NCBI GenBank assembly: GCA_965218795.1
Contig: OZ244653.1
Span: 4,160,001-4,224,000, forward strand
Source: a bacterium
Lineage (GTDB): Bacteria; UBA8248; JACPRG01; G963555815
DNA length: 64,000 nucleotides
Direction of reading: 5' to 3'
In this document: piece after piece, positions 1-64,000 of the stretch
Layout: each line of letters opens with the position of its first letter
Numbering within the stretch: position 1 is the first letter of the stretch
Program-made: the position numbers and the translations under genes
Notes under the pieces: generated by a model
Told to the model about the DNA's origin: nothing
The model's input: the letters and a program-made list of their open reading frames with translations, nothing else
Database searches by the model: none

Positions 1-8
1 TCGGAAAG

Positions 9-2690
9 TTGACGGACGGCGCAGGTCAGGAACCGGACGCGGGAAAACTCGATTCAGCCGAGCTTCACGACTGGCTGGAATCTTTGAACTACGTTCTTCA
101 AAACGGGGGACCGGAGCCCGTCAAGCACCTCCTCAGCGAGCTCTACCTTCACGCCTATGAGCGCGGCGTCCGGCTTCCCTTCTCCGCCAATACCCCTTAC
201 ATCAATACCATCCCCTTGGAAGAACAGCCGCCGTTTCCCGGGAACCGAGAGCTCGAGCGCCGCATCAAGAGCCTCATCCGGTGGAACGCGATGGCCATGG
301 TCGTCCGCGCCAATCGACACGAAGACGGCATCGGCGGACATATCTCGACGTATGCCTCCTGCGCAACCTTGCTGGAAGTCGGCTTCAACCATTTCTTCAG
401 GGGGAAGGGCGTAAATCACGACGGCGATCAGGTCTTCTTTCAGGGCCATGCTTCGCCGGGCGTCTACGCTCGCGCCTTCCTCGAAGGCCGGCTGTCCATG
501 CAGGAGTTGGAGAACTTCCGGCGCGAGCTCAAGCCCGAGGGCGGCCTGTCTTCCTATCCGCACCCTCGTCTGATGCCCGGATTCTGGGAATTCCCCACCG
601 TATCCATGGGTCTTGCGCCCATCAGCGCCATCTATCAGGCCCGGTTCAACCGTTATCTGGAAGACCGGGGCCTCAAGGAGGATACCGGCTCCAAGGTCTG
701 GGCCTTCCTGGGCGACGGCGAGATGGACGAGCCCGAGGCCCTGGGCGCCATCTCCCTGGCCGCCCGCGCGAGGCTCGACAACCTCATCTTCGTCATCAAC
801 TGCAACCTCCAGCGGCTCGACGGTCCGGTCCGCGGCAACGGCAAGATCATCCAGGAGCTGGAGAGGGCTTTCCGGGGAACCGGCTGGAACGTCATCAAGG
901 TCCTTTGGGGCGACGACTGGGACCCCCTCTTCGGCAAGGACCAGGACGGCCTGCTGGCCAGGCGGCTGGAAGAAGTCGTCGACGGCTGGTCGCAGAACTA
1001 CACGGTCAAGGACGGCGCCTTCATTCGTCAGCATCTCTTCGGCGCGGATGAGCGCCTGCTCGACATGGTGAAAGACCTGTCGGACGAGGAGATCCGAAGG
1101 ATGCGCCGCGGGGGACACGACCCCGAGAAGGTCTATGCCGCCTATCGAGCGGCGGTCGAGCACACGGGTTCGCCCACCGTCATCCTGGCGCGCACAATCA
1201 AGGGCTACGGTCTCGGCGAGAGCGGTGAAGGGAAGAACATCACGCATCAGCAGAAGAAGATGAACGAGAGCGAGCTTCGCGAATTTCGCGCGCGGTTCGC
1301 CATCCCTATCTCCGACAGCGAGTTCGGGGATGCGCCCTTCTACCGTCCGCCCGACGACAGTCCCGAAATCCTGTACCTGAAGGAAAGACGGGAGAAACTG
1401 GGCGGGTTCGTGCCGTCGCGGGTCGTCCAGTGCGGGCCGATCGAGCCGCCGGCCGAGGCGGTGTTCGACGAGTTCTACGAGGGCACCGCGGGCCGCGGCG
1501 TGGCAACGACCATGGCCTTCGTCCGGATCCTGTCGAAACTTTTGAAGGACCCGGAGCTCGGGAAGCTCATCGTCCCCATCGTCCCCGATGAGGCCCGGAC
1601 CTTCGGCATGGAATCGCTGTTCCGCCAGGTGGGGATCTATTCCCACGTCGGCCAGCGCTACGAGCCCGTGGACGCCGACAGCCTGCTCTACTACAAGGAG
1701 GCGACCGACGGCCAGATCCTGGAAGAAGGGATCACCGAAGCCGGTTCCATGGCCTCCTTCATCGCGGCGGGAACGGCCTACGCCACCCACGGCGTCAACA
1801 CCATCCCCTTCTACATCTACTACTCCATGTTCGGCTTCCAGCGGATCGGAGACCTGATCTGGGCGGCCGCCGATATGGGATGCCGGGGCTTCCTGGTGGG
1901 CGGCACCGCGGGCCGGACCACCCTAGCCGGCGAGGGGCTCCAGCACCAGGACGGCCACAGCCATCTCCTGGCCTATTCCGTCCCGAACTTGTGCGCCTAC
2001 GATGTGGCCTGCGCTTACGAGCTGGCCGTCATCATCCGGGACGGCATCCGGCGCATGTACCACGACCAGGAGGAAATCTTCTACTACCTGACCGTGGAGA
2101 ACGAGGCCTATCCCATGCCGGCCATGCCGGGCGACGTGCGGGAGGGCATCCTGAAGGGGATGTACAAGTTCAGCGCCTCGGGAAACGACAAGGCGAAACA
2201 TCGGGCCCAGCTCTTCGGATCGGGAGCCATTCTGAACGAGGTGAGCAAGGCCCAGCGCATCCTGGAAGAACAATACGATGTGGCGGCCGACGTATGGAGC
2301 GTGACCAGCTACAAGGAGCTTCGGCGGGACGCGATGAACGCCGAGCGGTGGAATCTGCTCCATCCGGGCGAAACGCCGCGTGTGCCGTTTGTCACGGAGG
2401 TTCTCCGGGAGGAGCCGGGAGTTTTCGTCGCCGCCTCGGATTACGTCAAGACGCTTCCGGATTCCATCGCCCGCTGGGCGCCGCGGCCTATCCACTCTCT
2501 CGGCACCGACGGATTCGGACTCAGCGAGAGCCGGGCTTCCCTGCGCGACCACTTTGAAGTAGACGCCCGGTACATCACGCTGGCTGCCCTCAACGGGCTC
2601 ATGCAGGAAGGCGAGGTAGAGCCATCGGTCGTCCAGAAGGCCATCCGGGACCTGGATATCTCCACGGACAAACGGAATCCGATGGTGTAG
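9..2690 (+). CDS. aceE: Pyruvate dehydrogenase E1 component (homodimeric AceE type)
   Basis: 893-aa ORF; GGHISTYAS, FPTVSMGL, GDGEMDEPE TPP motif, GEGLQHQDG; upstream of E2 and E3; TTG start uncertain. Confidence 0.97.
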   Translation: MTDGAGQEPDAGKLDSAELHDWLESLNYVLQNGGPEPVKHLLSELYLHAYERGVRLPFSANTPYINTIPLEEQPPFPGNRELERRIKSLIRWNAMAMVVRANRHEDGIGGHISTYASCATLLEVGFNHFFRGKGVNHDGDQVFFQGHASPGVYARAFLEGRLSMQELENFRRELKPEGGLSSYPHPRLMPGFWEFPTVSMGLAPISAIYQARFNRYLEDRGLKEDTGSKVWAFLGDGEMDEPEALGAISLAARARLDNLIFVINCNLQRLDGPVRGNGKIIQELERAFRGTGWNVIKVLWGDDWDPLFGKDQDGLLARRLEEVVDGWSQNYTVKDGAFIRQHLFGADERLLDMVKDLSDEEIRRMRRGGHDPEKVYAAYRAAVEHTGSPTVILARTIKGYGLGESGEGKNITHQQKKMNESELREFRARFAIPISDSEFGDAPFYRPPDDSPEILYLKERREKLGGFVPSRVVQCGPIEPPAEAVFDEFYEGTAGRGVATTMAFVRILSKLLKDPELGKLIVPIVPDEARTFGMESLFRQVGIYSHVGQRYEPVDADSLLYYKEATDGQILEEGITEAGSMASFIAAGTAYATHGVNTIPFYIYYSMFGFQRIGDLIWAAADMGCRGFLVGGTAGRTTLAGEGLQHQDGHSHLLAYSVPNLCAYDVACAYELAVIIRDGIRRMYHDQEEIFYYLTVENEAYPMPAMPGDVREGILKGMYKFSASGNDKAKHRAQLFGSGAILNEVSKAQRILEEQYDVAADVWSVTSYKELRRDAMNAERWNLLHPGETPRVPFVTEVLREEPGVFVAASDYVKTLPDSIARWAPRPIHSLGTDGFGLSESRASLRDHFEVDARYITLAALNGLMQEGEVEPSVVQKAIRDLDISTDKRNPMV

Positions 2691-2872
2691 CCGGCCTGTC
2701 CGGGGGATAACAGGGACGCTGAAGGGACGGTCGTTCGCCAATGTGCGTCCATGCGCCGGGATTCGACGTTCTTGGAGACCTCCGGTCAGGCGGCGAATTC
2801 AATTTCGAGCGAGAATGGCATACAATGAACGGGATATCCCACTTCATTTGAGACGAAGACTCCATAAACGCT

Positions 2873-4111
2873 ATGGTGACTGAATTCAAGCTGCCGGCGC
2901 TCGGCGAAAACATCGAATCCGGCGACATCATCAAGGTCCTCGTTTCTCCCGGCGACAAGGTCGATAAAGACCAGGCAGTCCTCGAACTCGAGACCGACAA
3001 GGCCGCCATCGAGGTGCCTTCGAGCGTGGCGGGCGTCGTGAGCGCCGTTCACGTCAAAAAAGGCGAGAAGGCCTCGGTGGGGCAGGTGATCTTTTCCGTC
3101 GAGCCCGGCGGCGCCGGCGCGGAGTCCCCTCCCGAGCCCTTGGAGGAAGAACCCCCGCCCAAAGTGGAAGAGCCGGTCCCCGAGCCGCAACCGCCGCCGA
3201 AAGCGGAACCCGCCCCCGCGGACAGGCCCTCGGCTCCGGCGACGCCGTCCGTGCGCCGCCTGGCGCGGGAGATCGGCGTCGACCTGGGCGGCGTAAGAGG
3301 GACCGGCAAGGCCGGGCGCATCACGGCCGACGACGTCAAGGCGCACGCGAAATCCATTCTCCAGGGCGGAGGTCCCGGCGCGGCGCCGCTGCCGGACTTC
3401 AGCAAGTGGGGACCCATCGAGCGCAAGCCCATGACGAACGTCCGGCGGGCCACGGCGGAGCACGTCTCCCGCGCCTGGACGACGAGCCCCCACGTGACCC
3501 AGTGCGACAAGGCCGACATCACCGAGCTGGACAAGCTCCGCAAGCGTTACGGCAAGAAGGCCGAGGCGGCCGGCGGCAAGATGACCGTCACGGCCATCCT
3601 GTTGAAGCTGCTCGCCTCCGCGCTGAAGGTGTTTCCCGAATTCAACGCCAGTGTTGACGCGGCCGCGGCCGAAATTGTGTACAAGCAGTATTTTCATATC
3701 GGCGTCGCCGTGGATACCGAGCGGGGTCTGCTTGTCCCGGTCATCCGTGACGTCGACCGGAAGAATATCATCGAGCTCTCCGCCGAGCTCGGCGGGATGT
3801 CCGCGAAGGCGCGCGATGGCAAGCTTTCCCTGGACGAGATGCAGGGCGGCTCGATGACCATCACCAACCTGGGCGGGATCGGCGGGACGTATTTCACGCC
3901 CATCATCAACTACCCTGAGGTCGCTATCCTGGGCGTCGCCCGGGGGGCCGTCGAGCCGGTCTATGTGGATGGGGCGTTCCAGCCGCGCACGATGCTTCCG
4001 CTCTCGCTCTCCTATGACCACCGGGTGATCGACGGGGCCGGCGCCGCCCGGTTCCTTCGGTGGCTGGCCGAGGCGATCGAGAACCCATTCCTGATCACCC
4101 TGGAAGGCTGA
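2873..4111 (+). CDS. aceF: Dihydrolipoamide acetyltransferase E2, single lipoyl domain
   Basis: ETDKA lipoyl motif, Pro/Glu-rich linker, ATPSVRRLARE E3-binding domain, DHRVIDG catalytic motif. Confidence 0.95.
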   Translation: MVTEFKLPALGENIESGDIIKVLVSPGDKVDKDQAVLELETDKAAIEVPSSVAGVVSAVHVKKGEKASVGQVIFSVEPGGAGAESPPEPLEEEPPPKVEEPVPEPQPPPKAEPAPADRPSAPATPSVRRLAREIGVDLGGVRGTGKAGRITADDVKAHAKSILQGGGPGAAPLPDFSKWGPIERKPMTNVRRATAEHVSRAWTTSPHVTQCDKADITELDKLRKRYGKKAEAAGGKMTVTAILLKLLASALKVFPEFNASVDAAAAEIVYKQYFHIGVAVDTERGLLVPVIRDVDRKNIIELSAELGGMSAKARDGKLSLDEMQGGSMTITNLGGIGGTYFTPIINYPEVAILGVARGAVEPVYVDGAFQPRTMLPLSLSYDHRVIDGAGAARFLRWLAEAIENPFLITLEG

Positions 4112-4117
4112 TCCCCC

Positions 4118-5539
4118 ATGGCCAACGGAAACGGCTCCATGGACGTCGCCGTGCTCGGCGGCGGTCCGGGGGGCTACGCCGCGGCGTTTATGGCCGCCGA
4201 CCTGGGCAGGCAGGTCGCACTCATAGACCTGGAGGAAAACCCCGGAGGCGTGTGCCTGTACCGGGGCTGTATGCCCTCCAAGGTCCTTCTGCACCTCGCC
4301 AGGCTGATTCACGAATCGCGCGAGGCAGAGGTCTGCGGTATCACCTTCGGCGCGCCTGCAATCGACCTCGACAAGATGCGGGCCTGGAAGGACAGCGTGG
4401 TGGCCAAGCTGACCTCCGGGACGGGACAGCTCTCAAAGGCCCGCGGCGTTCGGTACGTCCGGGGCCGGGGAAGGTTCGAGAACGCAAAGCAGATCCGGGT
4501 CGAGCTCGAGGCGGGCGGCGAGGAGGTCATTTCTTTCGGACACGCCGTCGTGGCTACCGGCTCGCGGCCCGCGGCGCCCGCCCTCAAGTCCGGCCTCGTG
4601 ATGGATTCGACCTCGGCGCTGGCGCTGGAGGACATCCCCGGCACCCTGCTGGTGGTCGGCGGCGGCTACATCGGGCTGGAGATCGGCAGCGTGTACGCCG
4701 CGCTCGGCTCCAAGGTCACCGTCGTTGAGATGACCTCCGGGCTGCTGCCCGGAACGGACCGCGACCTGGTCAACATCCTCGCCAAGCGGCTCGGGGGGGT
4801 GATGGAGGAAATCCTGCTGAACACCCGCGTGGCCGAGATGGAGGAGGCCGGCGGCGGCCTCCGGGTAAGGCTGGAAGGGGAAAAGGTCGAAAACCCGGAG
4901 CGCACGTTCGACCGGGCGCTGGTCTCGGTCGGCCGGGTGCCCAATACTGCGGACCTGGGTTTGGAGAACACGAAAGTCGAGGTCGGAGAGGACGGGTTCA
5001 TCGTGACGGACGTCCAGCGGCGGACCGCAGAGCCGTCCGTCTTCGCCGTCGGCGACGTGGCGGGCGATCCGATGCTCGCCCACAAAGCGACCCGCGAGGG
5101 CCGGGTGGCGGCCGAGGTGATCGCGGGCCAGAAGGCGGCCTTCGAGCCCAACGCCATTCCCGCGGTGGTCTTCACCGATCCGGAGATTGCCTGGTGCGGC
5201 CTGACGGAAACACAGGCCAAGGCGGATCGGATCCCCGTCAAGGCGGTGCGATTTCCGTGGGCGGCCTCCGGGCGCGCCCAGACCCTGGGCCTGAACGACG
5301 GCGTGACGAAACTGTTAATCGACCCGGAGACCGAGCGGGTCCTGGGCGTCGGAATCTGCGGGACCGGCGCGGGGGAGCTGATCGCCGAGGGGGTGCTCGC
5401 GGTGGAGATGGCCGCCCTGGCCTCCGACGTGTCCCTGAGCATCCACCCGCATCCGACGCTCTCGGAGACGCTCATGGAGGCGGCGGATACCCTGTTCGGC
5501 ACCAGCACGCACATCTACCGCCCGAAGCGGGGAAAGTAA
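4118..5539 (+). CDS. lpdA: Dihydrolipoyl dehydrogenase E3
   Basis: GGGPGG FAD motif, GGVCLYRGCMPSK redox disulfide, HPHPTLSE. Confidence 0.96.
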   Translation: MANGNGSMDVAVLGGGPGGYAAAFMAADLGRQVALIDLEENPGGVCLYRGCMPSKVLLHLARLIHESREAEVCGITFGAPAIDLDKMRAWKDSVVAKLTSGTGQLSKARGVRYVRGRGRFENAKQIRVELEAGGEEVISFGHAVVATGSRPAAPALKSGLVMDSTSALALEDIPGTLLVVGGGYIGLEIGSVYAALGSKVTVVEMTSGLLPGTDRDLVNILAKRLGGVMEEILLNTRVAEMEEAGGGLRVRLEGEKVENPERTFDRALVSVGRVPNTADLGLENTKVEVGEDGFIVTDVQRRTAEPSVFAVGDVAGDPMLAHKATREGRVAAEVIAGQKAAFEPNAIPAVVFTDPEIAWCGLTETQAKADRIPVKAVRFPWAASGRAQTLGLNDGVTKLLIDPETERVLGVGICGTGAGELIAEGVLAVEMAALASDVSLSIHPHPTLSETLMEAADTLFGTSTHIYRPKRGK

Positions 5540-5686
5540 TCCCGGCTCGACTGGACGCGGTTTCGCAGGGACCGCGAGGCCGGATCGTCAACCTTCTCAT
5601 TTTGGAGCCTTTTCCCGCTGGTGTAGAATAAGAGTGTTTGTAAAAGAATCCCCCTGTCCGGCCCCAACCCTTGGAGAGCGATCCCA

Positions 5687-6352
5687 ATGAAATTTTTCCT
5701 GGATACGGCGGACGTTGAAGAGATTCGGGAAGGCGTTGACCTGGGCGTCATCGACGGGGTGACGACCAACCCCAGCCTGATCGCCCGCCAGGGCAAGGAC
5801 TATCAGAAGGCTCTGGAGGAAGTCTGCGAGATCTGCAAGGGGCCCGTGAGCGCTGAGGTGCTGAGCGAGGATTTCGAGGGGATGCTCGTGGAGGGACGCG
5901 ATCTATCCAGCATTGCCGAGAACATCGTCGTCAAGGTTCCGCTGGGGGCCAACGGGATCAAGGCCACCTGCAGGTTCAGCGAAGAGGGCATCCCCGTCAA
6001 CGTCACGCTCTGTTTCTCGCCCACCCAGGCCCTCTTGGCGGCCAAGGCGGGGGCGAGTTACATCAGCCCCTTCGTCGGCCGGCTGGACGACATCAGCACG
6101 CCGGGGATGACCCTGGTGGAGGATATTGGCGCCATTTACGAGAATTACGGACTCGAGACGGAGGTTCTGGTGGCCAGTATACGCGGTCCGGTGCACGTCC
6201 TTCAGGCCGCTTTGGCGGGAGCTGATGTAGCAACCATGCCGTTCGCCGTCCTGAAGCAGATGCTCCAGCATCCGCTTACGGACAAGGGATTGAAAAAATT
6301 CCTGGCCGATTGGGAGGCGGCGAATCGAAACTTCATGACGGAGAAACAATAG
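5687..6352 (+). CDS. tal: Transaldolase / fructose-6-phosphate aldolase family
   Basis: [19 protein letters not shown] Schiff-base Lys, [11 protein letters not shown]. Confidence 0.92.
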
Positions 6353-6361
6353 GAAACGACG

Positions 6362-6598
6362 ATGCCCATCTATGAATACGTCTGTTCCAAGTGTGACGCC
6401 GAGTTCGAGAGGCTGACCCTCGGCTCGGCTGAAAACAGGAAGAATGAAGTGGACTGCCCGTTCTGCGGAGCGGCCGAGGTCTCCAAGAAGTTTTCCAGCT
6501 TCGCCGTGAAGTCCGACTACGTTCCCATCTCCGCCGCGGCCGGCAAGCCGGCGGGGGGAGGAGGGGGCTGTTGCGGAGGCTTTTGCGGCTGTAAGTGA
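6362..6598 (+). CDS. FmdB-family zinc-ribbon protein
   Basis: MPIYEYVCSKC...CPFCG and Gly/Cys-rich tail GGCCGGFCGC. Confidence 0.88.
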   Translation: MPIYEYVCSKCDAEFERLTLGSAENRKNEVDCPFCGAAEVSKKFSSFAVKSDYVPISAAAGKPAGGGGGCCGGFCGCK

Positions 6599-6647
6599 TG
6601 TCTTTCAGAGAGGGCCGGGCCCTATGCGCCCGGCCGGTCGGACCCCA

Positions 6648-6689
6648 GCCCGAGGGGTGGGCGGAAGCCATCCCGCGGGCTTTTCTTTT
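6648..6689 (+). terminator. Putative intrinsic terminator
   Basis: gcccgaggggtgg / ccatcccgcgggc imperfect stem followed by ttttctttt. Confidence 0.55.
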
Positions 6690-6700
6690 CGACGCCCCTT

Positions 6701-7630
6701 ATGACGCCATCCGCAGGCAACGTCGTCGAGGCCAGAGACCTCGTCAAGCGATTCGGTCCGTTGACCGCCGTTGACGGAATCCGCTTCGACGTGAGGGAGA
6801 AGGAATGCTTCGGCTTCCTCGGGCCCAACGGCGCGGGGAAGACCTCGACGATGAAGATGATTTACTGCGCCTCGCCCGTCACGGGAGGGTCGCTGCGCGT
6901 CCTGGGGATGGACGTGGGGACCTCGGCCCGAAGGATCAAGTCGCGGCTGGGTGTTGTCCCCCAAGAGAACAACCTGGACCCGGATTTGCCCGTGCGCCGC
7001 AACCTGATCACCTACGCCCGGTACTTCGGCCTCCCTGCGAAGGAGGCCGGGGAAAGGGCGGACCGGCTGCTCAGCGATCTGGATCTGGCCGGGCGGGCCG
7101 GCGACAAGGTGGACGTCCTGTCCGGCGGGATGAAGAGGCGGCTGCTCATCGCCCGCGGACTGATCAACCGGCCGGACCTCCTGATTCTGGACGAGCCCAC
7201 GACGGGTCTGGACCCGCAGGGCCGCCACCTCATCTGGCAGCGCCTCCGCCGGCTCAAGCGCGAGGGGGTCACCCTTCTGCTCACTACGCACTACATGGAT
7301 GAGGCGGCGCAGCTCTGCGACCGAATCGTCGTGATCGACCGGGGCAAGGTGCTGATCGATGGAAAACCCGCCGAGCTCGTCGAGCGTGAGGTCGGCCGGG
7401 AGGTCGTGGAGCTTCGGTTGGAGGAGGGGGAGGAGGCGCGGGCGCTCGCTCTCGTTTCGGGCAACCCCTTCAAAGCCGAGCGGGCGGGGGACACGCTTTA
7501 CCTCTACACCGACCGGGCCATCGAGATCATGGGGCGCCTGAAGGAGGCCGGTTACCGGCACCTGCACTACCGGCCGGCTTCGCTGGAAGACCTCTTTTTG
7601 AAACTGACGGGAAGGGAGCTGCGGGATTGA
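6701..7630 (+). CDS. ABC exporter ATP-binding protein (NodI/DrrA-like)
   Basis: Walker A GPNGAGKT, LSGGM signature, ILDEPT, TTHYMDEA. Confidence 0.93.
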   Translation: MTPSAGNVVEARDLVKRFGPLTAVDGIRFDVREKECFGFLGPNGAGKTSTMKMIYCASPVTGGSLRVLGMDVGTSARRIKSRLGVVPQENNLDPDLPVRRNLITYARYFGLPAKEAGERADRLLSDLDLAGRAGDKVDVLSGGMKRRLLIARGLINRPDLLILDEPTTGLDPQGRHLIWQRLRRLKREGVTLLLTTHYMDEAAQLCDRIVVIDRGKVLIDGKPAELVEREVGREVVELRLEEGEEARALALVSGNPFKAERAGDTLYLYTDRAIEIMGRLKEAGYRHLHYRPASLEDLFLKLTGRELRD

Positions 7631-8409
7631 ACGGGTTGTCGATCATCCCCGACGTCTCGGCGGGGTTTCTCCGCGTTTGGCGGCGGAACCTGGACTCCTT
7701 TCGCGGCTACTACCTGGCCGCTATGGTGGCCAACGTGGGCGAGCACCTGATCTATCTTTTGGGCATGGGTCTCGGTGTGGGGGCCTACGTCACGCTGGGC
7801 GGAAGCGTCTCCTATCTCCAGTACATCGCTCCGGGCCTGGTGGCGTCCTCGGCCATGTGGTCCTCATCGATGGAATGCACGTACGGCGCCTTCACCCGGA
7901 TGCACGAGCAAAAGACCTACGACGCCGTCCTGGCCACGCCGTGCTCGGTTGCGGACGTCGTCCTGGGCGACATCCTGTGGGGCGGATGCAGGGCCGTCAT
8001 GAGCGCTTTCACGATGCTGCTCGTCATGGCCGTCTTCGGCGTGATCGGCTCCCCCTGGGCGTCGGGTGTCCTCGTCCTGATGTTCCTGACAGGGCTGGTG
8101 TTTTCGTCCCTGGGCATGATGGCCACGTCGCTTTCGCCGTCGTATTTCTTCTTCAATTATCACTTCACCATCGTGGTCACGCCGATGATCTTTCTGTCCG
8201 GAATCTTTTTCCCCCGCGAGGGGGCCGGCGCGGCGTTCGAATGGATCACGTGGTTCCTGCCCCTCAGTCACTCGGTGGCGGGCGCCCGCGCTCTGAACGA
8301 GGGCCGCGTCCTTTGGGAGGCCCCCGCGGCCGTCCTGTGGTTGGCCGTCGCCGCCGCGATCCTGATTCCCATCGCGGTGCTCATGATCCGAAGGCGGATC
8401 GTCAAATGA
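7627..8409 (+). CDS. ABC-2 type permease (NodJ-like)
   Basis: Hydrophobic 260 aa; YLQYIAPGL, FLSGIFFP; 4-bp overlap with the ATPase gene. Confidence 0.9.
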   Translation: MNGLSIIPDVSAGFLRVWRRNLDSFRGYYLAAMVANVGEHLIYLLGMGLGVGAYVTLGGSVSYLQYIAPGLVASSAMWSSSMECTYGAFTRMHEQKTYDAVLATPCSVADVVLGDILWGGCRAVMSAFTMLLVMAVFGVIGSPWASGVLVLMFLTGLVFSSLGMMATSLSPSYFFFNYHFTIVVTPMIFLSGIFFPREGAGAAFEWITWFLPLSHSVAGARALNEGRVLWEAPAAVLWLAVAAAILIPIAVLMIRRRIVK

Positions 8410-9323
8410 CGGATGCGACCCGTTCCCATTGGCGGCCCGGGGTTCCGCTCGACCTGGGCGCGACGGTTGGACGGTTTACCGTCTCGGCCGACGAGCCCGT
8501 CAATCGGTTCGACGGGGAGACCTTTGAGCGGGTTCTGGAAGCGGAGGGCGGGAAGCTGTACGTGCTGCGGGTTCGTGCGGCCGGGTCCGCGTTGCGCGTG
8601 GAGGTCCGTCCACCGGTCCGGGATCGGCGGACCCTCGCCGGGTTCAGGAAAACCCTGTTCCATATCCTGGGCGTAGGGGACGACCTGGCGGCCTTCGGAC
8701 GGCTCGCCAGGAAGGACCCGGTCCTCCGGCCCCTCCTCCGCAGGTTTCACGGCCTGCGCATTGCGCGCGTGCCCACGCTGTTTGAGGCCCTGGTCACGGC
8801 CGTGACCGCACAGCAGATCAACCTTGCCTTCGCCGGTACAGTCCGTGCCCGGATGGTGCGCGCATTCGGGCGATCGATCAAAATGGAGGGAACGGCCCGT
8901 TACGATTTTCCCGCGCCGAAGGCCTTGGCCCGGGCATCGGAGGCCGGCCTGCGGCGGATGCAGTTCAGCGGCGCGAAGGCGCGGACGGTCATCGGTTTAG
9001 CCCGTGCGTTCGCCGACGGCGAAATGGACGGTATCGACGCCCTGCCGACCCTCGAGGCGATCGAGCGGCTGACCGCGTTCAAGGGCGTTGGGCGGTGGAC
9101 GGCCGAGACGGGGCTGCTGCGGGGGTTGGGCCGCCTGGACGCCTTTCCCGCCGACGATCTGGCGATCCGCAAGCTCATCGCGGAGCGTTACGGGGGGGAT
9201 TCGGCTCAGGCCAAGACCCCCAAGGCCCAGGGAGAAGCGGCGCGCCGGATCGCCGAGCGCTGGGGGCTCTTCGCGCCCTATGCGGTGACGTACCTCTTCC
9301 ACGCGCAGCGGGCGGGGTTTTGA
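8406..9323 (+). CDS. alkA: DNA-3-methyladenine glycosylase II (AlkA, HhH-GPD family)
   Basis: ATG at 8406 overlapping the permease stop; FEALVTAVTAQQI, HhH KGVGRWTAE, FPADD. Confidence 0.88.
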   Translation: MTDATRSHWRPGVPLDLGATVGRFTVSADEPVNRFDGETFERVLEAEGGKLYVLRVRAAGSALRVEVRPPVRDRRTLAGFRKTLFHILGVGDDLAAFGRLARKDPVLRPLLRRFHGLRIARVPTLFEALVTAVTAQQINLAFAGTVRARMVRAFGRSIKMEGTARYDFPAPKALARASEAGLRRMQFSGAKARTVIGLARAFADGEMDGIDALPTLEAIERLTAFKGVGRWTAETGLLRGLGRLDAFPADDLAIRKLIAERYGGDSAQAKTPKAQGEAARRIAERWGLFAPYAVTYLFHAQRAGF

Positions 9324-9430
9324 TTCCGACTCCAGTCTGAACGAGGGCGGGACAGGCCTTTTGCTTTTCCGGTCATTCCTCCAGGAAGAGTGATCCGAAT
9401 CGAATTCGAGAGAGACGTCATGAGGCCGTC

Positions 9431-10594
9431 ATGCTGATCCGTGAGGAAATGGAAAGCCGGGAGGCGGAGCACCTGGCGCGGTACGCCGTCCATTCGGGGA
9501 GAACCCGCGGGCGGACCTACGCCGAGGAGGAGCACCCGTTCCGCACGGCCTTTCAGCGCGACCGGGACCGCATCGTCCACTCTCGCGCCTTCCGGCGGCT
9601 GGAATACAAGACCCAGGTCTTCGTCTACCACGAGGGGGATCACTACCGCACCCGGCTGACCCACACCCTTGAGGCGGCCTCGGTGGCCCGGGCCGTCTCC
9701 CGCGCCCTCCGGCTGAACGAGGACTTGGCCGAGGCGATCGCCCTGGCCCACGACCTGGGCCACCCGCCCTTCGGGCATTCGGGCGAGACCGTTCTCGACC
9801 GGCTGATGAGGGACCACGGGGGTTTCGAGCACAACCTCCAGGGGCTGCGGGTCGTGGAGAAGCTGGAGGACCGCTATCCCGACTTCCCGGGACTGAACCT
9901 GACGTGGGAGACGCGGGAAGGCATCATGAAGCACAACACCCCGTACGACAACCCGCAGGTTCGTGAGCGTTATCAGGAGCTGGAGCCCGACCTGGCTCCC
10001 AGCCTGGAGGCTCGGATCGCCGACCTCTCCGACGAGATTGCCTACAACAATCACGACATTGACGACGGCCTCTCCTCGGAGCTTCTGCATCTGGAGGACC
10101 TGGCGGACGTGGATCTGTGGCGGGAGAATTTCGATCGCATTCGGGAGCGGTCTCCCAAATCCTCAATGCGCGTACTCAAGCACCAGACCATCCGCAGCAT
10201 CATCAACGTGCTCGTAACCGACGTCGTGGATTACGCCGAGCGGCGTATCGGAGGGATGGGCATCGAAACGCTGAAGGACGTCCGGGGGTGCCGCGAGGAA
10301 GTCGTCTGCTACAGCCCCGAAGTGGCGGAAAAGAGCAAACAGCTCAAGGAATTCCTGTACCGCAGGATGTACCGGAACTACCGGGTCGTCCGGATGGAAG
10401 ACAAGACCGAGCGCATCCTCACCGACCTGTTTCACGCCTACCTGAACCGGCAAGAGCAGCTTCCCACCCACATCTATCAGAAGTGCAAGACGGAGACGCC
10501 CGAGCGGGTCGTCTGCGACTATATCGCCGGCATGACCGACCGCTTCGCCCAGGACGAGCACCGCAAGCTCTTCGACCCCCACGCCCGGGTGTGA
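9431..10594 (+). CDS. dgt: Deoxyguanosinetriphosphate triphosphohydrolase (HD domain)
   Basis: FQRDRDRIVHS, RTRLTH, HDLGHPPFGH, DYIAGMTD. Confidence 0.95.
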   Translation: MLIREEMESREAEHLARYAVHSGRTRGRTYAEEEHPFRTAFQRDRDRIVHSRAFRRLEYKTQVFVYHEGDHYRTRLTHTLEAASVARAVSRALRLNEDLAEAIALAHDLGHPPFGHSGETVLDRLMRDHGGFEHNLQGLRVVEKLEDRYPDFPGLNLTWETREGIMKHNTPYDNPQVRERYQELEPDLAPSLEARIADLSDEIAYNNHDIDDGLSSELLHLEDLADVDLWRENFDRIRERSPKSSMRVLKHQTIRSIINVLVTDVVDYAERRIGGMGIETLKDVRGCREEVVCYSPEVAEKSKQLKEFLYRRMYRNYRVVRMEDKTERILTDLFHAYLNRQEQLPTHIYQKCKTETPERVVCDYIAGMTDRFAQDEHRKLFDPHARV

Positions 10595-10897
10595 CGCAGG
10601 ATCGGGCTCGGAGGCGGATCCGGTGGAAGGGAGGCCCCCGCGGGTGGAGCCACCGGCATCTTTCGAGACGAGGACAACCATGGCGAAACTCATCACCGGG
10701 CGACCTGGGATCAATAGCCGAACAGGCCCTGATTCATTGGCTTGAAAGCATGATTCAATCAAGGGACCGTGAATCGAAGGTACATTGGAGTCTCCTGAAT
10801 GCGCACGGGAACTCCAACGCGCCAGGCCGGGCCGCTTGAAAGCCGCGTTCAGCCTTGACGGCGGGAATGGACCGAAATACGGTCGGGAGGCAGCTCG

Positions 10898-11014
10898 ATG
10901 ATCGACTCGAAGAACGAAATTCGTGACGGCATGCGGATTGATTGGGACGCCCCCGTCGAGATGGACGACGGTGTCGTCATGCGGACCGATTCGTTGCGTC
11001 TCTCCATGAAGTGA
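10898..11014 (+). pseudogene. N-terminal remnant of a CocE/NonD-family hydrolase
   Basis: GGAGG RBS then MIDSKNEIRDGMRIDWDAPVEMDDGVVMRTD; similarity ends and the frame stops after 38 codons. Confidence 0.6.
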
Positions 11015-11237
11015 ATATAGAGTGAACAAAATTATTGGGCAAGCCCACACCGAGCAAAGCAATAGGCCAGTGTCCTTATCGGGTATAGAGCACAACATAT
11101 CGCGAAATTAATGCCTTGAACTACAGCAACTCGGGCACCATATAGCATTTCGCTGCGCGCCAAATCAGGCGGTCGGCCATGTTTGCGAGGAGGGTAGGGT
11201 CTTTTCTCGTTTTCCGAAAACTGATGGAGAAAGGCAA

Positions 11238-11528
11238 ATGCCTGAAAGTCGATCTCACAAGACCACCGCGAATCGGCTGGCTGATATGTACAACACAGAA
11301 TACAACCAAGGACAGGGACCCGACATCAAGACCCAGAACATCACGATCGAAGTCGAGACGCCCGAGAGCGTCGCTGACGCCGGTCGCCAACTCGGTGGGC
11401 ACCGGGGACCAGTCTATGTGGCTGGAACCAATAAGGAGGCGGTTGAAAGTGCTCTTGAGCGTTATGGCGACTCCACCATTGGCGTGATGGACAATCAAGG
11501 AAAAATCATCAAGCCTTCGTCACGATAG
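11238..11528 (+). CDS. Small hypothetical protein with PD-(D/E)xK-like motif
   Basis: 96 aa with upstream GGAG/AAGG; GPDIK...IEVET pattern. Confidence 0.7.
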   Translation: MPESRSHKTTANRLADMYNTEYNQGQGPDIKTQNITIEVETPESVADAGRQLGGHRGPVYVAGTNKEAVESALERYGDSTIGVMDNQGKIIKPSSR

Positions 11529-11757
11529 CTGCCCATCAAGAAATGTGTGGGACTTCCGATCAAACACTGACGACCGACAAGCACGGTTCGCTGAAAGACT
11601 CCGGGATATTATTGAAATAACGGAGATTTTCTGGTTGAGGGGGCACGTATAGGCCGAGACCGACATCTAATCTCAGTCTCAATATGATTGCTGGGCGCAT
11701 CTCGTATGGCGGAGTAACGGATTGCGGCGCTTGGCCGATTTCAAGGGACCATTCGTG

Positions 11758-13607
11758 ATGAAGAGAATCCTTGGAGATGCCAAATCAGTTTGCTCCCTTC
11801 TCAGCCAGAAGTACCGGATCGGCTATTACCAGCGGGACTACAAGTGGGAGCCGAAACAGATCAGGGAACTGGTCGAGGACCTGACGACCCGCTTCCTCCA
11901 GGACTTCGAGCCGCACCACGAACGCAGCGCCGTGGCCCAGTACGGGCAATACTTACTCGGCTCGATTATCATCTCCGAGAAGAACGGCGAGCGGTTCATC
12001 GTGGACGGTCAGCAGCGCCTGACCTCACTCACTCTGCTGCTCGTCTATCTCGACCGGCTCCAGCGGGATCGGGCCTCCGATGATCAGGTCGATGTAGCCA
12101 ACCTCATCTACTCGACCAAATTCGGGAAGAAGTCCTTCAACCTCGACGTGGACGAACGGAACGCCTGCCTCCAAGCACTGATTGACAGCGAGATCCCGGA
12201 TCCGACCGACCAGCCACCTTCGGTCCAGAATCTGATCAATCGGTTCAACGACATCGCGGACATCTGCCCGAATGAACTCCGAGAGGAAGCGCTGCCCTAC
12301 TTCCTCGACTGGCTGACCGAAAACGTCATGCTGGTGGAGATTACGGCGTTCTCGGACGACGACGCCTATACGATCTTCGAGACGATGAACGACCGGGGTC
12401 TGTCACTTACGCCCACCGACATGCTGAAGGGCTACCTCCTTGCCAGCATCACGGACAACGAGAGTCGCGCGCCCAGGCCGAAGACGCCTGGAAGCACCAG
12501 ATGGCCAAGCTGCGCGACCTCGGCAAGGACGAGGACGCCGACTGCATCAAGGCTTGGCTCCGCAGCCAATATGCCGACAAGATCAGGGAACGAAAGGCAG
12601 GCGCACAACCCGAAGACTTTGACAAGCAGGGCACCGAATTCCACCGCTGGGTGCGCGAGAACCGCCACCGGATCGGCCTCTCCGACAGCGCGGGTTTCAC
12701 GTCATTTGTCACGAAACATTTTCGGTTCCACGTCCGAGCTTACGCCAAGGCCCGATACGCCGCCGACAACTACACCGATAGGCTCACCTCGATCTTCTTC
12801 AACGCCCAGAACAGCTTCACCCTGCAATATCCGCTGATGCTCGCTCCTCTGCGGTTTAGCGACGATGAAGAGACGGTGCAGCGCAAGATGCACCTCGTTC
12901 GACCTTCATCGAGATCATGCTGGCCCGGCGCATGTGGAACTTCAAGGCCATCGACCATTCCACCATGCAGTATCGCGCGTTCCTGATCATGAAGGGTATC
13001 CGGGGGCTGGAGCTTGAGGCGCTTCGCGATGATCTCGCTCGCCGTCTGTCGCCAGAGGGGGCGGAGCGGGACGACTATATCGACTTCCAGACCGGGGAGG
13101 CCTTCCGACTGCACGGCACCAACGGGCCCCAGGTCCATCGCCAGCTCGCCCGGCTGACGGAGTTCCTGGAGGTCCAGTCGGGCGAGGCACCGCGGTATCC
13201 GGAATACGCCAACCGCTCCTCTCGCAAGGGCGGCTATCAGATCGAGCACATTTTGGCAGACCACCCGGAGTGGCATGAGGACGAGTTCACCCACCCGGCG
13301 GATTTCGCCGCCTACCGCAACCGGGTCGGCGGGCTGGTGCTGCTCCCCGCTGGGGAGAACGCCAGCTATTCCGACATGATATATACCAAGAAGGTCACCC
13401 ACTACGCCAAGCAGAACCTCTTGGCCTGCTCGCTCCACCCCATCGCCTATGAGAACAAGCCTGGCTTCCAGAAGTTTCGCGAGGCAACGGGAGCTACCCT
13501 TCAAGGCCAAGACGGACTTCCTCAAGGCCGACCTGGACGAGCGTCAGGCGCTCTACATCGCGCTGGCTGACCTCTGCTGGTCGCCCGACCGGCTGAACGA
13601 GATTTGA
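11758..13607 (+). pseudogene. GmrSD-type (DUF262 + DUF1524/HNH) type IV restriction endonuclease, frameshifted
   Basis: YQRDYKW, VDGQQRLT, FETMNDRG (DUF262); IEHILA...NRVGGLVLL (DUF1524); frame breaks near 12470, 12900 and 13492; corrected frame ends ...WSPDRLNEI* at 13607. Confidence 0.85.
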
Positions 13608-13789
13608 GGGTGGCAGCGGCGGGCCTCAGTAAGGATAGGTGGAAAGAGCAGGTCGGCGAACTGCTTGCGGAAAATTCGTAGTTCGCTTCCATCCGCCCGA
13701 TGGACCTGGTTTCCGCGGCCGCAGGATACGGCCCCATGCCTCTTCAAGCCTTCCAAAAGTCAATCATCAAGTAGGCTGTCCCGAGAATC

Positions 13790-13850
13790 CAGGGATGAGC
13801 GTCGCCCTGATCGGCCGTCTGCTCGGCCGCCGCCGGCATCAAGCACGGTC
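13790..13850 (+). mobile_element. Degenerate tyrosine-integrase box II remnant
   Basis: Translates LIGRLLGRRRHQ; 32/38 nt identical to the integrase remnant at 24936-24973 (minus strand). Confidence 0.55.
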
Positions 13851-14160
13851 CATGCGCGCCCCTTGCAACCCCCTTGCAAGGGCTTTTCATGGGCATTTCC
13901 AGGCCGTTTAGAAATCATTCCGATCCCATTCTCAATGATTCGAGCTCCGTTGCAGCGAAGCCCCCCGAGCGGAGATCGGGGTGGATCGACGCGCCTGGTA
14001 GAAAAGCGCACCGGGGCTCAACAGGCCGCCTGCGCGGGAGCACGTGGTCATACGTCACCGTCATTCCGGCCGGGAGGACTGGGGACCGCTCCCATACGCA
14101 ATCGATGAGGCCGTGATCGGAATCCGCCGCGTTCGGATCGCTCTACGATCATCCAATGGT

Positions 14161-15048
14161 TCAGATTCCAAGAGTTTGCGCGGGATTCTCGACCATCATG
14201 GTCCGGAGTTCCTCCCGGCTGACCCCCTTCTCATAGAAGCACTGCGCAAGGACGCGGAGGCAGTCCGGCGGCATCGGGTTGTGACGCGGTCCGGTGTCCG
14301 AGATCATGATGAAGTGCCCGGCCCCGATCTCTTCCACCGCCTGACGCATCAACGCCAGGGATTGCCCCTCCCACGCCCAGAAGGGCGAGATGTTGCCGTA
14401 CTCCAACTCGCCGACGGCCCCCAGCGACGTCAGTTTCCTGACCTGATCGATGGACATGTGCGGGATCCTGAAAAAGGGGTGCTGGATGATGACCCGCCGC
14501 ACCCCGCGCTCCAACGCCGCGCGCACGAGGAGGTCGGAGTCCCCCGCCCCGAGATGCCCCGTCGCCAGGGCGGCCCGGTCGTCCAGGGCCAGGACATCCA
14601 GCACGTCCTGGCAGTCCTGCGTCAGCTTCCCGTCCTTCACGATCGAGATGGGCTCGACGCCCTTCGAGCCGCTCTTCTGCGTATCGTACCCGCCGGTGGA
14701 ACCGAAGACCCGGGCGTGCTCGTCCGCGTCCACCGTGGGCATCCAGACGGTCTTGGCGCCAAGGCGCACCGACGTCTCCACGGCGGACGGGTTGATGCCG
14801 CCGGCGTGCCGGTTGAGGACGATCCCCCCGTACACGTCGATATCGTCGAATTGCCGGCTCACGTCGTAGGCGCGCCCGACGGTCGACTCGAAGTGGCACT
14901 TGATGACGACGGCCCGCATCCCCAGCTCCCGCGCGCGCTCGGCCAGCCCCCGGTCGTCTGTGATCCGCGGAAACAGGTCGGGGTAGGGGTGGCAGTGCAG
15001 ATCGATGGCCCCTTCCATGGTGACGAGATCGGGGATCATCCGTTTCAT
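14161..15048 (-). CDS. DUF6282-like metal-dependent TIM-barrel hydrolase
   Basis: AIDLHCHPYPD, IKCH, GGINP, VWMPT, ATGH, SDTG; ATG at 15048. Confidence 0.8.
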   Translation of the reverse strand: MKRMIPDLVTMEGAIDLHCHPYPDLFPRITDDRGLAERARELGMRAVVIKCHFESTVGRAYDVSRQFDDIDVYGGIVLNRHAGGINPSAVETSVRLGAKTVWMPTVDADEHARVFGSTGGYDTQKSGSKGVEPISIVKDGKLTQDCQDVLDVLALDDRAALATGHLGAGDSDLLVRAALERGVRRVIIQHPFFRIPHMSIDQVRKLTSLGAVGELEYGNISPFWAWEGQSLALMRQAVEEIGAGHFIMISDTGPRHNPMPPDCLRVLAQCFYEKGVSREELRTMMVENPAQTLGI

Positions 15049-15064
15049 GTTTTCTGTGGATCCG

Positions 15065-15691
15065 CTAGGGAGCCACCCTTCGCCCTTCATCAAACCGCGA
15101 AGGAACGTAGGCCGGGGCGTCCACGGCATCCATGAACCGCTGCTTGATGACGATCGGATTGAACGGGAAAGGGGGGACGACGATTTGGGGGTCGGGCTCC
15201 ATGGCCAGGGCGAGGAGAGCGGGCCCCTCCCCATCGAACGCGCCGGGAAATGCCTTCTTGAAATCAGCCGCTGTGGCGACGCTTTCGGCAGCCCGAAATC
15301 CCGCCATCCGGGCGATGCCGGCCAGATCCAGTTGCTGGTGGGTCAGCGGCTGGCCGCCGGAGGAGGCGTAGACATGGTTGCGGGCGACGAGGACGATTAA
15401 ATTTTCGGGCGCTACGGCGCCGGCCGTCACAAGGGCGCCGAGGTGCATCAACAGCCCGCCATCGCCCTCTGCGCACACGACTTTCCGTTCCGGTAGGGCG
15501 GCGGCCACCCCCAACGCAAGCGGAAGGGCGAGCCCCATGCAGTCCTCGATGTAGAAATTCTCGGGCCGGTCCCGCAGGGAGGCCCATAGGTAGGAGGCGT
15601 TGCCGAGGGAGGTCACGACCAGGGTCTCCGCCGGCAGGTTGTCCGCCAGAATCCGGTAATATTCCTCCCGTGTGGGGGCCGGAGCGCTCAC
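15065..15691 (-). CDS. TPP-dependent decarboxylase beta subunit (ComE / phosphonopyruvate decarboxylase-like)
   Basis: MGLALPLALG, EGDGGLLM...N TPP motif, YASSGGQP. Confidence 0.85.
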   Translation of the reverse strand: MSAPAPTREEYYRILADNLPAETLVVTSLGNASYLWASLRDRPENFYIEDCMGLALPLALGVAAALPERKVVCAEGDGGLLMHLGALVTAGAVAPENLIVLVARNHVYASSGGQPLTHQQLDLAGIARMAGFRAAESVATAADFKKAFPGAFDGEGPALLALAMEPDPQIVVPPFPFNPIVIKQRFMDAVDAPAYVPSRFDEGRRVAP

Positions 15692-16203
15692 CAGGCGATA
15701 TCCTCCTTGGTCAGCAGCAGGACGAACGGAGAGGAGGACTCTTCCGCGTTGAGTGCCGCCTGCTCCACCTGCGGTCCGAGGGGTTCGGCGGGGTCGGCGA
15801 CGGCGTACCGGATGCCGTAGCCCTGCATGACAGGTTCGGTCACACGACCCTTGGGGATGTGGTAGACGATGGGGTCCTTCGTCGAACCCCGGTACGAAGC
15901 CAGGATCAGGATGGGAAACTGATACCGCTGGGCGAGCGACACCATGCCCGCCCCCATGGTCAAGAGTCCGACGTTTTGAATCAGGAGGACCGTCCGGGCT
16001 CCCGCGAGACGCGAGCCGCAGGCGATCGCCAGCGCCTCTTCCTCATGCGTTGCCCGGATGAGCTTCATCTCCGGCGCGGCTTCGATCTCCCGCATGATCC
16101 CCCCGAGCCAACTGTCGGGTATCGACACCGCCATGCGGAAGCCGAGCTTCTTCAGGGTCTCGAGCGCCTCGCCGGGGCGGTGACTTCCGTTGATTTTCTT
16201 CAC
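15688..16203 (-). CDS. TPP-dependent decarboxylase alpha subunit (ComD-like)
   Basis: SIPDS, THEEEALAIACG, IQNVGL, SYRG; 4-bp overlap with the beta subunit. Confidence 0.85.
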   Translation of the reverse strand: MKKINGSHRPGEALETLKKLGFRMAVSIPDSWLGGIMREIEAAPEMKLIRATHEEEALAIACGSRLAGARTVLLIQNVGLLTMGAGMVSLAQRYQFPILILASYRGSTKDPIVYHIPKGRVTEPVMQGYGIRYAVADPAEPLGPQVEQAALNAEESSSPFVLLLTKEDIAW

Positions 16204-16555
16204 CTGGATACCTCCGAAAGGCGGTCAGGAAGAAAGGCTTGCCCCGCATGCCCGAAGGTCCGACATCCTCACGGTTGAAATTCAGAGCAATTGCGCCGCT
16301 GACAAGGAATCATAAGTCAATGGCGTCTTGAGAACCAAGGGGCCTTTTGGGGCACTGGCGTCCCGGCCATTTGGCGGTTGAGGGACCCTGCCTCATTCAA
16401 TTCATCGTGGTGCACGGCTTTCGATAGCTTTCTTGGCAGGCAGGCCGGTGCAGAAACCCGGCACAGCCTCCCCCCCGGATCCGCCGGAAAACTTTCGTTT
16501 CGCAATAGAGGGGACCGCCGTAGGCGGTCCCCTCATATTGCCACCAGAGCACGCG

Positions 16556-17185
16556 CTAGAATCCGACCAGGTAGTGGTTGATCAGCTTGACGTACTCGTA
16601 AAAGACCTGCTTGCTCTGATAACGGTTCCGCCACCAGGACCTTTTGAAGAAGGGATCATGGCGGCTCGGATGGACGGCAACCCGGACCCCCTGACCGTTC
16701 AAGGAGCGAAAGATCAATCGGGTTCGGGTGGAATGGTATCCGGACGTTACGACGATGACCGAACGCAAATTTCTCTTTTGAAGAAACGCCAAGACGGCCT
16801 CCGCCTCGCTCTTTGTCGAGTTCGTCTCGGGGAGGGCCACAATGGCATCGGCGGGAACCCCCTGATGGACGGCAATCCGCCGGTTCACTTCAAGGCTCGT
16901 GTGGTAGGTCACGCCCAGTGACTTCATCAAATCCTGATGTTTCCCTTCCTCGTACGTTCCGGTGAGGAGGATGCGGGGAGCGAATTGCTTCTGATAAAGG
17001 TCTACGGCTCCCAGTATGCGGTACGGCGAGTTCCCCGAGAGGACGGCGATGGCGTCGGCCTGGATCAACGGATCCTCGGAGACCAGGAACCCGCCGACTT
17101 TCATCAAAACCCATTCCCGCCGGGCATACCCGAGGCCGGCAAGGAGGGCTGCTGAAAAGACAAAGATGACGGCGATCTTCTTCAT
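16556..17185 (-). CDS. YdcF/DUF218 family membrane-anchored protein
   Basis: N-terminal TM; ADAIAVLSG, STKSEA, VVTSGYHSTR, YEYVKL. Confidence 0.85.
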   Translation of the reverse strand: MKKIAVIFVFSAALLAGLGYARREWVLMKVGGFLVSEDPLIQADAIAVLSGNSPYRILGAVDLYQKQFAPRILLTGTYEEGKHQDLMKSLGVTYHTSLEVNRRIAVHQGVPADAIVALPETNSTKSEAEAVLAFLQKRNLRSVIVVTSGYHSTRTRLIFRSLNGQGVRVAVHPSRHDPFFKRSWWRNRYQSKQVFYEYVKLINHYLVGF

Positions 17186-17240
17186 GACGCCCGGCTCGGT
17201 ATAGGAATCCTGAAAACACCCATTCTCTCGATCCGTCCGC

Positions 17241-18416
17241 TCATGAGCGGGACTGCAATATCGTCTTCGCCAGTTCCAGGAGCATCATGTCGTTTCCCTG
17301 CGCCGATACGATAGAGATCCCCAGCGGCGCCCCCTCCGCCTCTGTGAGGGGCAGGTTCACCTGAGGGAGCCGGGCCAGTCCCGCGGGGCAGGTCAGGCTG
17401 AGCGTCCGGAACCGGAAGCTTTCAACATTTTCGGGCGGCGTGTTCAGGAAGGGGGCCGGCCCCGGCGCCGTCGGCCAGATGAGCACCTTCCCCCCGGACA
17501 ACAACGACTCCATTTTCTCCGTGGCCTGGTTGCGGATTTCCTCCATCGCTTCCACTTGATCCGGCGTGATCTGCGATGTCGCCTCGAAGCGCTCTTTGAT
17601 CAAGGGGCCAAAGTTCGGACGGGTGTTCGTGATCCAATCGCCATGAAGATTCCAGATCTGGGCCGCGCCCAGCGTGAAGAAGGCTGTCCGCCACGCTTCG
17701 AGTTGACCCGCAAGCTCGACCCGTTCCGGCTCGCCGAGATCCCGCTTGAGGTCTTCGAGCGCGCCGTCGGCCGCCTCTTGAGCGGGCGGATCGAGCAGCC
17801 GGAAGGCATCGTCGGCGATCAGGAAACCGCCCGGCCCGCCCGAATGCGCGGATTCGCCGAGCAGGACTTCGCCCACCCGTTCGAAGATCTCCGGATCATC
17901 CGCAAACCAACCGGCCGTGTCGAAGCTCGGCGCCATCGGCCAGCAATGATCCAGGGGGATCCTGCCATGCGTCGGGCGGATGCCCAACACGCCGCAAAAG
18001 GCCGCGGGCACGCGGACGGAGCCGCCGGTGTCGGAGCCGACGGCGAAATCGACGATCCGCCCTGCCACTGCGGAGGCCGACCCGCTGGAAGAACCGCCGG
18101 GCACCCGATCCGGCGCTTTGGGGTTCACGGGCGTGCCGTAATGGAAGTTCTCACCAAACAGGCTGTAGGCGAGTTCGTCCGTATGGGTCTTGCCCACCAT
18201 GTCCGCGCCGGCCTCGAGGAGCCGGGTCACGGCCGGAGAGGTGGTTTGCGCCGGACCGTGCGTCTCCAGCCAATCGGGGCTCCCGCACCCCGTGACGTGC
18301 CCCGCAATGTCGAACAGGTCCTTCACGGCGAAGCTCAGGCCGGAGAGGGGTCCGTCCGTCCGACCGAAAAGTTTGGCTTCCTCGCGATCGATGAAGGCGC
18401 CTAGAGGGTCGTTCAT
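17241..18416 (-). CDS. Amidase (amidase-signature family)
   Basis: AVKDLFD, PGGSSSGSA, GSDTGGSVRVPA; ATG at 18416 with AGGAG RBS. Confidence 0.92.
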   Translation of the reverse strand: MNDPLGAFIDREEAKLFGRTDGPLSGLSFAVKDLFDIAGHVTGCGSPDWLETHGPAQTTSPAVTRLLEAGADMVGKTHTDELAYSLFGENFHYGTPVNPKAPDRVPGGSSSGSASAVAGRIVDFAVGSDTGGSVRVPAAFCGVLGIRPTHGRIPLDHCWPMAPSFDTAGWFADDPEIFERVGEVLLGESAHSGGPGGFLIADDAFRLLDPPAQEAADGALEDLKRDLGEPERVELAGQLEAWRTAFFTLGAAQIWNLHGDWITNTRPNFGPLIKERFEATSQITPDQVEAMEEIRNQATEKMESLLSGGKVLIWPTAPGPAPFLNTPPENVESFRFRTLSLTCPAGLARLPQVNLPLTEAEGAPLGISIVSAQGNDMMLLELAKTILQSRS

Positions 18417-18460
18417 GGTTCTCCTTTCCCTTCGCCCCGGGTTCGTGGTCCCGCCGAGAA

Positions 18461-19243
18461 TCAATAAGTGACCGCCAGGGCCTCCAGCAGTCGCTCCGCC
18501 TCTTTCCAGGTCTTTCGGCCGGTCGTCTGAAGGATGAGCGCCTCCCCTTCTCCCGTCACCTCCGCGCGGCTCTGGGAACCTTCGACCAGATCGGCGATGC
18601 CCCGCTTGATCATAATCGTCCAGGGAACGGCCTCTTCCGGGACAAAACGGTACGCGCCGTCGGGCACGGCGGCCGCGGGGCGGTGGTTCAGGAAACGGAC
18701 GTGCATGAACGGCAGTGCCCGCAGAAGGGGCGTGAGGAGGTTATTCCGGAGGCTCGCCTTCGAATCATCGACAATCCGGATGTCCCAATCGTGGATGGCC
18801 AGCTCGAACAGGCGCATGCCGGCGAAATGACCGACGGGCAGGTGCCCCATGGGGTGCCACGCTGGGAAATGGAGATCCTCCAGCCGAAGCGAGGAGACCG
18901 TCCGCTGGAAACGATGATACTCGATCTCGAATTCATCGACGAGGTGGTCCGCGGGCAGGCCGAGCATCCGATCTATCTCGCCCATGCGGATTTTGTTGAA
19001 TCCCTCGCGGTCCGTCGCGCCGAAGGGGGGATGTGGATGGCTCTGAACGCCTGAGCTGACCACCTTGTCGTAGAAGGTCGTGCCGAAGGTGGAATGGGCC
19101 ACGATGTGTTTTCGCGTCCAACCCTCGCAAAAGGTCGGCTGATTCCACTCGTCGAGGCTCCAGGATCGAAACCAGGACGCCTGCCGCTCCACTTCCTCCC
19201 CCATGAAGGCGATGGGTTCCATCAGAATGCTGAGATCCTTCAT
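18461..19243 (-). CDS. Maleylpyruvate isomerase N-terminal (MDMPI/DinB-like) family protein
   Basis: W..PTFCEGWT..HIVAH and RLFELAIHDWDI motifs. Confidence 0.75.
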   Translation of the reverse strand: MKDLSILMEPIAFMGEEVERQASWFRSWSLDEWNQPTFCEGWTRKHIVAHSTFGTTFYDKVVSSGVQSHPHPPFGATDREGFNKIRMGEIDRMLGLPADHLVDEFEIEYHRFQRTVSSLRLEDLHFPAWHPMGHLPVGHFAGMRLFELAIHDWDIRIVDDSKASLRNNLLTPLLRALPFMHVRFLNHRPAAAVPDGAYRFVPEEAVPWTIMIKRGIADLVEGSQSRAEVTGEGEALILQTTGRKTWKEAERLLEALAVTY

Positions 19244-19329
19244 CTTTCCTTCCTTCTTTCAAGTTCTGAATGAGGCCGGAGCGGGAACCATTTCCGATCC
19301 TACCCTGACCCGCGCGGTCATGCCCCCTT

Positions 19330-20241
19330 TTATCCCGGACCGCTGACTCGGTCGAGGGCGGCGACCTCATCCTCCGTTAACTCCAGGTTCCCCGCTTCCA
19401 GGCTTTGGCGCAGTTGTTCGATGGAATTGTCCCCGTCACCCCGCGGCGGCTCAACAGCAACGCGAGCGATACGGCGGTCGTCGAAACTCCCCGGTCGGCC
19501 GCGTTTTTGCCGGCTTTCTCGACGATGGCGAAGCCACGGTCATTGTCGTATCGGGTTCGAATGTCCGTCATCCGGTCCGAGAGGAGCGGCTCTTCACCCC
19601 GCCTGTATTTTCCCGTCAGACCCCCCGGCCAACGGCGAATAGGGGATCACACCGACGGCTTCCCGCCCGCCCGGCGAGGTTGTCGTAAGGCGGGAGAGAT
19701 TCGTGCCGTGTCCACCCCCTGTCCCTGCTGATCCCCAGGCAAAACCGCAACTCTCCGGCCGAATCGTTGGAGCATCCGATGTGGCGAACTTTCCCCTGCC
19801 GGACCAACTCGTCCAGGACCTCGAGCGTTTCCTCTTCCGGCGTGTTCGATCGAGCCGGTGGGTCTGGTACAAGTCGATGGTGTCCGTTTGCAGCCGGCGG
19901 TGGCTGTCCTCGACGGCCCGCAGGATGTGCGTCCGGCTCAGCCCCTCTCCGTCCGGACCCTCCCACATCCGCCCGCGAACTTTCGTGGCCAGGAAGAAAC
20001 GGTCGCGATGGTTCCGTGCGGCGACCCACCGACCGATGATTTCCTCGGTTTTTCCCGCATGGCTTTTTCCCGACCAGAAGCTGTCAATGTCCGCAGTGTC
20101 CAAGAAATTTCCCCCGGCCTCCGGGCAGGCGTCCATCATCCTGAACGAGTCGGCCTCGTCCGCCGTCCAGCCGAACTGCATCGTTCCCAGGGCGATTACC
20201 GGAACCTCCAGCCCCGTTCGGCCCGGCTTGCGGTATCACAT
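19330..20241 (-). pseudogene. Aldo/keto reductase pseudogene
   Basis: ATG then TGA at codon 2; [39 protein letters not shown] and SIEQLRQSL spread over several frames. Confidence 0.85.
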
Positions 20242-20345
20242 GAACCCTCCGTCTCCCCGCATCCCGAAATCGGTGCTATTCTGAGACTCTCAACGGAACA
20301 TCCGAAACATTGAAGCGATTGAGCGCGGCGGATGGAGATCCCTTC

Positions 20346-21803
20346 ATGAAAGATAACACCCAGGCCGTCCTCGATCATCTGAAAAGACGCGGGGTGGAAT
20401 ACGGCGACGTCCGCCGCATGGCGACCCGTCAGGAGCGGCTGTCGGTCAAGAACGGCCGCGTGCAGACCGTTCAACGGTCCGAGGACGCCGGATTCGGGAT
20501 CCGCGTGATCCAACGGGGGGCGTGGGGATTCGCAGCCGTCCCGGAAGAGCCTGACGGGCTCGAAGAACGCCTCATCCACACCGCGGACCAGGCTGTGGCC
20601 GTCGCCGAGGCCGCCGCGCGTGTGAACCGGGACCGGGTCCGCCTCGACCGCTCTCCGCCCGAGACGGGCCGATACGAGGGGGTGTGCGAAGAGGACCCCT
20701 TCCTGGTTCCGCTGGAAGAGAAGATCGACCACCTGGTCCGGGCGTCGGAGGGCATGATGCACCCGAAGGTCACCGCCGCCTTCGCGCGGATGGCCGCCTT
20801 CCGGGTGGAGAAGACCTTCATGAGCACGGATGGGGCCCGGACCGAGCAATCCTTCACGGAAACCGGCGCGGGCCTGACGTGCACGGTGAGAGAAGGGAAC
20901 GACATCCAGACACGCTCGTTCCCGACGGGCCACGGCGGCGATTTCGCCCAGCGGGGGTTCGAAGTCGTCCGGGGTATGGGGCTCGTAGAGGCGGCGCCCG
21001 GTGTTCTGGAAGAGGCGCTGGGGCTGCTGGCGGCCCCTTCCGTTCCGGCGGGTGAGTGGGATATCATCCTGGAATCCAGCCAGCTTTGCCTTCAGGTGCA
21101 CGAATCCTGCGGCCATCCCATCGAGCTGGACCGGGTGTTCGGCGATGAGATCAGCCTGGCGGGAGGAAGCTTTCTCACCCCCGACAAGCGGGGCCGGTTC
21201 CATTACGGCTCGAAGTGGATCAACATCCACGCCGACGGTACGATCCCCGGCGCCCTGGGAAGCTATGGATACGACGACGAAGGGGTCTCCCCCCGCCGCG
21301 TCCCGATCGTCCAGGAGGGTCTCTTTCTCGGGTACATGAGCTCCCGCGAGTCCGCCGCCCGTCTGAACGAAAACAGCAATGGCTGCATGCGGGCCGATTC
21401 CTGGGGCCGCATTCCCCTCATCCGGATGGTGAACATCAACCTGGAGCCGGGCGGCCCGGGCTCGCCGACGCTCGACGAGTTGATCGCCGACACCCGCCGG
21501 GGTCTCTTCATCGAGACGAACAAGAGCTGGAGCATCGACGACCAGCGGCTCCACTTCCAGTTCGGGTGCGAGGCCGCCCGCGAGATCCGCGACGGGAAGC
21601 TGGTCGCCCTCTACAAGAACCCGATCTACGCCGGCATCACCCCACAGTTTTGGAATTCGTGCGATGCAGTGTGCGGAGAGTCCGAATGGAGGATGTGGGG
21701 CCTGCCCAACTGCGGGAAGGGCGTACCCATGCAGACCGCCCATGTCGGTCACGGCGCGGCGCCCGCGCGCTTCCGGGGCGTGCGGGTCTGGAGCGGAGGA
21801 TGA
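20346..21803 (+). CDS. tldD: TldD metalloprotease subunit
   Basis: HESCGHPIELDR (HExxxH), YDDEG, RMVN, CGKG.P.Q. Confidence 0.9.
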   Translation: MKDNTQAVLDHLKRRGVEYGDVRRMATRQERLSVKNGRVQTVQRSEDAGFGIRVIQRGAWGFAAVPEEPDGLEERLIHTADQAVAVAEAAARVNRDRVRLDRSPPETGRYEGVCEEDPFLVPLEEKIDHLVRASEGMMHPKVTAAFARMAAFRVEKTFMSTDGARTEQSFTETGAGLTCTVREGNDIQTRSFPTGHGGDFAQRGFEVVRGMGLVEAAPGVLEEALGLLAAPSVPAGEWDIILESSQLCLQVHESCGHPIELDRVFGDEISLAGGSFLTPDKRGRFHYGSKWINIHADGTIPGALGSYGYDDEGVSPRRVPIVQEGLFLGYMSSRESAARLNENSNGCMRADSWGRIPLIRMVNINLEPGGPGSPTLDELIADTRRGLFIETNKSWSIDDQRLHFQFGCEAAREIRDGKLVALYKNPIYAGITPQFWNSCDAVCGESEWRMWGLPNCGKGVPMQTAHVGHGAAPARFRGVRVWSGG

Positions 21804-23191
21804 CGGTGCCCGGAGCCCATTCAGAAAAGGACCGAATCCTCTCAGCCCTCGACGCGGTCCTGAAGGACCCGCCGGCCGACCGGGTGGAGATGTTCGTCGG
21901 ACGTCGGTCGGGCGGCTACTCCCGCTGCGCCCGCTCTCGCATCCATCAGAGCGCGGAGGAATCCGGCGTGTCGGTCTCCATCCGCGCGGCACTGGGCCGC
22001 AAGGTCGGCGTCGCCTTCACGAATTCCCTGACCACAGACGGCCTGCGCCGCGCTCTGAATCAGGCCGTGGATGCGGCCCGCGCCTCTCCCGAAGCGGAAT
22101 ACCTGGGACCGCCCGTCGAGCCCTGGAACGCTCCCGAGGGAGTCGTGGACGGCGAGACGGCCTCCTTCGGAGCGGGCGGCCGGGCCGAGGCGTTGTCCTC
22201 CGTTTTCAAGCTGGCCGAAGCCCAGGGGCAGACCGTCGCGGGGGTCTTTGGGACGTGGGTCGAGGAGCGGGCGGCGGCGAACACAGACGGCCTGCGCGTG
22301 CTCGCTCTCAGGACGCTGGCGGAGACCAGCCTCATTGCCGAAGGGGAACGCGAAGGGCACTACACGCCCTCCGGCTACGCCCACGGGATCGCGCCGCGCG
22401 CGGCGGATCTGAACCTTGCCGGGCTTGCCGGGCGGGCGGTGCGGCGTTGCGCTCAATCCGTCTCACCGCGGACCCTCGAACCGGGCGACTATACAGTGCT
22501 CCTCGAGCCCCCCTGCGTGGCGGAGGTGCTGGAGTGGATGTCGTTCATCGGGCTCGGCGCGCAGGCCCACCTGGACGGCCGCGGGTTCATGAGCGGACGC
22601 AGCGGCGAGAAAATCACGGGCGGGCGCTTTTCGCTGTGGGACGACGCGGGCGACCCGGACGGACTGCCGCTTCCCTTCGACGCGGAGGGAACCCCGGCCT
22701 CCCGGTTTTCCCTTATCGAACAAGGTGTGGCCAACGGCCCCGTGATGGATTCCGTCCAGGGCGCACGCGCGGGCAACGCTTCCACGGGCCATGCCGCCTC
22801 GCTGGACCTGTCGGTCGAATGCCTGCCCCGCCACATGTTCGTACCGCCCGGCGACATACCTCTCGGTGAGCTTCCGTCGAAAATCGAACGAGGGGTGTGG
22901 GTCACGCGCTTTCACTACGTGAACGGCCTGCTTCATCCGCCCACCGCCCTGATGACGGGCATGACCCGCGACGGGACGTATTGGGTGGAAAACGGTGAGA
23001 TTCTATACCCGCTCTACAATCTCCGCTTCACGCAGGGCATGCTGGAGGCGTTCGGGAACATTCGGGCGCTGAGCCGGGAGCGGCAGCGCATCGGGGCCTC
23101 GTGGGAAGGGGGGACGATCTGCGTCGTCCCCGCCATGCTCATCGATGACTTTCACATCACCGGCGGCATGCCCGCGGCGGAGGAGGTGTAA
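21800..23191 (+). CDS. PmbA/TldE family protein
   Basis: ATG overlapping the tldD stop; PFDAEG, STGHA, TGMTRDG; lacks HExxH. Confidence 0.88.
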   Translation: MTVPGAHSEKDRILSALDAVLKDPPADRVEMFVGRRSGGYSRCARSRIHQSAEESGVSVSIRAALGRKVGVAFTNSLTTDGLRRALNQAVDAARASPEAEYLGPPVEPWNAPEGVVDGETASFGAGGRAEALSSVFKLAEAQGQTVAGVFGTWVEERAAANTDGLRVLALRTLAETSLIAEGEREGHYTPSGYAHGIAPRAADLNLAGLAGRAVRRCAQSVSPRTLEPGDYTVLLEPPCVAEVLEWMSFIGLGAQAHLDGRGFMSGRSGEKITGGRFSLWDDAGDPDGLPLPFDAEGTPASRFSLIEQGVANGPVMDSVQGARAGNASTGHAASLDLSVECLPRHMFVPPGDIPLGELPSKIERGVWVTRFHYVNGLLHPPTALMTGMTRDGTYWVENGEILYPLYNLRFTQGMLEAFGNIRALSRERQRIGASWEGGTICVVPAMLIDDFHITGGMPAAEEV

Positions 23192-23546
23192 TTCGTACTC
23201 TGGATTCATAAGGGAGGAACAGTTTTCAAAATGTCCTCCCCGCCGGCCCCCTCGAAAACTCTGGGGTAAAGCGCCAGCAGCGCTTCCCCTTTTCGCGAAA
23301 TGGAAGTTTTGCAGGGGGTGTGAAATTGAAACGCCGACCGGCGTCCGCATCGTCCTTCCGTTCCGCTTAAAGGCTCGGGTGGCGCAAACCGTTGAAGATC
23401 CAGCGGTTAGCCCGAGCGGTGCTTGAGCGGCAGTGCTCGCCGCGCACATTCGGGAACAGTTCCCGACCCGTCGCGCGGCTTCCGAACGCCATTATTGGGA
23501 GGCGCGGGGAACAACGCAATGCCGCGGGGGCTACCGGCGGGCGGTT

Positions 23547-23700
23547 TAGTCTGTCATTCCTGCGTAGGCAGGACTCCATGCGTAATGTCCTCCGAAGGGA
23601 GCATTCGAGGGTGTCCTCCGCCTGCCTGTGCGTCGCACGCAGACAGGCAGGCAACAGGCGGGGACCTATGGATTCCCGCTTCCGCGGGAATGACAGGCTA
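23547..23700. repeat. REP-like inverted pair with a nested palindrome
   Basis: tagtctgtcattcctgcgtaggcaggactccat ... atggattcccgcttccgcgggaatgacaggcta flanking cctgcctgtgcgtcgcacgcagacaggcagg. Confidence 0.75.
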
Positions 23701-23724
23701 GGGGGCCGAAGGAGAGGAACCGAC

Positions 23725-24758
23725 ATGAAAGGCGTAGCGTTCAAGGTGAACTATAACGACGGTGGAGCGAACGGTGGTCTGATCGGCTACCGAGGAGTCT
23801 GCTCGGACCGGATCATCGTGCAGAATGTGAAGATTGACCCGAGACCTTGGTGCAGCAACAAGGGCTGCGACTGCCGCATATACTGCGACAACGACTTGTC
23901 GACACGGCGCCCAACGGGTACCCATGTTATGAAAGATCGCTCTTAGAGCCGCCCTTTCGATTTGGGGCGGGTTTCTTCCACGAGGGGGAGAGAGCAGAGA
24001 CCCCCATGCGCATCAACGGCGTGGATCCGGGCGACATCGCCTTCCTCACCACCATCCTACCCGGAGGCGGACAGGAAGACCGGATCATCTTCGGTTGTTA
24101 CAGAGTCAAAGAAATTAGCGGCGACGATGATCAAGGGTATTTCGTCGAGTCCGATGAGACCATGGATATACGCCTGCCTGACGATGTGGCACGGGATTGT
24201 TTCTACTGGGACTACCAGAGACCGAACAGCGACGGAAGCAAGTGGTGGGGTTCTGGACTGCACCGCTACCTGGACGAAGAATGCACACGCAAGCTCATTG
24301 AAGACCTTCTGTGGCGGCTGGGCGATGACCCTGGTCGGGATATTCTGTTCCGAGCCTTTGACGGCGAGATCTTCCCTCAACGGACAACGACCCCTTATGG
24401 ACGTAGTGGCGAAGAAAGCGACGAACACCGGGAGATCAAGGAACGGGTCGCCGGAACGCCGAAATTAGTAGGGTTGCCCAAGACATCCGAGCCAAGCATC
24501 GAACACTCGTTCTTGAGCGGAGATCGCGTGGACGTGAAGTTCGATCTCCCGAACAATAAAACTGCGGTTGTGGAAGTGGAGATCGAAGTACCGCTTCCGG
24601 GAGCGCACCAAGCTGTAAAGTACCGTGCGTTGCTCGAAGTCGAGCGCGGAGATGCGTTGGGTGCCGGCGATGTCCAAGCCATTCTCGTAGCTCACCGTTT
24701 CGATGAGGAAACGCGCAAGCTCGCAGAACAGTACGACATCAAGCTGGTGGTGCTTTGA
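23725..24758 (+). pseudogene. Cys-rich N-terminal domain plus C-terminal PD-(D/E)xK (NucS-like) nuclease, one frameshift near 23900-23920
   Basis: Strong RBS; MKGVAFKVNYNDGG...CSD...WCS..C.C continues in the -1 frame as YPCYE...WGSGLHRY...ESDEH...SGDRVDV...VEVE...QAVKY. Confidence 0.7.
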
Positions 24759-24782
24759 GCCTGACAAGAGATCGGGAAGACA

Positions 24783-24992
24783 CTATTTTGCAATGGGCTT
24801 CTGTTGAGTGGGCCGACTGAACAGTGGGACTTTGAATTTCTGCGTTGCCGCCATCGCTTCGGCAATGATAGCGCCGACTTTCTCCGCTGCTTTGACGAGA
24901 TGCCCGTCGGCGAGATGCGCATATCCGGCGGTGGTTTGATGCCGGCGATGGCCGAGCAGCTTGCCGACCAGGGGAAGGTTCTCTCCCGACAT
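24783..24992 (-). mobile_element. C-terminal fragment of a tyrosine recombinase/integrase
   Basis: GENLPLVGKLLGHRRHQTTAGYAHL: box II LLGH and catalytic Tyr; N-terminal part absent. Confidence 0.85.
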
Positions 24993-25127
24993 GACGGCAT
25001 GGCTGGGTAGCTATGGCGCAGGGAGCAGGTTCTTCAATCCGAAGCGGTCCTGGAGCGTCGGAAATAAGAAAGCGGGAGATTCTGAAGACCGGCCAAAAGC
25101 GTTTCTAGTCCTGGGAGGGAAAGGTCC

Positions 25128-25568
25128 ATGCCTGTATGGCTTCTGGCAACCTTGGCTGCGGCGATCCTGTACGGTCTCCACAACGTGTTCACCAAAATGG
25201 CGGCGGGAAAGGTTTCCGACAACATGGGCGGGTTGCTGCTCGAAGGGACGGCCACGGTCTTGATCCTGCTCTTCATCATCCGGGAGCGGATGGCGACCGG
25301 AGGGTTCGGGTCCGCCTCCGCCCGCGGGATCGTTTTTTCCGTCCTGGCCGGGCTTTGCGTCGGGGCCGGGACGGTCCTGTACTTCTACATCTTCCGAATG
25401 GCCGGTGAGCTATCCGTGGCCGGGCCCATCGTATTGGCGGGCGGGATTGCCATCATGGCCGTGGCGGGATTGACGTTTTTTGGCGAGCCGCTGACGGCTT
25501 GGAAGGTTTTGGGACTGGTGTTTTCCGTTACGGGGATCTGGCTTCTCAGCGTTTCCACAGCTTCATGA
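25128..25568 (+). CDS. EamA/DMT family small transporter
   Basis: 146-aa multi-TM protein; FFGEPLT..K.LG motif. Confidence 0.85.
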   Translation: MPVWLLATLAAAILYGLHNVFTKMAAGKVSDNMGGLLLEGTATVLILLFIIRERMATGGFGSASARGIVFSVLAGLCVGAGTVLYFYIFRMAGELSVAGPIVLAGGIAIMAVAGLTFFGEPLTAWKVLGLVFSVTGIWLLSVSTAS

Positions 25569-25784
25569 TCCCGAAAGAGCCGGTCCGATACGGACAGCCA
25601 CCGGCTGAAGATCGGTCGCCAGGGCGAAACGACATCTGGCTGGCGGTTGGGGATGGACGAAACCCGCCGGATGAAGAACCGCTTGTACAGGCGTGCCACG
25701 TCCCTCTGAGACAGGGGCAGGCTCCCCCATGCGCTGCGGAGCTGGGGCGCGTTGTCCCCCGGACCGTCTATCTCCTCTCACCCC

Positions 25785-27197
25785 TCACCCCCTCGACCGG
25801 ACGGTGACGAATCCCCGGTGGCGGCCGCGCTGGATGAGGAGGACGGCGTCCCGCAAATACTGACCCGCGGCGATGGCCCCCTGAAAATCCTTGAAGGTCT
25901 TGATGCGCAGGTTGTTGATCTTCCGGATCACGTCGCCCGCTACGAGACCCGCCTGGTCCGCCGGACCGCGGTCGAACGTCTGGACGATGACCACCCCGTC
26001 CGCCGTCAGAATCTTGTACCGCGAACGGTGCTCCGCCGTCAGATCCCGCGCGACGATGCCGAGCCAGTCCTGCGCCACCCTGTCCGCCGCCTCCGCGCTC
26101 AAGCCCTCGGCGACGACCGTACGCCGGATGGTCTTCCCCTTCCAGAACAGCTCCAGCGACATCTCCGAGTCCTGCGTATACCCCGCCATGTCGGACAGGA
26201 ACTCCACGCGGGACTCGACCGTCTTGTTGCCGATGCGCATCAGGATCATCCCGGGCTGAATGCCGGCCCGCGAGGCGGTGCTTTTCTCGAGGACCCGGCT
26301 GATGAACACCCCGAACCGGTGGGAATAGCCGAACTGGTTGCGAATGGGTCCCGTCAGGTTGCGGACGGTCAGCCCGGTCCACCCGGGCTGTATCTCGCCG
26401 AAGCGGACCAGGTGGTTTACGATGCGCTTCACCCGGTCGATGGGCACCGCGAAGCCGATGCCTTCCGCCTGGGCGCGGATCGCCGTGTTGATCCCGATGA
26501 GCCCGCCGTTGATGTTCAGCAACGGACCGCCCGAGTTGCCGGGGTTGATGGCCGCGTCGGTCTGGATAAAGTCCGTCTGGATGCCGCCTTTCAGCTGAAC
26601 CGCCCGGTGCACGCCGCTGATGATGCCGGTCGTCACCGTATGGCCCAGTCCGAACGGATTTCCGATGGCGATGACCGTCTCGCCCGGCATGAGGTCTTCC
26701 GATTGGCCCATCTTCACGTAGGGCAGGGGGCCCCCTTTGGCCTTGATACGGATCACGGCCAGGTCCGAGCGGGAATCCGCCCCGATCACTTCCGCCTCGA
26801 ACTCCCGCCGGTCGATCAACGAGACCCGGATGCTCGTGGCCCGGCGGATGACGTGCTCGTTGGTGAGGATGAATCCCTTCGGGTCGATGATGACTCCCGA
26901 GCCCAGGCTCTGCCGCTTGCGGCGGCGGGGGGCGTCGAAGCCGCGGAAGAACTGCTCGAATTCCGGCGGGAAGAAGCCCGGAAGACCCGCGGAGGGGGAT
27001 TGCCGGACGATGACCTCTTCGGTGTTGATGTTGACGACTGCCGGCCCGACCTCCCGCACGGCGATGACGGCGGGGGTCTCCCGGGAAAACCGCCCCGTGG
27101 CCTTGGAAATGGGGAAGACCACGGCGGCGACGCAAAGGAGAAGGAGAAATCGGAAGACCCGGGGTCGTCCGGGGTGCCGGAGATTGGGGAACTGCAT
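25785..27197 (-). CDS. HtrA/DegQ serine protease with two PDZ domains
   Basis: Signal peptide; SLGSGVII, TNEHV, DLAV, QTDAAINPGNSGGPL. Confidence 0.95.
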   Translation of the reverse strand: MQFPNLRHPGRPRVFRFLLLLCVAAVVFPISKATGRFSRETPAVIAVREVGPAVVNINTEEVIVRQSPSAGLPGFFPPEFEQFFRGFDAPRRRKRQSLGSGVIIDPKGFILTNEHVIRRATSIRVSLIDRREFEAEVIGADSRSDLAVIRIKAKGGPLPYVKMGQSEDLMPGETVIAIGNPFGLGHTVTTGIISGVHRAVQLKGGIQTDFIQTDAAINPGNSGGPLLNINGGLIGINTAIRAQAEGIGFAVPIDRVKRIVNHLVRFGEIQPGWTGLTVRNLTGPIRNQFGYSHRFGVFISRVLEKSTASRAGIQPGMILMRIGNKTVESRVEFLSDMAGYTQDSEMSLELFWKGKTIRRTVVAEGLSAEAADRVAQDWLGIVARDLTAEHRSRYKILTADGVVIVQTFDRGPADQAGLVAGDVIRKINNLRIKTFKDFQGAIAAGQYLRDAVLLIQRGRHRGFVTVRSRG

Positions 27198-27222
27198 GGA
27201 AGGAAAACTCAGCGTACGTCCG

Positions 27223-28665
27223 TCAAGAGTGGTTCAGGGCGACGAAAAGAGAGTTCCGGTTGCGCCGGATGAGGAACAGGATCGAATCCAGATCCAGGGC
27301 CTGATGAAGCAGGCGTTGATAGTCCCTCACCCCCAGGACGGGGTTTCGGTTGATCTCCAGGATGACGTCGCCCTCCTGGAGCCCCCCCGCTTTCGCGGGG
27401 CTGCCGGATTCCACCGAGAAAATGACCACCCCGGCGGGCGGGCTCAGATTCATCCGCTGCGCCAGGTGTTCCGTGAGGGGACTCACGTGAAGCCCGAGGC
27501 TGCGGCCCGCCGAATCCTCGCGTATCCCCTGTTCCTCAGCGGTCCGGACGTCAACGGCCACGGCATAGGTTCTGCCCTTGCGAAACAGCTTCAGACGCGC
27601 CCGGGTTCCGGGCCGGGAGGCGGCCACCCAGGCCGTCACGTCTCTGGCGGCGTGAATGCGTCTTCCGTTGTACTCCAGGATCACGTCCCCGTGCCGGACG
27701 CCCGCGCGCGCGGCCGGTCCGGAGGAGGACACCTCCGACACCAGGGCACCCTGTCCGCGAGGCAGGCTCAGCGTCCTCGCCACGGTTGGAGTGACTTTCT
27801 CGAAGTTCAGACCGACCCATCCCCTGCGGGCGGAACCGTAAATCCGCAGGTCGGGCAGGATGGCCTTCGCGATGTTGATGGGGATGGCGAATCCGACGCC
27901 GAGACTCTCGGCCACGATGGCCGTGTTGAGCCCCACGACCTCTCCCCGGGCGTTCACCATGGGACCGCCCGAGTTGCCCACGTTGATGTAGGCGTCCGTC
28001 TGGATATAGTCGTCAAAGGGGCCTGTGCCGATCACCCGGCCCTTCGCGCTGACGACACCGACCGTGACGGTGTGAGACAGCCCGAAGGGGCTTCCGATGG
28101 CCATCACCCACTCTCCGACTTCCACACGCTCGGAATTCCCCAGGATTGCCGCGGACAAGGACCGCCCGGCGTCAATCTTCAACAGCGCGACATCGGTCTC
28201 CGGATCGGTCCCGACAATGCGGGCATCGTATTCGGTTTGGTCCTCCAGGGTGATCTTGATAACGCTGGCCCGCTCGATGACGTGGTAATTGGTGAGGATG
28301 TAACCCTTGGAGTCCACGATGACGCCGGACCCCAGGCTGTGACGGGGACCGCTTCGGCCGTGTGAGCCGAAATCCGGCGCAAACCGTTCCAGGTAGTTTC
28401 TGCTCCGCCGCCGCTCGTCTCCCATGAAGAGGCGCAGGCGAGGTAATCTCCAGCCCCGGACCTTCTCGGTTGTGCTGATGTTCACGACCGAGGGCTTGGC
28501 AGTGCGGGCCACCTCGATGAACGTGCGGTTGCCAAACGGGTGCCGGCGCGGATCGACCCCTTCCGATTCCGTCCGCAGACCGGGGCCTCCCAGCAGGAGC
28601 CCCGTCAGGAGAATCGGAAAAAGACGTCCCCAGGGACGCATGCGGATGGATATCAAGGGCCGCAA
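27223..28665 (-). CDS. HtrA/DegP (Do) serine protease with two PDZ domains
   Basis: TNYHV, TDVAL, QTDAYINVGNSGGP, RGWVG; start position uncertain. Confidence 0.93.
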   Translation of the reverse strand: MRPLISIRMRPWGRLFPILLTGLLLGGPGLRTESEGVDPRRHPFGNRTFIEVARTAKPSVVNISTTEKVRGWRLPRLRLFMGDERRRSRNYLERFAPDFGSHGRSGPRHSLGSGVIVDSKGYILTNYHVIERASVIKITLEDQTEYDARIVGTDPETDVALLKIDAGRSLSAAILGNSERVEVGEWVMAIGSPFGLSHTVTVGVVSAKGRVIGTGPFDDYIQTDAYINVGNSGGPMVNARGEVVGLNTAIVAESLGVGFAIPINIAKAILPDLRIYGSARRGWVGLNFEKVTPTVARTLSLPRGQGALVSEVSSSGPAARAGVRHGDVILEYNGRRIHAARDVTAWVAASRPGTRARLKLFRKGRTYAVAVDVRTAEEQGIREDSAGRSLGLHVSPLTEHLAQRMNLSPPAGVVIFSVESGSPAKAGGLQEGDVILEINRNPVLGVRDYQRLLHQALDLDSILFLIRRNRNSLFVALNHS

Positions 28666-28772
28666 CGTCTTCCCTTTGGGCTGCTCGGATGAACCGAAAT
28701 CAAAAGGGTTTCTTGGATGGGCCGGAGCCTCCCGCCCGCTGCGGCAATCTCTTCACCCGGCTGGCCTTCTGA

Positions 28773-28801
28773 TTGACAACGCTCGACTCCGGCACTACTT
28801 T
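28773..28801 (+). promoter_or_regulatory. Putative sigma70 promoter for the pgi/pmi-lepA operon
   Basis: TTGACA, 17-nt spacer, TACTTT. Confidence 0.5.
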
Positions 28802-28906
28802 GACTTTATCCCTTAGCCATTGGGCTGTAAAGGGATTTTTTTGTGCGGGAATTGCGTTTGTGCGGTGGTCTCCCTTCTTTCTTAGGCTATTCTCGGAGAT
28901 TTTCAG

Positions 28907-30004
28907 GTGCTCGAGGCCGATAGGGCGATCCTGGACGACCCGGACCGGATATCGAGCCAGGATCCAGGGGGTATGTTCGACCTCCTGGCCGCCTGGCCCT
29001 CCCAATGGTGGACCGCGTCGGACCCAATTCTCGATGCCGGATGGCCGGAGGTTCCGGCGGACGGTTTCCGCCACGTGGTCGTTTCCGGTATGGGCGGGTC
29101 CGCCATCGGGGGCGATTTCCTGAACGCCTGTTTCGGCGACGCGCTCGGGATCCCGCTCATCGTCAATCGATCCTGCGACTGTCCTCCTTTTGCGGGGCCG
29201 GAGACGCTCTTCATTGCCGTCAGCTACTCCGGAAATACCGAGGAGACCCTCTCCTCGCTGGCGGGCGCGTTAGAGCGCGGCGCGGTCACGGCGGGCGTGA
29301 CGGGCGGGGGTCGGCTGGAGGCCGAGTTCCGGCGGACGGGCGGGCAGGTTTATCTCATTCCGGGAGGCCTTCCGCCCCGGCAGGCGCTGGCGCCCCTGTT
29401 CCTGACACAGATGAAACTGCTCCAGGGCGTCGGGGTTGTGCCCGAATCGTCCGAGGCGATTGCGGAAACCGGCGAAACGCTTGGCAAACTCGCCCGCCTC
29501 TACGCTCCGGATGTCCCGACGGATGAAAACCCGGCCAAGCAGATGGCCTACGCATTGTTCAAACGGGTGCCGGTGATCTACGGCGTCCAGGGTCGGACCG
29601 ACGCGGTCGCCGTCCGCTGGCGGGGCCAGATCCATGAGAACAGCAAGAACTGGGCGACGGCCGCGGCCCTTCCGGAACTGGACCACAACGAGATCGCGGG
29701 CTGGTTTTCGCTCTCCTCCATCACCCAACAGGTGGTGTCCCTGGTCTTTCTGGAGGATCGGGAGGACGGCGAGCGGATGATCCGGCGCCGTGAGATGACC
29801 TGGGATGCCGTTGCGCCCCACGTGGCGGGCGCCTTTGCCGTACAGTCGAGCGGCGAGAGCCGTCTCGCCCGGCTGTTCTCTCTGGTGATCCTCGGTGATT
29901 TTGTCAGCTGCTACCTGGCGGTCCTCAATGAGGTCGACCCCCTCCCGGTTCCCGCCATCGAGGAACTCAAAAAGGCGCTGAACGCCGGTTCGGCGGAAGC
30001 ATGA
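28907..30004 (+). CDS. Bifunctional phosphoglucose/phosphomannose isomerase (SIS domains)
   Basis: [34 protein letters not shown]. Confidence 0.92.
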
Positions 30005-31812
30005 AACTTTCCGAAATCCGAAATTTTTCAATCATCGCCCACATCGATCACGGGAAATCCACCCTGGCGGACCGTATGCTCGAGCTGACCCAGGCCGTAT
30101 CGGACCGCAAGATGAAGGATCAGGTGCTGGACTCCATGGACATTGAGCGGGAACGGGGGATCACGATCAAGGCTCAGACCGCCCGAATGACTTACCGTTC
30201 ATCGGACGGCAAGGAATACATCCTGAACCTCATCGATACGCCCGGGCACGTGGATTTCTCCTACGAGGTCTCCCGAAGCCTGGCGGCCTGCGAAGGCGTC
30301 CTGTTGGTGGTCGACGCCGCGCAGGGGATTCAGGCGCAGACGCTCGCCAACGCGTACCTGGCCCTGGGGGCGGACTTGGCCATTCTCCCCGTCCTGAACA
30401 AGATCGATCTGCCGACCGCCGACCCCGCCCGGGTGTCCCATCAGCTCATGGACCTCCTGGGCGTCGGGGAGGAAGACATACTGAAGGTCAGCGCCAAGGA
30501 GGGGGCTGGCGTCCCCGAGTTGCTGGAGGCCGTCCTGCACCGGATCCAGCCACCGGAGGGGAACCCCGCGGGACCGCTGAAGGCCCTGATCTTCGACTGC
30601 TGGTTCGACAGCTACCGGGGAGCCGTGGTCCTGGTTCGGGTGATCGACGGCGAGCTTCGCGAAGGGATGTACATCGAGATGATGGCCACCGGGCAGCGGT
30701 ATGAAGTCAACGAGGTGGGCGTCCTGACGCCGGAGCCCCTCCGCGCCGGCCGTTTGCGGGCGGGGGAGGTCGGTTACCTGATGGCCAGCATCAAGCGAAT
30801 CGGCGACATCAAGGTGGGCGATACGGTGACTGAAGTCGCCCGGCCGACGGTCACTCCATTCCCCGGCTACAAGGAGCCGAAGCCCATGGTGTTCTGCGGG
30901 CTGTATCCGGTGGAGGGGACCGAGTACGATTCCCTGAAGGCGGCCCTGGAAAAGCTTCATCTCAACGATACGGCCTTCACCTATGAGGCGGAGACCTCGG
31001 CGGCCCTGGGTTTCGGTTACCGGTGCGGCTTCCTGGGGCTCCTCCACATGGAGGTGATCCGGGAGCGCCTGGAGCGGGAGTATGACCTTACACTCCTGAC
31101 CACCTCCCCGACCGTCGCCTTCCGGGTCATCACGACCGACGGAGACGTGATCGAAGTCGACAACCCGAGTCGGCTTCCGCCCCCCGGGCGGATCGACCGC
31201 GTCGAGGAGCCCTACGTGCGGGGCTCCGTCGTGGTCCCCGCGGACTACCTCGGGGGGGTGATCAAGCTGTGCCAGGAGAAACGCGGTCTCCACAAGCGCC
31301 TGGAGTACCTGGATGAACAGCTCACCCTGCTGGAATATGAGCTTCCCCTGGCGGAGATCCTGTTCGATTTTTACGACCGGCTGAAGTCGGTCAGCCGGGG
31401 GTACGCCTCCTTCGACTACGAGCCCCTGGCCTCCCGCGCCTCCGACATGGTCAAGCTGGACATCCTGCTGAACGCCGAGCCGGTGGACGCCCTCTCGCTC
31501 ATCATCCAGAAGGACAAGGCGTATTTTCACGGCCGCGCCCTGGTCGAGAAGATGAAGGGGATCATTCCCCGCCAACTGTTCGAAGTCGTGATCCAGGCCG
31601 CCATCGGTACCCGGGTCATCTCGCGGGAAACGGTCAAACCGCTGAGAAAGCAGGTGACCGCCAAGTGCTACGGCGGCGACGTGACGCGGAAGCGGAAGCT
31701 GCTCGAGAAGCAGAAGGAAGGGAAGCGGCGGATGAAGCGGGTCGGGCGCGTGGAGATCCCCCAGGAGGCCTTTATGGCCGTCCTGAGCGTGACGCAGGGC
31801 GGATCGAACTAA
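30001..31812 (+). CDS. lepA: Elongation factor 4 (LepA)
   Basis: [43 protein letters not shown]. Confidence 0.98.
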
Positions 31813-31970
31813 ACCGCGGGGCGAGTCCGGACCCGGGGCGACAGGTCAGGAGGAAAGTGGGGGTATAATCAACGGCTGGTACAATTCCGGTATGCATCCC
31901 TGATGTGAGAAGAATGACATTTGTTTCGTGCGGTCCCGCCCGATTGCGCCCTTGATTGATTGCTGAACGG

Positions 31971-32738
31971 ATGGCGAAGACGGAAGAAAAGGACGTCCTA
32001 GCCAAGTACGCCCGGCCGTCCGCGAAGGAAGAGGAAAAGGAGAAGAAGAAAAAGAAGGGCGTGGTCCGTGAATACACCGAGGCCATCCTGCTCGCCCTTC
32101 TCCTGGCGCTCTTTCTGCGTGCGTTTGTCGTCCAGGCCTTCAAGATACCTTCGGGCTCCATGAAGGAAACCCTCCAAATCGGCGATCACCTCCTGGTCAA
32201 CAAACTCCTCTACCGCACCTGGACGAAGAACGACCTCGCCGAGATGTTCGAGGTGGTCCCCATTCTGGGCGACTTCATCAAATTCCTGACCGACTTGCTG
32301 CCGTTCGATTACAACTTCAGGTTCAAGGAAGTGAACCGCGGCGACATCGTCGTCTTCAAGTTCCCCCGGGATGAGACCCGCGATTTCATCAAGCGGGTGA
32401 TCGGGATGCCGGGCGACGTGGTGGAGGTCCGTGGCAGAGAGGTCCTCATCAACGGCAGGACCATCGATGAGCCTTACGCCAAGTACGACGACGTGGGCGA
32501 GCAGGGGAACTTCGCCACCCGCGAGCGGTTCGGCCCGGTCCGTGTGCCGGATGGGCACGTCTTCATGTTCGGAGACAACCGGGACAATTCCCTCGACAGC
32601 CGGGCCTGGGGTTTTCTCGACACGGACAAGATCCGGGGGGAGGCGTTCATCCTCTATTGGTCCTGCATCAAGCCCGGCGTGTTGTGTCTGCTCCCGTCCA
32701 ATATCCGCTGGAACCGCTTCGGCAAGCTGCTGTTCTGA
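31971..32738 (+). CDS. lepB: Signal peptidase I
   Basis: IPSGSM (catalytic Ser), FIKRVIG (catalytic Lys), GDNRDNSLDSR; follows lepA. Confidence 0.95.
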   Translation: MAKTEEKDVLAKYARPSAKEEEKEKKKKKGVVREYTEAILLALLLALFLRAFVVQAFKIPSGSMKETLQIGDHLLVNKLLYRTWTKNDLAEMFEVVPILGDFIKFLTDLLPFDYNFRFKEVNRGDIVVFKFPRDETRDFIKRVIGMPGDVVEVRGREVLINGRTIDEPYAKYDDVGEQGNFATRERFGPVRVPDGHVFMFGDNRDNSLDSRAWGFLDTDKIRGEAFILYWSCIKPGVLCLLPSNIRWNRFGKLLF

Positions 32739-32779
32739 ATCAGCGGTGAAGGTAGAGACTCGCGCCGAACGATTGACGG

Positions 32780-33640
32780 TCACCCATTGGGTCCATCCTT
32801 CAAGTTTCTTCTGAAATGATCCGAAAGCCTCGCAAATTCCTCGAGGCTCAGCGTCTCCGCGCGGCGGGCCGGGTCGATCCCCGCCGCGGCCATCGTGTCC
32901 TGGATTCGGCCTTCCATTTCCTTCCCGAAATAAGACCGCAGATTATTGGACAAGGTCTTCCGCCGCTGGGCGAATGCAGCGCGGACGAGCCGCTCGAAGA
33001 AACCCGGGTCGTGGACCGGCGCCCTCGGCTCCTTCTGCGGAACCAGCCGGAGAACGGTTGAGGATACCTTGGGCGGCGGCGAGAACGCCCCGGGTTCCAC
33101 GTCGAATCCCCATTCCACCTCGCACCACAGCTGGACGGCCAGCGTGAGGGTGCCGTAATCCTTCGTTCCGGGCTGCGCGCTGATCCGGTCGGCCACCTCC
33201 TTCTGAATCATGACGACAAGGTCTCGGATCGCCTCCCGGCACTGAACCAGGTTCAGGAGGATGGCGGTGGCCGCGTAGTAGGGAAGATTCCCGATCACTC
33301 GAATGCGGGCGCCGCCGGGTTTCATTTCTGAGAGATTGGAGAAGTCGACGGCGAGGGCGTCCCCCTCGGCGATGGAGACGTGCGGCCGGTCGGCGAATTC
33401 CCGTTTCAGGTTCTCCGCAAGGCGGTCATCCAGCTCCAGCGCCGTCACGAGGCCCCCCGGTTCCACCCTCCGGGCCAGAGTTCGGGTCAGCTCCCCCCGT
33501 CCCGCGCCGATCTCCACTACGTGCTCCCCGGGCCGCGGATTGCAGAATTCGATGATCCGGTCCAGGACGAACGGGTCGCGGAGAAAATGCTGGCCCAGGC
33601 GGGCGCGCTTGCGCCTTTTTCGTACTGATTTGTGCGTCAT
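32780..33640 (-). CDS. rsmA: 16S rRNA m6(2)A dimethyltransferase
   Basis: LGQHFL, VEIGAGRG, GNLPY, RRKTL.N, RAETLS. Confidence 0.96.
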   Translation of the reverse strand: MTHKSVRKRRKRARLGQHFLRDPFVLDRIIEFCNPRPGEHVVEIGAGRGELTRTLARRVEPGGLVTALELDDRLAENLKREFADRPHVSIAEGDALAVDFSNLSEMKPGGARIRVIGNLPYYAATAILLNLVQCREAIRDLVVMIQKEVADRISAQPGTKDYGTLTLAVQLWCEVEWGFDVEPGAFSPPPKVSSTVLRLVPQKEPRAPVHDPGFFERLVRAAFAQRRKTLSNNLRSYFGKEMEGRIQDTMAAAGIDPARRAETLSLEEFARLSDHFRRNLKDGPNG

Positions 33641-33661
33641 CTCGATGTCCCGGAGGTCTTG

Positions 33662-34666
33662 TTACCGCTGGTTCCGTCTCGTCAAATGGGCCGCCAGCCG
33701 AATGGCCGCAATCACGCCGGAGGGGTCGGCCCGGCCCCGCCCCGCGATATCGAAAGCCGTCCCGTGGTCGGGAGAGGTCCGGATGAACGGCAGCCCCAGC
33801 GTGACGTTGACCGCGGTCCCGCGCCCGAGCAGCTTGGCCGCGATCAAACCCTGGTCGTGGTACATGGCGACGATGCCGTCCCAGTCTCCGGCCTTTCGCG
33901 CAAACAGGGCATCGGCGGGGAAGGGGCCCTCGGCGTGAATTCCTTCCCGGACCGCGTCCCGAACGGCCGGGGCGACGGCGCGGGTCTCCTCCGTCCCAAG
34001 CCTTCCGCCTTCACCGGCATGAGGGTTCAGACCCGTCACGGCGATCCGGGGCGCTCGCTTCCCTTCGCCGTCACGGAGCCAGCGGTCGAGCACGCGAAGT
34101 GTCCGGAGGACGGCTTTCCGTCCGATGGCCCCCGGCACCTCGTCCAAGGGCAGATGCGTCGTGACCAGCGCCACGCGCAGCCGTCCGGCAAAGAAGGTCA
34201 TGGCCACGTCCCGCGTCCGGGTCAGCGTGGCGAGGGCTTCGGTATGTCCGGCGTGTGCGATCCCGGCCGCATGCCAGGCCTTTTTCGAGATCGGGGCGGT
34301 AACCAAGGCGTCGGCCCCGCCGGATTCCACGAGCCGGACGGCGGCTTCAACGCAGTCGTAAGAGAAGCGTCCCGTCGTGGCTGAGATTTTCCCCCAGCGA
34401 ACGCCCTTCAGAGCCGCACCCTCGACATCCTTGATTTCCAGACGCTTCAGAACGGTTTCGGCGCCGCGTCTGTGCTGTTTCCCCAGAGTGTCTGCCGTGC
34501 GCTCGAAAACCTTGCGGCTCCCGACAAGGACGAGCCGGCACAACCTCGCCAAACCGGGGTCGGCTGCGGCCCGAAGGATGATTTCCGGTCCGATGCCGGA
34601 CGGGTCGCCCGGGGTCAGAGTCACCCTGGGAAGGGAAGATGCGCGGGGACGGGGGGTCATGATCAT
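33662..34666 (-). CDS. pdxA: 4-hydroxythreonine-4-phosphate dehydrogenase
   Basis: GDPSGIGPE, GHTE, GLNPHAGE, MYHDQG, RTSPDHGTAFDIAG. Confidence 0.96.
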   Translation of the reverse strand: MIMTPRPRASSLPRVTLTPGDPSGIGPEIILRAAADPGLARLCRLVLVGSRKVFERTADTLGKQHRRGAETVLKRLEIKDVEGAALKGVRWGKISATTGRFSYDCVEAAVRLVESGGADALVTAPISKKAWHAAGIAHAGHTEALATLTRTRDVAMTFFAGRLRVALVTTHLPLDEVPGAIGRKAVLRTLRVLDRWLRDGEGKRAPRIAVTGLNPHAGEGGRLGTEETRAVAPAVRDAVREGIHAEGPFPADALFARKAGDWDGIVAMYHDQGLIAAKLLGRGTAVNVTLGLPFIRTSPDHGTAFDIAGRGRADPSGVIAAIRLAAHLTRRNQR

Positions 34667-34845
34667 CCAATCTCTGTGTTGCGCTGAGCAGATCTTAGCA
34701 CGGACGCCCCTCGCTGCGGATGGCTTGCCGGTCGGGGACTGATATTGTGCTATCCTCTAATAAGCAGATTGACTGTTTTCTGACAGAAGGCGATAGAAAT
34801 GTTGCGCGTCTCCCACCTTTTTGAAAGTCAGACCGGAGGAATGAG

Positions 34846-35460
34846 ATGAGCCTTCTTCGGGAAGAGCCGGTTCCCGCCCGCGAGGGACGGGCGTGGGTCG
34901 TGAAGCGCGGTCAACGAATACGGTTCGTCGACGTCGATGGCGGTCAGATTGGCGACCTTGTGGTATTCAATGCGGACAACATCCGGGAACGCTTCAACCA
35001 ATCCCGCACGAGGTCCAATCAGGGAAAATTTCTGATCTCCACGGGGGATCACCTGTACTCCAAATTCAACAATATCATGCTGACCATCGTCGAGGACACT
35101 TACGGCACTCACGATTTGCAGTACGGGATGTGCAGCCGTTTCGTCTATCAGCGGGCAAAGCACAGCCTAGCCGAGGGTTTCCCGATCGGGGGGCCGCTCG
35201 GCCGGCCCGAGGTCGGCTGCTGGGAGATCCTCACCGAAACCATGAAGCCCTGGGACGTCCCGGCGGAGGACGTGCCCGATCCCCTGAACCTGTTCCAGAC
35301 GTTGGACTTTGATTTCGAAAACGGCCGTTTTGCTCTGGCGGAAGGCCGCAGCAAGCCGGGGGACTATGTCGACATGGTGGCCGAGATGGATGTGATCGCG
35401 GCGCTCAGCGCGTGCCCGGTAACGGGCCATCCGCTCCGGGTGGAGATTTACGAGATCTAG
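34846..35460 (+). CDS. DUF1989 (urea carboxylase-associated family) protein
   Basis: GGQIGDL, HDLQYGMCS, GC, PLNLF, SKPGDYV..AEMD...ALSACP. Confidence 0.85.
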   Translation: MSLLREEPVPAREGRAWVVKRGQRIRFVDVDGGQIGDLVVFNADNIRERFNQSRTRSNQGKFLISTGDHLYSKFNNIMLTIVEDTYGTHDLQYGMCSRFVYQRAKHSLAEGFPIGGPLGRPEVGCWEILTETMKPWDVPAEDVPDPLNLFQTLDFDFENGRFALAEGRSKPGDYVDMVAEMDVIAALSACPVTGHPLRVEIYEI

Positions 35461-35462
35461 GA

Positions 35463-35707
35463 AGGCTGCGGAAAAACGGTTTCGAGGGCCGTGATGACGC
35501 TCCCCGTGTCATCCTGAGGGAGAGGTCAATGACCCAAGGTCACCGACCCGCGCGAGGAATCTTCTTCAAATCAGGGAGCTTTTTATCAACCCGTTCAAAA
35601 ACAACAAGTTTTGCGCTTGAGCGAATTCCCCGCTGCGCTCGGAATGACAATTCGCGAGGTTCTCATTCCGGTCAAAACGCCGGGCCGGCGGAGTTTTTCC
35701 GCAGCCT
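35463..35707. mobile_element. MITE-like element with 15-bp terminal inverted repeats and an internal REP-like pair
   Basis: aggctgcggaaaaac (35463-35477) and gtttttccgcagcct (35693-35707); internal tgtcatcctgagg ... cgctcggaatgaca. Confidence 0.7.
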
Positions 35708-35753
35708 GCTCGGGGCAGGCGGGGCTTGGACGTGAAACGTCGCCGTCGAATGG

Positions 35754-37058
35754 ATGACGACGCGGGATGAGAATTTCGTGAAGCTTACGGTCAATCGTTT
35801 TCCGGTGGATCGAATCGGGGAATCGCAGAATACGGAGTTGGACGGACGCACCCTCGGGATTGATCCGGCCGCGTTGCAAACCCTTCTCCTCCAGGACGAG
35901 CGCATCCGGGGGGTGTCGGTCGATCTCGTCCACCCTGGGGATTCCTGCCGCGTCATCAACATCCTGGACATCTTCGAGCCCCGGATCAAAGTTGACGGCG
36001 CGGGTGCAACGTTTCCCGGGACCTTTCCGGGCATCCTGGGCGATGCGAGCCTCGTCGGGAGCGGCGAGACGAATGTTCTGGAAGGCGCATCCGTCGTCGT
36101 TTGCGGTCCGTTGGACGGGGCCGAGGACGCCTTGCTCGATATGAGCGGGCCGTGCGCGGAACTCAGTCATTTCTCCGCGATCGAGAACGTGGCCGTCACC
36201 CTCCAGCCGGCCGAGGGGCTTCCCCGGGCCGAATTCTCCAAGGCGGCCGTCCAGGCGGGCGTCCGGGCCGCCCACCACCTCGCGGGGGCGACCGAAGGGA
36301 AGTCCGGGGAATCATCGGAAGTGTTTGACCTGCCGCCGGCCCTTCAGGGGGGCGGTGATCCAGGGGCGCTCCCCCGCGTCGGATACGTCTACTTCCTGTA
36401 TTCCCACGGCGATCTGCGGGACATGCTCGTCTACGGCAGAGACACCCGCGATCTGTACCCGACGCTGATCCATCCCAACGAGGTCATGGACGGCGCCGTC
36501 GTGTGGGAGGGCTTCAGCCGCCCGACCATGAACATGACGTATGACCAGCTCAACAACGGTGTCATCCGCTCCCTGTACGACGCGCACGGCAAGACCTTGA
36601 CCTATACCGCCACCATCATCGCCAACCACCACAAACTCTTTGCGGAAAAGGCTCTCCACGCAGAGCAGATCGCGTCCCTGGCGGGGGACGTCCTGGGCGT
36701 CGACGGTGTCGTCATTACGAAGGACGGCGGGGGCCAGGCGGACACCGACCTGATGCTGACCTGCGAGCGGTGCGAGGAGCGCGGCATCCAGACCGTCATC
36801 CTGGCGATGGAGTTCGCGGGCGTCGGCGGATCCTCGGAGGGTTCGCTGGCGGATACGAGTCCGAGGGCCGATGCTATCGTGGCCGTCGGGAACTGCGCGG
36901 AGATGATCGCGCTCCCCGCGATGGAGCGGGTCGTGGGGGGGAAGCGGCTCAAGGATTACGACCGAGACCCCCGGGAGGGGATCGAGGTCCCCTACAACAA
37001 AATGCCCGGCCCCATCAGCTTTTTCGGGGACAATTGCCTGCGCGCCCAGGCCTACTAG
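35754..37058 (+). CDS. Glycine/sarcosine/betaine reductase component B, GrdE/GrdI-like subunit
   Basis: DIFEPRIK, GETNVLEG, LPRVGYVY, PTLIHPNEVMDGA, TY...NN, DLMLTC, DAIVAVGN; alternative GTG start at 35778. Confidence 0.88.
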   Translation: MTTRDENFVKLTVNRFPVDRIGESQNTELDGRTLGIDPAALQTLLLQDERIRGVSVDLVHPGDSCRVINILDIFEPRIKVDGAGATFPGTFPGILGDASLVGSGETNVLEGASVVVCGPLDGAEDALLDMSGPCAELSHFSAIENVAVTLQPAEGLPRAEFSKAAVQAGVRAAHHLAGATEGKSGESSEVFDLPPALQGGGDPGALPRVGYVYFLYSHGDLRDMLVYGRDTRDLYPTLIHPNEVMDGAVVWEGFSRPTMNMTYDQLNNGVIRSLYDAHGKTLTYTATIIANHHKLFAEKALHAEQIASLAGDVLGVDGVVITKDGGGQADTDLMLTCERCEERGIQTVILAMEFAGVGGSSEGSLADTSPRADAIVAVGNCAEMIALPAMERVVGGKRLKDYDRDPREGIEVPYNKMPGPISFFGDNCLRAQAY

Positions 37059-37074
37059 AACGGGAGAATTCATC

Positions 37075-38376
37075 ATGTCCCGCGCACGGGTCGTCCATTA
37101 CGTGAATCAATTCTTCGCCGGCGTCGGCGGCGAGAGCGAGGCCTCCACTGAGCCGTTCTTTGTGGAAGGCCCCGCCGGTCCCGGCAAGCCGCTGGACGCG
37201 ACCCTGGGGGATCAGGCGGACATCGTTCTCACCGCGGCCTGCGGAGACGATTGTTTCGCCGAGCAAAATGAGAAGGCCGTCGCCGTCCTCGTGGACCGCA
37301 TTCGCGACGCCCGCCCCGATCTGTTTTTTTCCGGACCCGCCTTCAACTCCGGGCGGTACGGATACGCCTGCGGCGTGCTGGGCCAACGCGTCGGGCAGGA
37401 ATTGAGCATCCCGGTCGTGTCGGGAATGGCGCCGGAAAATCCCGGTCTGGAGTACCGGAGAGGGGCCTATATCGTCCGGACGGCGGACAACGTCCGGGGG
37501 ATGAAGGACGCCATCGAAGCGATGGCCCGGCTGGGCCTCATGCTCCTGCGCGGGCAAGAACCGGGGGCTTCGGAGGACGAGGGATACTTTCCGCGGGGCT
37601 ACCGGAAGAACGTCCGGGTGGAGCGAAAGGGAACGGAGCGGGCCCTCTCGATGCTGCTGGCCAAGATCCGGGGAGAGGCCTTCGAGACCGAGTTGGTCAT
37701 GCCGAGGTTCGACCGCGTGGCGCCGGCGCCCCCGGTCGGCGACCCGGCGAAGGCGACGATCGCCCTGGTGACAACCGGCGGTCTGGTGCCCAAGGGCAAC
37801 CCCGACCGGCTGCAATCCACCATGGCGACCCGCTTCGGCCGGTACGCGGTCGATGGGGTCGAGGACCTGTCCCCCGCCGATTTCGAGGGGAATCACGGCG
37901 GGTATTCGACGGCCTACGTCAATGAGGATCCCGATCGGCTGGTACCCCTGGACGTCCTGCGGGATCTGGAGCGGGAAGGGCGGGTCGGAAAAGTCCACGA
38001 AGTCTTCTTCACGACGGCGGGTTGCAGCACGTATTACGAAGCCGGGGCCCGGATCGGAGCGGAGATCGCCCGGGAGCTCGAGGAATCCGACGTGGATGCC
38101 GCGCTGATCACCGCGACGTGAGGCACGTGCACCCGCTGCGGGTCAGCGGTCGCAAAAGAGATTGAGAGGGCGGGACTGCCCGCGGCCCTCATCGCCACGC
38201 TCAGCTCCATCGCGCGGAACACAGGGGCCAACCGAATCGTCACCGGGGCGGGCATCCCTCACGTGGTCGGCCATCCGGATCTGGACCCGGCGGAGGAGAA
38301 GGCGTTCCGGCGGAAGGTCGTGGAGCGGGCGATCCAGGCGATCTCTACGGAGGTCGGCGACCAACAGGTTTTCTGA
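37075..38376 (+). CDS. grdB: Glycine/betaine/sarcosine reductase selenoprotein B (GrdB-like); UGA at 38119-38121 read as selenocysteine
   Basis: VVHYVNQFFAG, GPAFNSGRYG, ALVTTGGLVPKGNPD, HGGY; in-frame TGA within T-A-T-U-G-T-C-T-R-C-G; frame continues KEIERAGLP...GANRIV...IPH to a stop at 38376 (433 aa). Confidence 0.9.
38128..38154 (+). promoter_or_regulatory. Candidate bacterial SECIS hairpin
   Basis: tgcac-CCGCTG-cgggt-CAGCGG-tcgca; G-containing loop starts about 18 nt after the UGA. Confidence 0.7.
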
Positions 38377-38400
38377 TCGATCCATACGAAGGGAAAATGG

Positions 38401-39795
38401 GTGAAGGCTGATCTCGTGCTCAAGGGCGGGACGCTCGTCATCCCGGGACAGGGACTCGTCCGGGCCGGTGTGGCGGTTCGGGCGGGGACGATCACCGCAG
38501 TGGCCAAGGAAGCCGCGCTGCCGTCCGCGTCCCGGGTGATTGACGCAAAGGGCCGATTTGTGCTTCCCGGCATCATTGACCCCCATGTCCACTTCGGCCT
38601 GATCAGCGACCTGGGCGAGGATGTCCGGACCGAGACCCGGTCCGCTCTGGCGGGAGGGGTCACGACGGTCGGGGCCTTCATTCGCGAGCCGGAATCCCAC
38701 CTGGAGAGCTTCGACCGGCGGACCCGGATCTTCGAAAGCAACAGCTCGGCCGACATCTTTCCTCATTTCGAGATTGTCTCGGAGGCGCAGGCTCTCGAAA
38801 TTTCCGGGTGCGCGAAGCGGTTCGGCGTCACTTCGTACAAGATGTTCATGTCCGGGATCCCGATCAAAGGCTCGTCCGTCCCGGTGGATGACGGCGTGCT
38901 CCTTGAGTCCTTCCGGCAAATCGCCCGTCTCGGGGCGTCGGGCATCGCCCTCGTCCACGCTGAAAATCCGGATATCGTCATCCACGCCCGGGCGCGCATG
39001 GGGCAACTGAAACCCCGCGGCAATCTGAGGGACTGGGCCGACTGCCATCCGAATCTGGTGGAGGAGGAGGCGGTGCTCCGATCCGTCTATCTGGCGGAGC
39101 AGGCCGGCTGCCGGATCTATATCGTTCACGTCTCGACGGCGGAGGCTCTGGACCGGCTTCGCGCGCTCCGGAAGGACAACCCGGCGTTGTTCGTCGAAAC
39201 GTGCTCGCCCTACCTCACCCTGACGAAACATTCCAAAATGGGCCTTCTGGCCAAGCTCATCCCGCCCCTCCGCGGCCGGGAGGATCTGGAAACTTTGTGG
39301 CGGGGGATGGAAGAGGACGTCGTTGATTCGTTGGGAACGGACAACATTTTTCGCACACGGGCGTACAAGCAGCCGGAGGCCGGGCTCATCGGCGCGAAAG
39401 GCGCCGCGACGTTCCTCGGGGTTCACCTGCCCGTGATGCTCGATGAAGGAGTCCACCGCCGGAGGTTCCCCCTCGAACGGCTGGTCGACAAGATGACGCG
39501 CCAGCCCGCCCGCATCTTCGGTTTGTATCCGAAAAAAGGAACCATCTCTCCCGGCTCGGACGCCGATCTGGTCGTCGTGGACCTGGAGAAGGTGAGAACC
39601 GTCCGCCCCTCCGAGCTTCATACCCGGGCGGACTTCTCTTTATATGAGGGAAAGCGAATCCGAGGCTGGCCGGTGATGACGATCAAGGGCGGAGCCGTGG
39701 CCGTTGAGAACAACGAGATCCTGATCGATCCGGGCTGCGGTAAGGTGTTGAGACGGTCCCTCAAGACGGTCGGAGGACGGAGGATGTCTCGTTGA
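38401..39795 (+). CDS. Cyclic amidohydrolase (dihydropyrimidinase/allantoinase/dihydroorotase family)
   Basis: LPGIIDPHVH, ALAGGVTT, YKMFM, VHAEN, IVHVST, PPLR, GTD, GSDADLV. Confidence 0.9.
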   Translation: MKADLVLKGGTLVIPGQGLVRAGVAVRAGTITAVAKEAALPSASRVIDAKGRFVLPGIIDPHVHFGLISDLGEDVRTETRSALAGGVTTVGAFIREPESHLESFDRRTRIFESNSSADIFPHFEIVSEAQALEISGCAKRFGVTSYKMFMSGIPIKGSSVPVDDGVLLESFRQIARLGASGIALVHAENPDIVIHARARMGQLKPRGNLRDWADCHPNLVEEEAVLRSVYLAEQAGCRIYIVHVSTAEALDRLRALRKDNPALFVETCSPYLTLTKHSKMGLLAKLIPPLRGREDLETLWRGMEEDVVDSLGTDNIFRTRAYKQPEAGLIGAKGAATFLGVHLPVMLDEGVHRRRFPLERLVDKMTRQPARIFGLYPKKGTISPGSDADLVVVDLEKVRTVRPSELHTRADFSLYEGKRIRGWPVMTIKGGAVAVENNEILIDPGCGKVLRRSLKTVGGRRMSR

Positions 39796-42155
39796 ATCCG
39801 GAAGCTTTGACGGAAGAGGCGGCGTATCGTATCGTCGGACGCCGTTTCCCGAAACACGACGGCACGCTGAAAGCCACCGGATCGGCCGTCTACGGAGCGG
39901 ACGTTCTCCCGCCCGGCGCCCTCATCGGGAAGATCCTCCGCAGCCCCTACGCCCACGCAAAACTCCTGCGCATCGACGTCCGGGGGGCGGAATCCCTCCG
40001 AGGCGTGAAGGCCGTGCTCACGGCGAAGGACACCCCCCTCATCCGGTACGGTTTCCGCGAAGGCGCGGATCCGGGGAATACGCGGTTCGCCGATAAGCTC
40101 CCTCTCGCATCGGAGAAGGTCCGCTTCGCCGGTGAGGAGGTTGCCGCCGTGGCCGCCGTCGACGAGGACACCGCCCAAGAGGCCCTGGACCGGATCATTG
40201 TCGATTACGAAGAATTGCCGATCGTGACGTCCCCCCTGGAGGCGATGCGGAATGGCGCTCCGGAACTCCATACGGGCGTCCGGGATAACGTCGCCCTTGA
40301 GATGACGATGGAATTCGGCGATGTCGATCCGGCCCTGGCTGAGGCGGACGTGGTGGCGGACGACGAATTCCACACCTCGCAGGTCGAACCCGTCTGTCTC
40401 GAGACGCAGGGATGCGTGGCGAAGTTCGATTCCGACGGAAGGCTGACGGTCTGGACCTCGATTCAAATGCCGTTCCTGCTTCGGGCCCACTTGGCGAATT
40501 GTCTGGACCTCCCCGAAAACCGGGTGCGCATCATCCGGTCGACCATCGGCGGGGGGTTCGGAAAGCGAATGGAAATGCACGACTTCCATCCCATCTGCGC
40601 GCTCCTGGCGATGAAGACCGGGCGTCCCGTGAGGGTCCTGCTGAGCCGGGAGGAGGATTTCATCGGCTCGCGCACGCGCCATCCCATGGGCATCCGGATG
40701 CGGACGGGCGCGACGAAAGACGGCCGAATTCTCGGACAGGAGATGCGGATCGTCACGGACAACGGCGCCTACATGAGCGCCGCGCCCGGCGTCACGTTCA
40801 CGGCCTCCAACTACAGCATCAGTCTTTACAGCAAGGTGAGGCACTACCGGTTCGACGGGAAGATCGTCTACACGAACAAGAACTACGGCGGCGCCTACCG
40901 CGGCTACGGAAACCCCCAGGGGACGTTCGCGCGGGAGGTTCAGGTGGACATTCTCGCCGAAAAGATCGGCCTCGACCCGGTCGATTTCCGCCTACGGAAC
41001 GTGACGGAAGAGGGCGACGTCTCCGCCTGCGGGTATCGGGTGACGAGTTGCGGGATGCGGGAGTGCATCGAGCGGACCGCGGCGTCCCTGGAATGGACCC
41101 GGAAGAAGAAGGAGGGCCGGCCCGGGCGCGGGGTCGGGATGGCCTGCGCGGTTCATTGCGGCGGCGGGGTCAGGGTATACCGGAACACGGACGCCTGCAG
41201 CGCCCTCGTCAAGATGGAGGACGACGGGACGGTGTCCGTCCTGACCGGGGCGACGGAGATCGGGAGCGGGCAGAACTCCGTGATGGCGGCGGTCGTGGCG
41301 GAAGAGCTGGGCGTCTCGCCCGAGGAAGTCCGGATCATCAGCGAGGATTCGGATGCGGTCCCCTGGGACCTGGGCACCCACGGCAGCCGGATGACCTTCA
41401 TTGCGGGCAACGCAGCCCGGCGCGCCGCAATCGATGTCAAGGAACAGCTGCTCACGGCTGCGGGAGAGATCCTGGAGGCCGACCCCCAGGACCTGGTTGT
41501 TCACGACCGCGAGATTTTCCTTCGCGGCCTGTCCGACCGCCGGGTTTCGCTGACCGACGTCGTCCGGGGCTCCCATTACAATCGGGACAGCCGGATATTC
41601 CTCGGTCGAGGCGTTTACGATCCGCCCCATGAAACGGTCAACCGTGAGACCCATTCGGGTAACATATCGGCGGCCTACAGCTTTTGCGCCCAGGCGGCGG
41701 AGGTGGAGGTCGACCGGGACACGGGCTTCGTCCACGTGCTGCGTCTCGTTGCGGCGCACGACGTCGGATACCCGATCTGCCCCGCAGGGGTGGAGGGTCA
41801 AATCGAGGGCGGCGTCATGCAGGGGATCGGCTACGGCCTGATGGAAGAAATGTTGTTCGACGCCGAATCCGGTCAGCTGCAAAACGGCACCCTGGCGGAT
41901 TACAAACTGCCGACCACCCTCGACGTTCCACCCATCGAGAGTATCATCGTCATCACCCGGGACGGCGAGGGGCCGTTCGGCGCCAAGGGGTTTGCCGAGA
42001 CCACGATTACGCCCACTGCGGCCGCCATCGCCAATGCCGTCTATGACGCCGTGGGGGTGAGGATCAGGGAACTCCCGCTGACCTCCGAGAAAATCTATCA
42101 TGCCCTGAACGGCGGGCCGGAATCGAGGCGGGGAGGAGGGGACGCGCGTGGCTGA
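39792..42155 (+). CDS. Xanthine dehydrogenase family molybdopterin-binding large subunit
   Basis: KATGSAVY, RSPYAHA, IGGGFG, AYRGYGNPQ, GQIEGG, GPFGAKG.AE. Confidence 0.93.
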   Translation: MNPEALTEEAAYRIVGRRFPKHDGTLKATGSAVYGADVLPPGALIGKILRSPYAHAKLLRIDVRGAESLRGVKAVLTAKDTPLIRYGFREGADPGNTRFADKLPLASEKVRFAGEEVAAVAAVDEDTAQEALDRIIVDYEELPIVTSPLEAMRNGAPELHTGVRDNVALEMTMEFGDVDPALAEADVVADDEFHTSQVEPVCLETQGCVAKFDSDGRLTVWTSIQMPFLLRAHLANCLDLPENRVRIIRSTIGGGFGKRMEMHDFHPICALLAMKTGRPVRVLLSREEDFIGSRTRHPMGIRMRTGATKDGRILGQEMRIVTDNGAYMSAAPGVTFTASNYSISLYSKVRHYRFDGKIVYTNKNYGGAYRGYGNPQGTFAREVQVDILAEKIGLDPVDFRLRNVTEEGDVSACGYRVTSCGMRECIERTAASLEWTRKKKEGRPGRGVGMACAVHCGGGVRVYRNTDACSALVKMEDDGTVSVLTGATEIGSGQNSVMAAVVAEELGVSPEEVRIISEDSDAVPWDLGTHGSRMTFIAGNAARRAAIDVKEQLLTAAGEILEADPQDLVVHDREIFLRGLSDRRVSLTDVVRGSHYNRDSRIFLGRGVYDPPHETVNRETHSGNISAAYSFCAQAAEVEVDRDTGFVHVLRLVAAHDVGYPICPAGVEGQIEGGVMQGIGYGLMEEMLFDAESGQLQNGTLADYKLPTTLDVPPIESIIVITRDGEGPFGAKGFAETTITPTAAAIANAVYDAVGVRIRELPLTSEKIYHALNGGPESRRGGGDARG

Positions 42156-42513
42156 GATCCTCGTCGCCCCGGCCTCGGAGTTCGAGGAAGGCGGGTGCCG
42201 GATCATCGCGCAGGACGGTCTGGAGGTCGGCGTCTTCCTTGTGGGCGGCGAGTTCCACGCCTTCGAGAACGAATGCCCGCATCAAGGAGGACCCGTCTGC
42301 CAGGGCAGGCTGTTCAGGCAGGTGGAGGAAATCCTGGGCGAGGACAGGAGCAGTCTCGGCGAAAGATTCTCCGAAGAAAAGGTGCGCATCGTCTGTCCCT
42401 GGCACGGATATGAATTTGACGTCAAGACCGGCGGGCATCCGGCCGACGGACGGATCCGACTGCGGAAGTTCGAGGTGGAGGTACGCGACGGAGCGGTTTT
42501 CGTGATTCTCTAG
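42148..42513 (+). CDS. Rieske [2Fe-2S] ferredoxin
   Basis: CPHQGGP ... CPWHG motifs. Confidence 0.93.
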   Translation: MAEILVAPASEFEEGGCRIIAQDGLEVGVFLVGGEFHAFENECPHQGGPVCQGRLFRQVEEILGEDRSSLGERFSEEKVRIVCPWHGYEFDVKTGGHPADGRIRLRKFEVEVRDGAVFVIL

Positions 42514-42562
42514 AATCAACCCGCGGGGTCACGGTCAAGCAGGGTACAGCGGGAACCGAAGG

Positions 42563-43789
42563 ATGGAGTCAAAGTCGATGGAAACGAAGGTCATCGGGTC
42601 CACGGACCTCGAGCCGTTCCATCACCGCTCGGATACGCGGGAGATTCTCGCCCACGCGAAGCGGCAGGCGGAGGATCGAAACTACGCGGACTACGTCATC
42701 ATGGACGTGGATTCCCACCACTCCGACAATGTGTCCTGGAAGGCGGTGGTCCGCTACATCGAAGACCCGGTCGTTCGTGCGGCCGCCGAGGAGTATCACG
42801 CCAAGGTGGCCTCTCCCCCCTACGGTGTCGTGAACAACATCATGTACTACCAGGACGTGGGCGGGCGCATCCAGCATCAGGCGGGGTGGCGGGAGCCCGT
42901 GGACGACACCGGCCATCACGCGGACGTGACGATTATCCGACGCGCCATCGAGTGCATGGGCCTGGACTATATGGTCGTCTTCCCCACCAAGCTGCTGGAT
43001 CTGGGCAAACATCCGGTCGCAAGGACCGAGGCCCTGTTGGCGTACGCCTATAACCGCTGGCTGGTCGAGAACATCCTGTCGGTCGACCCGCGGATCAAAT
43101 CGCTCCTCTACCTGCCGATCAGTGTGCCGGAAGAGTCCGTCCGGATCGTCGAAGAATTTTCAGAGCACCCGGGCGTGATCGGGTTCATGGTGACGAGCAC
43201 CCGGAACAAGCCGGTTTATGACAATGTCTTCATGCGGCTGTATGCAACGCTGGAGGAGCGGGGCATGCCCCTGGCCTTCCACGGCGGCTATTCCTGGGGC
43301 GAGGAGCCCGTCATGGCCCAAATGAACAAGTTCATGGGCTACCACTTGGTGGGCTTCGTGCTGTGGAACCTGATCCACCTGATCAACTGGGTGACCAACG
43401 GCCTCCCGGAGCGGTTTCCCCGGCTGAAGGTCATCTGGATTGAGAGCGGTCTGGCCTGGTTGCCGTTCGTGATTCAGCGCCTGGACAACGAGTACATGCG
43501 CCGCGTCTCCGAGGCTCCGCTGCTCAAGCGGCGCCCCAGCGAGTACATCCGCGAGATGTATTTTTCCTCACAACCCATGGAACGGGAGAACCTGGAGGCG
43601 CTTGAGCTGACCTTCAAGATGATCAACGCGGAAACTCAGCTCATGTACGCCTCGGATTGGCCGCACTGGGATTTCGACCTGCCCAGCGCGATCTTCGATC
43701 TCCCTTTCCTGGGAGAGAGGGCGCGGCGGAACATCCTCGGGGAGAACGCGCTGAAACTGTTCAACCTGGATAGGCCGGACGGAAAATAG
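42563..43789 (+). CDS. Amidohydrolase-2 fold metalloenzyme (possibly a dinuclear oxygenase)
   Basis: DVDSHH, AYNRW, FH, ERFPRL...ESG, SDWPHWDFD, ILGENA. Confidence 0.88.
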   Translation: MESKSMETKVIGSTDLEPFHHRSDTREILAHAKRQAEDRNYADYVIMDVDSHHSDNVSWKAVVRYIEDPVVRAAAEEYHAKVASPPYGVVNNIMYYQDVGGRIQHQAGWREPVDDTGHHADVTIIRRAIECMGLDYMVVFPTKLLDLGKHPVARTEALLAYAYNRWLVENILSVDPRIKSLLYLPISVPEESVRIVEEFSEHPGVIGFMVTSTRNKPVYDNVFMRLYATLEERGMPLAFHGGYSWGEEPVMAQMNKFMGYHLVGFVLWNLIHLINWVTNGLPERFPRLKVIWIESGLAWLPFVIQRLDNEYMRRVSEAPLLKRRPSEYIREMYFSSQPMERENLEALELTFKMINAETQLMYASDWPHWDFDLPSAIFDLPFLGERARRNILGENALKLFNLDRPDGK

Positions 43790-43928
43790 ACGCGCGTGGG
43801 ATATGGGTGGGCGGGTTCGCCGGTAACGGAGGAGTCTGCGCCCGCCGTCGTGGGCCATCCGATTCCCTGAGTCGGACGAAGCCCGGGCTTCGATCCATCC
43901 ACCGACGGGGGAAGGAGGATAAGACCGC

Positions 43929-44717
43929 ATGATGGACCCAGTATCCCAGCGGCCGGGAATCCGTTGCATCGACCTCAGCGTTCCGCTCCAGAATTACTCC
44001 TACGACCGGGACGAAGCCAAGATTTTTTATTGGGACCACCGGGAAGGGGGACGGCGGATCTCCAGGAAAATCGGCTTTGACCCCGCTCTTCTGCCCGACG
44101 GGATGGCTCTGGCGGCGGAAGAGGTGGAGCTGAACACCCATTCCGGCACCCACATGGATTCTCCGTGGCATTTCGGTCCCACGTGCGAGGGCCAACCCTC
44201 GCGCAGGGCGGATCAGATCCCCCTGGCCTGGTGCTTCTCGGACGGCGTACTCCTCGACATGACCCATAAGCGGGCGGGACACCTCATCACGGCGGAGGAC
44301 ATGGACGAGGCGGTGGGAAAGATTGGATATGAGATCAAGCCGTTCGATATCGTCCTCATCCGGACCGACGCCACGAAGCTCTATGAAAGCCCGGATTTTC
44401 TGGTGAGCCAGCCGGGCATGGGGCGCGAGAGCACGCTCTGGCTTCTGGACCGGGGGGTGAAGATCGCGGGCATCGACGCCTGGAGCTTCGACCGGCCGCT
44501 GACGGAGATGATGAAGGAGCTCAAGGCGGGCGACACAGCGGCCTACTGCCCGGCCCATTTTGTCGGAAAAGAGCGCGAGTACTGCCACGTGGAGAAACTG
44601 GCCAACCTGGACATGATCCCCAGAGCATTCGGGTTCAAAGTGGCGGTATTTCCCATCAAAATCGAACGCTCCAGCGCCGGCTGGGTGCGGGCGGTGGCGA
44701 TCTTCGACGAGGACTGA
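43929..44717 (+). CDS. Cyclase family (kynurenine formamidase-like) metal hydrolase
   Basis: HSGTHMDSPWH, GIDAW, HVEKL, WVRAVA. Confidence 0.92.
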   Translation: MMDPVSQRPGIRCIDLSVPLQNYSYDRDEAKIFYWDHREGGRRISRKIGFDPALLPDGMALAAEEVELNTHSGTHMDSPWHFGPTCEGQPSRRADQIPLAWCFSDGVLLDMTHKRAGHLITAEDMDEAVGKIGYEIKPFDIVLIRTDATKLYESPDFLVSQPGMGRESTLWLLDRGVKIAGIDAWSFDRPLTEMMKELKAGDTAAYCPAHFVGKEREYCHVEKLANLDMIPRAFGFKVAVFPIKIERSSAGWVRAVAIFDED

Positions 44718-44731
44718 TTCCGGGAGGCGGG

Positions 44732-45361
44732 ATGAACCTCAAGGAGCGGCGCGTGGAGGGGATGGACCGAGTCATGGCGATGACTGAAATTCGGACCTGC
44801 GCCGCCCAGAGCAAGTCCCAGGGCGGCGTGATCTGCGTCGTGAAAGGCGGCCGGCTCGTGGAGGTCCTGCCCGACCCCGATCACCCCAACGGTCCTCACG
44901 AGGTCGATCTGTATCCGAAGAGCCGGGTCCTGCCGGAGCTTCTCTATCACTCCGAATGGCTGAAGCGTCCCGTGCGCTGGTCCCGGCTGGGAGAGCATCT
45001 CTGGGATGAGGCTTTGGAGTCCATCGCGCAGAAGCTCCTGACCATCCAAGAGGAATCCGGCCCGGAGGCGGTGGATTTCCACCGAGCCTTGCCGGGGGGC
45101 GCCGCTTCAAGCGATTACAACCCCTGGTTTCACCGGCTGGCCTTCACCTTCGGAAGTCCGAACGCCTCCTCCGCGATGTACATCTGCAACTGGCACAAGG
45201 ACTTTGCGTCCCGTTACACCTACGGGAGCGGGGTCGCCGAGCCCGACTTCGACCGGCCGCGGGCGCTCATCCTGGGGGCCGGGGGCGGGCCGGACGCGCT
45301 CCTTGCGCTTTACCATGATTCCGATGATCTGTATCCTTGCAATTCTGCGAAAATTGATTAA
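44732..45361 (+). pseudogene. Truncated, degenerate DMSO-reductase-family molybdopterin oxidoreductase N-terminus
   Basis: DPDHPNG, WDEALESIA, GPEAV, FGSPN, ICNWHKD; Fe-S cysteines eroded; only about 200 aa. Confidence 0.75.
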
Positions 45362-45589
45362 GAAGCATTGGGGCATTCCTCATCGGCCCAGGAAGCCTTC
45401 ATCTCCCTTCGGGCGTTCTTCAGAAGGGGGAATCGTTTTTCTTTTTTGCAGAAATAACAGGATGATTTGGAGTGGATTGCGGGAGGCGAAGGTCTTCCCG
45501 CAATTTTGCCGTCCGGCGGCAGTGTTGGCTGATTTCGAGTGCGGTTTGACGGGTCTATCGCCCGTCCCGACGAAATCCAACAGGAGTTG

Positions 45590-47786
<2,197 letters not shown>

Positions 47787-47898
47787 GAGTCGCTCCGCGG
47801 AACCAGGCGGAATCACCCCCTGCTTTCCAATTCTGGATCCGATACAGAATTCAAGCCGGCGCCGGCTCAATCATGACAGTTCAGTCTGACGCGTTGGG

Positions 47899-48753
47899 TT
47901 GCGAAACGTGCGGGAAATCCAGGCCGTCCAGATCACCGAAGCCGTAAAAGACATGTGCATCCAGGCGAATCGCGTTTTGGGTGAAGACATGCTGGCGGCA
48001 TTGGCGGACTCCGTGAAAAAGGAGGAATCCCCGGCCGGAATCATCGTTCTCGAACAGCTTTCAGAGAATGCAGCGCTTGCGTCCGAGCGGGAGATGCCCC
48101 TTTGTCAGGACACCGGATTTTCGGTGTTTTTCGTGGATGTGGGGCAGGATGCCCACATCACGGGCGGAAACCTGGAAGACGCGATCAATGAAGGCGTGCG
48201 GCGGGGCTATCGGGACGGGTTGCTCAGGGCTTCCATCGTCGAGCATCCTTTTTCGGACCGCCTGAACACGGGAGACAACACGCCGGCGGTGATCCATACC
48301 CGAATGGTTCCGGGAGATTCCCTTCGAATCGTTTTTGACGCCAAAGGAGGCGGAAGCGAAAACCAAAGCCAGCTCCGGATGCTCGAACCGGCAGATGGCC
48401 GGAAAGGCGTGCGGGATTTTATCATCCAGGCGGCCGTCAACGCGGGTCCGAGCGCCTGCCCGCCTTTGATTGTGGGCGTGGGTATCGGCGGGACCTTCGA
48501 AAAATGCGCCTTTCTTGCCAAGCAGGCTCTCTTGCGGGAGCTGGGTGATCCGAATCCCGATCCGGAAGTGGCCGAGCTGGAGACGGAATGCCTGAAGGCC
48601 ATCAATGATTCCGGCGTCGGACCGATGGGGTTCGGCGGCCGCGTGACGGCCCTGGCCGTCCACGTCGAGACATATCCCTGCCACATCGCGAGCCTGCCCG
48701 TGGCAGTGAACGTTGAGTGTCATTCCCACCGCCACCGGAACGTCACGCTCTGA
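47899..48753 (+). CDS. Fe-S fumarate hydratase alpha subunit
   Basis: CQDTG, NTGDNTP, KGGGSEN, ACPP, CHIASLPV; TTG start uncertain. Confidence 0.92.
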   Translation: MRNVREIQAVQITEAVKDMCIQANRVLGEDMLAALADSVKKEESPAGIIVLEQLSENAALASEREMPLCQDTGFSVFFVDVGQDAHITGGNLEDAINEGVRRGYRDGLLRASIVEHPFSDRLNTGDNTPAVIHTRMVPGDSLRIVFDAKGGGSENQSQLRMLEPADGRKGVRDFIIQAAVNAGPSACPPLIVGVGIGGTFEKCAFLAKQALLRELGDPNPDPEVAELETECLKAINDSGVGPMGFGGRVTALAVHVETYPCHIASLPVAVNVECHSHRHRNVTL

Positions 48754-48763
48754 TGGAGGGGCC

Positions 48764-49327
48764 ATGTCCGAAGCAAAGCGTTTGATCGTCCCCTTATCCA
48801 ATCAAGACGTCGAGGGCCTGAGCGCCGGCGAGCAAGTCCTGCTGTTTGGGTCGCTCATCACGGCGCGCGACGCGGCTCACAAGCGGCTCGTGGAACTGGT
48901 GGACCGCGGTGAACCGCTCCCTGTCGATCTGGCCGGACAGGTGATATACTTTGTCGGGCCGACTCCGCCCAAGCCCGGAGAAGCCATTGGTTCGGCCGGT
49001 CCCACGACCGCCTCCCGGATGGACAGGTATTCCTCTCAGTTGATGGCTCTTGGAATGAAGGGAATGATCGGCAAGGGTTCGCGGGGTCCGGAAGTGGTCG
49101 AGGCCATGAAAAAGTATCGATGTGTGTACTTTGCGGCCATGGGCGGTGCGGGAGCCTTGCTATCCGGGAGTATCAAATCCAGCGAGGTTCTGGCCTGCGA
49201 TGATTTGGGAACGGAAGCCATCCGCCGTCTGGAAGTGGAGGGGTTTCCTGTCGTGGTGGCAAACGACGTCCTTGGCAATGACCTGTTCCAAATGGGAAAG
49301 GCGGCCTACGCCCGGAAAAGCGGATAG
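48764..49327 (+). CDS. Fe-S fumarate hydratase beta subunit
   Basis: TARDAAHKR, GPTTASRMD, MIGKG. Confidence 0.92.
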   Translation: MSEAKRLIVPLSNQDVEGLSAGEQVLLFGSLITARDAAHKRLVELVDRGEPLPVDLAGQVIYFVGPTPPKPGEAIGSAGPTTASRMDRYSSQLMALGMKGMIGKGSRGPEVVEAMKKYRCVYFAAMGGAGALLSGSIKSSEVLACDDLGTEAIRRLEVEGFPVVVANDVLGNDLFQMGKAAYARKSG

Positions 49328-49358
49328 ACGGGGCGCGGAGGAGTAAGGAGAAATTCAC

Positions 49359-50111
49359 ATGGCGGATGCCACAGTAACAATCGGAGGGGAAGGCTTTGGC
49401 GCCACCCAGCGTCGCGACGCCTGGTGGATACAGCCTCTGGTGACTGGACTCGTATTGGCGATGTTCGGCGTCTATGCCACCTGGGCGGCGTTCCAAGGCG
49501 AAAACTACTACGCCGAGCCCTACCTGTCTCCATTTTATTCTCCCTTGATTCTTGTGGACTGGTGGCCTTTATCGCCGGCCATTCTCATCCTTTGGATGCC
49601 CCTGGGGTTTCGGTTGACCTGCTATTACTATCGAAAGGCCTATTACCGGGCCTATTTTCTGGATCCTCCCGCCTGCGCCGTGGGAGAGAGAAAAGGCAGG
49701 TACTATGTGGGCGAGCGGGCCTTCCCCTTTGTGTTGCAGAACCTGCATCGGTACTTTTTCTACCTGGCCGTCATCGTCGTGGCTTTTCTTTGGTATGACA
49801 CGGTGGAGGCATTCCACTTCAAGGACGGCGTCGGCGTTGGGTTGGGAACGCTGGTCTTGTTGGCCAATGTTGTCTTGCTGTCGTTTTATACATTTTCCTG
49901 CCACAGCTTCCGGCATCTCATCGGAGGCAAGCTGGACTGCATGTCGTGCACCCATCGCGGGGGAGCGAGAGCCCACGCGTGGAAAGGGGTGAGCGCGATC
50001 AATCACCACCACATGTTCTGGGCCTGGACCAGCTTGGTCATGGTGGGTCTGGCGGATTTATATGTTCGTTTGGTGGCCTCGGGGGTCATTCAGGACGTGA
50101 GGTTCTTCTGA
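49359..50111 (+). CDS. Succinate dehydrogenase membrane anchor (mycobacterial Sdh1 Rv0249c-like)
   Basis: PYLSPFYSP, FRLTCYYYRKAYYR, QNLHRYF, SCHSFRH; directly upstream of sdhA. Confidence 0.8.
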   Translation: MADATVTIGGEGFGATQRRDAWWIQPLVTGLVLAMFGVYATWAAFQGENYYAEPYLSPFYSPLILVDWWPLSPAILILWMPLGFRLTCYYYRKAYYRAYFLDPPACAVGERKGRYYVGERAFPFVLQNLHRYFFYLAVIVVAFLWYDTVEAFHFKDGVGVGLGTLVLLANVVLLSFYTFSCHSFRHLIGGKLDCMSCTHRGGARAHAWKGVSAINHHHMFWAWTSLVMVGLADLYVRLVASGVIQDVRFF

Positions 50112-51901
50112 TGCAGAATATCGAAATCCACGAACATGACATCATTGTGATCGGAGCGGGAGGCGCCGGCCTCCGGGCGGCCATCGAGGCGTCCGCCCAG
50201 GGGGTATCGGTCGGGATGGTTTGCAAGTCCCTTTTGGGGAAAGCCCATACGGTGATGGCCGAGGGCGGCATTGCGGCGGCCCTGGCCAGCGTAGACCCGG
50301 AAGACAACTGGCAGACTCACTTCCGCGACACCATGCGTGGCGGCAAAATGCTGAATCAGTGGGACATGGCGGAGGTCCATGCCCAAGAGGCGCCGGACCG
50401 GGTGAAAGAACTCCAGGAATGGGGAGCCCTGTTCGATCGAACGCCGTCGGGCGGGATTCTTCAGCGCGCCTTCGGGGGCCACCGCTGGCGGCGGCTTGCC
50501 CATGTGGGTGACCGGACGGGACTGGAAATGATTCGAACCCTCCAGGACCGCGGCGTCCATCAGGGTGTCGACGTCTATATGGAATGCACGGTGACCGACT
50601 TGGTCAAGGATGGAGACCGGATTTCAGGCGCGTTGGCCTACTGGCGGGAGAGCGGGCGGTTTGTCCTGTTCAAGGCCAAAGCGGTCGTGGTGGCCACCGG
50701 TGGGATCGGGATGGCGTACAAGATCACGTCCAACTCCTGGGAGTACACAGGCGACGGTACAGCGTTGGGTTACCGGGCAGGTGCGGACCTCATCGATATG
50801 GAGTTCGTCCAGTTCCACCCGACCGGCATGATTTGGCCTCCGGGCGTCCAGGGTATTCTCGTCACCGAGGGCGTCCGTGGAGACGGAGGGCTTCTCAAGA
50901 ACAACAGAGACGAACGGTTCATGTTCAATTACATTCCTGACATGTTCCGCTCGGAAACCGCGGAGACGGAGGAAGAGGCCGACCGTTGGCTGGCTGGAGA
51001 CAGGAACGCGCGCCGGACGCCGGATCTTTTGACGCGGGATGTCGTCGCGCGAGCCATCCTGAACGAGGTGAAAGAAGGTCGTGGGAGCGAACATGGAGGC
51101 GCTTACCTGGACATCTCGCACAAGCCCGCCGAATACGTCAAGAGAAAGCTCCCCAGCATGTTCATGCAGTTCGGTGAACTCGCGGATATCGATATCACGC
51201 AACAGCCGATGGAAGTCGGCCCGACCACCCATTACATCATGGGCGGACTTCGCGCAGAGGGGAGATCCACAGCGAGCACCGTTCCGGGTCTGTTCAGCGC
51301 GGGAGAGGCCACCGGCGGACTTCATGGAGCCAACCGCCTGGGCGGCAATTCCCTGTCCGATTTGCTCGTCTTCGGGAGGTTGGCGGGATTGGCGGCCGCT
51401 GAATTCGCCCAGGGCATCGAATCCAGCCCCAACGTGGATTCGGGGGACGTGGAACGCGCCATGACGGAGGCTCTCGCACCGTTTGGCCGTCCTGACGGAG
51501 AGAATCCCTTCCAAATCCATCAAGAGCTTCGAGAGAGCATGCAGGACAACGTCGGGATCATCCGCAACGAGGAGGGGCTGAACCGCGGTCTCGAGAAACT
51601 CAATGAATTCAGGGAGCGGGCGTCTCGGGCCGGGGCGCAAGGGTCCCGGATGTTCAACCCGGGCTGGCATCTTTGCATCGATCTCAAAAACATGATCGAC
51701 AACTGTGAGGTCATCGCGTTATCGGCAACCCTGAGAAAGGAAAGCCGTGGCGCCCACACCCGTGACGACTACCCGGACACCTCCGAAGAAGAAGGAAAGG
51801 TGAACACCATCATCAGACAGGAAGACGGGGAGATGAAAGCCAGTACGGCCCCCCTCCCTGGAATGCCCGAAGAACTCCAAAAGCTCTTCGAGGAGGAATA
51901 G
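50111..51901 (+). CDS. sdhA: Succinate dehydrogenase/fumarate reductase flavoprotein
   Basis: GAGGAG, AHTVMAEGG (covalent FAD His), QFHPT, HGANRLGGNSL, ESRGAH. Confidence 0.95.
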   Translation: MQNIEIHEHDIIVIGAGGAGLRAAIEASAQGVSVGMVCKSLLGKAHTVMAEGGIAAALASVDPEDNWQTHFRDTMRGGKMLNQWDMAEVHAQEAPDRVKELQEWGALFDRTPSGGILQRAFGGHRWRRLAHVGDRTGLEMIRTLQDRGVHQGVDVYMECTVTDLVKDGDRISGALAYWRESGRFVLFKAKAVVVATGGIGMAYKITSNSWEYTGDGTALGYRAGADLIDMEFVQFHPTGMIWPPGVQGILVTEGVRGDGGLLKNNRDERFMFNYIPDMFRSETAETEEEADRWLAGDRNARRTPDLLTRDVVARAILNEVKEGRGSEHGGAYLDISHKPAEYVKRKLPSMFMQFGELADIDITQQPMEVGPTTHYIMGGLRAEGRSTASTVPGLFSAGEATGGLHGANRLGGNSLSDLLVFGRLAGLAAAEFAQGIESSPNVDSGDVERAMTEALAPFGRPDGENPFQIHQELRESMQDNVGIIRNEEGLNRGLEKLNEFRERASRAGAQGSRMFNPGWHLCIDLKNMIDNCEVIALSATLRKESRGAHTRDDYPDTSEEEGKVNTIIRQEDGEMKASTAPLPGMPEELQKLFEEE

Positions 51902-51904
51902 TCG

Positions 51905-52639
51905 ATGCGCGAAGCCGTTCTCAGGGTTTTTCGAGGCGACGCCCAAGGCGGGGAGGAAAAGGAGTATCGAATCCCGGTCGAAGAGGGGATGGTTGTATTG
52001 GATGCCATCCACTACATCCAGGGACACTTCGAGCCGGATTTGGCCGTCCGCTGGAACTGCAAGGCTGCCAAGTGCGGTTCCTGCAGCGCGGAGGTCAACG
52101 GCAAGCCCAGTCTGATGTGTAAGACCCGAATGGATGATTTCCCCGAGGAAGAATCGATCACGGTCTACCCCATGAAGGCGTTTCCCGTGATCAAGGATCT
52201 GGTGACCGACGTATCGTGGAACTTCGAGGTCAACAAGAAGATACAGGCCTTCACTCCAGCTCCGGACACCGATTGGAAGATGTACCAGCCCGATGTGGAC
52301 CGGGTTCAGGAGTTCAGGAAGTGCATCGAATGCTTCCTCTGCCAGAACGTATGCCACGTGATCCGGACCCATGACCAAAAACCGCAATTTTCCGGTCCGC
52401 GGTTCTATGTTCGCGTGGCGGGTTTGGAGATGCACCCCTTGGACACCGCGTCCAGGCTGGAGTATTTGAAGGACGAGGCAGGGATAGGATTTTGCAACAT
52501 CACCAAGTGCTGCACGGAGGTCTGCCCGGAAGAGATCGAGATTACCGATAACGCCATTATTCCGCTGAAAGAGCGGGTGGTGGACAGGTACTATGATCCG
52601 GTCCTCAAGTTCTTCAGGAAATTGTTGGGAACATGGTGA
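51905..52639 (+). CDS. sdhB: Succinate dehydrogenase/fumarate reductase Fe-S subunit
   Basis: CKAAKCGSC, CIECFLCQNVC, CNITKCCTEVCP. Confidence 0.95.
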   Translation: MREAVLRVFRGDAQGGEEKEYRIPVEEGMVVLDAIHYIQGHFEPDLAVRWNCKAAKCGSCSAEVNGKPSLMCKTRMDDFPEEESITVYPMKAFPVIKDLVTDVSWNFEVNKKIQAFTPAPDTDWKMYQPDVDRVQEFRKCIECFLCQNVCHVIRTHDQKPQFSGPRFYVRVAGLEMHPLDTASRLEYLKDEAGIGFCNITKCCTEVCPEEIEITDNAIIPLKERVVDRYYDPVLKFFRKLLGTW

Positions 52640-52869
52640 TCGGCTTCATCGGGCTGGCATCGTCGAATTCGCGCTTCGCATGATGTGTTCTTGAATTGCG
52701 TCATGACGTGGCCCTGTCTGTGCGGTTGGTTGCGTCGGGCGCTGACGGTGGGCAGGGCTGATCCGCGCGTGGATTCCTCATGGCTCGGCGGGTCATTCGA
52801 GGGGTGGGTTTTTGACCGTTCTGTCGTGCCGCCGGAACCGGGAAATCATGTCTTTTTCAAGGTCGAACC

Positions 52870-54033
52870 ATGAAGATCCATGAGTTTCAGGGGAAAGAGA
52901 TTCTGAAGTCCTTCGGCATTCCGGTCCCCGAGGGCGGCGTGGCGGAGACGGCGGGGGAGACCCGCGGCATCGCCGAACGGCTGGGCGGGCGCGTCGTCGT
53001 CAAGGCGCAGATACACGCCGGGGGGCGCGGGAAGGGCGGCGGCGTCAAACTGGCCGACGACCCCGACGAGGCGGAGCAGGCGGCCGAACGGATCATCGGG
53101 ATGCAGCTCATCACCCACCAGACCGGGCCGGAAGGCCAGAAGGTCAAGCGGGTTCTGGTGGAGGAGGCCTCCCCGATCGCCAGGGAGCTCTACCTGGGCG
53201 TGGTCATCGACCGCGCGCAATCGGCCCCCGTCGTGATGGCGAGCGAGGCCGGCGGGATGGATATCGAGGAGGTCGCCGCCAACACGCCGGAGAAGATCCT
53301 GACCGAAGTGGTCGATACGGCTTACGGCCTCCAGGGTTTCCAGGCGCGGCGGCTGGCCTTCGGCCTCGGACTGCCCCGGGAGAATTTGAGCGCCGCATCG
53401 AAGTTCTTCCAGAATCTGTACCGCTTGTTCGAAGAGAAGGACTGTTCGCTGGCCGAGATCAACCCGCTGGCGGTGATGGAAGACGGACGCCTGCTGGCCC
53501 TGGACGCCAAGCTCAATTTCGACGACAACGCCCTATACCGTCACGCGGAGCTCGCCGATCTCCGGGATCTGGACGAGGAAGCCCCCCTGGAGGTTGAAGC
53601 CTCCAAGTTCCATCTGAACTACATCAAGCTGGACGGAGAAGTCGGGTGCATGGTGAACGGGGCCGGGCTGGCGATGGCCACCATGGACATCGTGAAGATG
53701 GCCGGAGCCTCGCCCGCCAATTTTCTGGATGTCGGGGGAGGCGCCGACGAGGAGATGGTCGAAAACGCTTTCCGGATCCTCGTGGGCGATGAAGGCGTCC
53801 GCGCCGTGTTCATCAATATTTTCGGCGGGATCATGCGGTGCGATATTCTGGCCCAGGGGGTCGTCGAGGCCGTCCGGAAGCTGAACGTGACAATTCCCGT
53901 GATCATCCGAATGGAAGGGACCAACGTCGAGGAGGGCCGCAGGATCCTGGAGGACTCGGGTCTGGATTTCACGGTGGGCGACGGGATGCAGGATTCGGCC
54001 GAAAAAGTCGTCGCGGCGTTACAACAGGAATAA
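52870..54033 (+). CDS. sucC: Succinyl-CoA synthetase beta subunit
   Basis: KAQIHAGGRGKGGG, EINPL, NGAGLAMATMD, NIFGGIMRCD. Confidence 0.97.
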   Translation: MKIHEFQGKEILKSFGIPVPEGGVAETAGETRGIAERLGGRVVVKAQIHAGGRGKGGGVKLADDPDEAEQAAERIIGMQLITHQTGPEGQKVKRVLVEEASPIARELYLGVVIDRAQSAPVVMASEAGGMDIEEVAANTPEKILTEVVDTAYGLQGFQARRLAFGLGLPRENLSAASKFFQNLYRLFEEKDCSLAEINPLAVMEDGRLLALDAKLNFDDNALYRHAELADLRDLDEEAPLEVEASKFHLNYIKLDGEVGCMVNGAGLAMATMDIVKMAGASPANFLDVGGGADEEMVENAFRILVGDEGVRAVFINIFGGIMRCDILAQGVVEAVRKLNVTIPVIIRMEGTNVEEGRRILEDSGLDFTVGDGMQDSAEKVVAALQQE

Positions 54034-54311
54034 CCAAGAGCCATGAATTGTCAGGAAGGGCATGTTGGGGGCAACGGGCCTCCGCGATTTCTCGGCGTTC
54101 GGTGGCGCCGTAGCCGCGCGCAATCAGGGCATTGTGTATCGATAACCCATGTGCGCGTCGAAAAGTGAGCGGGCCGCGCCTGTTCCCCTGACCCCCATTA
54201 GAACTTTCCCGTCCCCTCGCGAAATGAAGATTTTACTGGTGCGCGCGCGCCTGACAGAAAGCCCTCCCCCACAGACATCAAAAGGTTCTATAGAGGACAA
54301 GAGAGGTTTCC

Positions 54312-55205
54312 ATGAGCACTCTCGTTGGGCGTGAAACCCGGATCGTCGTACAGGGAATGGGGAAGCACGGCCAGTTCCACGCGGCCCGCTGTCTGGAGTA
54401 CGGCAAAGAGAACGGAATTGAGCAGCAGGTGGTGGCTGGTGTGACGCCCGGCAAGGGAGGGACCCGGGTCGACTCCATTCCGCTGTTCAACACCGTTGCC
54501 GAGGCCATAGGGGAGACGGGTGCCAACGCTTCCCAGATCTTTGTGCCGCCCGCCGGCGCGGCTGATGCCGTCATGGAGGCCGCGGATGCCGGCATTCCGC
54601 TGGCCGTGTGCATCACGGAGGGCATTCCCGCGTTCGACATGCTCCGGGTCCACAAGTACCTGGAAGACCGTCCGACACGGCTCGTCGGCCCCAATTGTCC
54701 CGGGGTGATCTCGCCCGGGGGCTGCAAGATGGGCATCATGCCGGGGCATATTCATCTGCCGGGACGGGTCGGCGTGATATCGCGCAGCGGAACGCTGACG
54801 TACGAGGCCGTGGGTCAGCTCACGGCGGAGGGCATCGGGCAGTCGACATGTATCGGTATCGGCGGCGATCCGGTCATTGGGACGACCCACGTGGACGCGC
54901 TGGCGTTGTTCGAGGGCGACCCGGATACCGACGCGGTCATCCTGATTGGGGAGATCGGCGGGACCGCCGAGGAGGAGGCGGGCGAATTCATCCGGTCCGG
55001 GGGCTTCACCAAACCCGTCGTCGGGTTCATTGCGGGCCAGACGGCCCCGCCGGGCCGGCGGATGGGGCACGCGGGCGCAATCATCTCCGGTGGCAAGGGG
55101 ACCGCGGCGGACAAGATGGCCGCCCTGCGGGAGGCTGGCGTGACCGTCACGGAGAGTCCGGCCAGGATGGGGGAAAGGATGGCGGAGGTTCTACATCCCC
55201 GGTAA
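54312..55205 (+). CDS. sucD: Succinyl-CoA synthetase alpha subunit
   Basis: [30 protein letters not shown]. Confidence 0.97.
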
Positions 55206-55494
55206 GGGTTGAATCTCAGTCTGCATTGAATATATTGGAGTGATACGGAATTCGGATTGGTGTAACGGATGGAAGGACAGGTCTTCCGGCAGGTCTTCCG
55301 GACTGGCTCGGCAGTGCGCGGGGGCTCTCTTCAGCGGTTCTCGCCGATTGAATGAATTCCCCGCATATGTTAATTTGATCGAATACCTGGAGGCAGGAGG
55401 GCGGATGAGGAGACCCAAGTCCTCATCGTTCGGGCCGGCGCTGGGGAAAAGTTGATTTCTCTCTCAAGAAAACCCGAAAGAGGATTCCCTGGAG

Positions 55495-57375
55495 ATGAGT
55501 GAAACACCCGAAGCAGCCGATGGAACGAACGGGGAGGCCGCGCCCCACAAGGATCTGGAAAGTATCGAAACGGTAGCCATCCGGTTCGCGGGAGATTCCG
55601 GAGACGGGATGCAGCTCACCGGCACGCGGTTTACCAACGCGACCGCAATCGCCGGAAACGATCTCAGCACGCTGCCGGACTTCCCCGCCGAAATCCGCGC
55701 GCCCGCCGGCACACTGGCCGGCGTCAGCGGTTTTCAGATCAACTTCAGCAGCCAGAACATCCATACCCCGGGCGACAGCCCCGACGTGCTGGTGGCCATG
55801 AATCCGGCTGCGCTGAAGGCCAACCTGAAGGATCTCAAGCGGGGCGGAATGATCATTCTGAATACCTCCGCCTTCAACCAGAAGGCCTATGACAAGGCGG
55901 AATACACCTCCGATCCGCTGACCGACGGGACTCTCGAGCCCTATCGCGTCCATCAGGTCGATATTGCCAAGATGACGCAGGCGGCCCTGAAGGGCATGGG
56001 TCTGCAACCGAGCGTGATGGACCGCAGCAAGAATTTCTTCGCCCTCGGCTTGATGTTCTGGATGTACCAGCGTCCGATGGAACAGACCATCAAATGGATC
56101 GAGGACAAGTTCAAGAACCGGGCGGAGATCGTCGAAGCCAACCTCCGGGCCCTTCACGCGGGGTACCATTTCGGTGAGAACACCGAGATCTTTCAGACCG
56201 CCTATGTGGTGAAAGAGGCGCATCTGCCGCCGGGCCGGTACCGCAACATCACCGGCAACGAGGCCGTGGCGAGGGGCTTCGTCGCCGCCGGGCGGCTCGC
56301 CGGGCTTCGTGTCGTATACGGCAGTTACCCCATCACTCCCGCCAGCGATGTCCTTCACGAGCTTTCCGTGTTTAAGCATTACGACGTCATCACCATTCAG
56401 GCCGAGGATGAGATCGCCGCTGTTTCCGCCGCTATCGGTGCTGCCTTCGGCGGCTCTCTCGGCGTGACCGGCACCAGCGGGCCCGGAATCGCGCTGAAGG
56501 CCGAGGCCATGAATCTGGCCCTGATGACGGAACTGCCTCTCGTGGTGCTCGACGTTCAGCGGGGCGGGCCGAGCACGGGCTTGCCCACGAAGACGGAGCA
56601 GGCCGACCTGCTTCAGGTTCTCTACGGACGAAACAGCGATTCGCCCATACCGGTCGTCGCGGCGAACACGCCGGGCGATTGCTTCTTTGCCGCCATCGAG
56701 GCTTCCCGGATCGCCGTCAAGTACATGACGCCGGTCGTCCTGCTCACCGACGGTTATCTGGGCAACGGGGCCGAGCCCTGGAACATCCCCGAGGTGGAAG
56801 ACCTGCCGGAGTTCAAGGCCGAGTTCCGTACGGACCCCGAGGGCTTCATGCCGTATCTCCGCGACCCGAAGACCCTGGCCAGACCGTGGGTCAAACCCGG
56901 TACGCCGGGGCTGGAGCACCGCATCGGCGGCATTGAGAAATCGGACGGCACGGGGAACGTCAACTACGACCCGGCCAACCACGAGCACATGGTGCGCACC
57001 CGCGCCGCCAAGGTGGCGGGCATCGCCGACGACATCCCGCCGGCGCAGGTCGAAGGCGAGGAGAAAGGGAAGCTGCTGATCATCGGCTGGGGCAGCACCT
57101 ACGGCTCGATCACCACGGCCGTGAGCGTCCTGCAGGCGCGCGGGGCGTCGGTGTCTCACGTCCACCTGCGGCACCTGAACCCGCTTCCGCGAAACCTGGG
57201 CGACATCATTTCGAGCTTCGAGAAGGTCCTCATCCCCGAGATGAATATGGGCCAACTCCTGACGGTCCTTCGGGCTGAGTATCTGGTCGATGCGATCGGC
57301 TTCAACAAGATCCAGGGACAGCCCTTTAAAATCTCTGAACTCGTCAACAAGATTGAGGAGGTGCTCGCATCATGA
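55495..57375 (+). CDS. korA: 2-oxoacid(2-oxoglutarate):ferredoxin oxidoreductase alpha subunit
   Basis: AGDSGDGMQ, YPITPAS, QAEDEIAA, QRGGPSTGLPT. Confidence 0.93.
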   Translation: MSETPEAADGTNGEAAPHKDLESIETVAIRFAGDSGDGMQLTGTRFTNATAIAGNDLSTLPDFPAEIRAPAGTLAGVSGFQINFSSQNIHTPGDSPDVLVAMNPAALKANLKDLKRGGMIILNTSAFNQKAYDKAEYTSDPLTDGTLEPYRVHQVDIAKMTQAALKGMGLQPSVMDRSKNFFALGLMFWMYQRPMEQTIKWIEDKFKNRAEIVEANLRALHAGYHFGENTEIFQTAYVVKEAHLPPGRYRNITGNEAVARGFVAAGRLAGLRVVYGSYPITPASDVLHELSVFKHYDVITIQAEDEIAAVSAAIGAAFGGSLGVTGTSGPGIALKAEAMNLALMTELPLVVLDVQRGGPSTGLPTKTEQADLLQVLYGRNSDSPIPVVAANTPGDCFFAAIEASRIAVKYMTPVVLLTDGYLGNGAEPWNIPEVEDLPEFKAEFRTDPEGFMPYLRDPKTLARPWVKPGTPGLEHRIGGIEKSDGTGNVNYDPANHEHMVRTRAAKVAGIADDIPPAQVEGEEKGKLLIIGWGSTYGSITTAVSVLQARGASVSHVHLRHLNPLPRNLGDIISSFEKVLIPEMNMGQLLTVLRAEYLVDAIGFNKIQGQPFKISELVNKIEEVLAS

Positions 57376-58385
57376 GCACGGAAACGGCCAAGCTGACCAA
57401 GAAAGACTTCACGTCGGACCAGATCGTGCGGTGGTGCCCCGGTTGCGGGGATTACGCCATCCTGGCGCAGGTGCAGAGCCTGTTCCCCGAGTTCGGGATC
57501 CCCAAGGAGAACGTTGCGTTCGTCTCGGGCATCGGCTGCGCCGCGCGTTTCCCCTATTACATGAACACCTACGGTTTCCACGCCATTCACGGGCGGGCGC
57601 CGGCGTTCGCCACCGGTCTCAAGGCGGCCAACCCGGACCTGTCGGTTTGGGTCGTCACCGGCGACGGCGACGCGTTGTCGATCGGGGGGAATCACCTGAT
57701 GCATGTCCTCCGCAGGAACGTGGACGTGAAGATCCTTCTGTTCAACAACCGGATCTACGGCCTGACCAAGGGGCAGTACTCACCGACATCGGAGTTCGGC
57801 AAGAGGACCAAATCCACGCCCATGGGGTCTGTGGATACGCCGGTCAACCCCGTATCGGTCGCGATCGGATCGGGGGCCACGTTCGTTGCGCGCACCGTGG
57901 ACCGGGACGTGAAGCACATGAAGGAAATCCTGCGGGCGGCGGCGAGCCACAAGGGCACGGCCTTGGTCGAGATCTTGCAGAACTGCCCGGTGTTCAACGA
58001 CGGCGCCTTTTTCAACCTGACGGAGAAGGCGACGAAGGATACCGACGGCGTCCGCCTCGAGACCGGCCAGCCTGCGGTGTACGGCGCCAAGGACAACCCC
58101 ATGGGCCTGCGGCTGAACGGGTTGAGCATTGAAAGCGTCCCCGTGAACGGGAACACCGACGAGCTCCTCGTCCATGACCCGCATGTGGCCGACCCGACGT
58201 TGGCGTTCATGATCGGGCAGATGCACGATCACGGCCTTCCGGTCGCCCTGGGCGTCCTCCGGTCGGTGGAGCACCCCTGTTACGACGCGCTCGTGAACGA
58301 TCAGGTCAAAAGGGCCATTGAGACCAAGGGCGAGGGGGAGCTGGAGGGGCTTCTGAACGACGGCGACACCTGGACCGTGGGCTGA
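57372..58385 (+). CDS. korB: 2-oxoacid:ferredoxin oxidoreductase beta subunit
   Basis: WCPGCGD, SGIGC, HGR, GDGD...NN TPP motif, TKGQ.SPT. Confidence 0.94.
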
Positions 58386-58495
58386 GGCTCCGGCCTCGCC
58401 GCCTGTTCGGTACCGTATCATCACGAGGGAAACCCGGCCCGGGCTTCCCTCGTATTTTGTCGGCTTCCGGTGCAAGCCATGAAGGAGCGGAGTGT

Positions 58496-58909
58496 ATGGA
58501 AAGGACGTTGGCCATCATCAAACCCGACGCCGTCCAGCGACGATTGGTCGGCGCCATCGTCTCGCGCATCGAAAAGGAGGGGTTTGCGATTCGGGCGATG
58601 CGGCTTCGGCATCTCACGAAGAGCGAGGCGGAGGGATTTTACGACGTGCATCGGGAGCGCCCCTTTTTCGGGAGCCTGACGGATTTCATGTCGTCCGGAC
58701 CCTGCGTTCCGATGGTGCTGGAGAAAGAGGGAGCCATCGCCGCCTGGCGGCAGGTCATGGGCGCGACGAATCCGGAGGAAGCGGAGGAGGGGACGATCCG
58801 AAACCAGTTCGGCGAAGGCGTCGAGCGCAACGGCACGCACGGCAGCGACGCGCCCGAGACCGCGGCGTTCGAGATCAGTTATTTCTTCGACGAGTCGGAA
58901 TGGGTCTGA
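58496..58909 (+). CDS. ndk: Nucleoside diphosphate kinase
   Basis: [21 protein letters not shown]. Confidence 0.97.
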
Positions 58910-59013
58910 GGGAAGGACAGGGAGTTCAGGAGAAAGCCTCTCGCATCGAGGATACGGGAACCGGCCCAATCGCCTTGGCAGCAGATAGACTCAGCCCCCC
59001 TCGAAAATCTTCC

Positions 59014-59094
59014 GGGCGGGTACGGGCCCCGCCTCTACATTTCAACGGGCTAACGGCTTGTAGTCATGGGCGGGGCTCTGTACCCGCCCATGAC
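59014..59094. repeat. REP-like inverted pair / hairpin between convergent genes
   Basis: gggcgggtacgggccccgcctctac versus gtagtcatgggcggggctctgtacccgccc; perfect 12-bp stem at 59063-59094. Confidence 0.65.
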
Positions 59095-59385
59095 AGCTTC
59101 CTGGCTTTCATCCATCTCGTCCAGAATTTCTGATAATAGTCGGCCCTCCTCTTGCGCCTTCCTCTGGGCCTCTACAATGTCCTCAATTCCGTAGGGTTTT
59201 CCATCCTGAAGTTTAAGAGAAATTCCGACGAGACTCATCGGATGGCCGCACTCGGATTTTCTTGACAGAATTCGCTCCCCCTGATTGCGTCTGGTTGAAA
59301 AGCCATGCCCCTTCTCACAGGCGTACATCCAGTAACCCTGCTTCACGACCAGTCTTTGGAATTCATCGCTGAACTCATCCGCCAT
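59050..59385 (-). CDS. Hypothetical protein with possible zinc-binding C/H residues
   Basis: About 111 aa, lower GC than neighbours; CEKGH...ECGH; follows the FAH gene. Confidence 0.6.
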   Translation of the reverse strand: MADEFSDEFQRLVVKQGYWMYACEKGHGFSTRRNQGERILSRKSECGHPMSLVGISLKLQDGKPYGIEDIVEAQRKAQEEGRLLSEILDEMDESQEAVMGGYRAPPMTTSR

Positions 59386-59402
59386 GACAAGATCTTCCAA
59401 TA

Positions 59403-60398
59403 TCACTCAATATCCGCCACGATGAGATTCTGGAGCTCGCCCAGACCGCTCACGACGCAGCGGACCGTGTCACCTGGCTTGAGGTAGAAGTCTTGGGGGG
59501 GGTCCCGGAAGGCGGCCACGCCTGAGGGCGTCCCGGTCGAGATGATGTCCCCGGGTTCCAGGCCCATTCTGGACCAGTGAGCGATGAGCTCGGGGATCTT
59601 GAAGATCATATCCCGGGTGCTGCCGCTCTGCCGGGGTTCGGACTCGTCGTTCACCCAGGTCTCGAGCGTCAGGTCGTCGGGGTCGGGGATTTCGTCCGCG
59701 GTGGTGACAAAGGGTCCCATGGGGGCGAAGCCGTCGAGATTTTTCCCCATGAACAGCAGCCCGAATTTCATCTCGGCCCGCTGTATGTCCCGCGCGCTGA
59801 TGTCGTTGTAAATCGTGTAGCCGAAGATGTGCTCCATGGCGGTTTCGGGCGGGATGTCCTTGCCGCCCTTCCCGATGATCATGGCAATCTCCACTTCGTA
59901 GTCCAGTTCCTGCGTGTGACGGGAATGGACGATCGGCGTTTCGTGGCCGGTGATGACCGAAGGAACCTGGACGAACCCCATGGGAAACCGGAGCTTGGGC
60001 GCGTGGGGATTCTCGTCGACGTGGTCGCCGAAGTTGAAGCCCATGGCGATGAATTTGCCCGGGCGGGGAACCGGGGCGTGAAACCGGACGTTTTCCTGCG
60101 GGTGGACGACCTCCGTACCCTTCGCGCCTTGGAGGGGCTCCCCGCGGTCTCGCTTGGACTGGATGAGTCCCAGGATTCGCTGGACGGCTTCGGTGGAGTC
60201 TCCGCCGCCTCGGATAAATCCGAGGATCCCCTCTCTCGCCCATTTGGTCCGGAGCGCCATGGCTCTGGGATCCCGGTGGTCGGCTTCGGCAATCGTCAGC
60301 GCGAGGCTCATATCGGCCACCGTTCCGTCCTCCAGGACGAGCCCCATCCGGGGGCCGATGGGGTCTTCCGGCAGCGTCTCGAAGATAGCGAGCTTCAT
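59403..60398 (-). CDS. Fumarylacetoacetate hydrolase family protein
   Basis: PGKFIAMGFN, LDYEVE, NDISARD, GKNLD, TGTPSGV. Confidence 0.93.
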   Translation of the reverse strand: MKLAIFETLPEDPIGPRMGLVLEDGTVADMSLALTIAEADHRDPRAMALRTKWAREGILGFIRGGGDSTEAVQRILGLIQSKRDRGEPLQGAKGTEVVHPQENVRFHAPVPRPGKFIAMGFNFGDHVDENPHAPKLRFPMGFVQVPSVITGHETPIVHSRHTQELDYEVEIAMIIGKGGKDIPPETAMEHIFGYTIYNDISARDIQRAEMKFGLLFMGKNLDGFAPMGPFVTTADEIPDPDDLTLETWVNDESEPRQSGSTRDMIFKIPELIAHWSRMGLEPGDIISTGTPSGVAAFRDPPQDFYLKPGDTVRCVVSGLGELQNLIVADIE

Positions 60399-60723
60399 GG
60401 TTCTCTCCAGTGTCTACCGCCGCCGTGTGTCGCGGGGTCTTGTTCGCCGGGAGCGTTGCCTTTCAGGAGGGACCGAAAATCCAAGATGGCGCTTCCTGAC
60501 GCCTTCTGACCGTCCATCCGGAAATTTCGGGTCCGGCCAGCCTTGACAGGGCGAAGGCATTCTGGTTCTTTATTGCCTTGGCTCGGGGGTAAGTGGCCCC
60601 CGGGCGACACACCGTGTCTCTCCTCAAGGAACCGACATGCAATATTTTGCTGAGGGTGAGCCCGAAGAATCAAAGCGGCGGCATCTTTGGTGGCATGGTT
60701 GCGCGGTCAGGGTCGGCCTCGGC

Positions 60724-61275
60724 CTATCCCTTATCCTCGCCCTCTCTGCTTGGATGTTCTTCGAGTAGTCCCTTCTCCAGCTTGGCGATCCCGTGCTCTT
60801 CCAGCAGGTTCGCCAGCCGGTCCCGGTTGATGAGTTCCACGGGCGCTCCTTCCAGGTTCTTGTCCACCTCCTGCGAGAAGTAGCCCGTTGTCATGAAGAT
60901 CCCCTTCATGGCCTGCTCCTGATGCACGGCGCTGCTGAGGCCGATCACCGGGGCGGAATCCACTATCTGGTCCATCGGCGATAGAACCCCGTTGATGAGG
61001 TAGATCCCGCCCAGAACAGGGTGGTCCATGACGGCGGTGATGTCTACGGTTCCCGATTCAGGGGTCTCAACGGACGTGACCCGCAGGCCCAAAGCCTCTA
61101 CCAGGTCCACGCACAGTTCCCGGAACTCTTCCGGCGCCATCTCTTGGAGGGCGGAAGTTTGCGTCCGGTCCTGCTGGTAGTAGGCCTGCTCCATGGCAAT
61201 CGGGGCCGAGGAACGCTTGAGCAGAAAAATCAGAATGAAGCCCAAAATCGTGGATATCGTGATGATCACAAGCAT
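60724..61275 (-). CDS. Membrane-anchored Mrr-like restriction-endonuclease-fold protein
   Basis: N-terminal TM; EEFRELC..L...G, VDI, KGIFMTTGYFS, VELIN...L..LL; usual QxK replaced by NGV. Confidence 0.75.
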   Translation of the reverse strand: MLVIITISTILGFILIFLLKRSSAPIAMEQAYYQQDRTQTSALQEMAPEEFRELCVDLVEALGLRVTSVETPESGTVDITAVMDHPVLGGIYLINGVLSPMDQIVDSAPVIGLSSAVHQEQAMKGIFMTTGYFSQEVDKNLEGAPVELINRDRLANLLEEHGIAKLEKGLLEEHPSREGEDKG

Positions 61276-61378
61276 GGATATCCCCGGTGGAAACGGTCGG
61301 GGGCATTGGTCCGGTACTCGCCGGACCCGGCGTCGGGAACGACATCGGTGAGGGAATCTGCGACGACGCGGCGCCGCC

Positions 61379-61546
61379 CTATTCCATCATGTCGTCGTAA
61401 ATCCGGTCCTTGTTGCCTTCTTTGCTCAGCTTGTCGTTGTGAAAGGCCTGTTTGAGCGAAAGCCAACACGCGATGAAGACAACAAACAGCATTCCCGTAA
61501 TGGGTATGTTGTCGGGTTTCAAAAGAATTTCCAGAAATTGCTCCAT
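61379..61546 (-). CDS. Small membrane protein with KPDNIPI motif
   Basis: 55 aa, AGGAG RBS; KPDNIPITGMLF..TM..QAFHND. Confidence 0.7.
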   Translation of the reverse strand: MEQFLEILLKPDNIPITGMLFVVFIACWLSLKQAFHNDKLSKEGNKDRIYDDMME

Positions 61547-61623
61547 GGTCTCCGTCTCCTTCCAGCTGAGATTCTCTATCAATATGAACCGGAAAAAGAC
61601 GGCTGGTCAAGCCAAAATCCGAA

Positions 61624-61652
61624 TTGACACGCCTTCGCACGATTCCTATACT
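61624..61652 (+). promoter_or_regulatory. Sigma70 promoter of the ferredoxin gene
   Basis: TTGACA, 17-nt spacer, TATACT. Confidence 0.7.
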
Positions 61653-61730
61653 CAATTCGATGAGGACGCAGGGTGCAGCCCAATGAGTGCGCCTGAGTCC
61701 TGATTCCAAACATGATCCTGAGAGGCGAAT

Positions 61731-62186
61731 ATGGCTCACTTCATAGCGGATACGTGCATCGGGTGCAGCATCTGCGAGGTCAAGTGCCCGACGGATGCAA
61801 TCAGCGGCCGCAGGGACCAGCTCTATGTCATCGATCCGAATCTCTGCATCGACTGCGACGTCTGCGGGCGTCATTGTCCGGTCGAGTGTATCCTGGATGA
61901 GAATGGAAAGGTCATCCCGCGGATCCGGCCCAAGGAAATGCCCAAGGCTGTGGTCATCGAAGAATTGTGCAACGGGTGCAATTACTGCGTGGAGATTTGT
62001 CCGTTCGATTGCATCAGTCTGGAAGACGCCGAAGGCTGGGAAGATATCCAGGTGGTGGCCAAAGTCCACGAGAAGGAATGCGTCGGATGCCAGCTTTGCG
62101 AAGCCTTCTGTGACAAAGAGGCCATTGTCGTCCCTCTGCCCGAGGGGAAGACGAAGCTGGAGTTCGTGCTCGGCCACTATACCTGA
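61731..62186 (+). CDS. Polyferredoxin with four [4Fe-4S] motifs
   Basis: Four CxxCxxCxxxC motifs. Confidence 0.9.
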   Translation: MAHFIADTCIGCSICEVKCPTDAISGRRDQLYVIDPNLCIDCDVCGRHCPVECILDENGKVIPRIRPKEMPKAVVIEELCNGCNYCVEICPFDCISLEDAEGWEDIQVVAKVHEKECVGCQLCEAFCDKEAIVVPLPEGKTKLEFVLGHYT

Positions 62187-62239
62187 GACTGCCGCGGCGC
62201 GGGCGTAACGCCGTCGGACAGGAGTAACGTTTCGATCAA

Positions 62240-62276
62240 GCCCGGGGACCCGCTCTGTCGCCCTCGGGTTTTTTTT
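62240..62276 (+). terminator. Intrinsic terminator after the ferredoxin gene
   Basis: cccgggg / cctcggg stem followed by T8. Confidence 0.65.
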
Positions 62277-62304
62277 CGGCCCGGTGGTGACGGGGAGAGA
62301 TGGG

Positions 62305-64000
62305 GTGAAATCACGCCGCCTCCGAGAATTCGCGCGCGGTCTCACATGGATCGTCTTGGCATGGGTCCTGGCCGCCTGTTCCCCCGTGGTCCTGCCTTCC
62401 CCGCCTTCGAGGGGTTCGCCCCCCCCCGACGTTCCTGCCGGCTTTACCGAACTGGCCGCGCGGCTCCGTCCGTCCGTTGTCCATATCAGCGCTCACAAAG
62501 CGGAAGGCCCGCTCCGGAGCGGGCAGAAGCCGAGGGGGTTGGCCACCGATCTCCGTGAATTTTTCGATCGGTTTTTCGGACCCCGGGGAGAGTCGGATCC
62601 CGAAGAGGGGAAGGGGAACGAAGAATTCCGGCGTGAGGGGACGGGAACCGGATTCCTGATTGGCGGCAGGGGCGAAATCCTGACCAATCATCACGTCGTC
62701 GAAGGGGCCGGCCGGATCCGCGTCCGGCTCTATCGGGGCGAATGGCTGGACGCCCGCCTGATCGGCGCGGACCCGCGCACGGATCTGGCTCTCCTTGAGA
62801 TACGCGCCAAACGTTCCCTGGCTGGCGCGCCGCTCGGAGATTCGGCGAAGGCCCGGGTGGGCGAGTGGGTCGTGGCAATCGGCAATCCCTTCGGGCTGGA
62901 GGAGACGGTCACGGTCGGTATCCTGAGTGCGAAGGGCCGAATCCTCGATAGTTCGGAATTCAGCGCATTCCTCCAGACGGACGCCCCCATTCATCGGGGA
63001 AACAGCGGCGGGCCGCTCCTCAATCTCCGCGGCGAGGTCATCGGAGTCAACACGGCCGTGGTCACGGGAGTGCCCGGCATCGGCTTTGCCATACCGATCA
63101 ACCTGGTCCGGCGTCTGCTTCCGGACCTCCGGCTGTTCGGGCATGTCCGCCGGGGATGGATCGGCGTGGCGATTCAGGACGTCGCCCCGGAATTGGCCCG
63201 ATACTTCAAGCTTTCCGGTGCCGGTGGGGTGCTGATTACACATGTGCAGGAGAAGGGACCGGCCGAGGAGGCCGGCCTGCGGCCGGGGGACATCATCCTG
63301 TCGATGGACGGGGGTGACCTCAAAGGCACGCCGGATTTCGAACGTGCGTTGGAACGTGCCCCAATCAACATTCCGACCGACCTCCGCCTCCTGCGGGGCG
63401 GGAAGGCTCTGAAGGTGCGGGTGACCACCCGAGAACTGCGGGAACCTCCGCCGATATCCACCAGCCGGACCCAACCCGGCCGGCTTGCGCATCCCCCCCT
63501 GGGGCTGCGCCTTCAATCACTCACCCCTTCCCTCGCCAGCCGGATGGGGATCGATGATCCGGCGGGGCTCGTTGTGGCGGATGTCGAGACGGAAGGCCCC
63601 GCAGACCGGGCTGGAATTCGACGAGGCGACATCATCCGCTTGATCAATATGCAGGCAGTCCGATCCGAACGTGGCGTTCAGGAAATTCTCCGCGCCCTGA
63701 AGGGGAGACAGACCCTGTTCCTGATCCAGCGGGGAGACCGGCGATTCTTTGTTCTTCTCCGCCGCCAATCCGGCACGGCAAAGCCCCCCAAAACGACAGG
63801 GGCGCAACAATTCCTCGGCACCGACACGCCCAAGGGGTTCATCCCCCCGCCGCCGCTCCATCCGAAGGACACCCGGCTGAAGACCCAAAATCTCGCCGAA
63901 GGCGCGTACGCTCTGCTATCCGGCAAGCCCGGCGTAGACAACAGCGGGTTCATCATCCCAGGCGCGACGAAATCCCTGCGGCACGTTGCCGCCCGCCCTT
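62305..64000 (+). CDS. HtrA/DegP serine protease lipoprotein (open at window end)
   Basis: Not in the ORF track because no stop lies in the window; GTG start, LAAC lipobox, GTGF, TNHHV, TDLAL, QTDAPIHRGNSGGP, two PDZ domains, then a long tail. Confidence 0.9.
   Translation, partial: MKSRRLREFARGLTWIVLAWVLAACSPVVLPSPPSRGSPPPDVPAGFTELAARLRPSVVHISAHKAEGPLRSGQKPRGLATDLREFFDRFFGPRGESDPEEGKGNEEFRREGTGTGFLIGGRGEILTNHHVVEGAGRIRVRLYRGEWLDARLIGADPRTDLALLEIRAKRSLAGAPLGDSAKARVGEWVVAIGNPFGLEETVTVGILSAKGRILDSSEFSAFLQTDAPIHRGNSGGPLLNLRGEVIGVNTAVVTGVPGIGFAIPINLVRRLLPDLRLFGHVRRGWIGVAIQDVAPELARYFKLSGAGGVLITHVQEKGPAEEAGLRPGDIILSMDGGDLKGTPDFERALERAPINIPTDLRLLRGGKALKVRVTTRELREPPPISTSRTQPGRLAHPPLGLRLQSLTPSLASRMGIDDPAGLVVADVETEGPADRAGIRRGDIIRLINMQAVRSERGVQEILRALKGRQTLFLIQRGDRRFFVLLRRQSGTAKPPKTTGAQQFLGTDTPKGFIPPPPLHPKDTRLKTQNLAEGAYALLSGKPGVDNSGFIIPGATKSLRHVAARP

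Follow-up and report, generated by a model that had tools for sequence, protein, structure and literature searches.

The 64,000-nucleotide stretch of bacterial DNA analysed here (the window) carries a cluster of nine forward-strand genes, among them genes for a GrdE-like and a GrdB-like protein that together would form a second component B, with its own substrate specificity, for a glycine-reductase-type system lacking GrdD. The reading we favour, with a probability of about 0.55, is that this pair is an auxiliary component B that feeds a GrdA and GrdC shared with a second operon elsewhere in the genome, and that it works with the hydantoinase-type and XDH-type enzymes encoded beside it.

All nine open reading frames described in an earlier note on this DNA lie where it placed them, with two gene labels to be amended: its 'amidohydrolase-2' is better described as a monooxygenase, and its last open reading frame is a decayed fragment. 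The cluster opens with a DUF1989 protein (34846..35460; PF09347, 160 bits) of UAAP/Tdm-like fold, one of 12 paralogs, which scores below the UAAP1, UAAP2 and Tdm cut-offs. An intergenic spacer (35461..35753) follows, containing a dispersed repeat element with six more matches genome-wide at 72–83% identity; a 45-nt portion of this spacer is substituted in strains X7 and X8. The adjacent grdE (35754..37058; PF09338, 360 bits) and grdB (37075..38376; PF07355, 437 bits on the part preceding its TGA) lie 16 nt apart, the broad signature of component B. After 24 nt comes the hydantoinase-type gene (38401..39795), which overlaps the XDH-family molybdopterin large subunit (39792..42155, although the gene caller favours a start at 39807) by 4 nt; this in turn overlaps a Rieske ferredoxin (42148..42513; PF00355) by 8 nt. 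An amidohydrolase-related dinuclear monooxygenase (ARO; 42563..43789), a cyclase-family metal hydrolase (43929..44717) and the remnant of a DMSO-reductase-family Mo oxidoreductase (44732..45361) complete the set. The span 35657–46069 was recovered in contigs from two other studies with 10 and 20 substitutions and zero gaps; because these independent contigs agree, neither the TGA in grdB nor the truncation of the Mo oxidoreductase is an assembly error. As first noted, the window holds no grdA, grdC, grdD or trx, nor does it encode a carbamoylase, a transporter or the small subunit of XDH. The host was described as respiratory, and PDH, TCA and Sdh genes indeed flank the locus; its genome also carries COX1.

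Reading through the in-frame TGA at 38119..38121 gives a 433-aa GrdB with the motif TAT-U-GTCTRC. The frame continues for 84 codons past the TGA at 68–76% identity to orthologues, and a stop codon occupies this position in all 114 aligned GrdB rows. Directly downstream lies a SECIS-like hairpin (38122..38159; Rfam SECIS_4, 28.2 bits, E 0.0066, under the gathering score of 38), and a nearly identical stem follows the TGA of the paralog. A search for the selenocysteine machinery found selA, tRNA-Sec (selC), selD and selB in the genome. Given the U-x-x-C-x-x-C motif, the hairpin and selABCD, the TGA encodes selenocysteine, at residue 349.

The pair belongs to the component B family and stands apart from its characterized members. 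GrdB scores 389 bits against the TIGR01918 subfamily (cut-off 65) and falls below the GrdB/F/H equivalog cut-offs when scored solely on the 348 aa preceding the TGA; GrdE scores 303 bits against the GrdG equivalog (cut-off 780) and 148 against the FarE model (cut-off 675). In quick and FastTree trees, built without a formal clade test, the window-type sequences are monophyletic for both B (support 95) and E (98), join the operon copies in a family-specific clade (100 for each subunit) and fall outside the canonical B clade (31 rows, support 99) and the canonical E clade (17 rows, support 98). The tree proposed earlier thus places the pair away from the canonical glycine, sarcosine and betaine enzymes. 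Its closest paralogs, members of the same family, are the operon GrdE and GrdB, at 59–60% identity (GrdE 59%). The pyruvoyl site of GrdE is gone: among 96 aligned GrdE rows, the window protein reads EGFSRPTMN where the canonical sequence is GNCVSACDKN. Between the four window-type and four operon-type copies, E carries 15 fixed differences, some in conserved motifs, and B just 6, all conservative, a pattern that fits unchanged catalysis with altered specificity.

The partners of such a component B are encoded in the same genome. A second operon, grdE-grdB-grdA-grdC (C1:759,004-763,571), contains a grdA with selenocysteine in CxxU (C1:760,402-760,866; NF040748, 186 bits, cut-off 130) and a grdC (NF040746, 530 bits, cut-off 450). 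The description of the window pair as 'stand-alone' therefore fails at the scale of the genome and, with grdA and grdC next to the closest paralog pair, the idea of a component B functioning without A and C finds no support. Across the class, full-length GrdB is encoded in 36 genomes, 35 of which also carry grdC (the remaining one is 87% complete), and all four cluster-bearing genomes have both grdC and grdA, the latter cut by a contig end in one of them (G006). TrxB (48% identical to the TrxB of the clostridial locus L081) and six WCxxC proteins are also encoded, none adjoining grd genes. GrdD, on the other hand, does not exceed its cut-off in any of 51 class genomes, which yield only weak PlsX matches; a custom profile run over six frames of the host genome likewise hit PlsX alone (E 5e-6). 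A single class genome, not the host, has ackA, and pta was not found in the host. GrdC differs accordingly between systems: the 32 of 56 sequences with grdD in the locus all have a 47–57-residue tail and D[MI]NQ / KLG[ML]N, whereas the other 24 all have DRY[QN] / KLGMK, with a tail of 14–25 residues in 23. The host GrdC lacks the C-terminal tail of the GrdD-linked forms. Its predicted model (pLDDT 90.7) matches OleA, FabH and thiolase, and in the model Cys244 aligns with their catalytic cysteine. Loss of GrdD and loss of the pyruvoyl site are separable, since Deferrimicrobiaceae and locus L088 have a GrdC of the D-less kind alongside a GrdE that keeps the canonical NCVSAC. Against its own proposal the earlier note had set a complete grdA/grdC/grdD set, a canonical placement and an unconserved neighbourhood; grdA and grdC do exist, but grdD is absent, the pair is non-canonical and the neighbourhood is conserved.

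That neighbourhood, grdE-grdB-hydantoinase-XDH, occurs in four of the 51 genomes of the class, which belong to two genera of a single family, and on one metagenome contig, out of three metagenome loci, and is unbroken in all five window-type loci at 68–86% identity. GrdB and GrdE thus keep catabolic neighbours in relatives, as had been suggested for checking; being confined to one family, these loci are related by descent and do not count as independent cases. The block has moved as one between pdxA and icd; in G006 these two genes lie next to each other. Hydantoinase orthologues (73–84%) are restricted to the four class genomes having the window-type B pair, and the XDH orthologues (74–86%, in synteny) are an invariant neighbour. 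The outer genes are less constant. A DUF1989 orthologue (78%) lies upstream of grdE in G004, G006 and L166; G001 lacks the cyclase, DUF1989 and Mo oxidoreductase genes; and L166 has kept grdE and grdB with Rieske and ARO deleted. In the window, the first 180 aa of the last frame are 68% identical to a 798-aa orthologue, and no orthologue of the remainder was found elsewhere in the genome. With this truncation and the accessory genes missing in G001 and L166, the cluster is eroding. An unrelated B pair in G004 and G006 (41%/33% identity) is again surrounded by hydantoinase, cyclase, UbiD, XDH and DUF1989 genes. At least four of these five families co-occur in 0 of 4,365 17-gene windows of the host genome outside the window locus, a null computed on that genome and not on G004/G006. 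Some co-location is expected by chance because the host is crowded with these families (73 XDH-like, 40 UbiD, 23 hydantoinase-like and 12 DUF1989 among 4,409 called genes). Other B pairs of the class adjoin DUF255 thioredoxins, CoA ligases and MmgE/PrpD instead.

None of the neighbours reaches the cut-off of a family of established substrate. The cyclic amidohydrolase, of hydantoinase/dihydropyrimidinase/allantoinase type with intact metal-ligand motifs, best matches L-hydantoinase 1gkr in the PDB (E 8e-63) and scores below the dihydropyrimidinase (257/393), allantoinase (236/358) and ErtD (191/650 bits) equivalog cut-offs. The XDH-type subunit has 4-hydroxybenzoyl-CoA reductase alpha as its best PDB match, is below the corresponding NCBIfam cut-off and is encoded without a FAD or 2Fe-2S partner anywhere in the window. 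The PF04909 protein carries D50-S-H52 and D365-W-P-H-W-D370, corresponding to the D-x-H and D-x-P-H-x-D/E motifs that define ARO dinuclear monooxygenases (PMC13154177), and its best PDB matches (8sm7, 8sm9, 8sm6) are AROs. Judged from its sequence it is of the O2-dependent monooxygenase type, not a hydrolase, and the earlier suggestion of ring opening by this gene is probably wrong. The Rieske gene lies directly upstream, a Rieske gene lies within two genes of eight of the nine ARO-like genes in the host, and the ferredoxin is likely to be the electron donor of the adjoining ARO. The cyclase (PF04199), of isatin hydrolase/kynurenine formamidase type, has weak PDB matches to isatin hydrolases.

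Following the known mechanism of these enzymes, Sec349 would attack C2 of X-CH2-COO−, displacing a leaving group without need for a Schiff base; the carboxymethyl group would pass to GrdA (C39-x-x-U42), and GrdC would cut the selenoether and hold the acetyl on the thiolase/FabH-type Cys244, with GrdA re-reduced by thioredoxin and TrxB. Because GrdD, acetate kinase and phosphotransacetylase are missing, the odds seem about even that GrdC passes the acetyl to CoA and in this way supplies the TCA cycle of the respiring host, the alternative being free acetate. The substrate could be an N-substituted glycine, a slightly less than even bet, made when the XDH-type enzyme hydroxylates an N-heterocycle and the hydantoinase-type enzyme then opens the ring. 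Candidates would be ureido-, amidino-, guanidino- or quaternary-N glycines, such as hydantoate, formiminoglycine or creatine-like compounds; a ureido nitrogen is a poor leaving group, which weighs against this. ARO and Rieske might add O2-dependent C–H hydroxylation or N-dealkylation, with the cyclase, DUF1989 and Mo oxidoreductase as accessories. Part of the earlier proposal of a repurposed component B in heterocycle breakdown is supported (by the non-canonical clade, the lost pyruvoyl site, the retained neighbours and a host that respires and has neither ackA nor pta); its solo action is not. A broader and decidedly tentative generalization is that this aerobe has a modular GrdD-less selenium reductase turning heterocycle-derived N-substituted glycines into acetyl-CoA on a FabH-like GrdC, in which duplicated B/E pairs in separate catabolic operons would be interchangeable substrate modules.

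The strongest competitor, though a doubtful one, keeps the supply to GrdA and GrdC and makes the substrate, imported ready-made, unrelated to the neighbours (betaine-like, sulfonium, arsonium or halo-acetate), these being a co-travelling patch of catabolic paralogs. Betaine and fluoroacetate reductases typically have an E without pyruvoyl (PMC10838667). The host's paralog families are very large, five of the nine genes are missing or broken among some relatives, and the cluster is restricted to one family. The tight spacing of E, B, hydantoinase and XDH, whole in every locus and moved as a block, argues otherwise, as does the independent B pair amid the same five families; moreover, L083 and L089, which we take to be betaine reductase loci, show a betaine-type motif that the window E does not share. 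That B instead acts alone, making a reductive C–N or C–S cleavage and being re-reduced via UxxCxxC, is improbable. The motif is retained and A and C are not in the locus; PrdA/PrdB of D-proline reductase, the model for such solo action, function without A and C (PMC3091704, PMC10298544), and one outside genome, the MAG G067, has B and E with no grdC found. But grdA and grdC accompany the pair in the host and all four cluster-bearing genomes, the 6 conservative changes hardly separate it from an A/C-linked B, and its full GrdB length is unlike the short PrdB (42 bits against that model).

We regard two further explanations as very unlikely. A selenium peroxidase shielding the adjoining oxygenase and Mo hydroxylase from peroxide would suit an aerobic host with O2-using neighbours, and a title cited in PMC3091704 reports GrdB peroxidase activity stabilised by GrdE; it leaves unexplained the type-specific conserved changes in E and the retention of A and C across the class, and L166 has kept B despite losing Rieske and ARO. 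The second, a standard glycine or sarcosine reductase that yields acetyl phosphate and has housekeeping PlsX in place of GrdD, gains from A and C scoring above NCBIfam cut-offs and from PlsX being the genome's only GrdD homologue, but is at odds with an E lacking pyruvoyl cysteines, placement outside the canonical clade, loss of the GrdC tail found in all GrdD-linked forms, and the want of either ackA or pta to use the product.

Glycine-reductase-type enzymes are regarded as anaerobic Stickland enzymes making acetyl phosphate, and an annotation pipeline would name the present genes accordingly. A different product is indicated because GrdD and the acetyl-phosphate kinases are missing class-wide and in several other lineages, with GrdC changed to match; GrdD-less systems thus offer a route to probing GrdC function without GrdD. 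To the bare grdC-A-E-B operons the window locus adds conserved enzyme neighbours, and with them a short substrate list, and it draws attention to a misannotated monooxygenase family with nine copies in the host. If correct, the broader generalization above would give glycine-reductase chemistry a new product, substrate class and physiological setting.

Clostridial glycine, sarcosine and betaine reductases (reference loci L081 and L072) comprise GrdA; GrdB+GrdE, GrdF+GrdG or GrdH+GrdI; GrdC+GrdD; and Trx/TrxB. Shared with them are the E-B pair, selenocysteine in UxxCxxC with a SECIS, the CxxU of GrdA, a GrdC above the equivalog cut-off and several B pairs per A/C set. Unlike them, the present system has no GrdD, AckA or Pta, a tail-less GrdC with other signature residues, an E without the NCVSAC cysteines in a separate clade, an aerobic host, and hydrolase and hydroxylase neighbours in place of trx and grdX. 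Cyclic amidohydrolase ring opening upstream of a selenium reductase recalls the creatinine/N-methylhydantoin route of Tissierella creatinophila (PMC5364220), and cyclic amidohydrolases with XDH upstream of glycine reductase recall clostridial purine fermentation (PMC3519856), both at family level only: in those routes sarcosine or glycine is first released by a carbamoylase or formiminotransferase and then handled by a GrdD-partnered component B of the pyruvoyl type, whereas the window encodes neither release step and its E cannot form pyruvoyl. The pterin/lumazine cluster of Cupriavidus sp. LA-1 (PMC12391406), which in the available part of its description does not mention Grd genes, shares at family level a Mo hydroxylase, an amidohydrolase-fold enzyme, UbiD and a deaminase with the longer G004/G006 version. 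The window ARO resembles AibH2/AibG, SfbO and PtmU3 (PMC10811679, PMC13154177) in its D-x-H and D-x-P-H-x-D motifs, adjacent Rieske gene and best PDB matches, but belongs to a separate subfamily with nine paralogs in the host. A precedent for extra B pairs on one A/C system, with an E lacking processing cysteines, is the fluoroacetate reductase FarE/FarB of Cloacibacillus porcorum (PMC10838667). There the host is anaerobic, a transporter and a radical SAM enzyme are the neighbours and FarB is missing the CxxC retained here; as in the window, a separate B pair has its own accessory genes with A and C elsewhere, and its substrate, fluoroacetate, is not glycine.

The GrdB-like gene of the window (37075–38376), which forms a pair with a GrdE-like gene (35754–37058), ends under translation table 11 at a TGA at 38119–38121; read as selenocysteine, this codon gives in-frame readthrough to 433 residues with the motif TAT-U-GTCTRC. 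A stop lies at the same site in 114 of 114 extracted GrdB-family rows, a SECIS_4-like hairpin follows the window TGA (E 0.0066, below the gathering score) and a search of the host genome found selA, selB, selD and tRNA-Sec. Contigs from two other studies span 35657–46069 without gaps. Together these results show that the selenocysteine and the truncated state of the final gene, a Mo oxidoreductase, are both real, as the earlier note had proposed; ORFs and family models likewise confirm its nine co-oriented genes at 34846–45361. A PDB sequence search with GrdB gave no match at E 0.1, and ESM Atlas matches were PF09338 clusters only. Promoter and terminator scans stayed at chance level (2 versus 2.0 and 8 versus 8.1). 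Seven near-identical short contigs (152–275 nt, depth 2–5) from two metatranscriptome runs of one study fall on grdE, grdB, xdh, icd and the gene at 42563–43789; they may be of DNA origin, have no silent-stretch control and are not counted as expression. A dispersed repeat element occupies 35461–35753, with six further genome matches and a 45-nt part that varies by strain. For the DUF1989 gene, an identity as carboxyguanidine deiminase is not adopted, its scores being far under the UAAP cut-offs.

Elsewhere, the window has GmrSD-type restriction genes where the GC content is lower (11758–13570), an Mrr-type nuclease gene (60727–61278) and a TCA block, icd-mdh-fumarase-sdh-sucCD-2-oxoacid:ferredoxin oxidoreductase (45539–58385), whose succinate dehydrogenase has one small membrane subunit, by inspection of the three-helix type, in place of the usual C/D pair.

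The pair had been read as a stand-alone component B (GrdB plus GrdE). That reading did not survive a genome search: the host genome, a single contig (C1) that is 98.9% complete, carries on its minus strand a second operon, grdE-grdB(Sec)-grdA(Sec)-grdC, without grdD or a thioredoxin gene (C1:759,004–763,571; locus L007:9005–13572). Its GrdA and GrdC exceed NCBIfam cut-offs and its E and B proteins are paralogues of the window pair, at 59–60% identity for both; among the three genes sought, only grdD was not found. Just upstream of this operon lie an F420/LLM-type reductase gene, an opine-dehydrogenase-family gene (PF02317) and a Mo oxidoreductase. In trees built by quick methods (GrdB, 70 of 114 rows after 44 near-duplicates were removed by hand; GrdE, FastTree, 43 of 96 rows), the window-type copies of the host and three relatives, G001, G004 and G006, group as a single clade, supported at 95 in the B tree and 98 in the E tree, which is nested with the operon-linked copies in a family-specific clade (support 100) outside the canonical clade. 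This topology, the same in both trees, points to duplication within the family as the origin of the window pair. Comparison of four window-type with four operon-type copies gives 6 fixed differences in B, all conservative, and 15 in E. Three other class genomes (G035, G048 and G050; for example, locus L067) have a second complete operon, ordered grdA-grdC-grdE-grdB, next to genes for an IclR regulator and a TauE exporter. The host also has two tandem short GrdB/PrdB-like selenoprotein genes with a U-P-I-C motif (C1:2,444,672–2,446,600; L008:8673–10600), the second intact (about 299 aa) and the first apparently disrupted by a frameshift and an early stop. Both genes are convergent with a three-gene cluster of XDH type, and most genomes of the class give similar short matches.

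Neither a family model nor a custom profile over six frames found GrdD in the host genome. In the 51 class genomes no sequence exceeds the GrdD cut-off, the weak hits being PlsX. Among 36 outside genomes, which were hand-picked, represent 36 of 80 loci, were mostly chosen as non-clostridial and include many incomplete MAGs, GrdC exceeded its cut-off in 30, of which 25, including Binatia, Actinomycetota and Deferrimicrobiaceae, gave no GrdD match; clostridial and Synergistota controls gave one. GrdC itself differs with the presence of grdD. Across 56 compared proteins, which are kin rather than independent, all 32 with grdD in the locus have a 47–57-residue tail and the residues D[MI]NQ and KLG[ML]N, whereas all 24 without it have DRY[QN] and KLGMK, and the tail is 14–25 residues long in 23 of these. 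At the level of sequence, the tail and signature residues support a true loss of GrdD. The C-terminal GrdC helix (L081:11399–14124 and other clostridial loci), present only with GrdD, resembles the GrdD N-terminal helix in pattern, and co-occurrence suggests that the two may be a docking pair. Deferrimicrobiaceae-like and Syntrophomonadaceae loci (L111, L122, L126, L128, L098 and L088) combine a GrdC of the D-less kind with a GrdE of the canonical pyruvoyl type, and L111 has a thioredoxin gene as well.

Acetyl phosphate is released by a cysteine carried on GrdD. Acetate kinase is encoded in 1 of the 51 class genomes, and the host genome lacks Pta, which would leave acetyl phosphate without an evident use there. 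The host encodes TrxB, thioredoxins and cytochrome oxidase subunit I, the last bearing out its earlier description as respiratory. An alignment-based model of its GrdC (pLDDT 90.7) matches OleA, FabH and thiolases, with Cys244 aligned with their catalytic cysteine. The window GrdE has neither cysteine of the NCVSAC processing site, which makes free glycine or sarcosine unlikely substrates; the available text of PMC10838667 describes betaine GrdI and fluoroacetate FarE as likewise without processing cysteines.

The PF04909 gene at 42563–43789, earlier labelled amidohydrolase-2, has to be reassigned. Its best matches are structures of amidohydrolase-related dinuclear monooxygenases (ARO; 8sm7, 8sm9 and 8sm6), it has both ARO-defining motifs given in the accessible part of PMC13154177, and it follows a Rieske gene in the arrangement seen in the accessible part of PMC10811679, which reports O2-dependent N-dealkylation of a surrogate substrate by SfbO. 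The two genes are thus a predicted monooxygenase system and not a ring-opening hydrolase. ARO-type genes occupy nine host loci, including window 42148–43789 (closest at 63–68% identity; Rieske neighbour in eight), and in G004 and G006 an ARO-type gene comes after grdC. The host genome also has about 73 XDH-like, 56 NMT1-like and 40 UbiD-like genes.

The order grdE-grdB-hydantoinase-XDH (cyclic amidohydrolase, 38401–39795; Mo large subunit, 39792–42155) is unbroken in the host, the three relatives and metagenome contig L166, at 68–86% identity, so the neighbourhood is kept in five loci of one family. Hydantoinase orthologues occur in exactly 4 of 51 class genomes, the host and these relatives. 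Rieske plus ARO, the cyclase and DUF1989 are each found in four of the five loci; the Mo oxidoreductase is full or nearly so in three. The flanking genes pdxA and icd (host and G001) adjoin in G006, which argues that the block was inserted as a unit. In a null taken from the host genome only, at least four of five families (hydantoinase, XDH, cyclase, DUF1989 and UbiD) came together in none of 4365 17-gene windows outside the locus and in none of 88 centred on other catabolic genes.

In G004 and G006 the cluster also includes an upstream XDH subunit, a 2Fe-2S subunit, UbiD and an NMT1/THI5 binding protein; a deaminase is present in G006. Anaerobic purinolysis, prompted by these UbiD, deaminase and NMT1 genes, was not adopted: the host is aerobic, it has 40 UbiD paralogues, and the genes are absent from the window and L166. 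The same two genomes carry an unrelated third B pair (41% and 33% identity), long-branched and ordered grdB-grdE (L053, G004:C2:292,000–311,999; L055, G006:C17), amid hydantoinase, LLM reductase, CN-hydrolase, cyclase, UbiD, XDH, metallo-beta-lactamase, isochorismatase, RidA, BMP binding protein and DUF1989 genes, which may make up a route of the hydantoin or creatinine type. Further orphan E/B pairs in the class (L057 and L061–L064) adjoin a DUF255/DsbH thioredoxin-like gene, and genes for ATP-dependent hydantoinase, CoA ligase and MmgE/PrpD are often present too.

The window pair is most likely an auxiliary component B; the available text of PMC10838667 offers a precedent for additional B pairs that supply one shared A/C system. 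By the known mechanism, as set out in the accessible parts of PMC10298544 and PMC13188914, Sec349 would attack C2 of X-CH2-COO− and expel its leaving group, GrdA would take over the carboxymethyl group, and component C would form an acetyl thioester. Transfer of the acetyl from the FabH-type Cys244 to CoA would be the simplest exit without GrdD, acetate kinase or Pta, and we give it even odds. The invariant hydantoinase and XDH neighbours suggest that the substrate could be an N-substituted glycine from ring opening (probability about 0.4). A pair with the same auxiliary role and a substrate unrelated to its neighbours is a less probable reading. The case from the neighbours is weakened by the origin of all loci in one family and by the dozens of host paralogues of the neighbour families; moreover, no neighbour attains the cut-off of a known-substrate family, and other B pairs of the class have different neighbours (taken from tblastn only in the low-GC relatives L049, L050 and L066, for which the host-trained gene caller is unsuitable). 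The unbroken gene order speaks for a substrate related to the neighbours.

We consider a truly stand-alone, PrdAB-like enzyme improbable. In its favour, the window lacks grdA and grdC; against it, full-length GrdB occurs in 36 of 51 class genomes, with grdC in 35 (33 above cut-off, 2 partial) and grdA in 33, and the single GrdB-bearing genome without either is 87% complete. Very little weight falls on a peroxidase and equally little on a canonical enzyme with PlsX in the place of GrdD; the window GrdE is not canonical at its processing site.

With the stand-alone claim gone, what is left to test is which substrate the GrdD-less system uses and what it makes. Auxiliary B pairs are already known; what appears new is a system without GrdD or kinase in a respiring host and a B pair within a hydantoinase/XDH/ARO operon. 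No description of either was found in titles and abstract openings of the open-access and bioRxiv literature, supplements aside. A selenoprotein preprint, in its accessible part, describes GrdB as anaerobic (10.1101/2022.07.06.499078), and the portion seen of a table in PMC13326102 places UBA8248 among the selenoprotein-richest lineages, with no mention of Grd. At the family level, the window locus has precedents in the creatinine/hydantoin route of Tissierella creatinophila (PMC5364220) and, from the available portions of the reports, in purine fermentation (PMC3519856) and lumazine degradation (PMC12391406).
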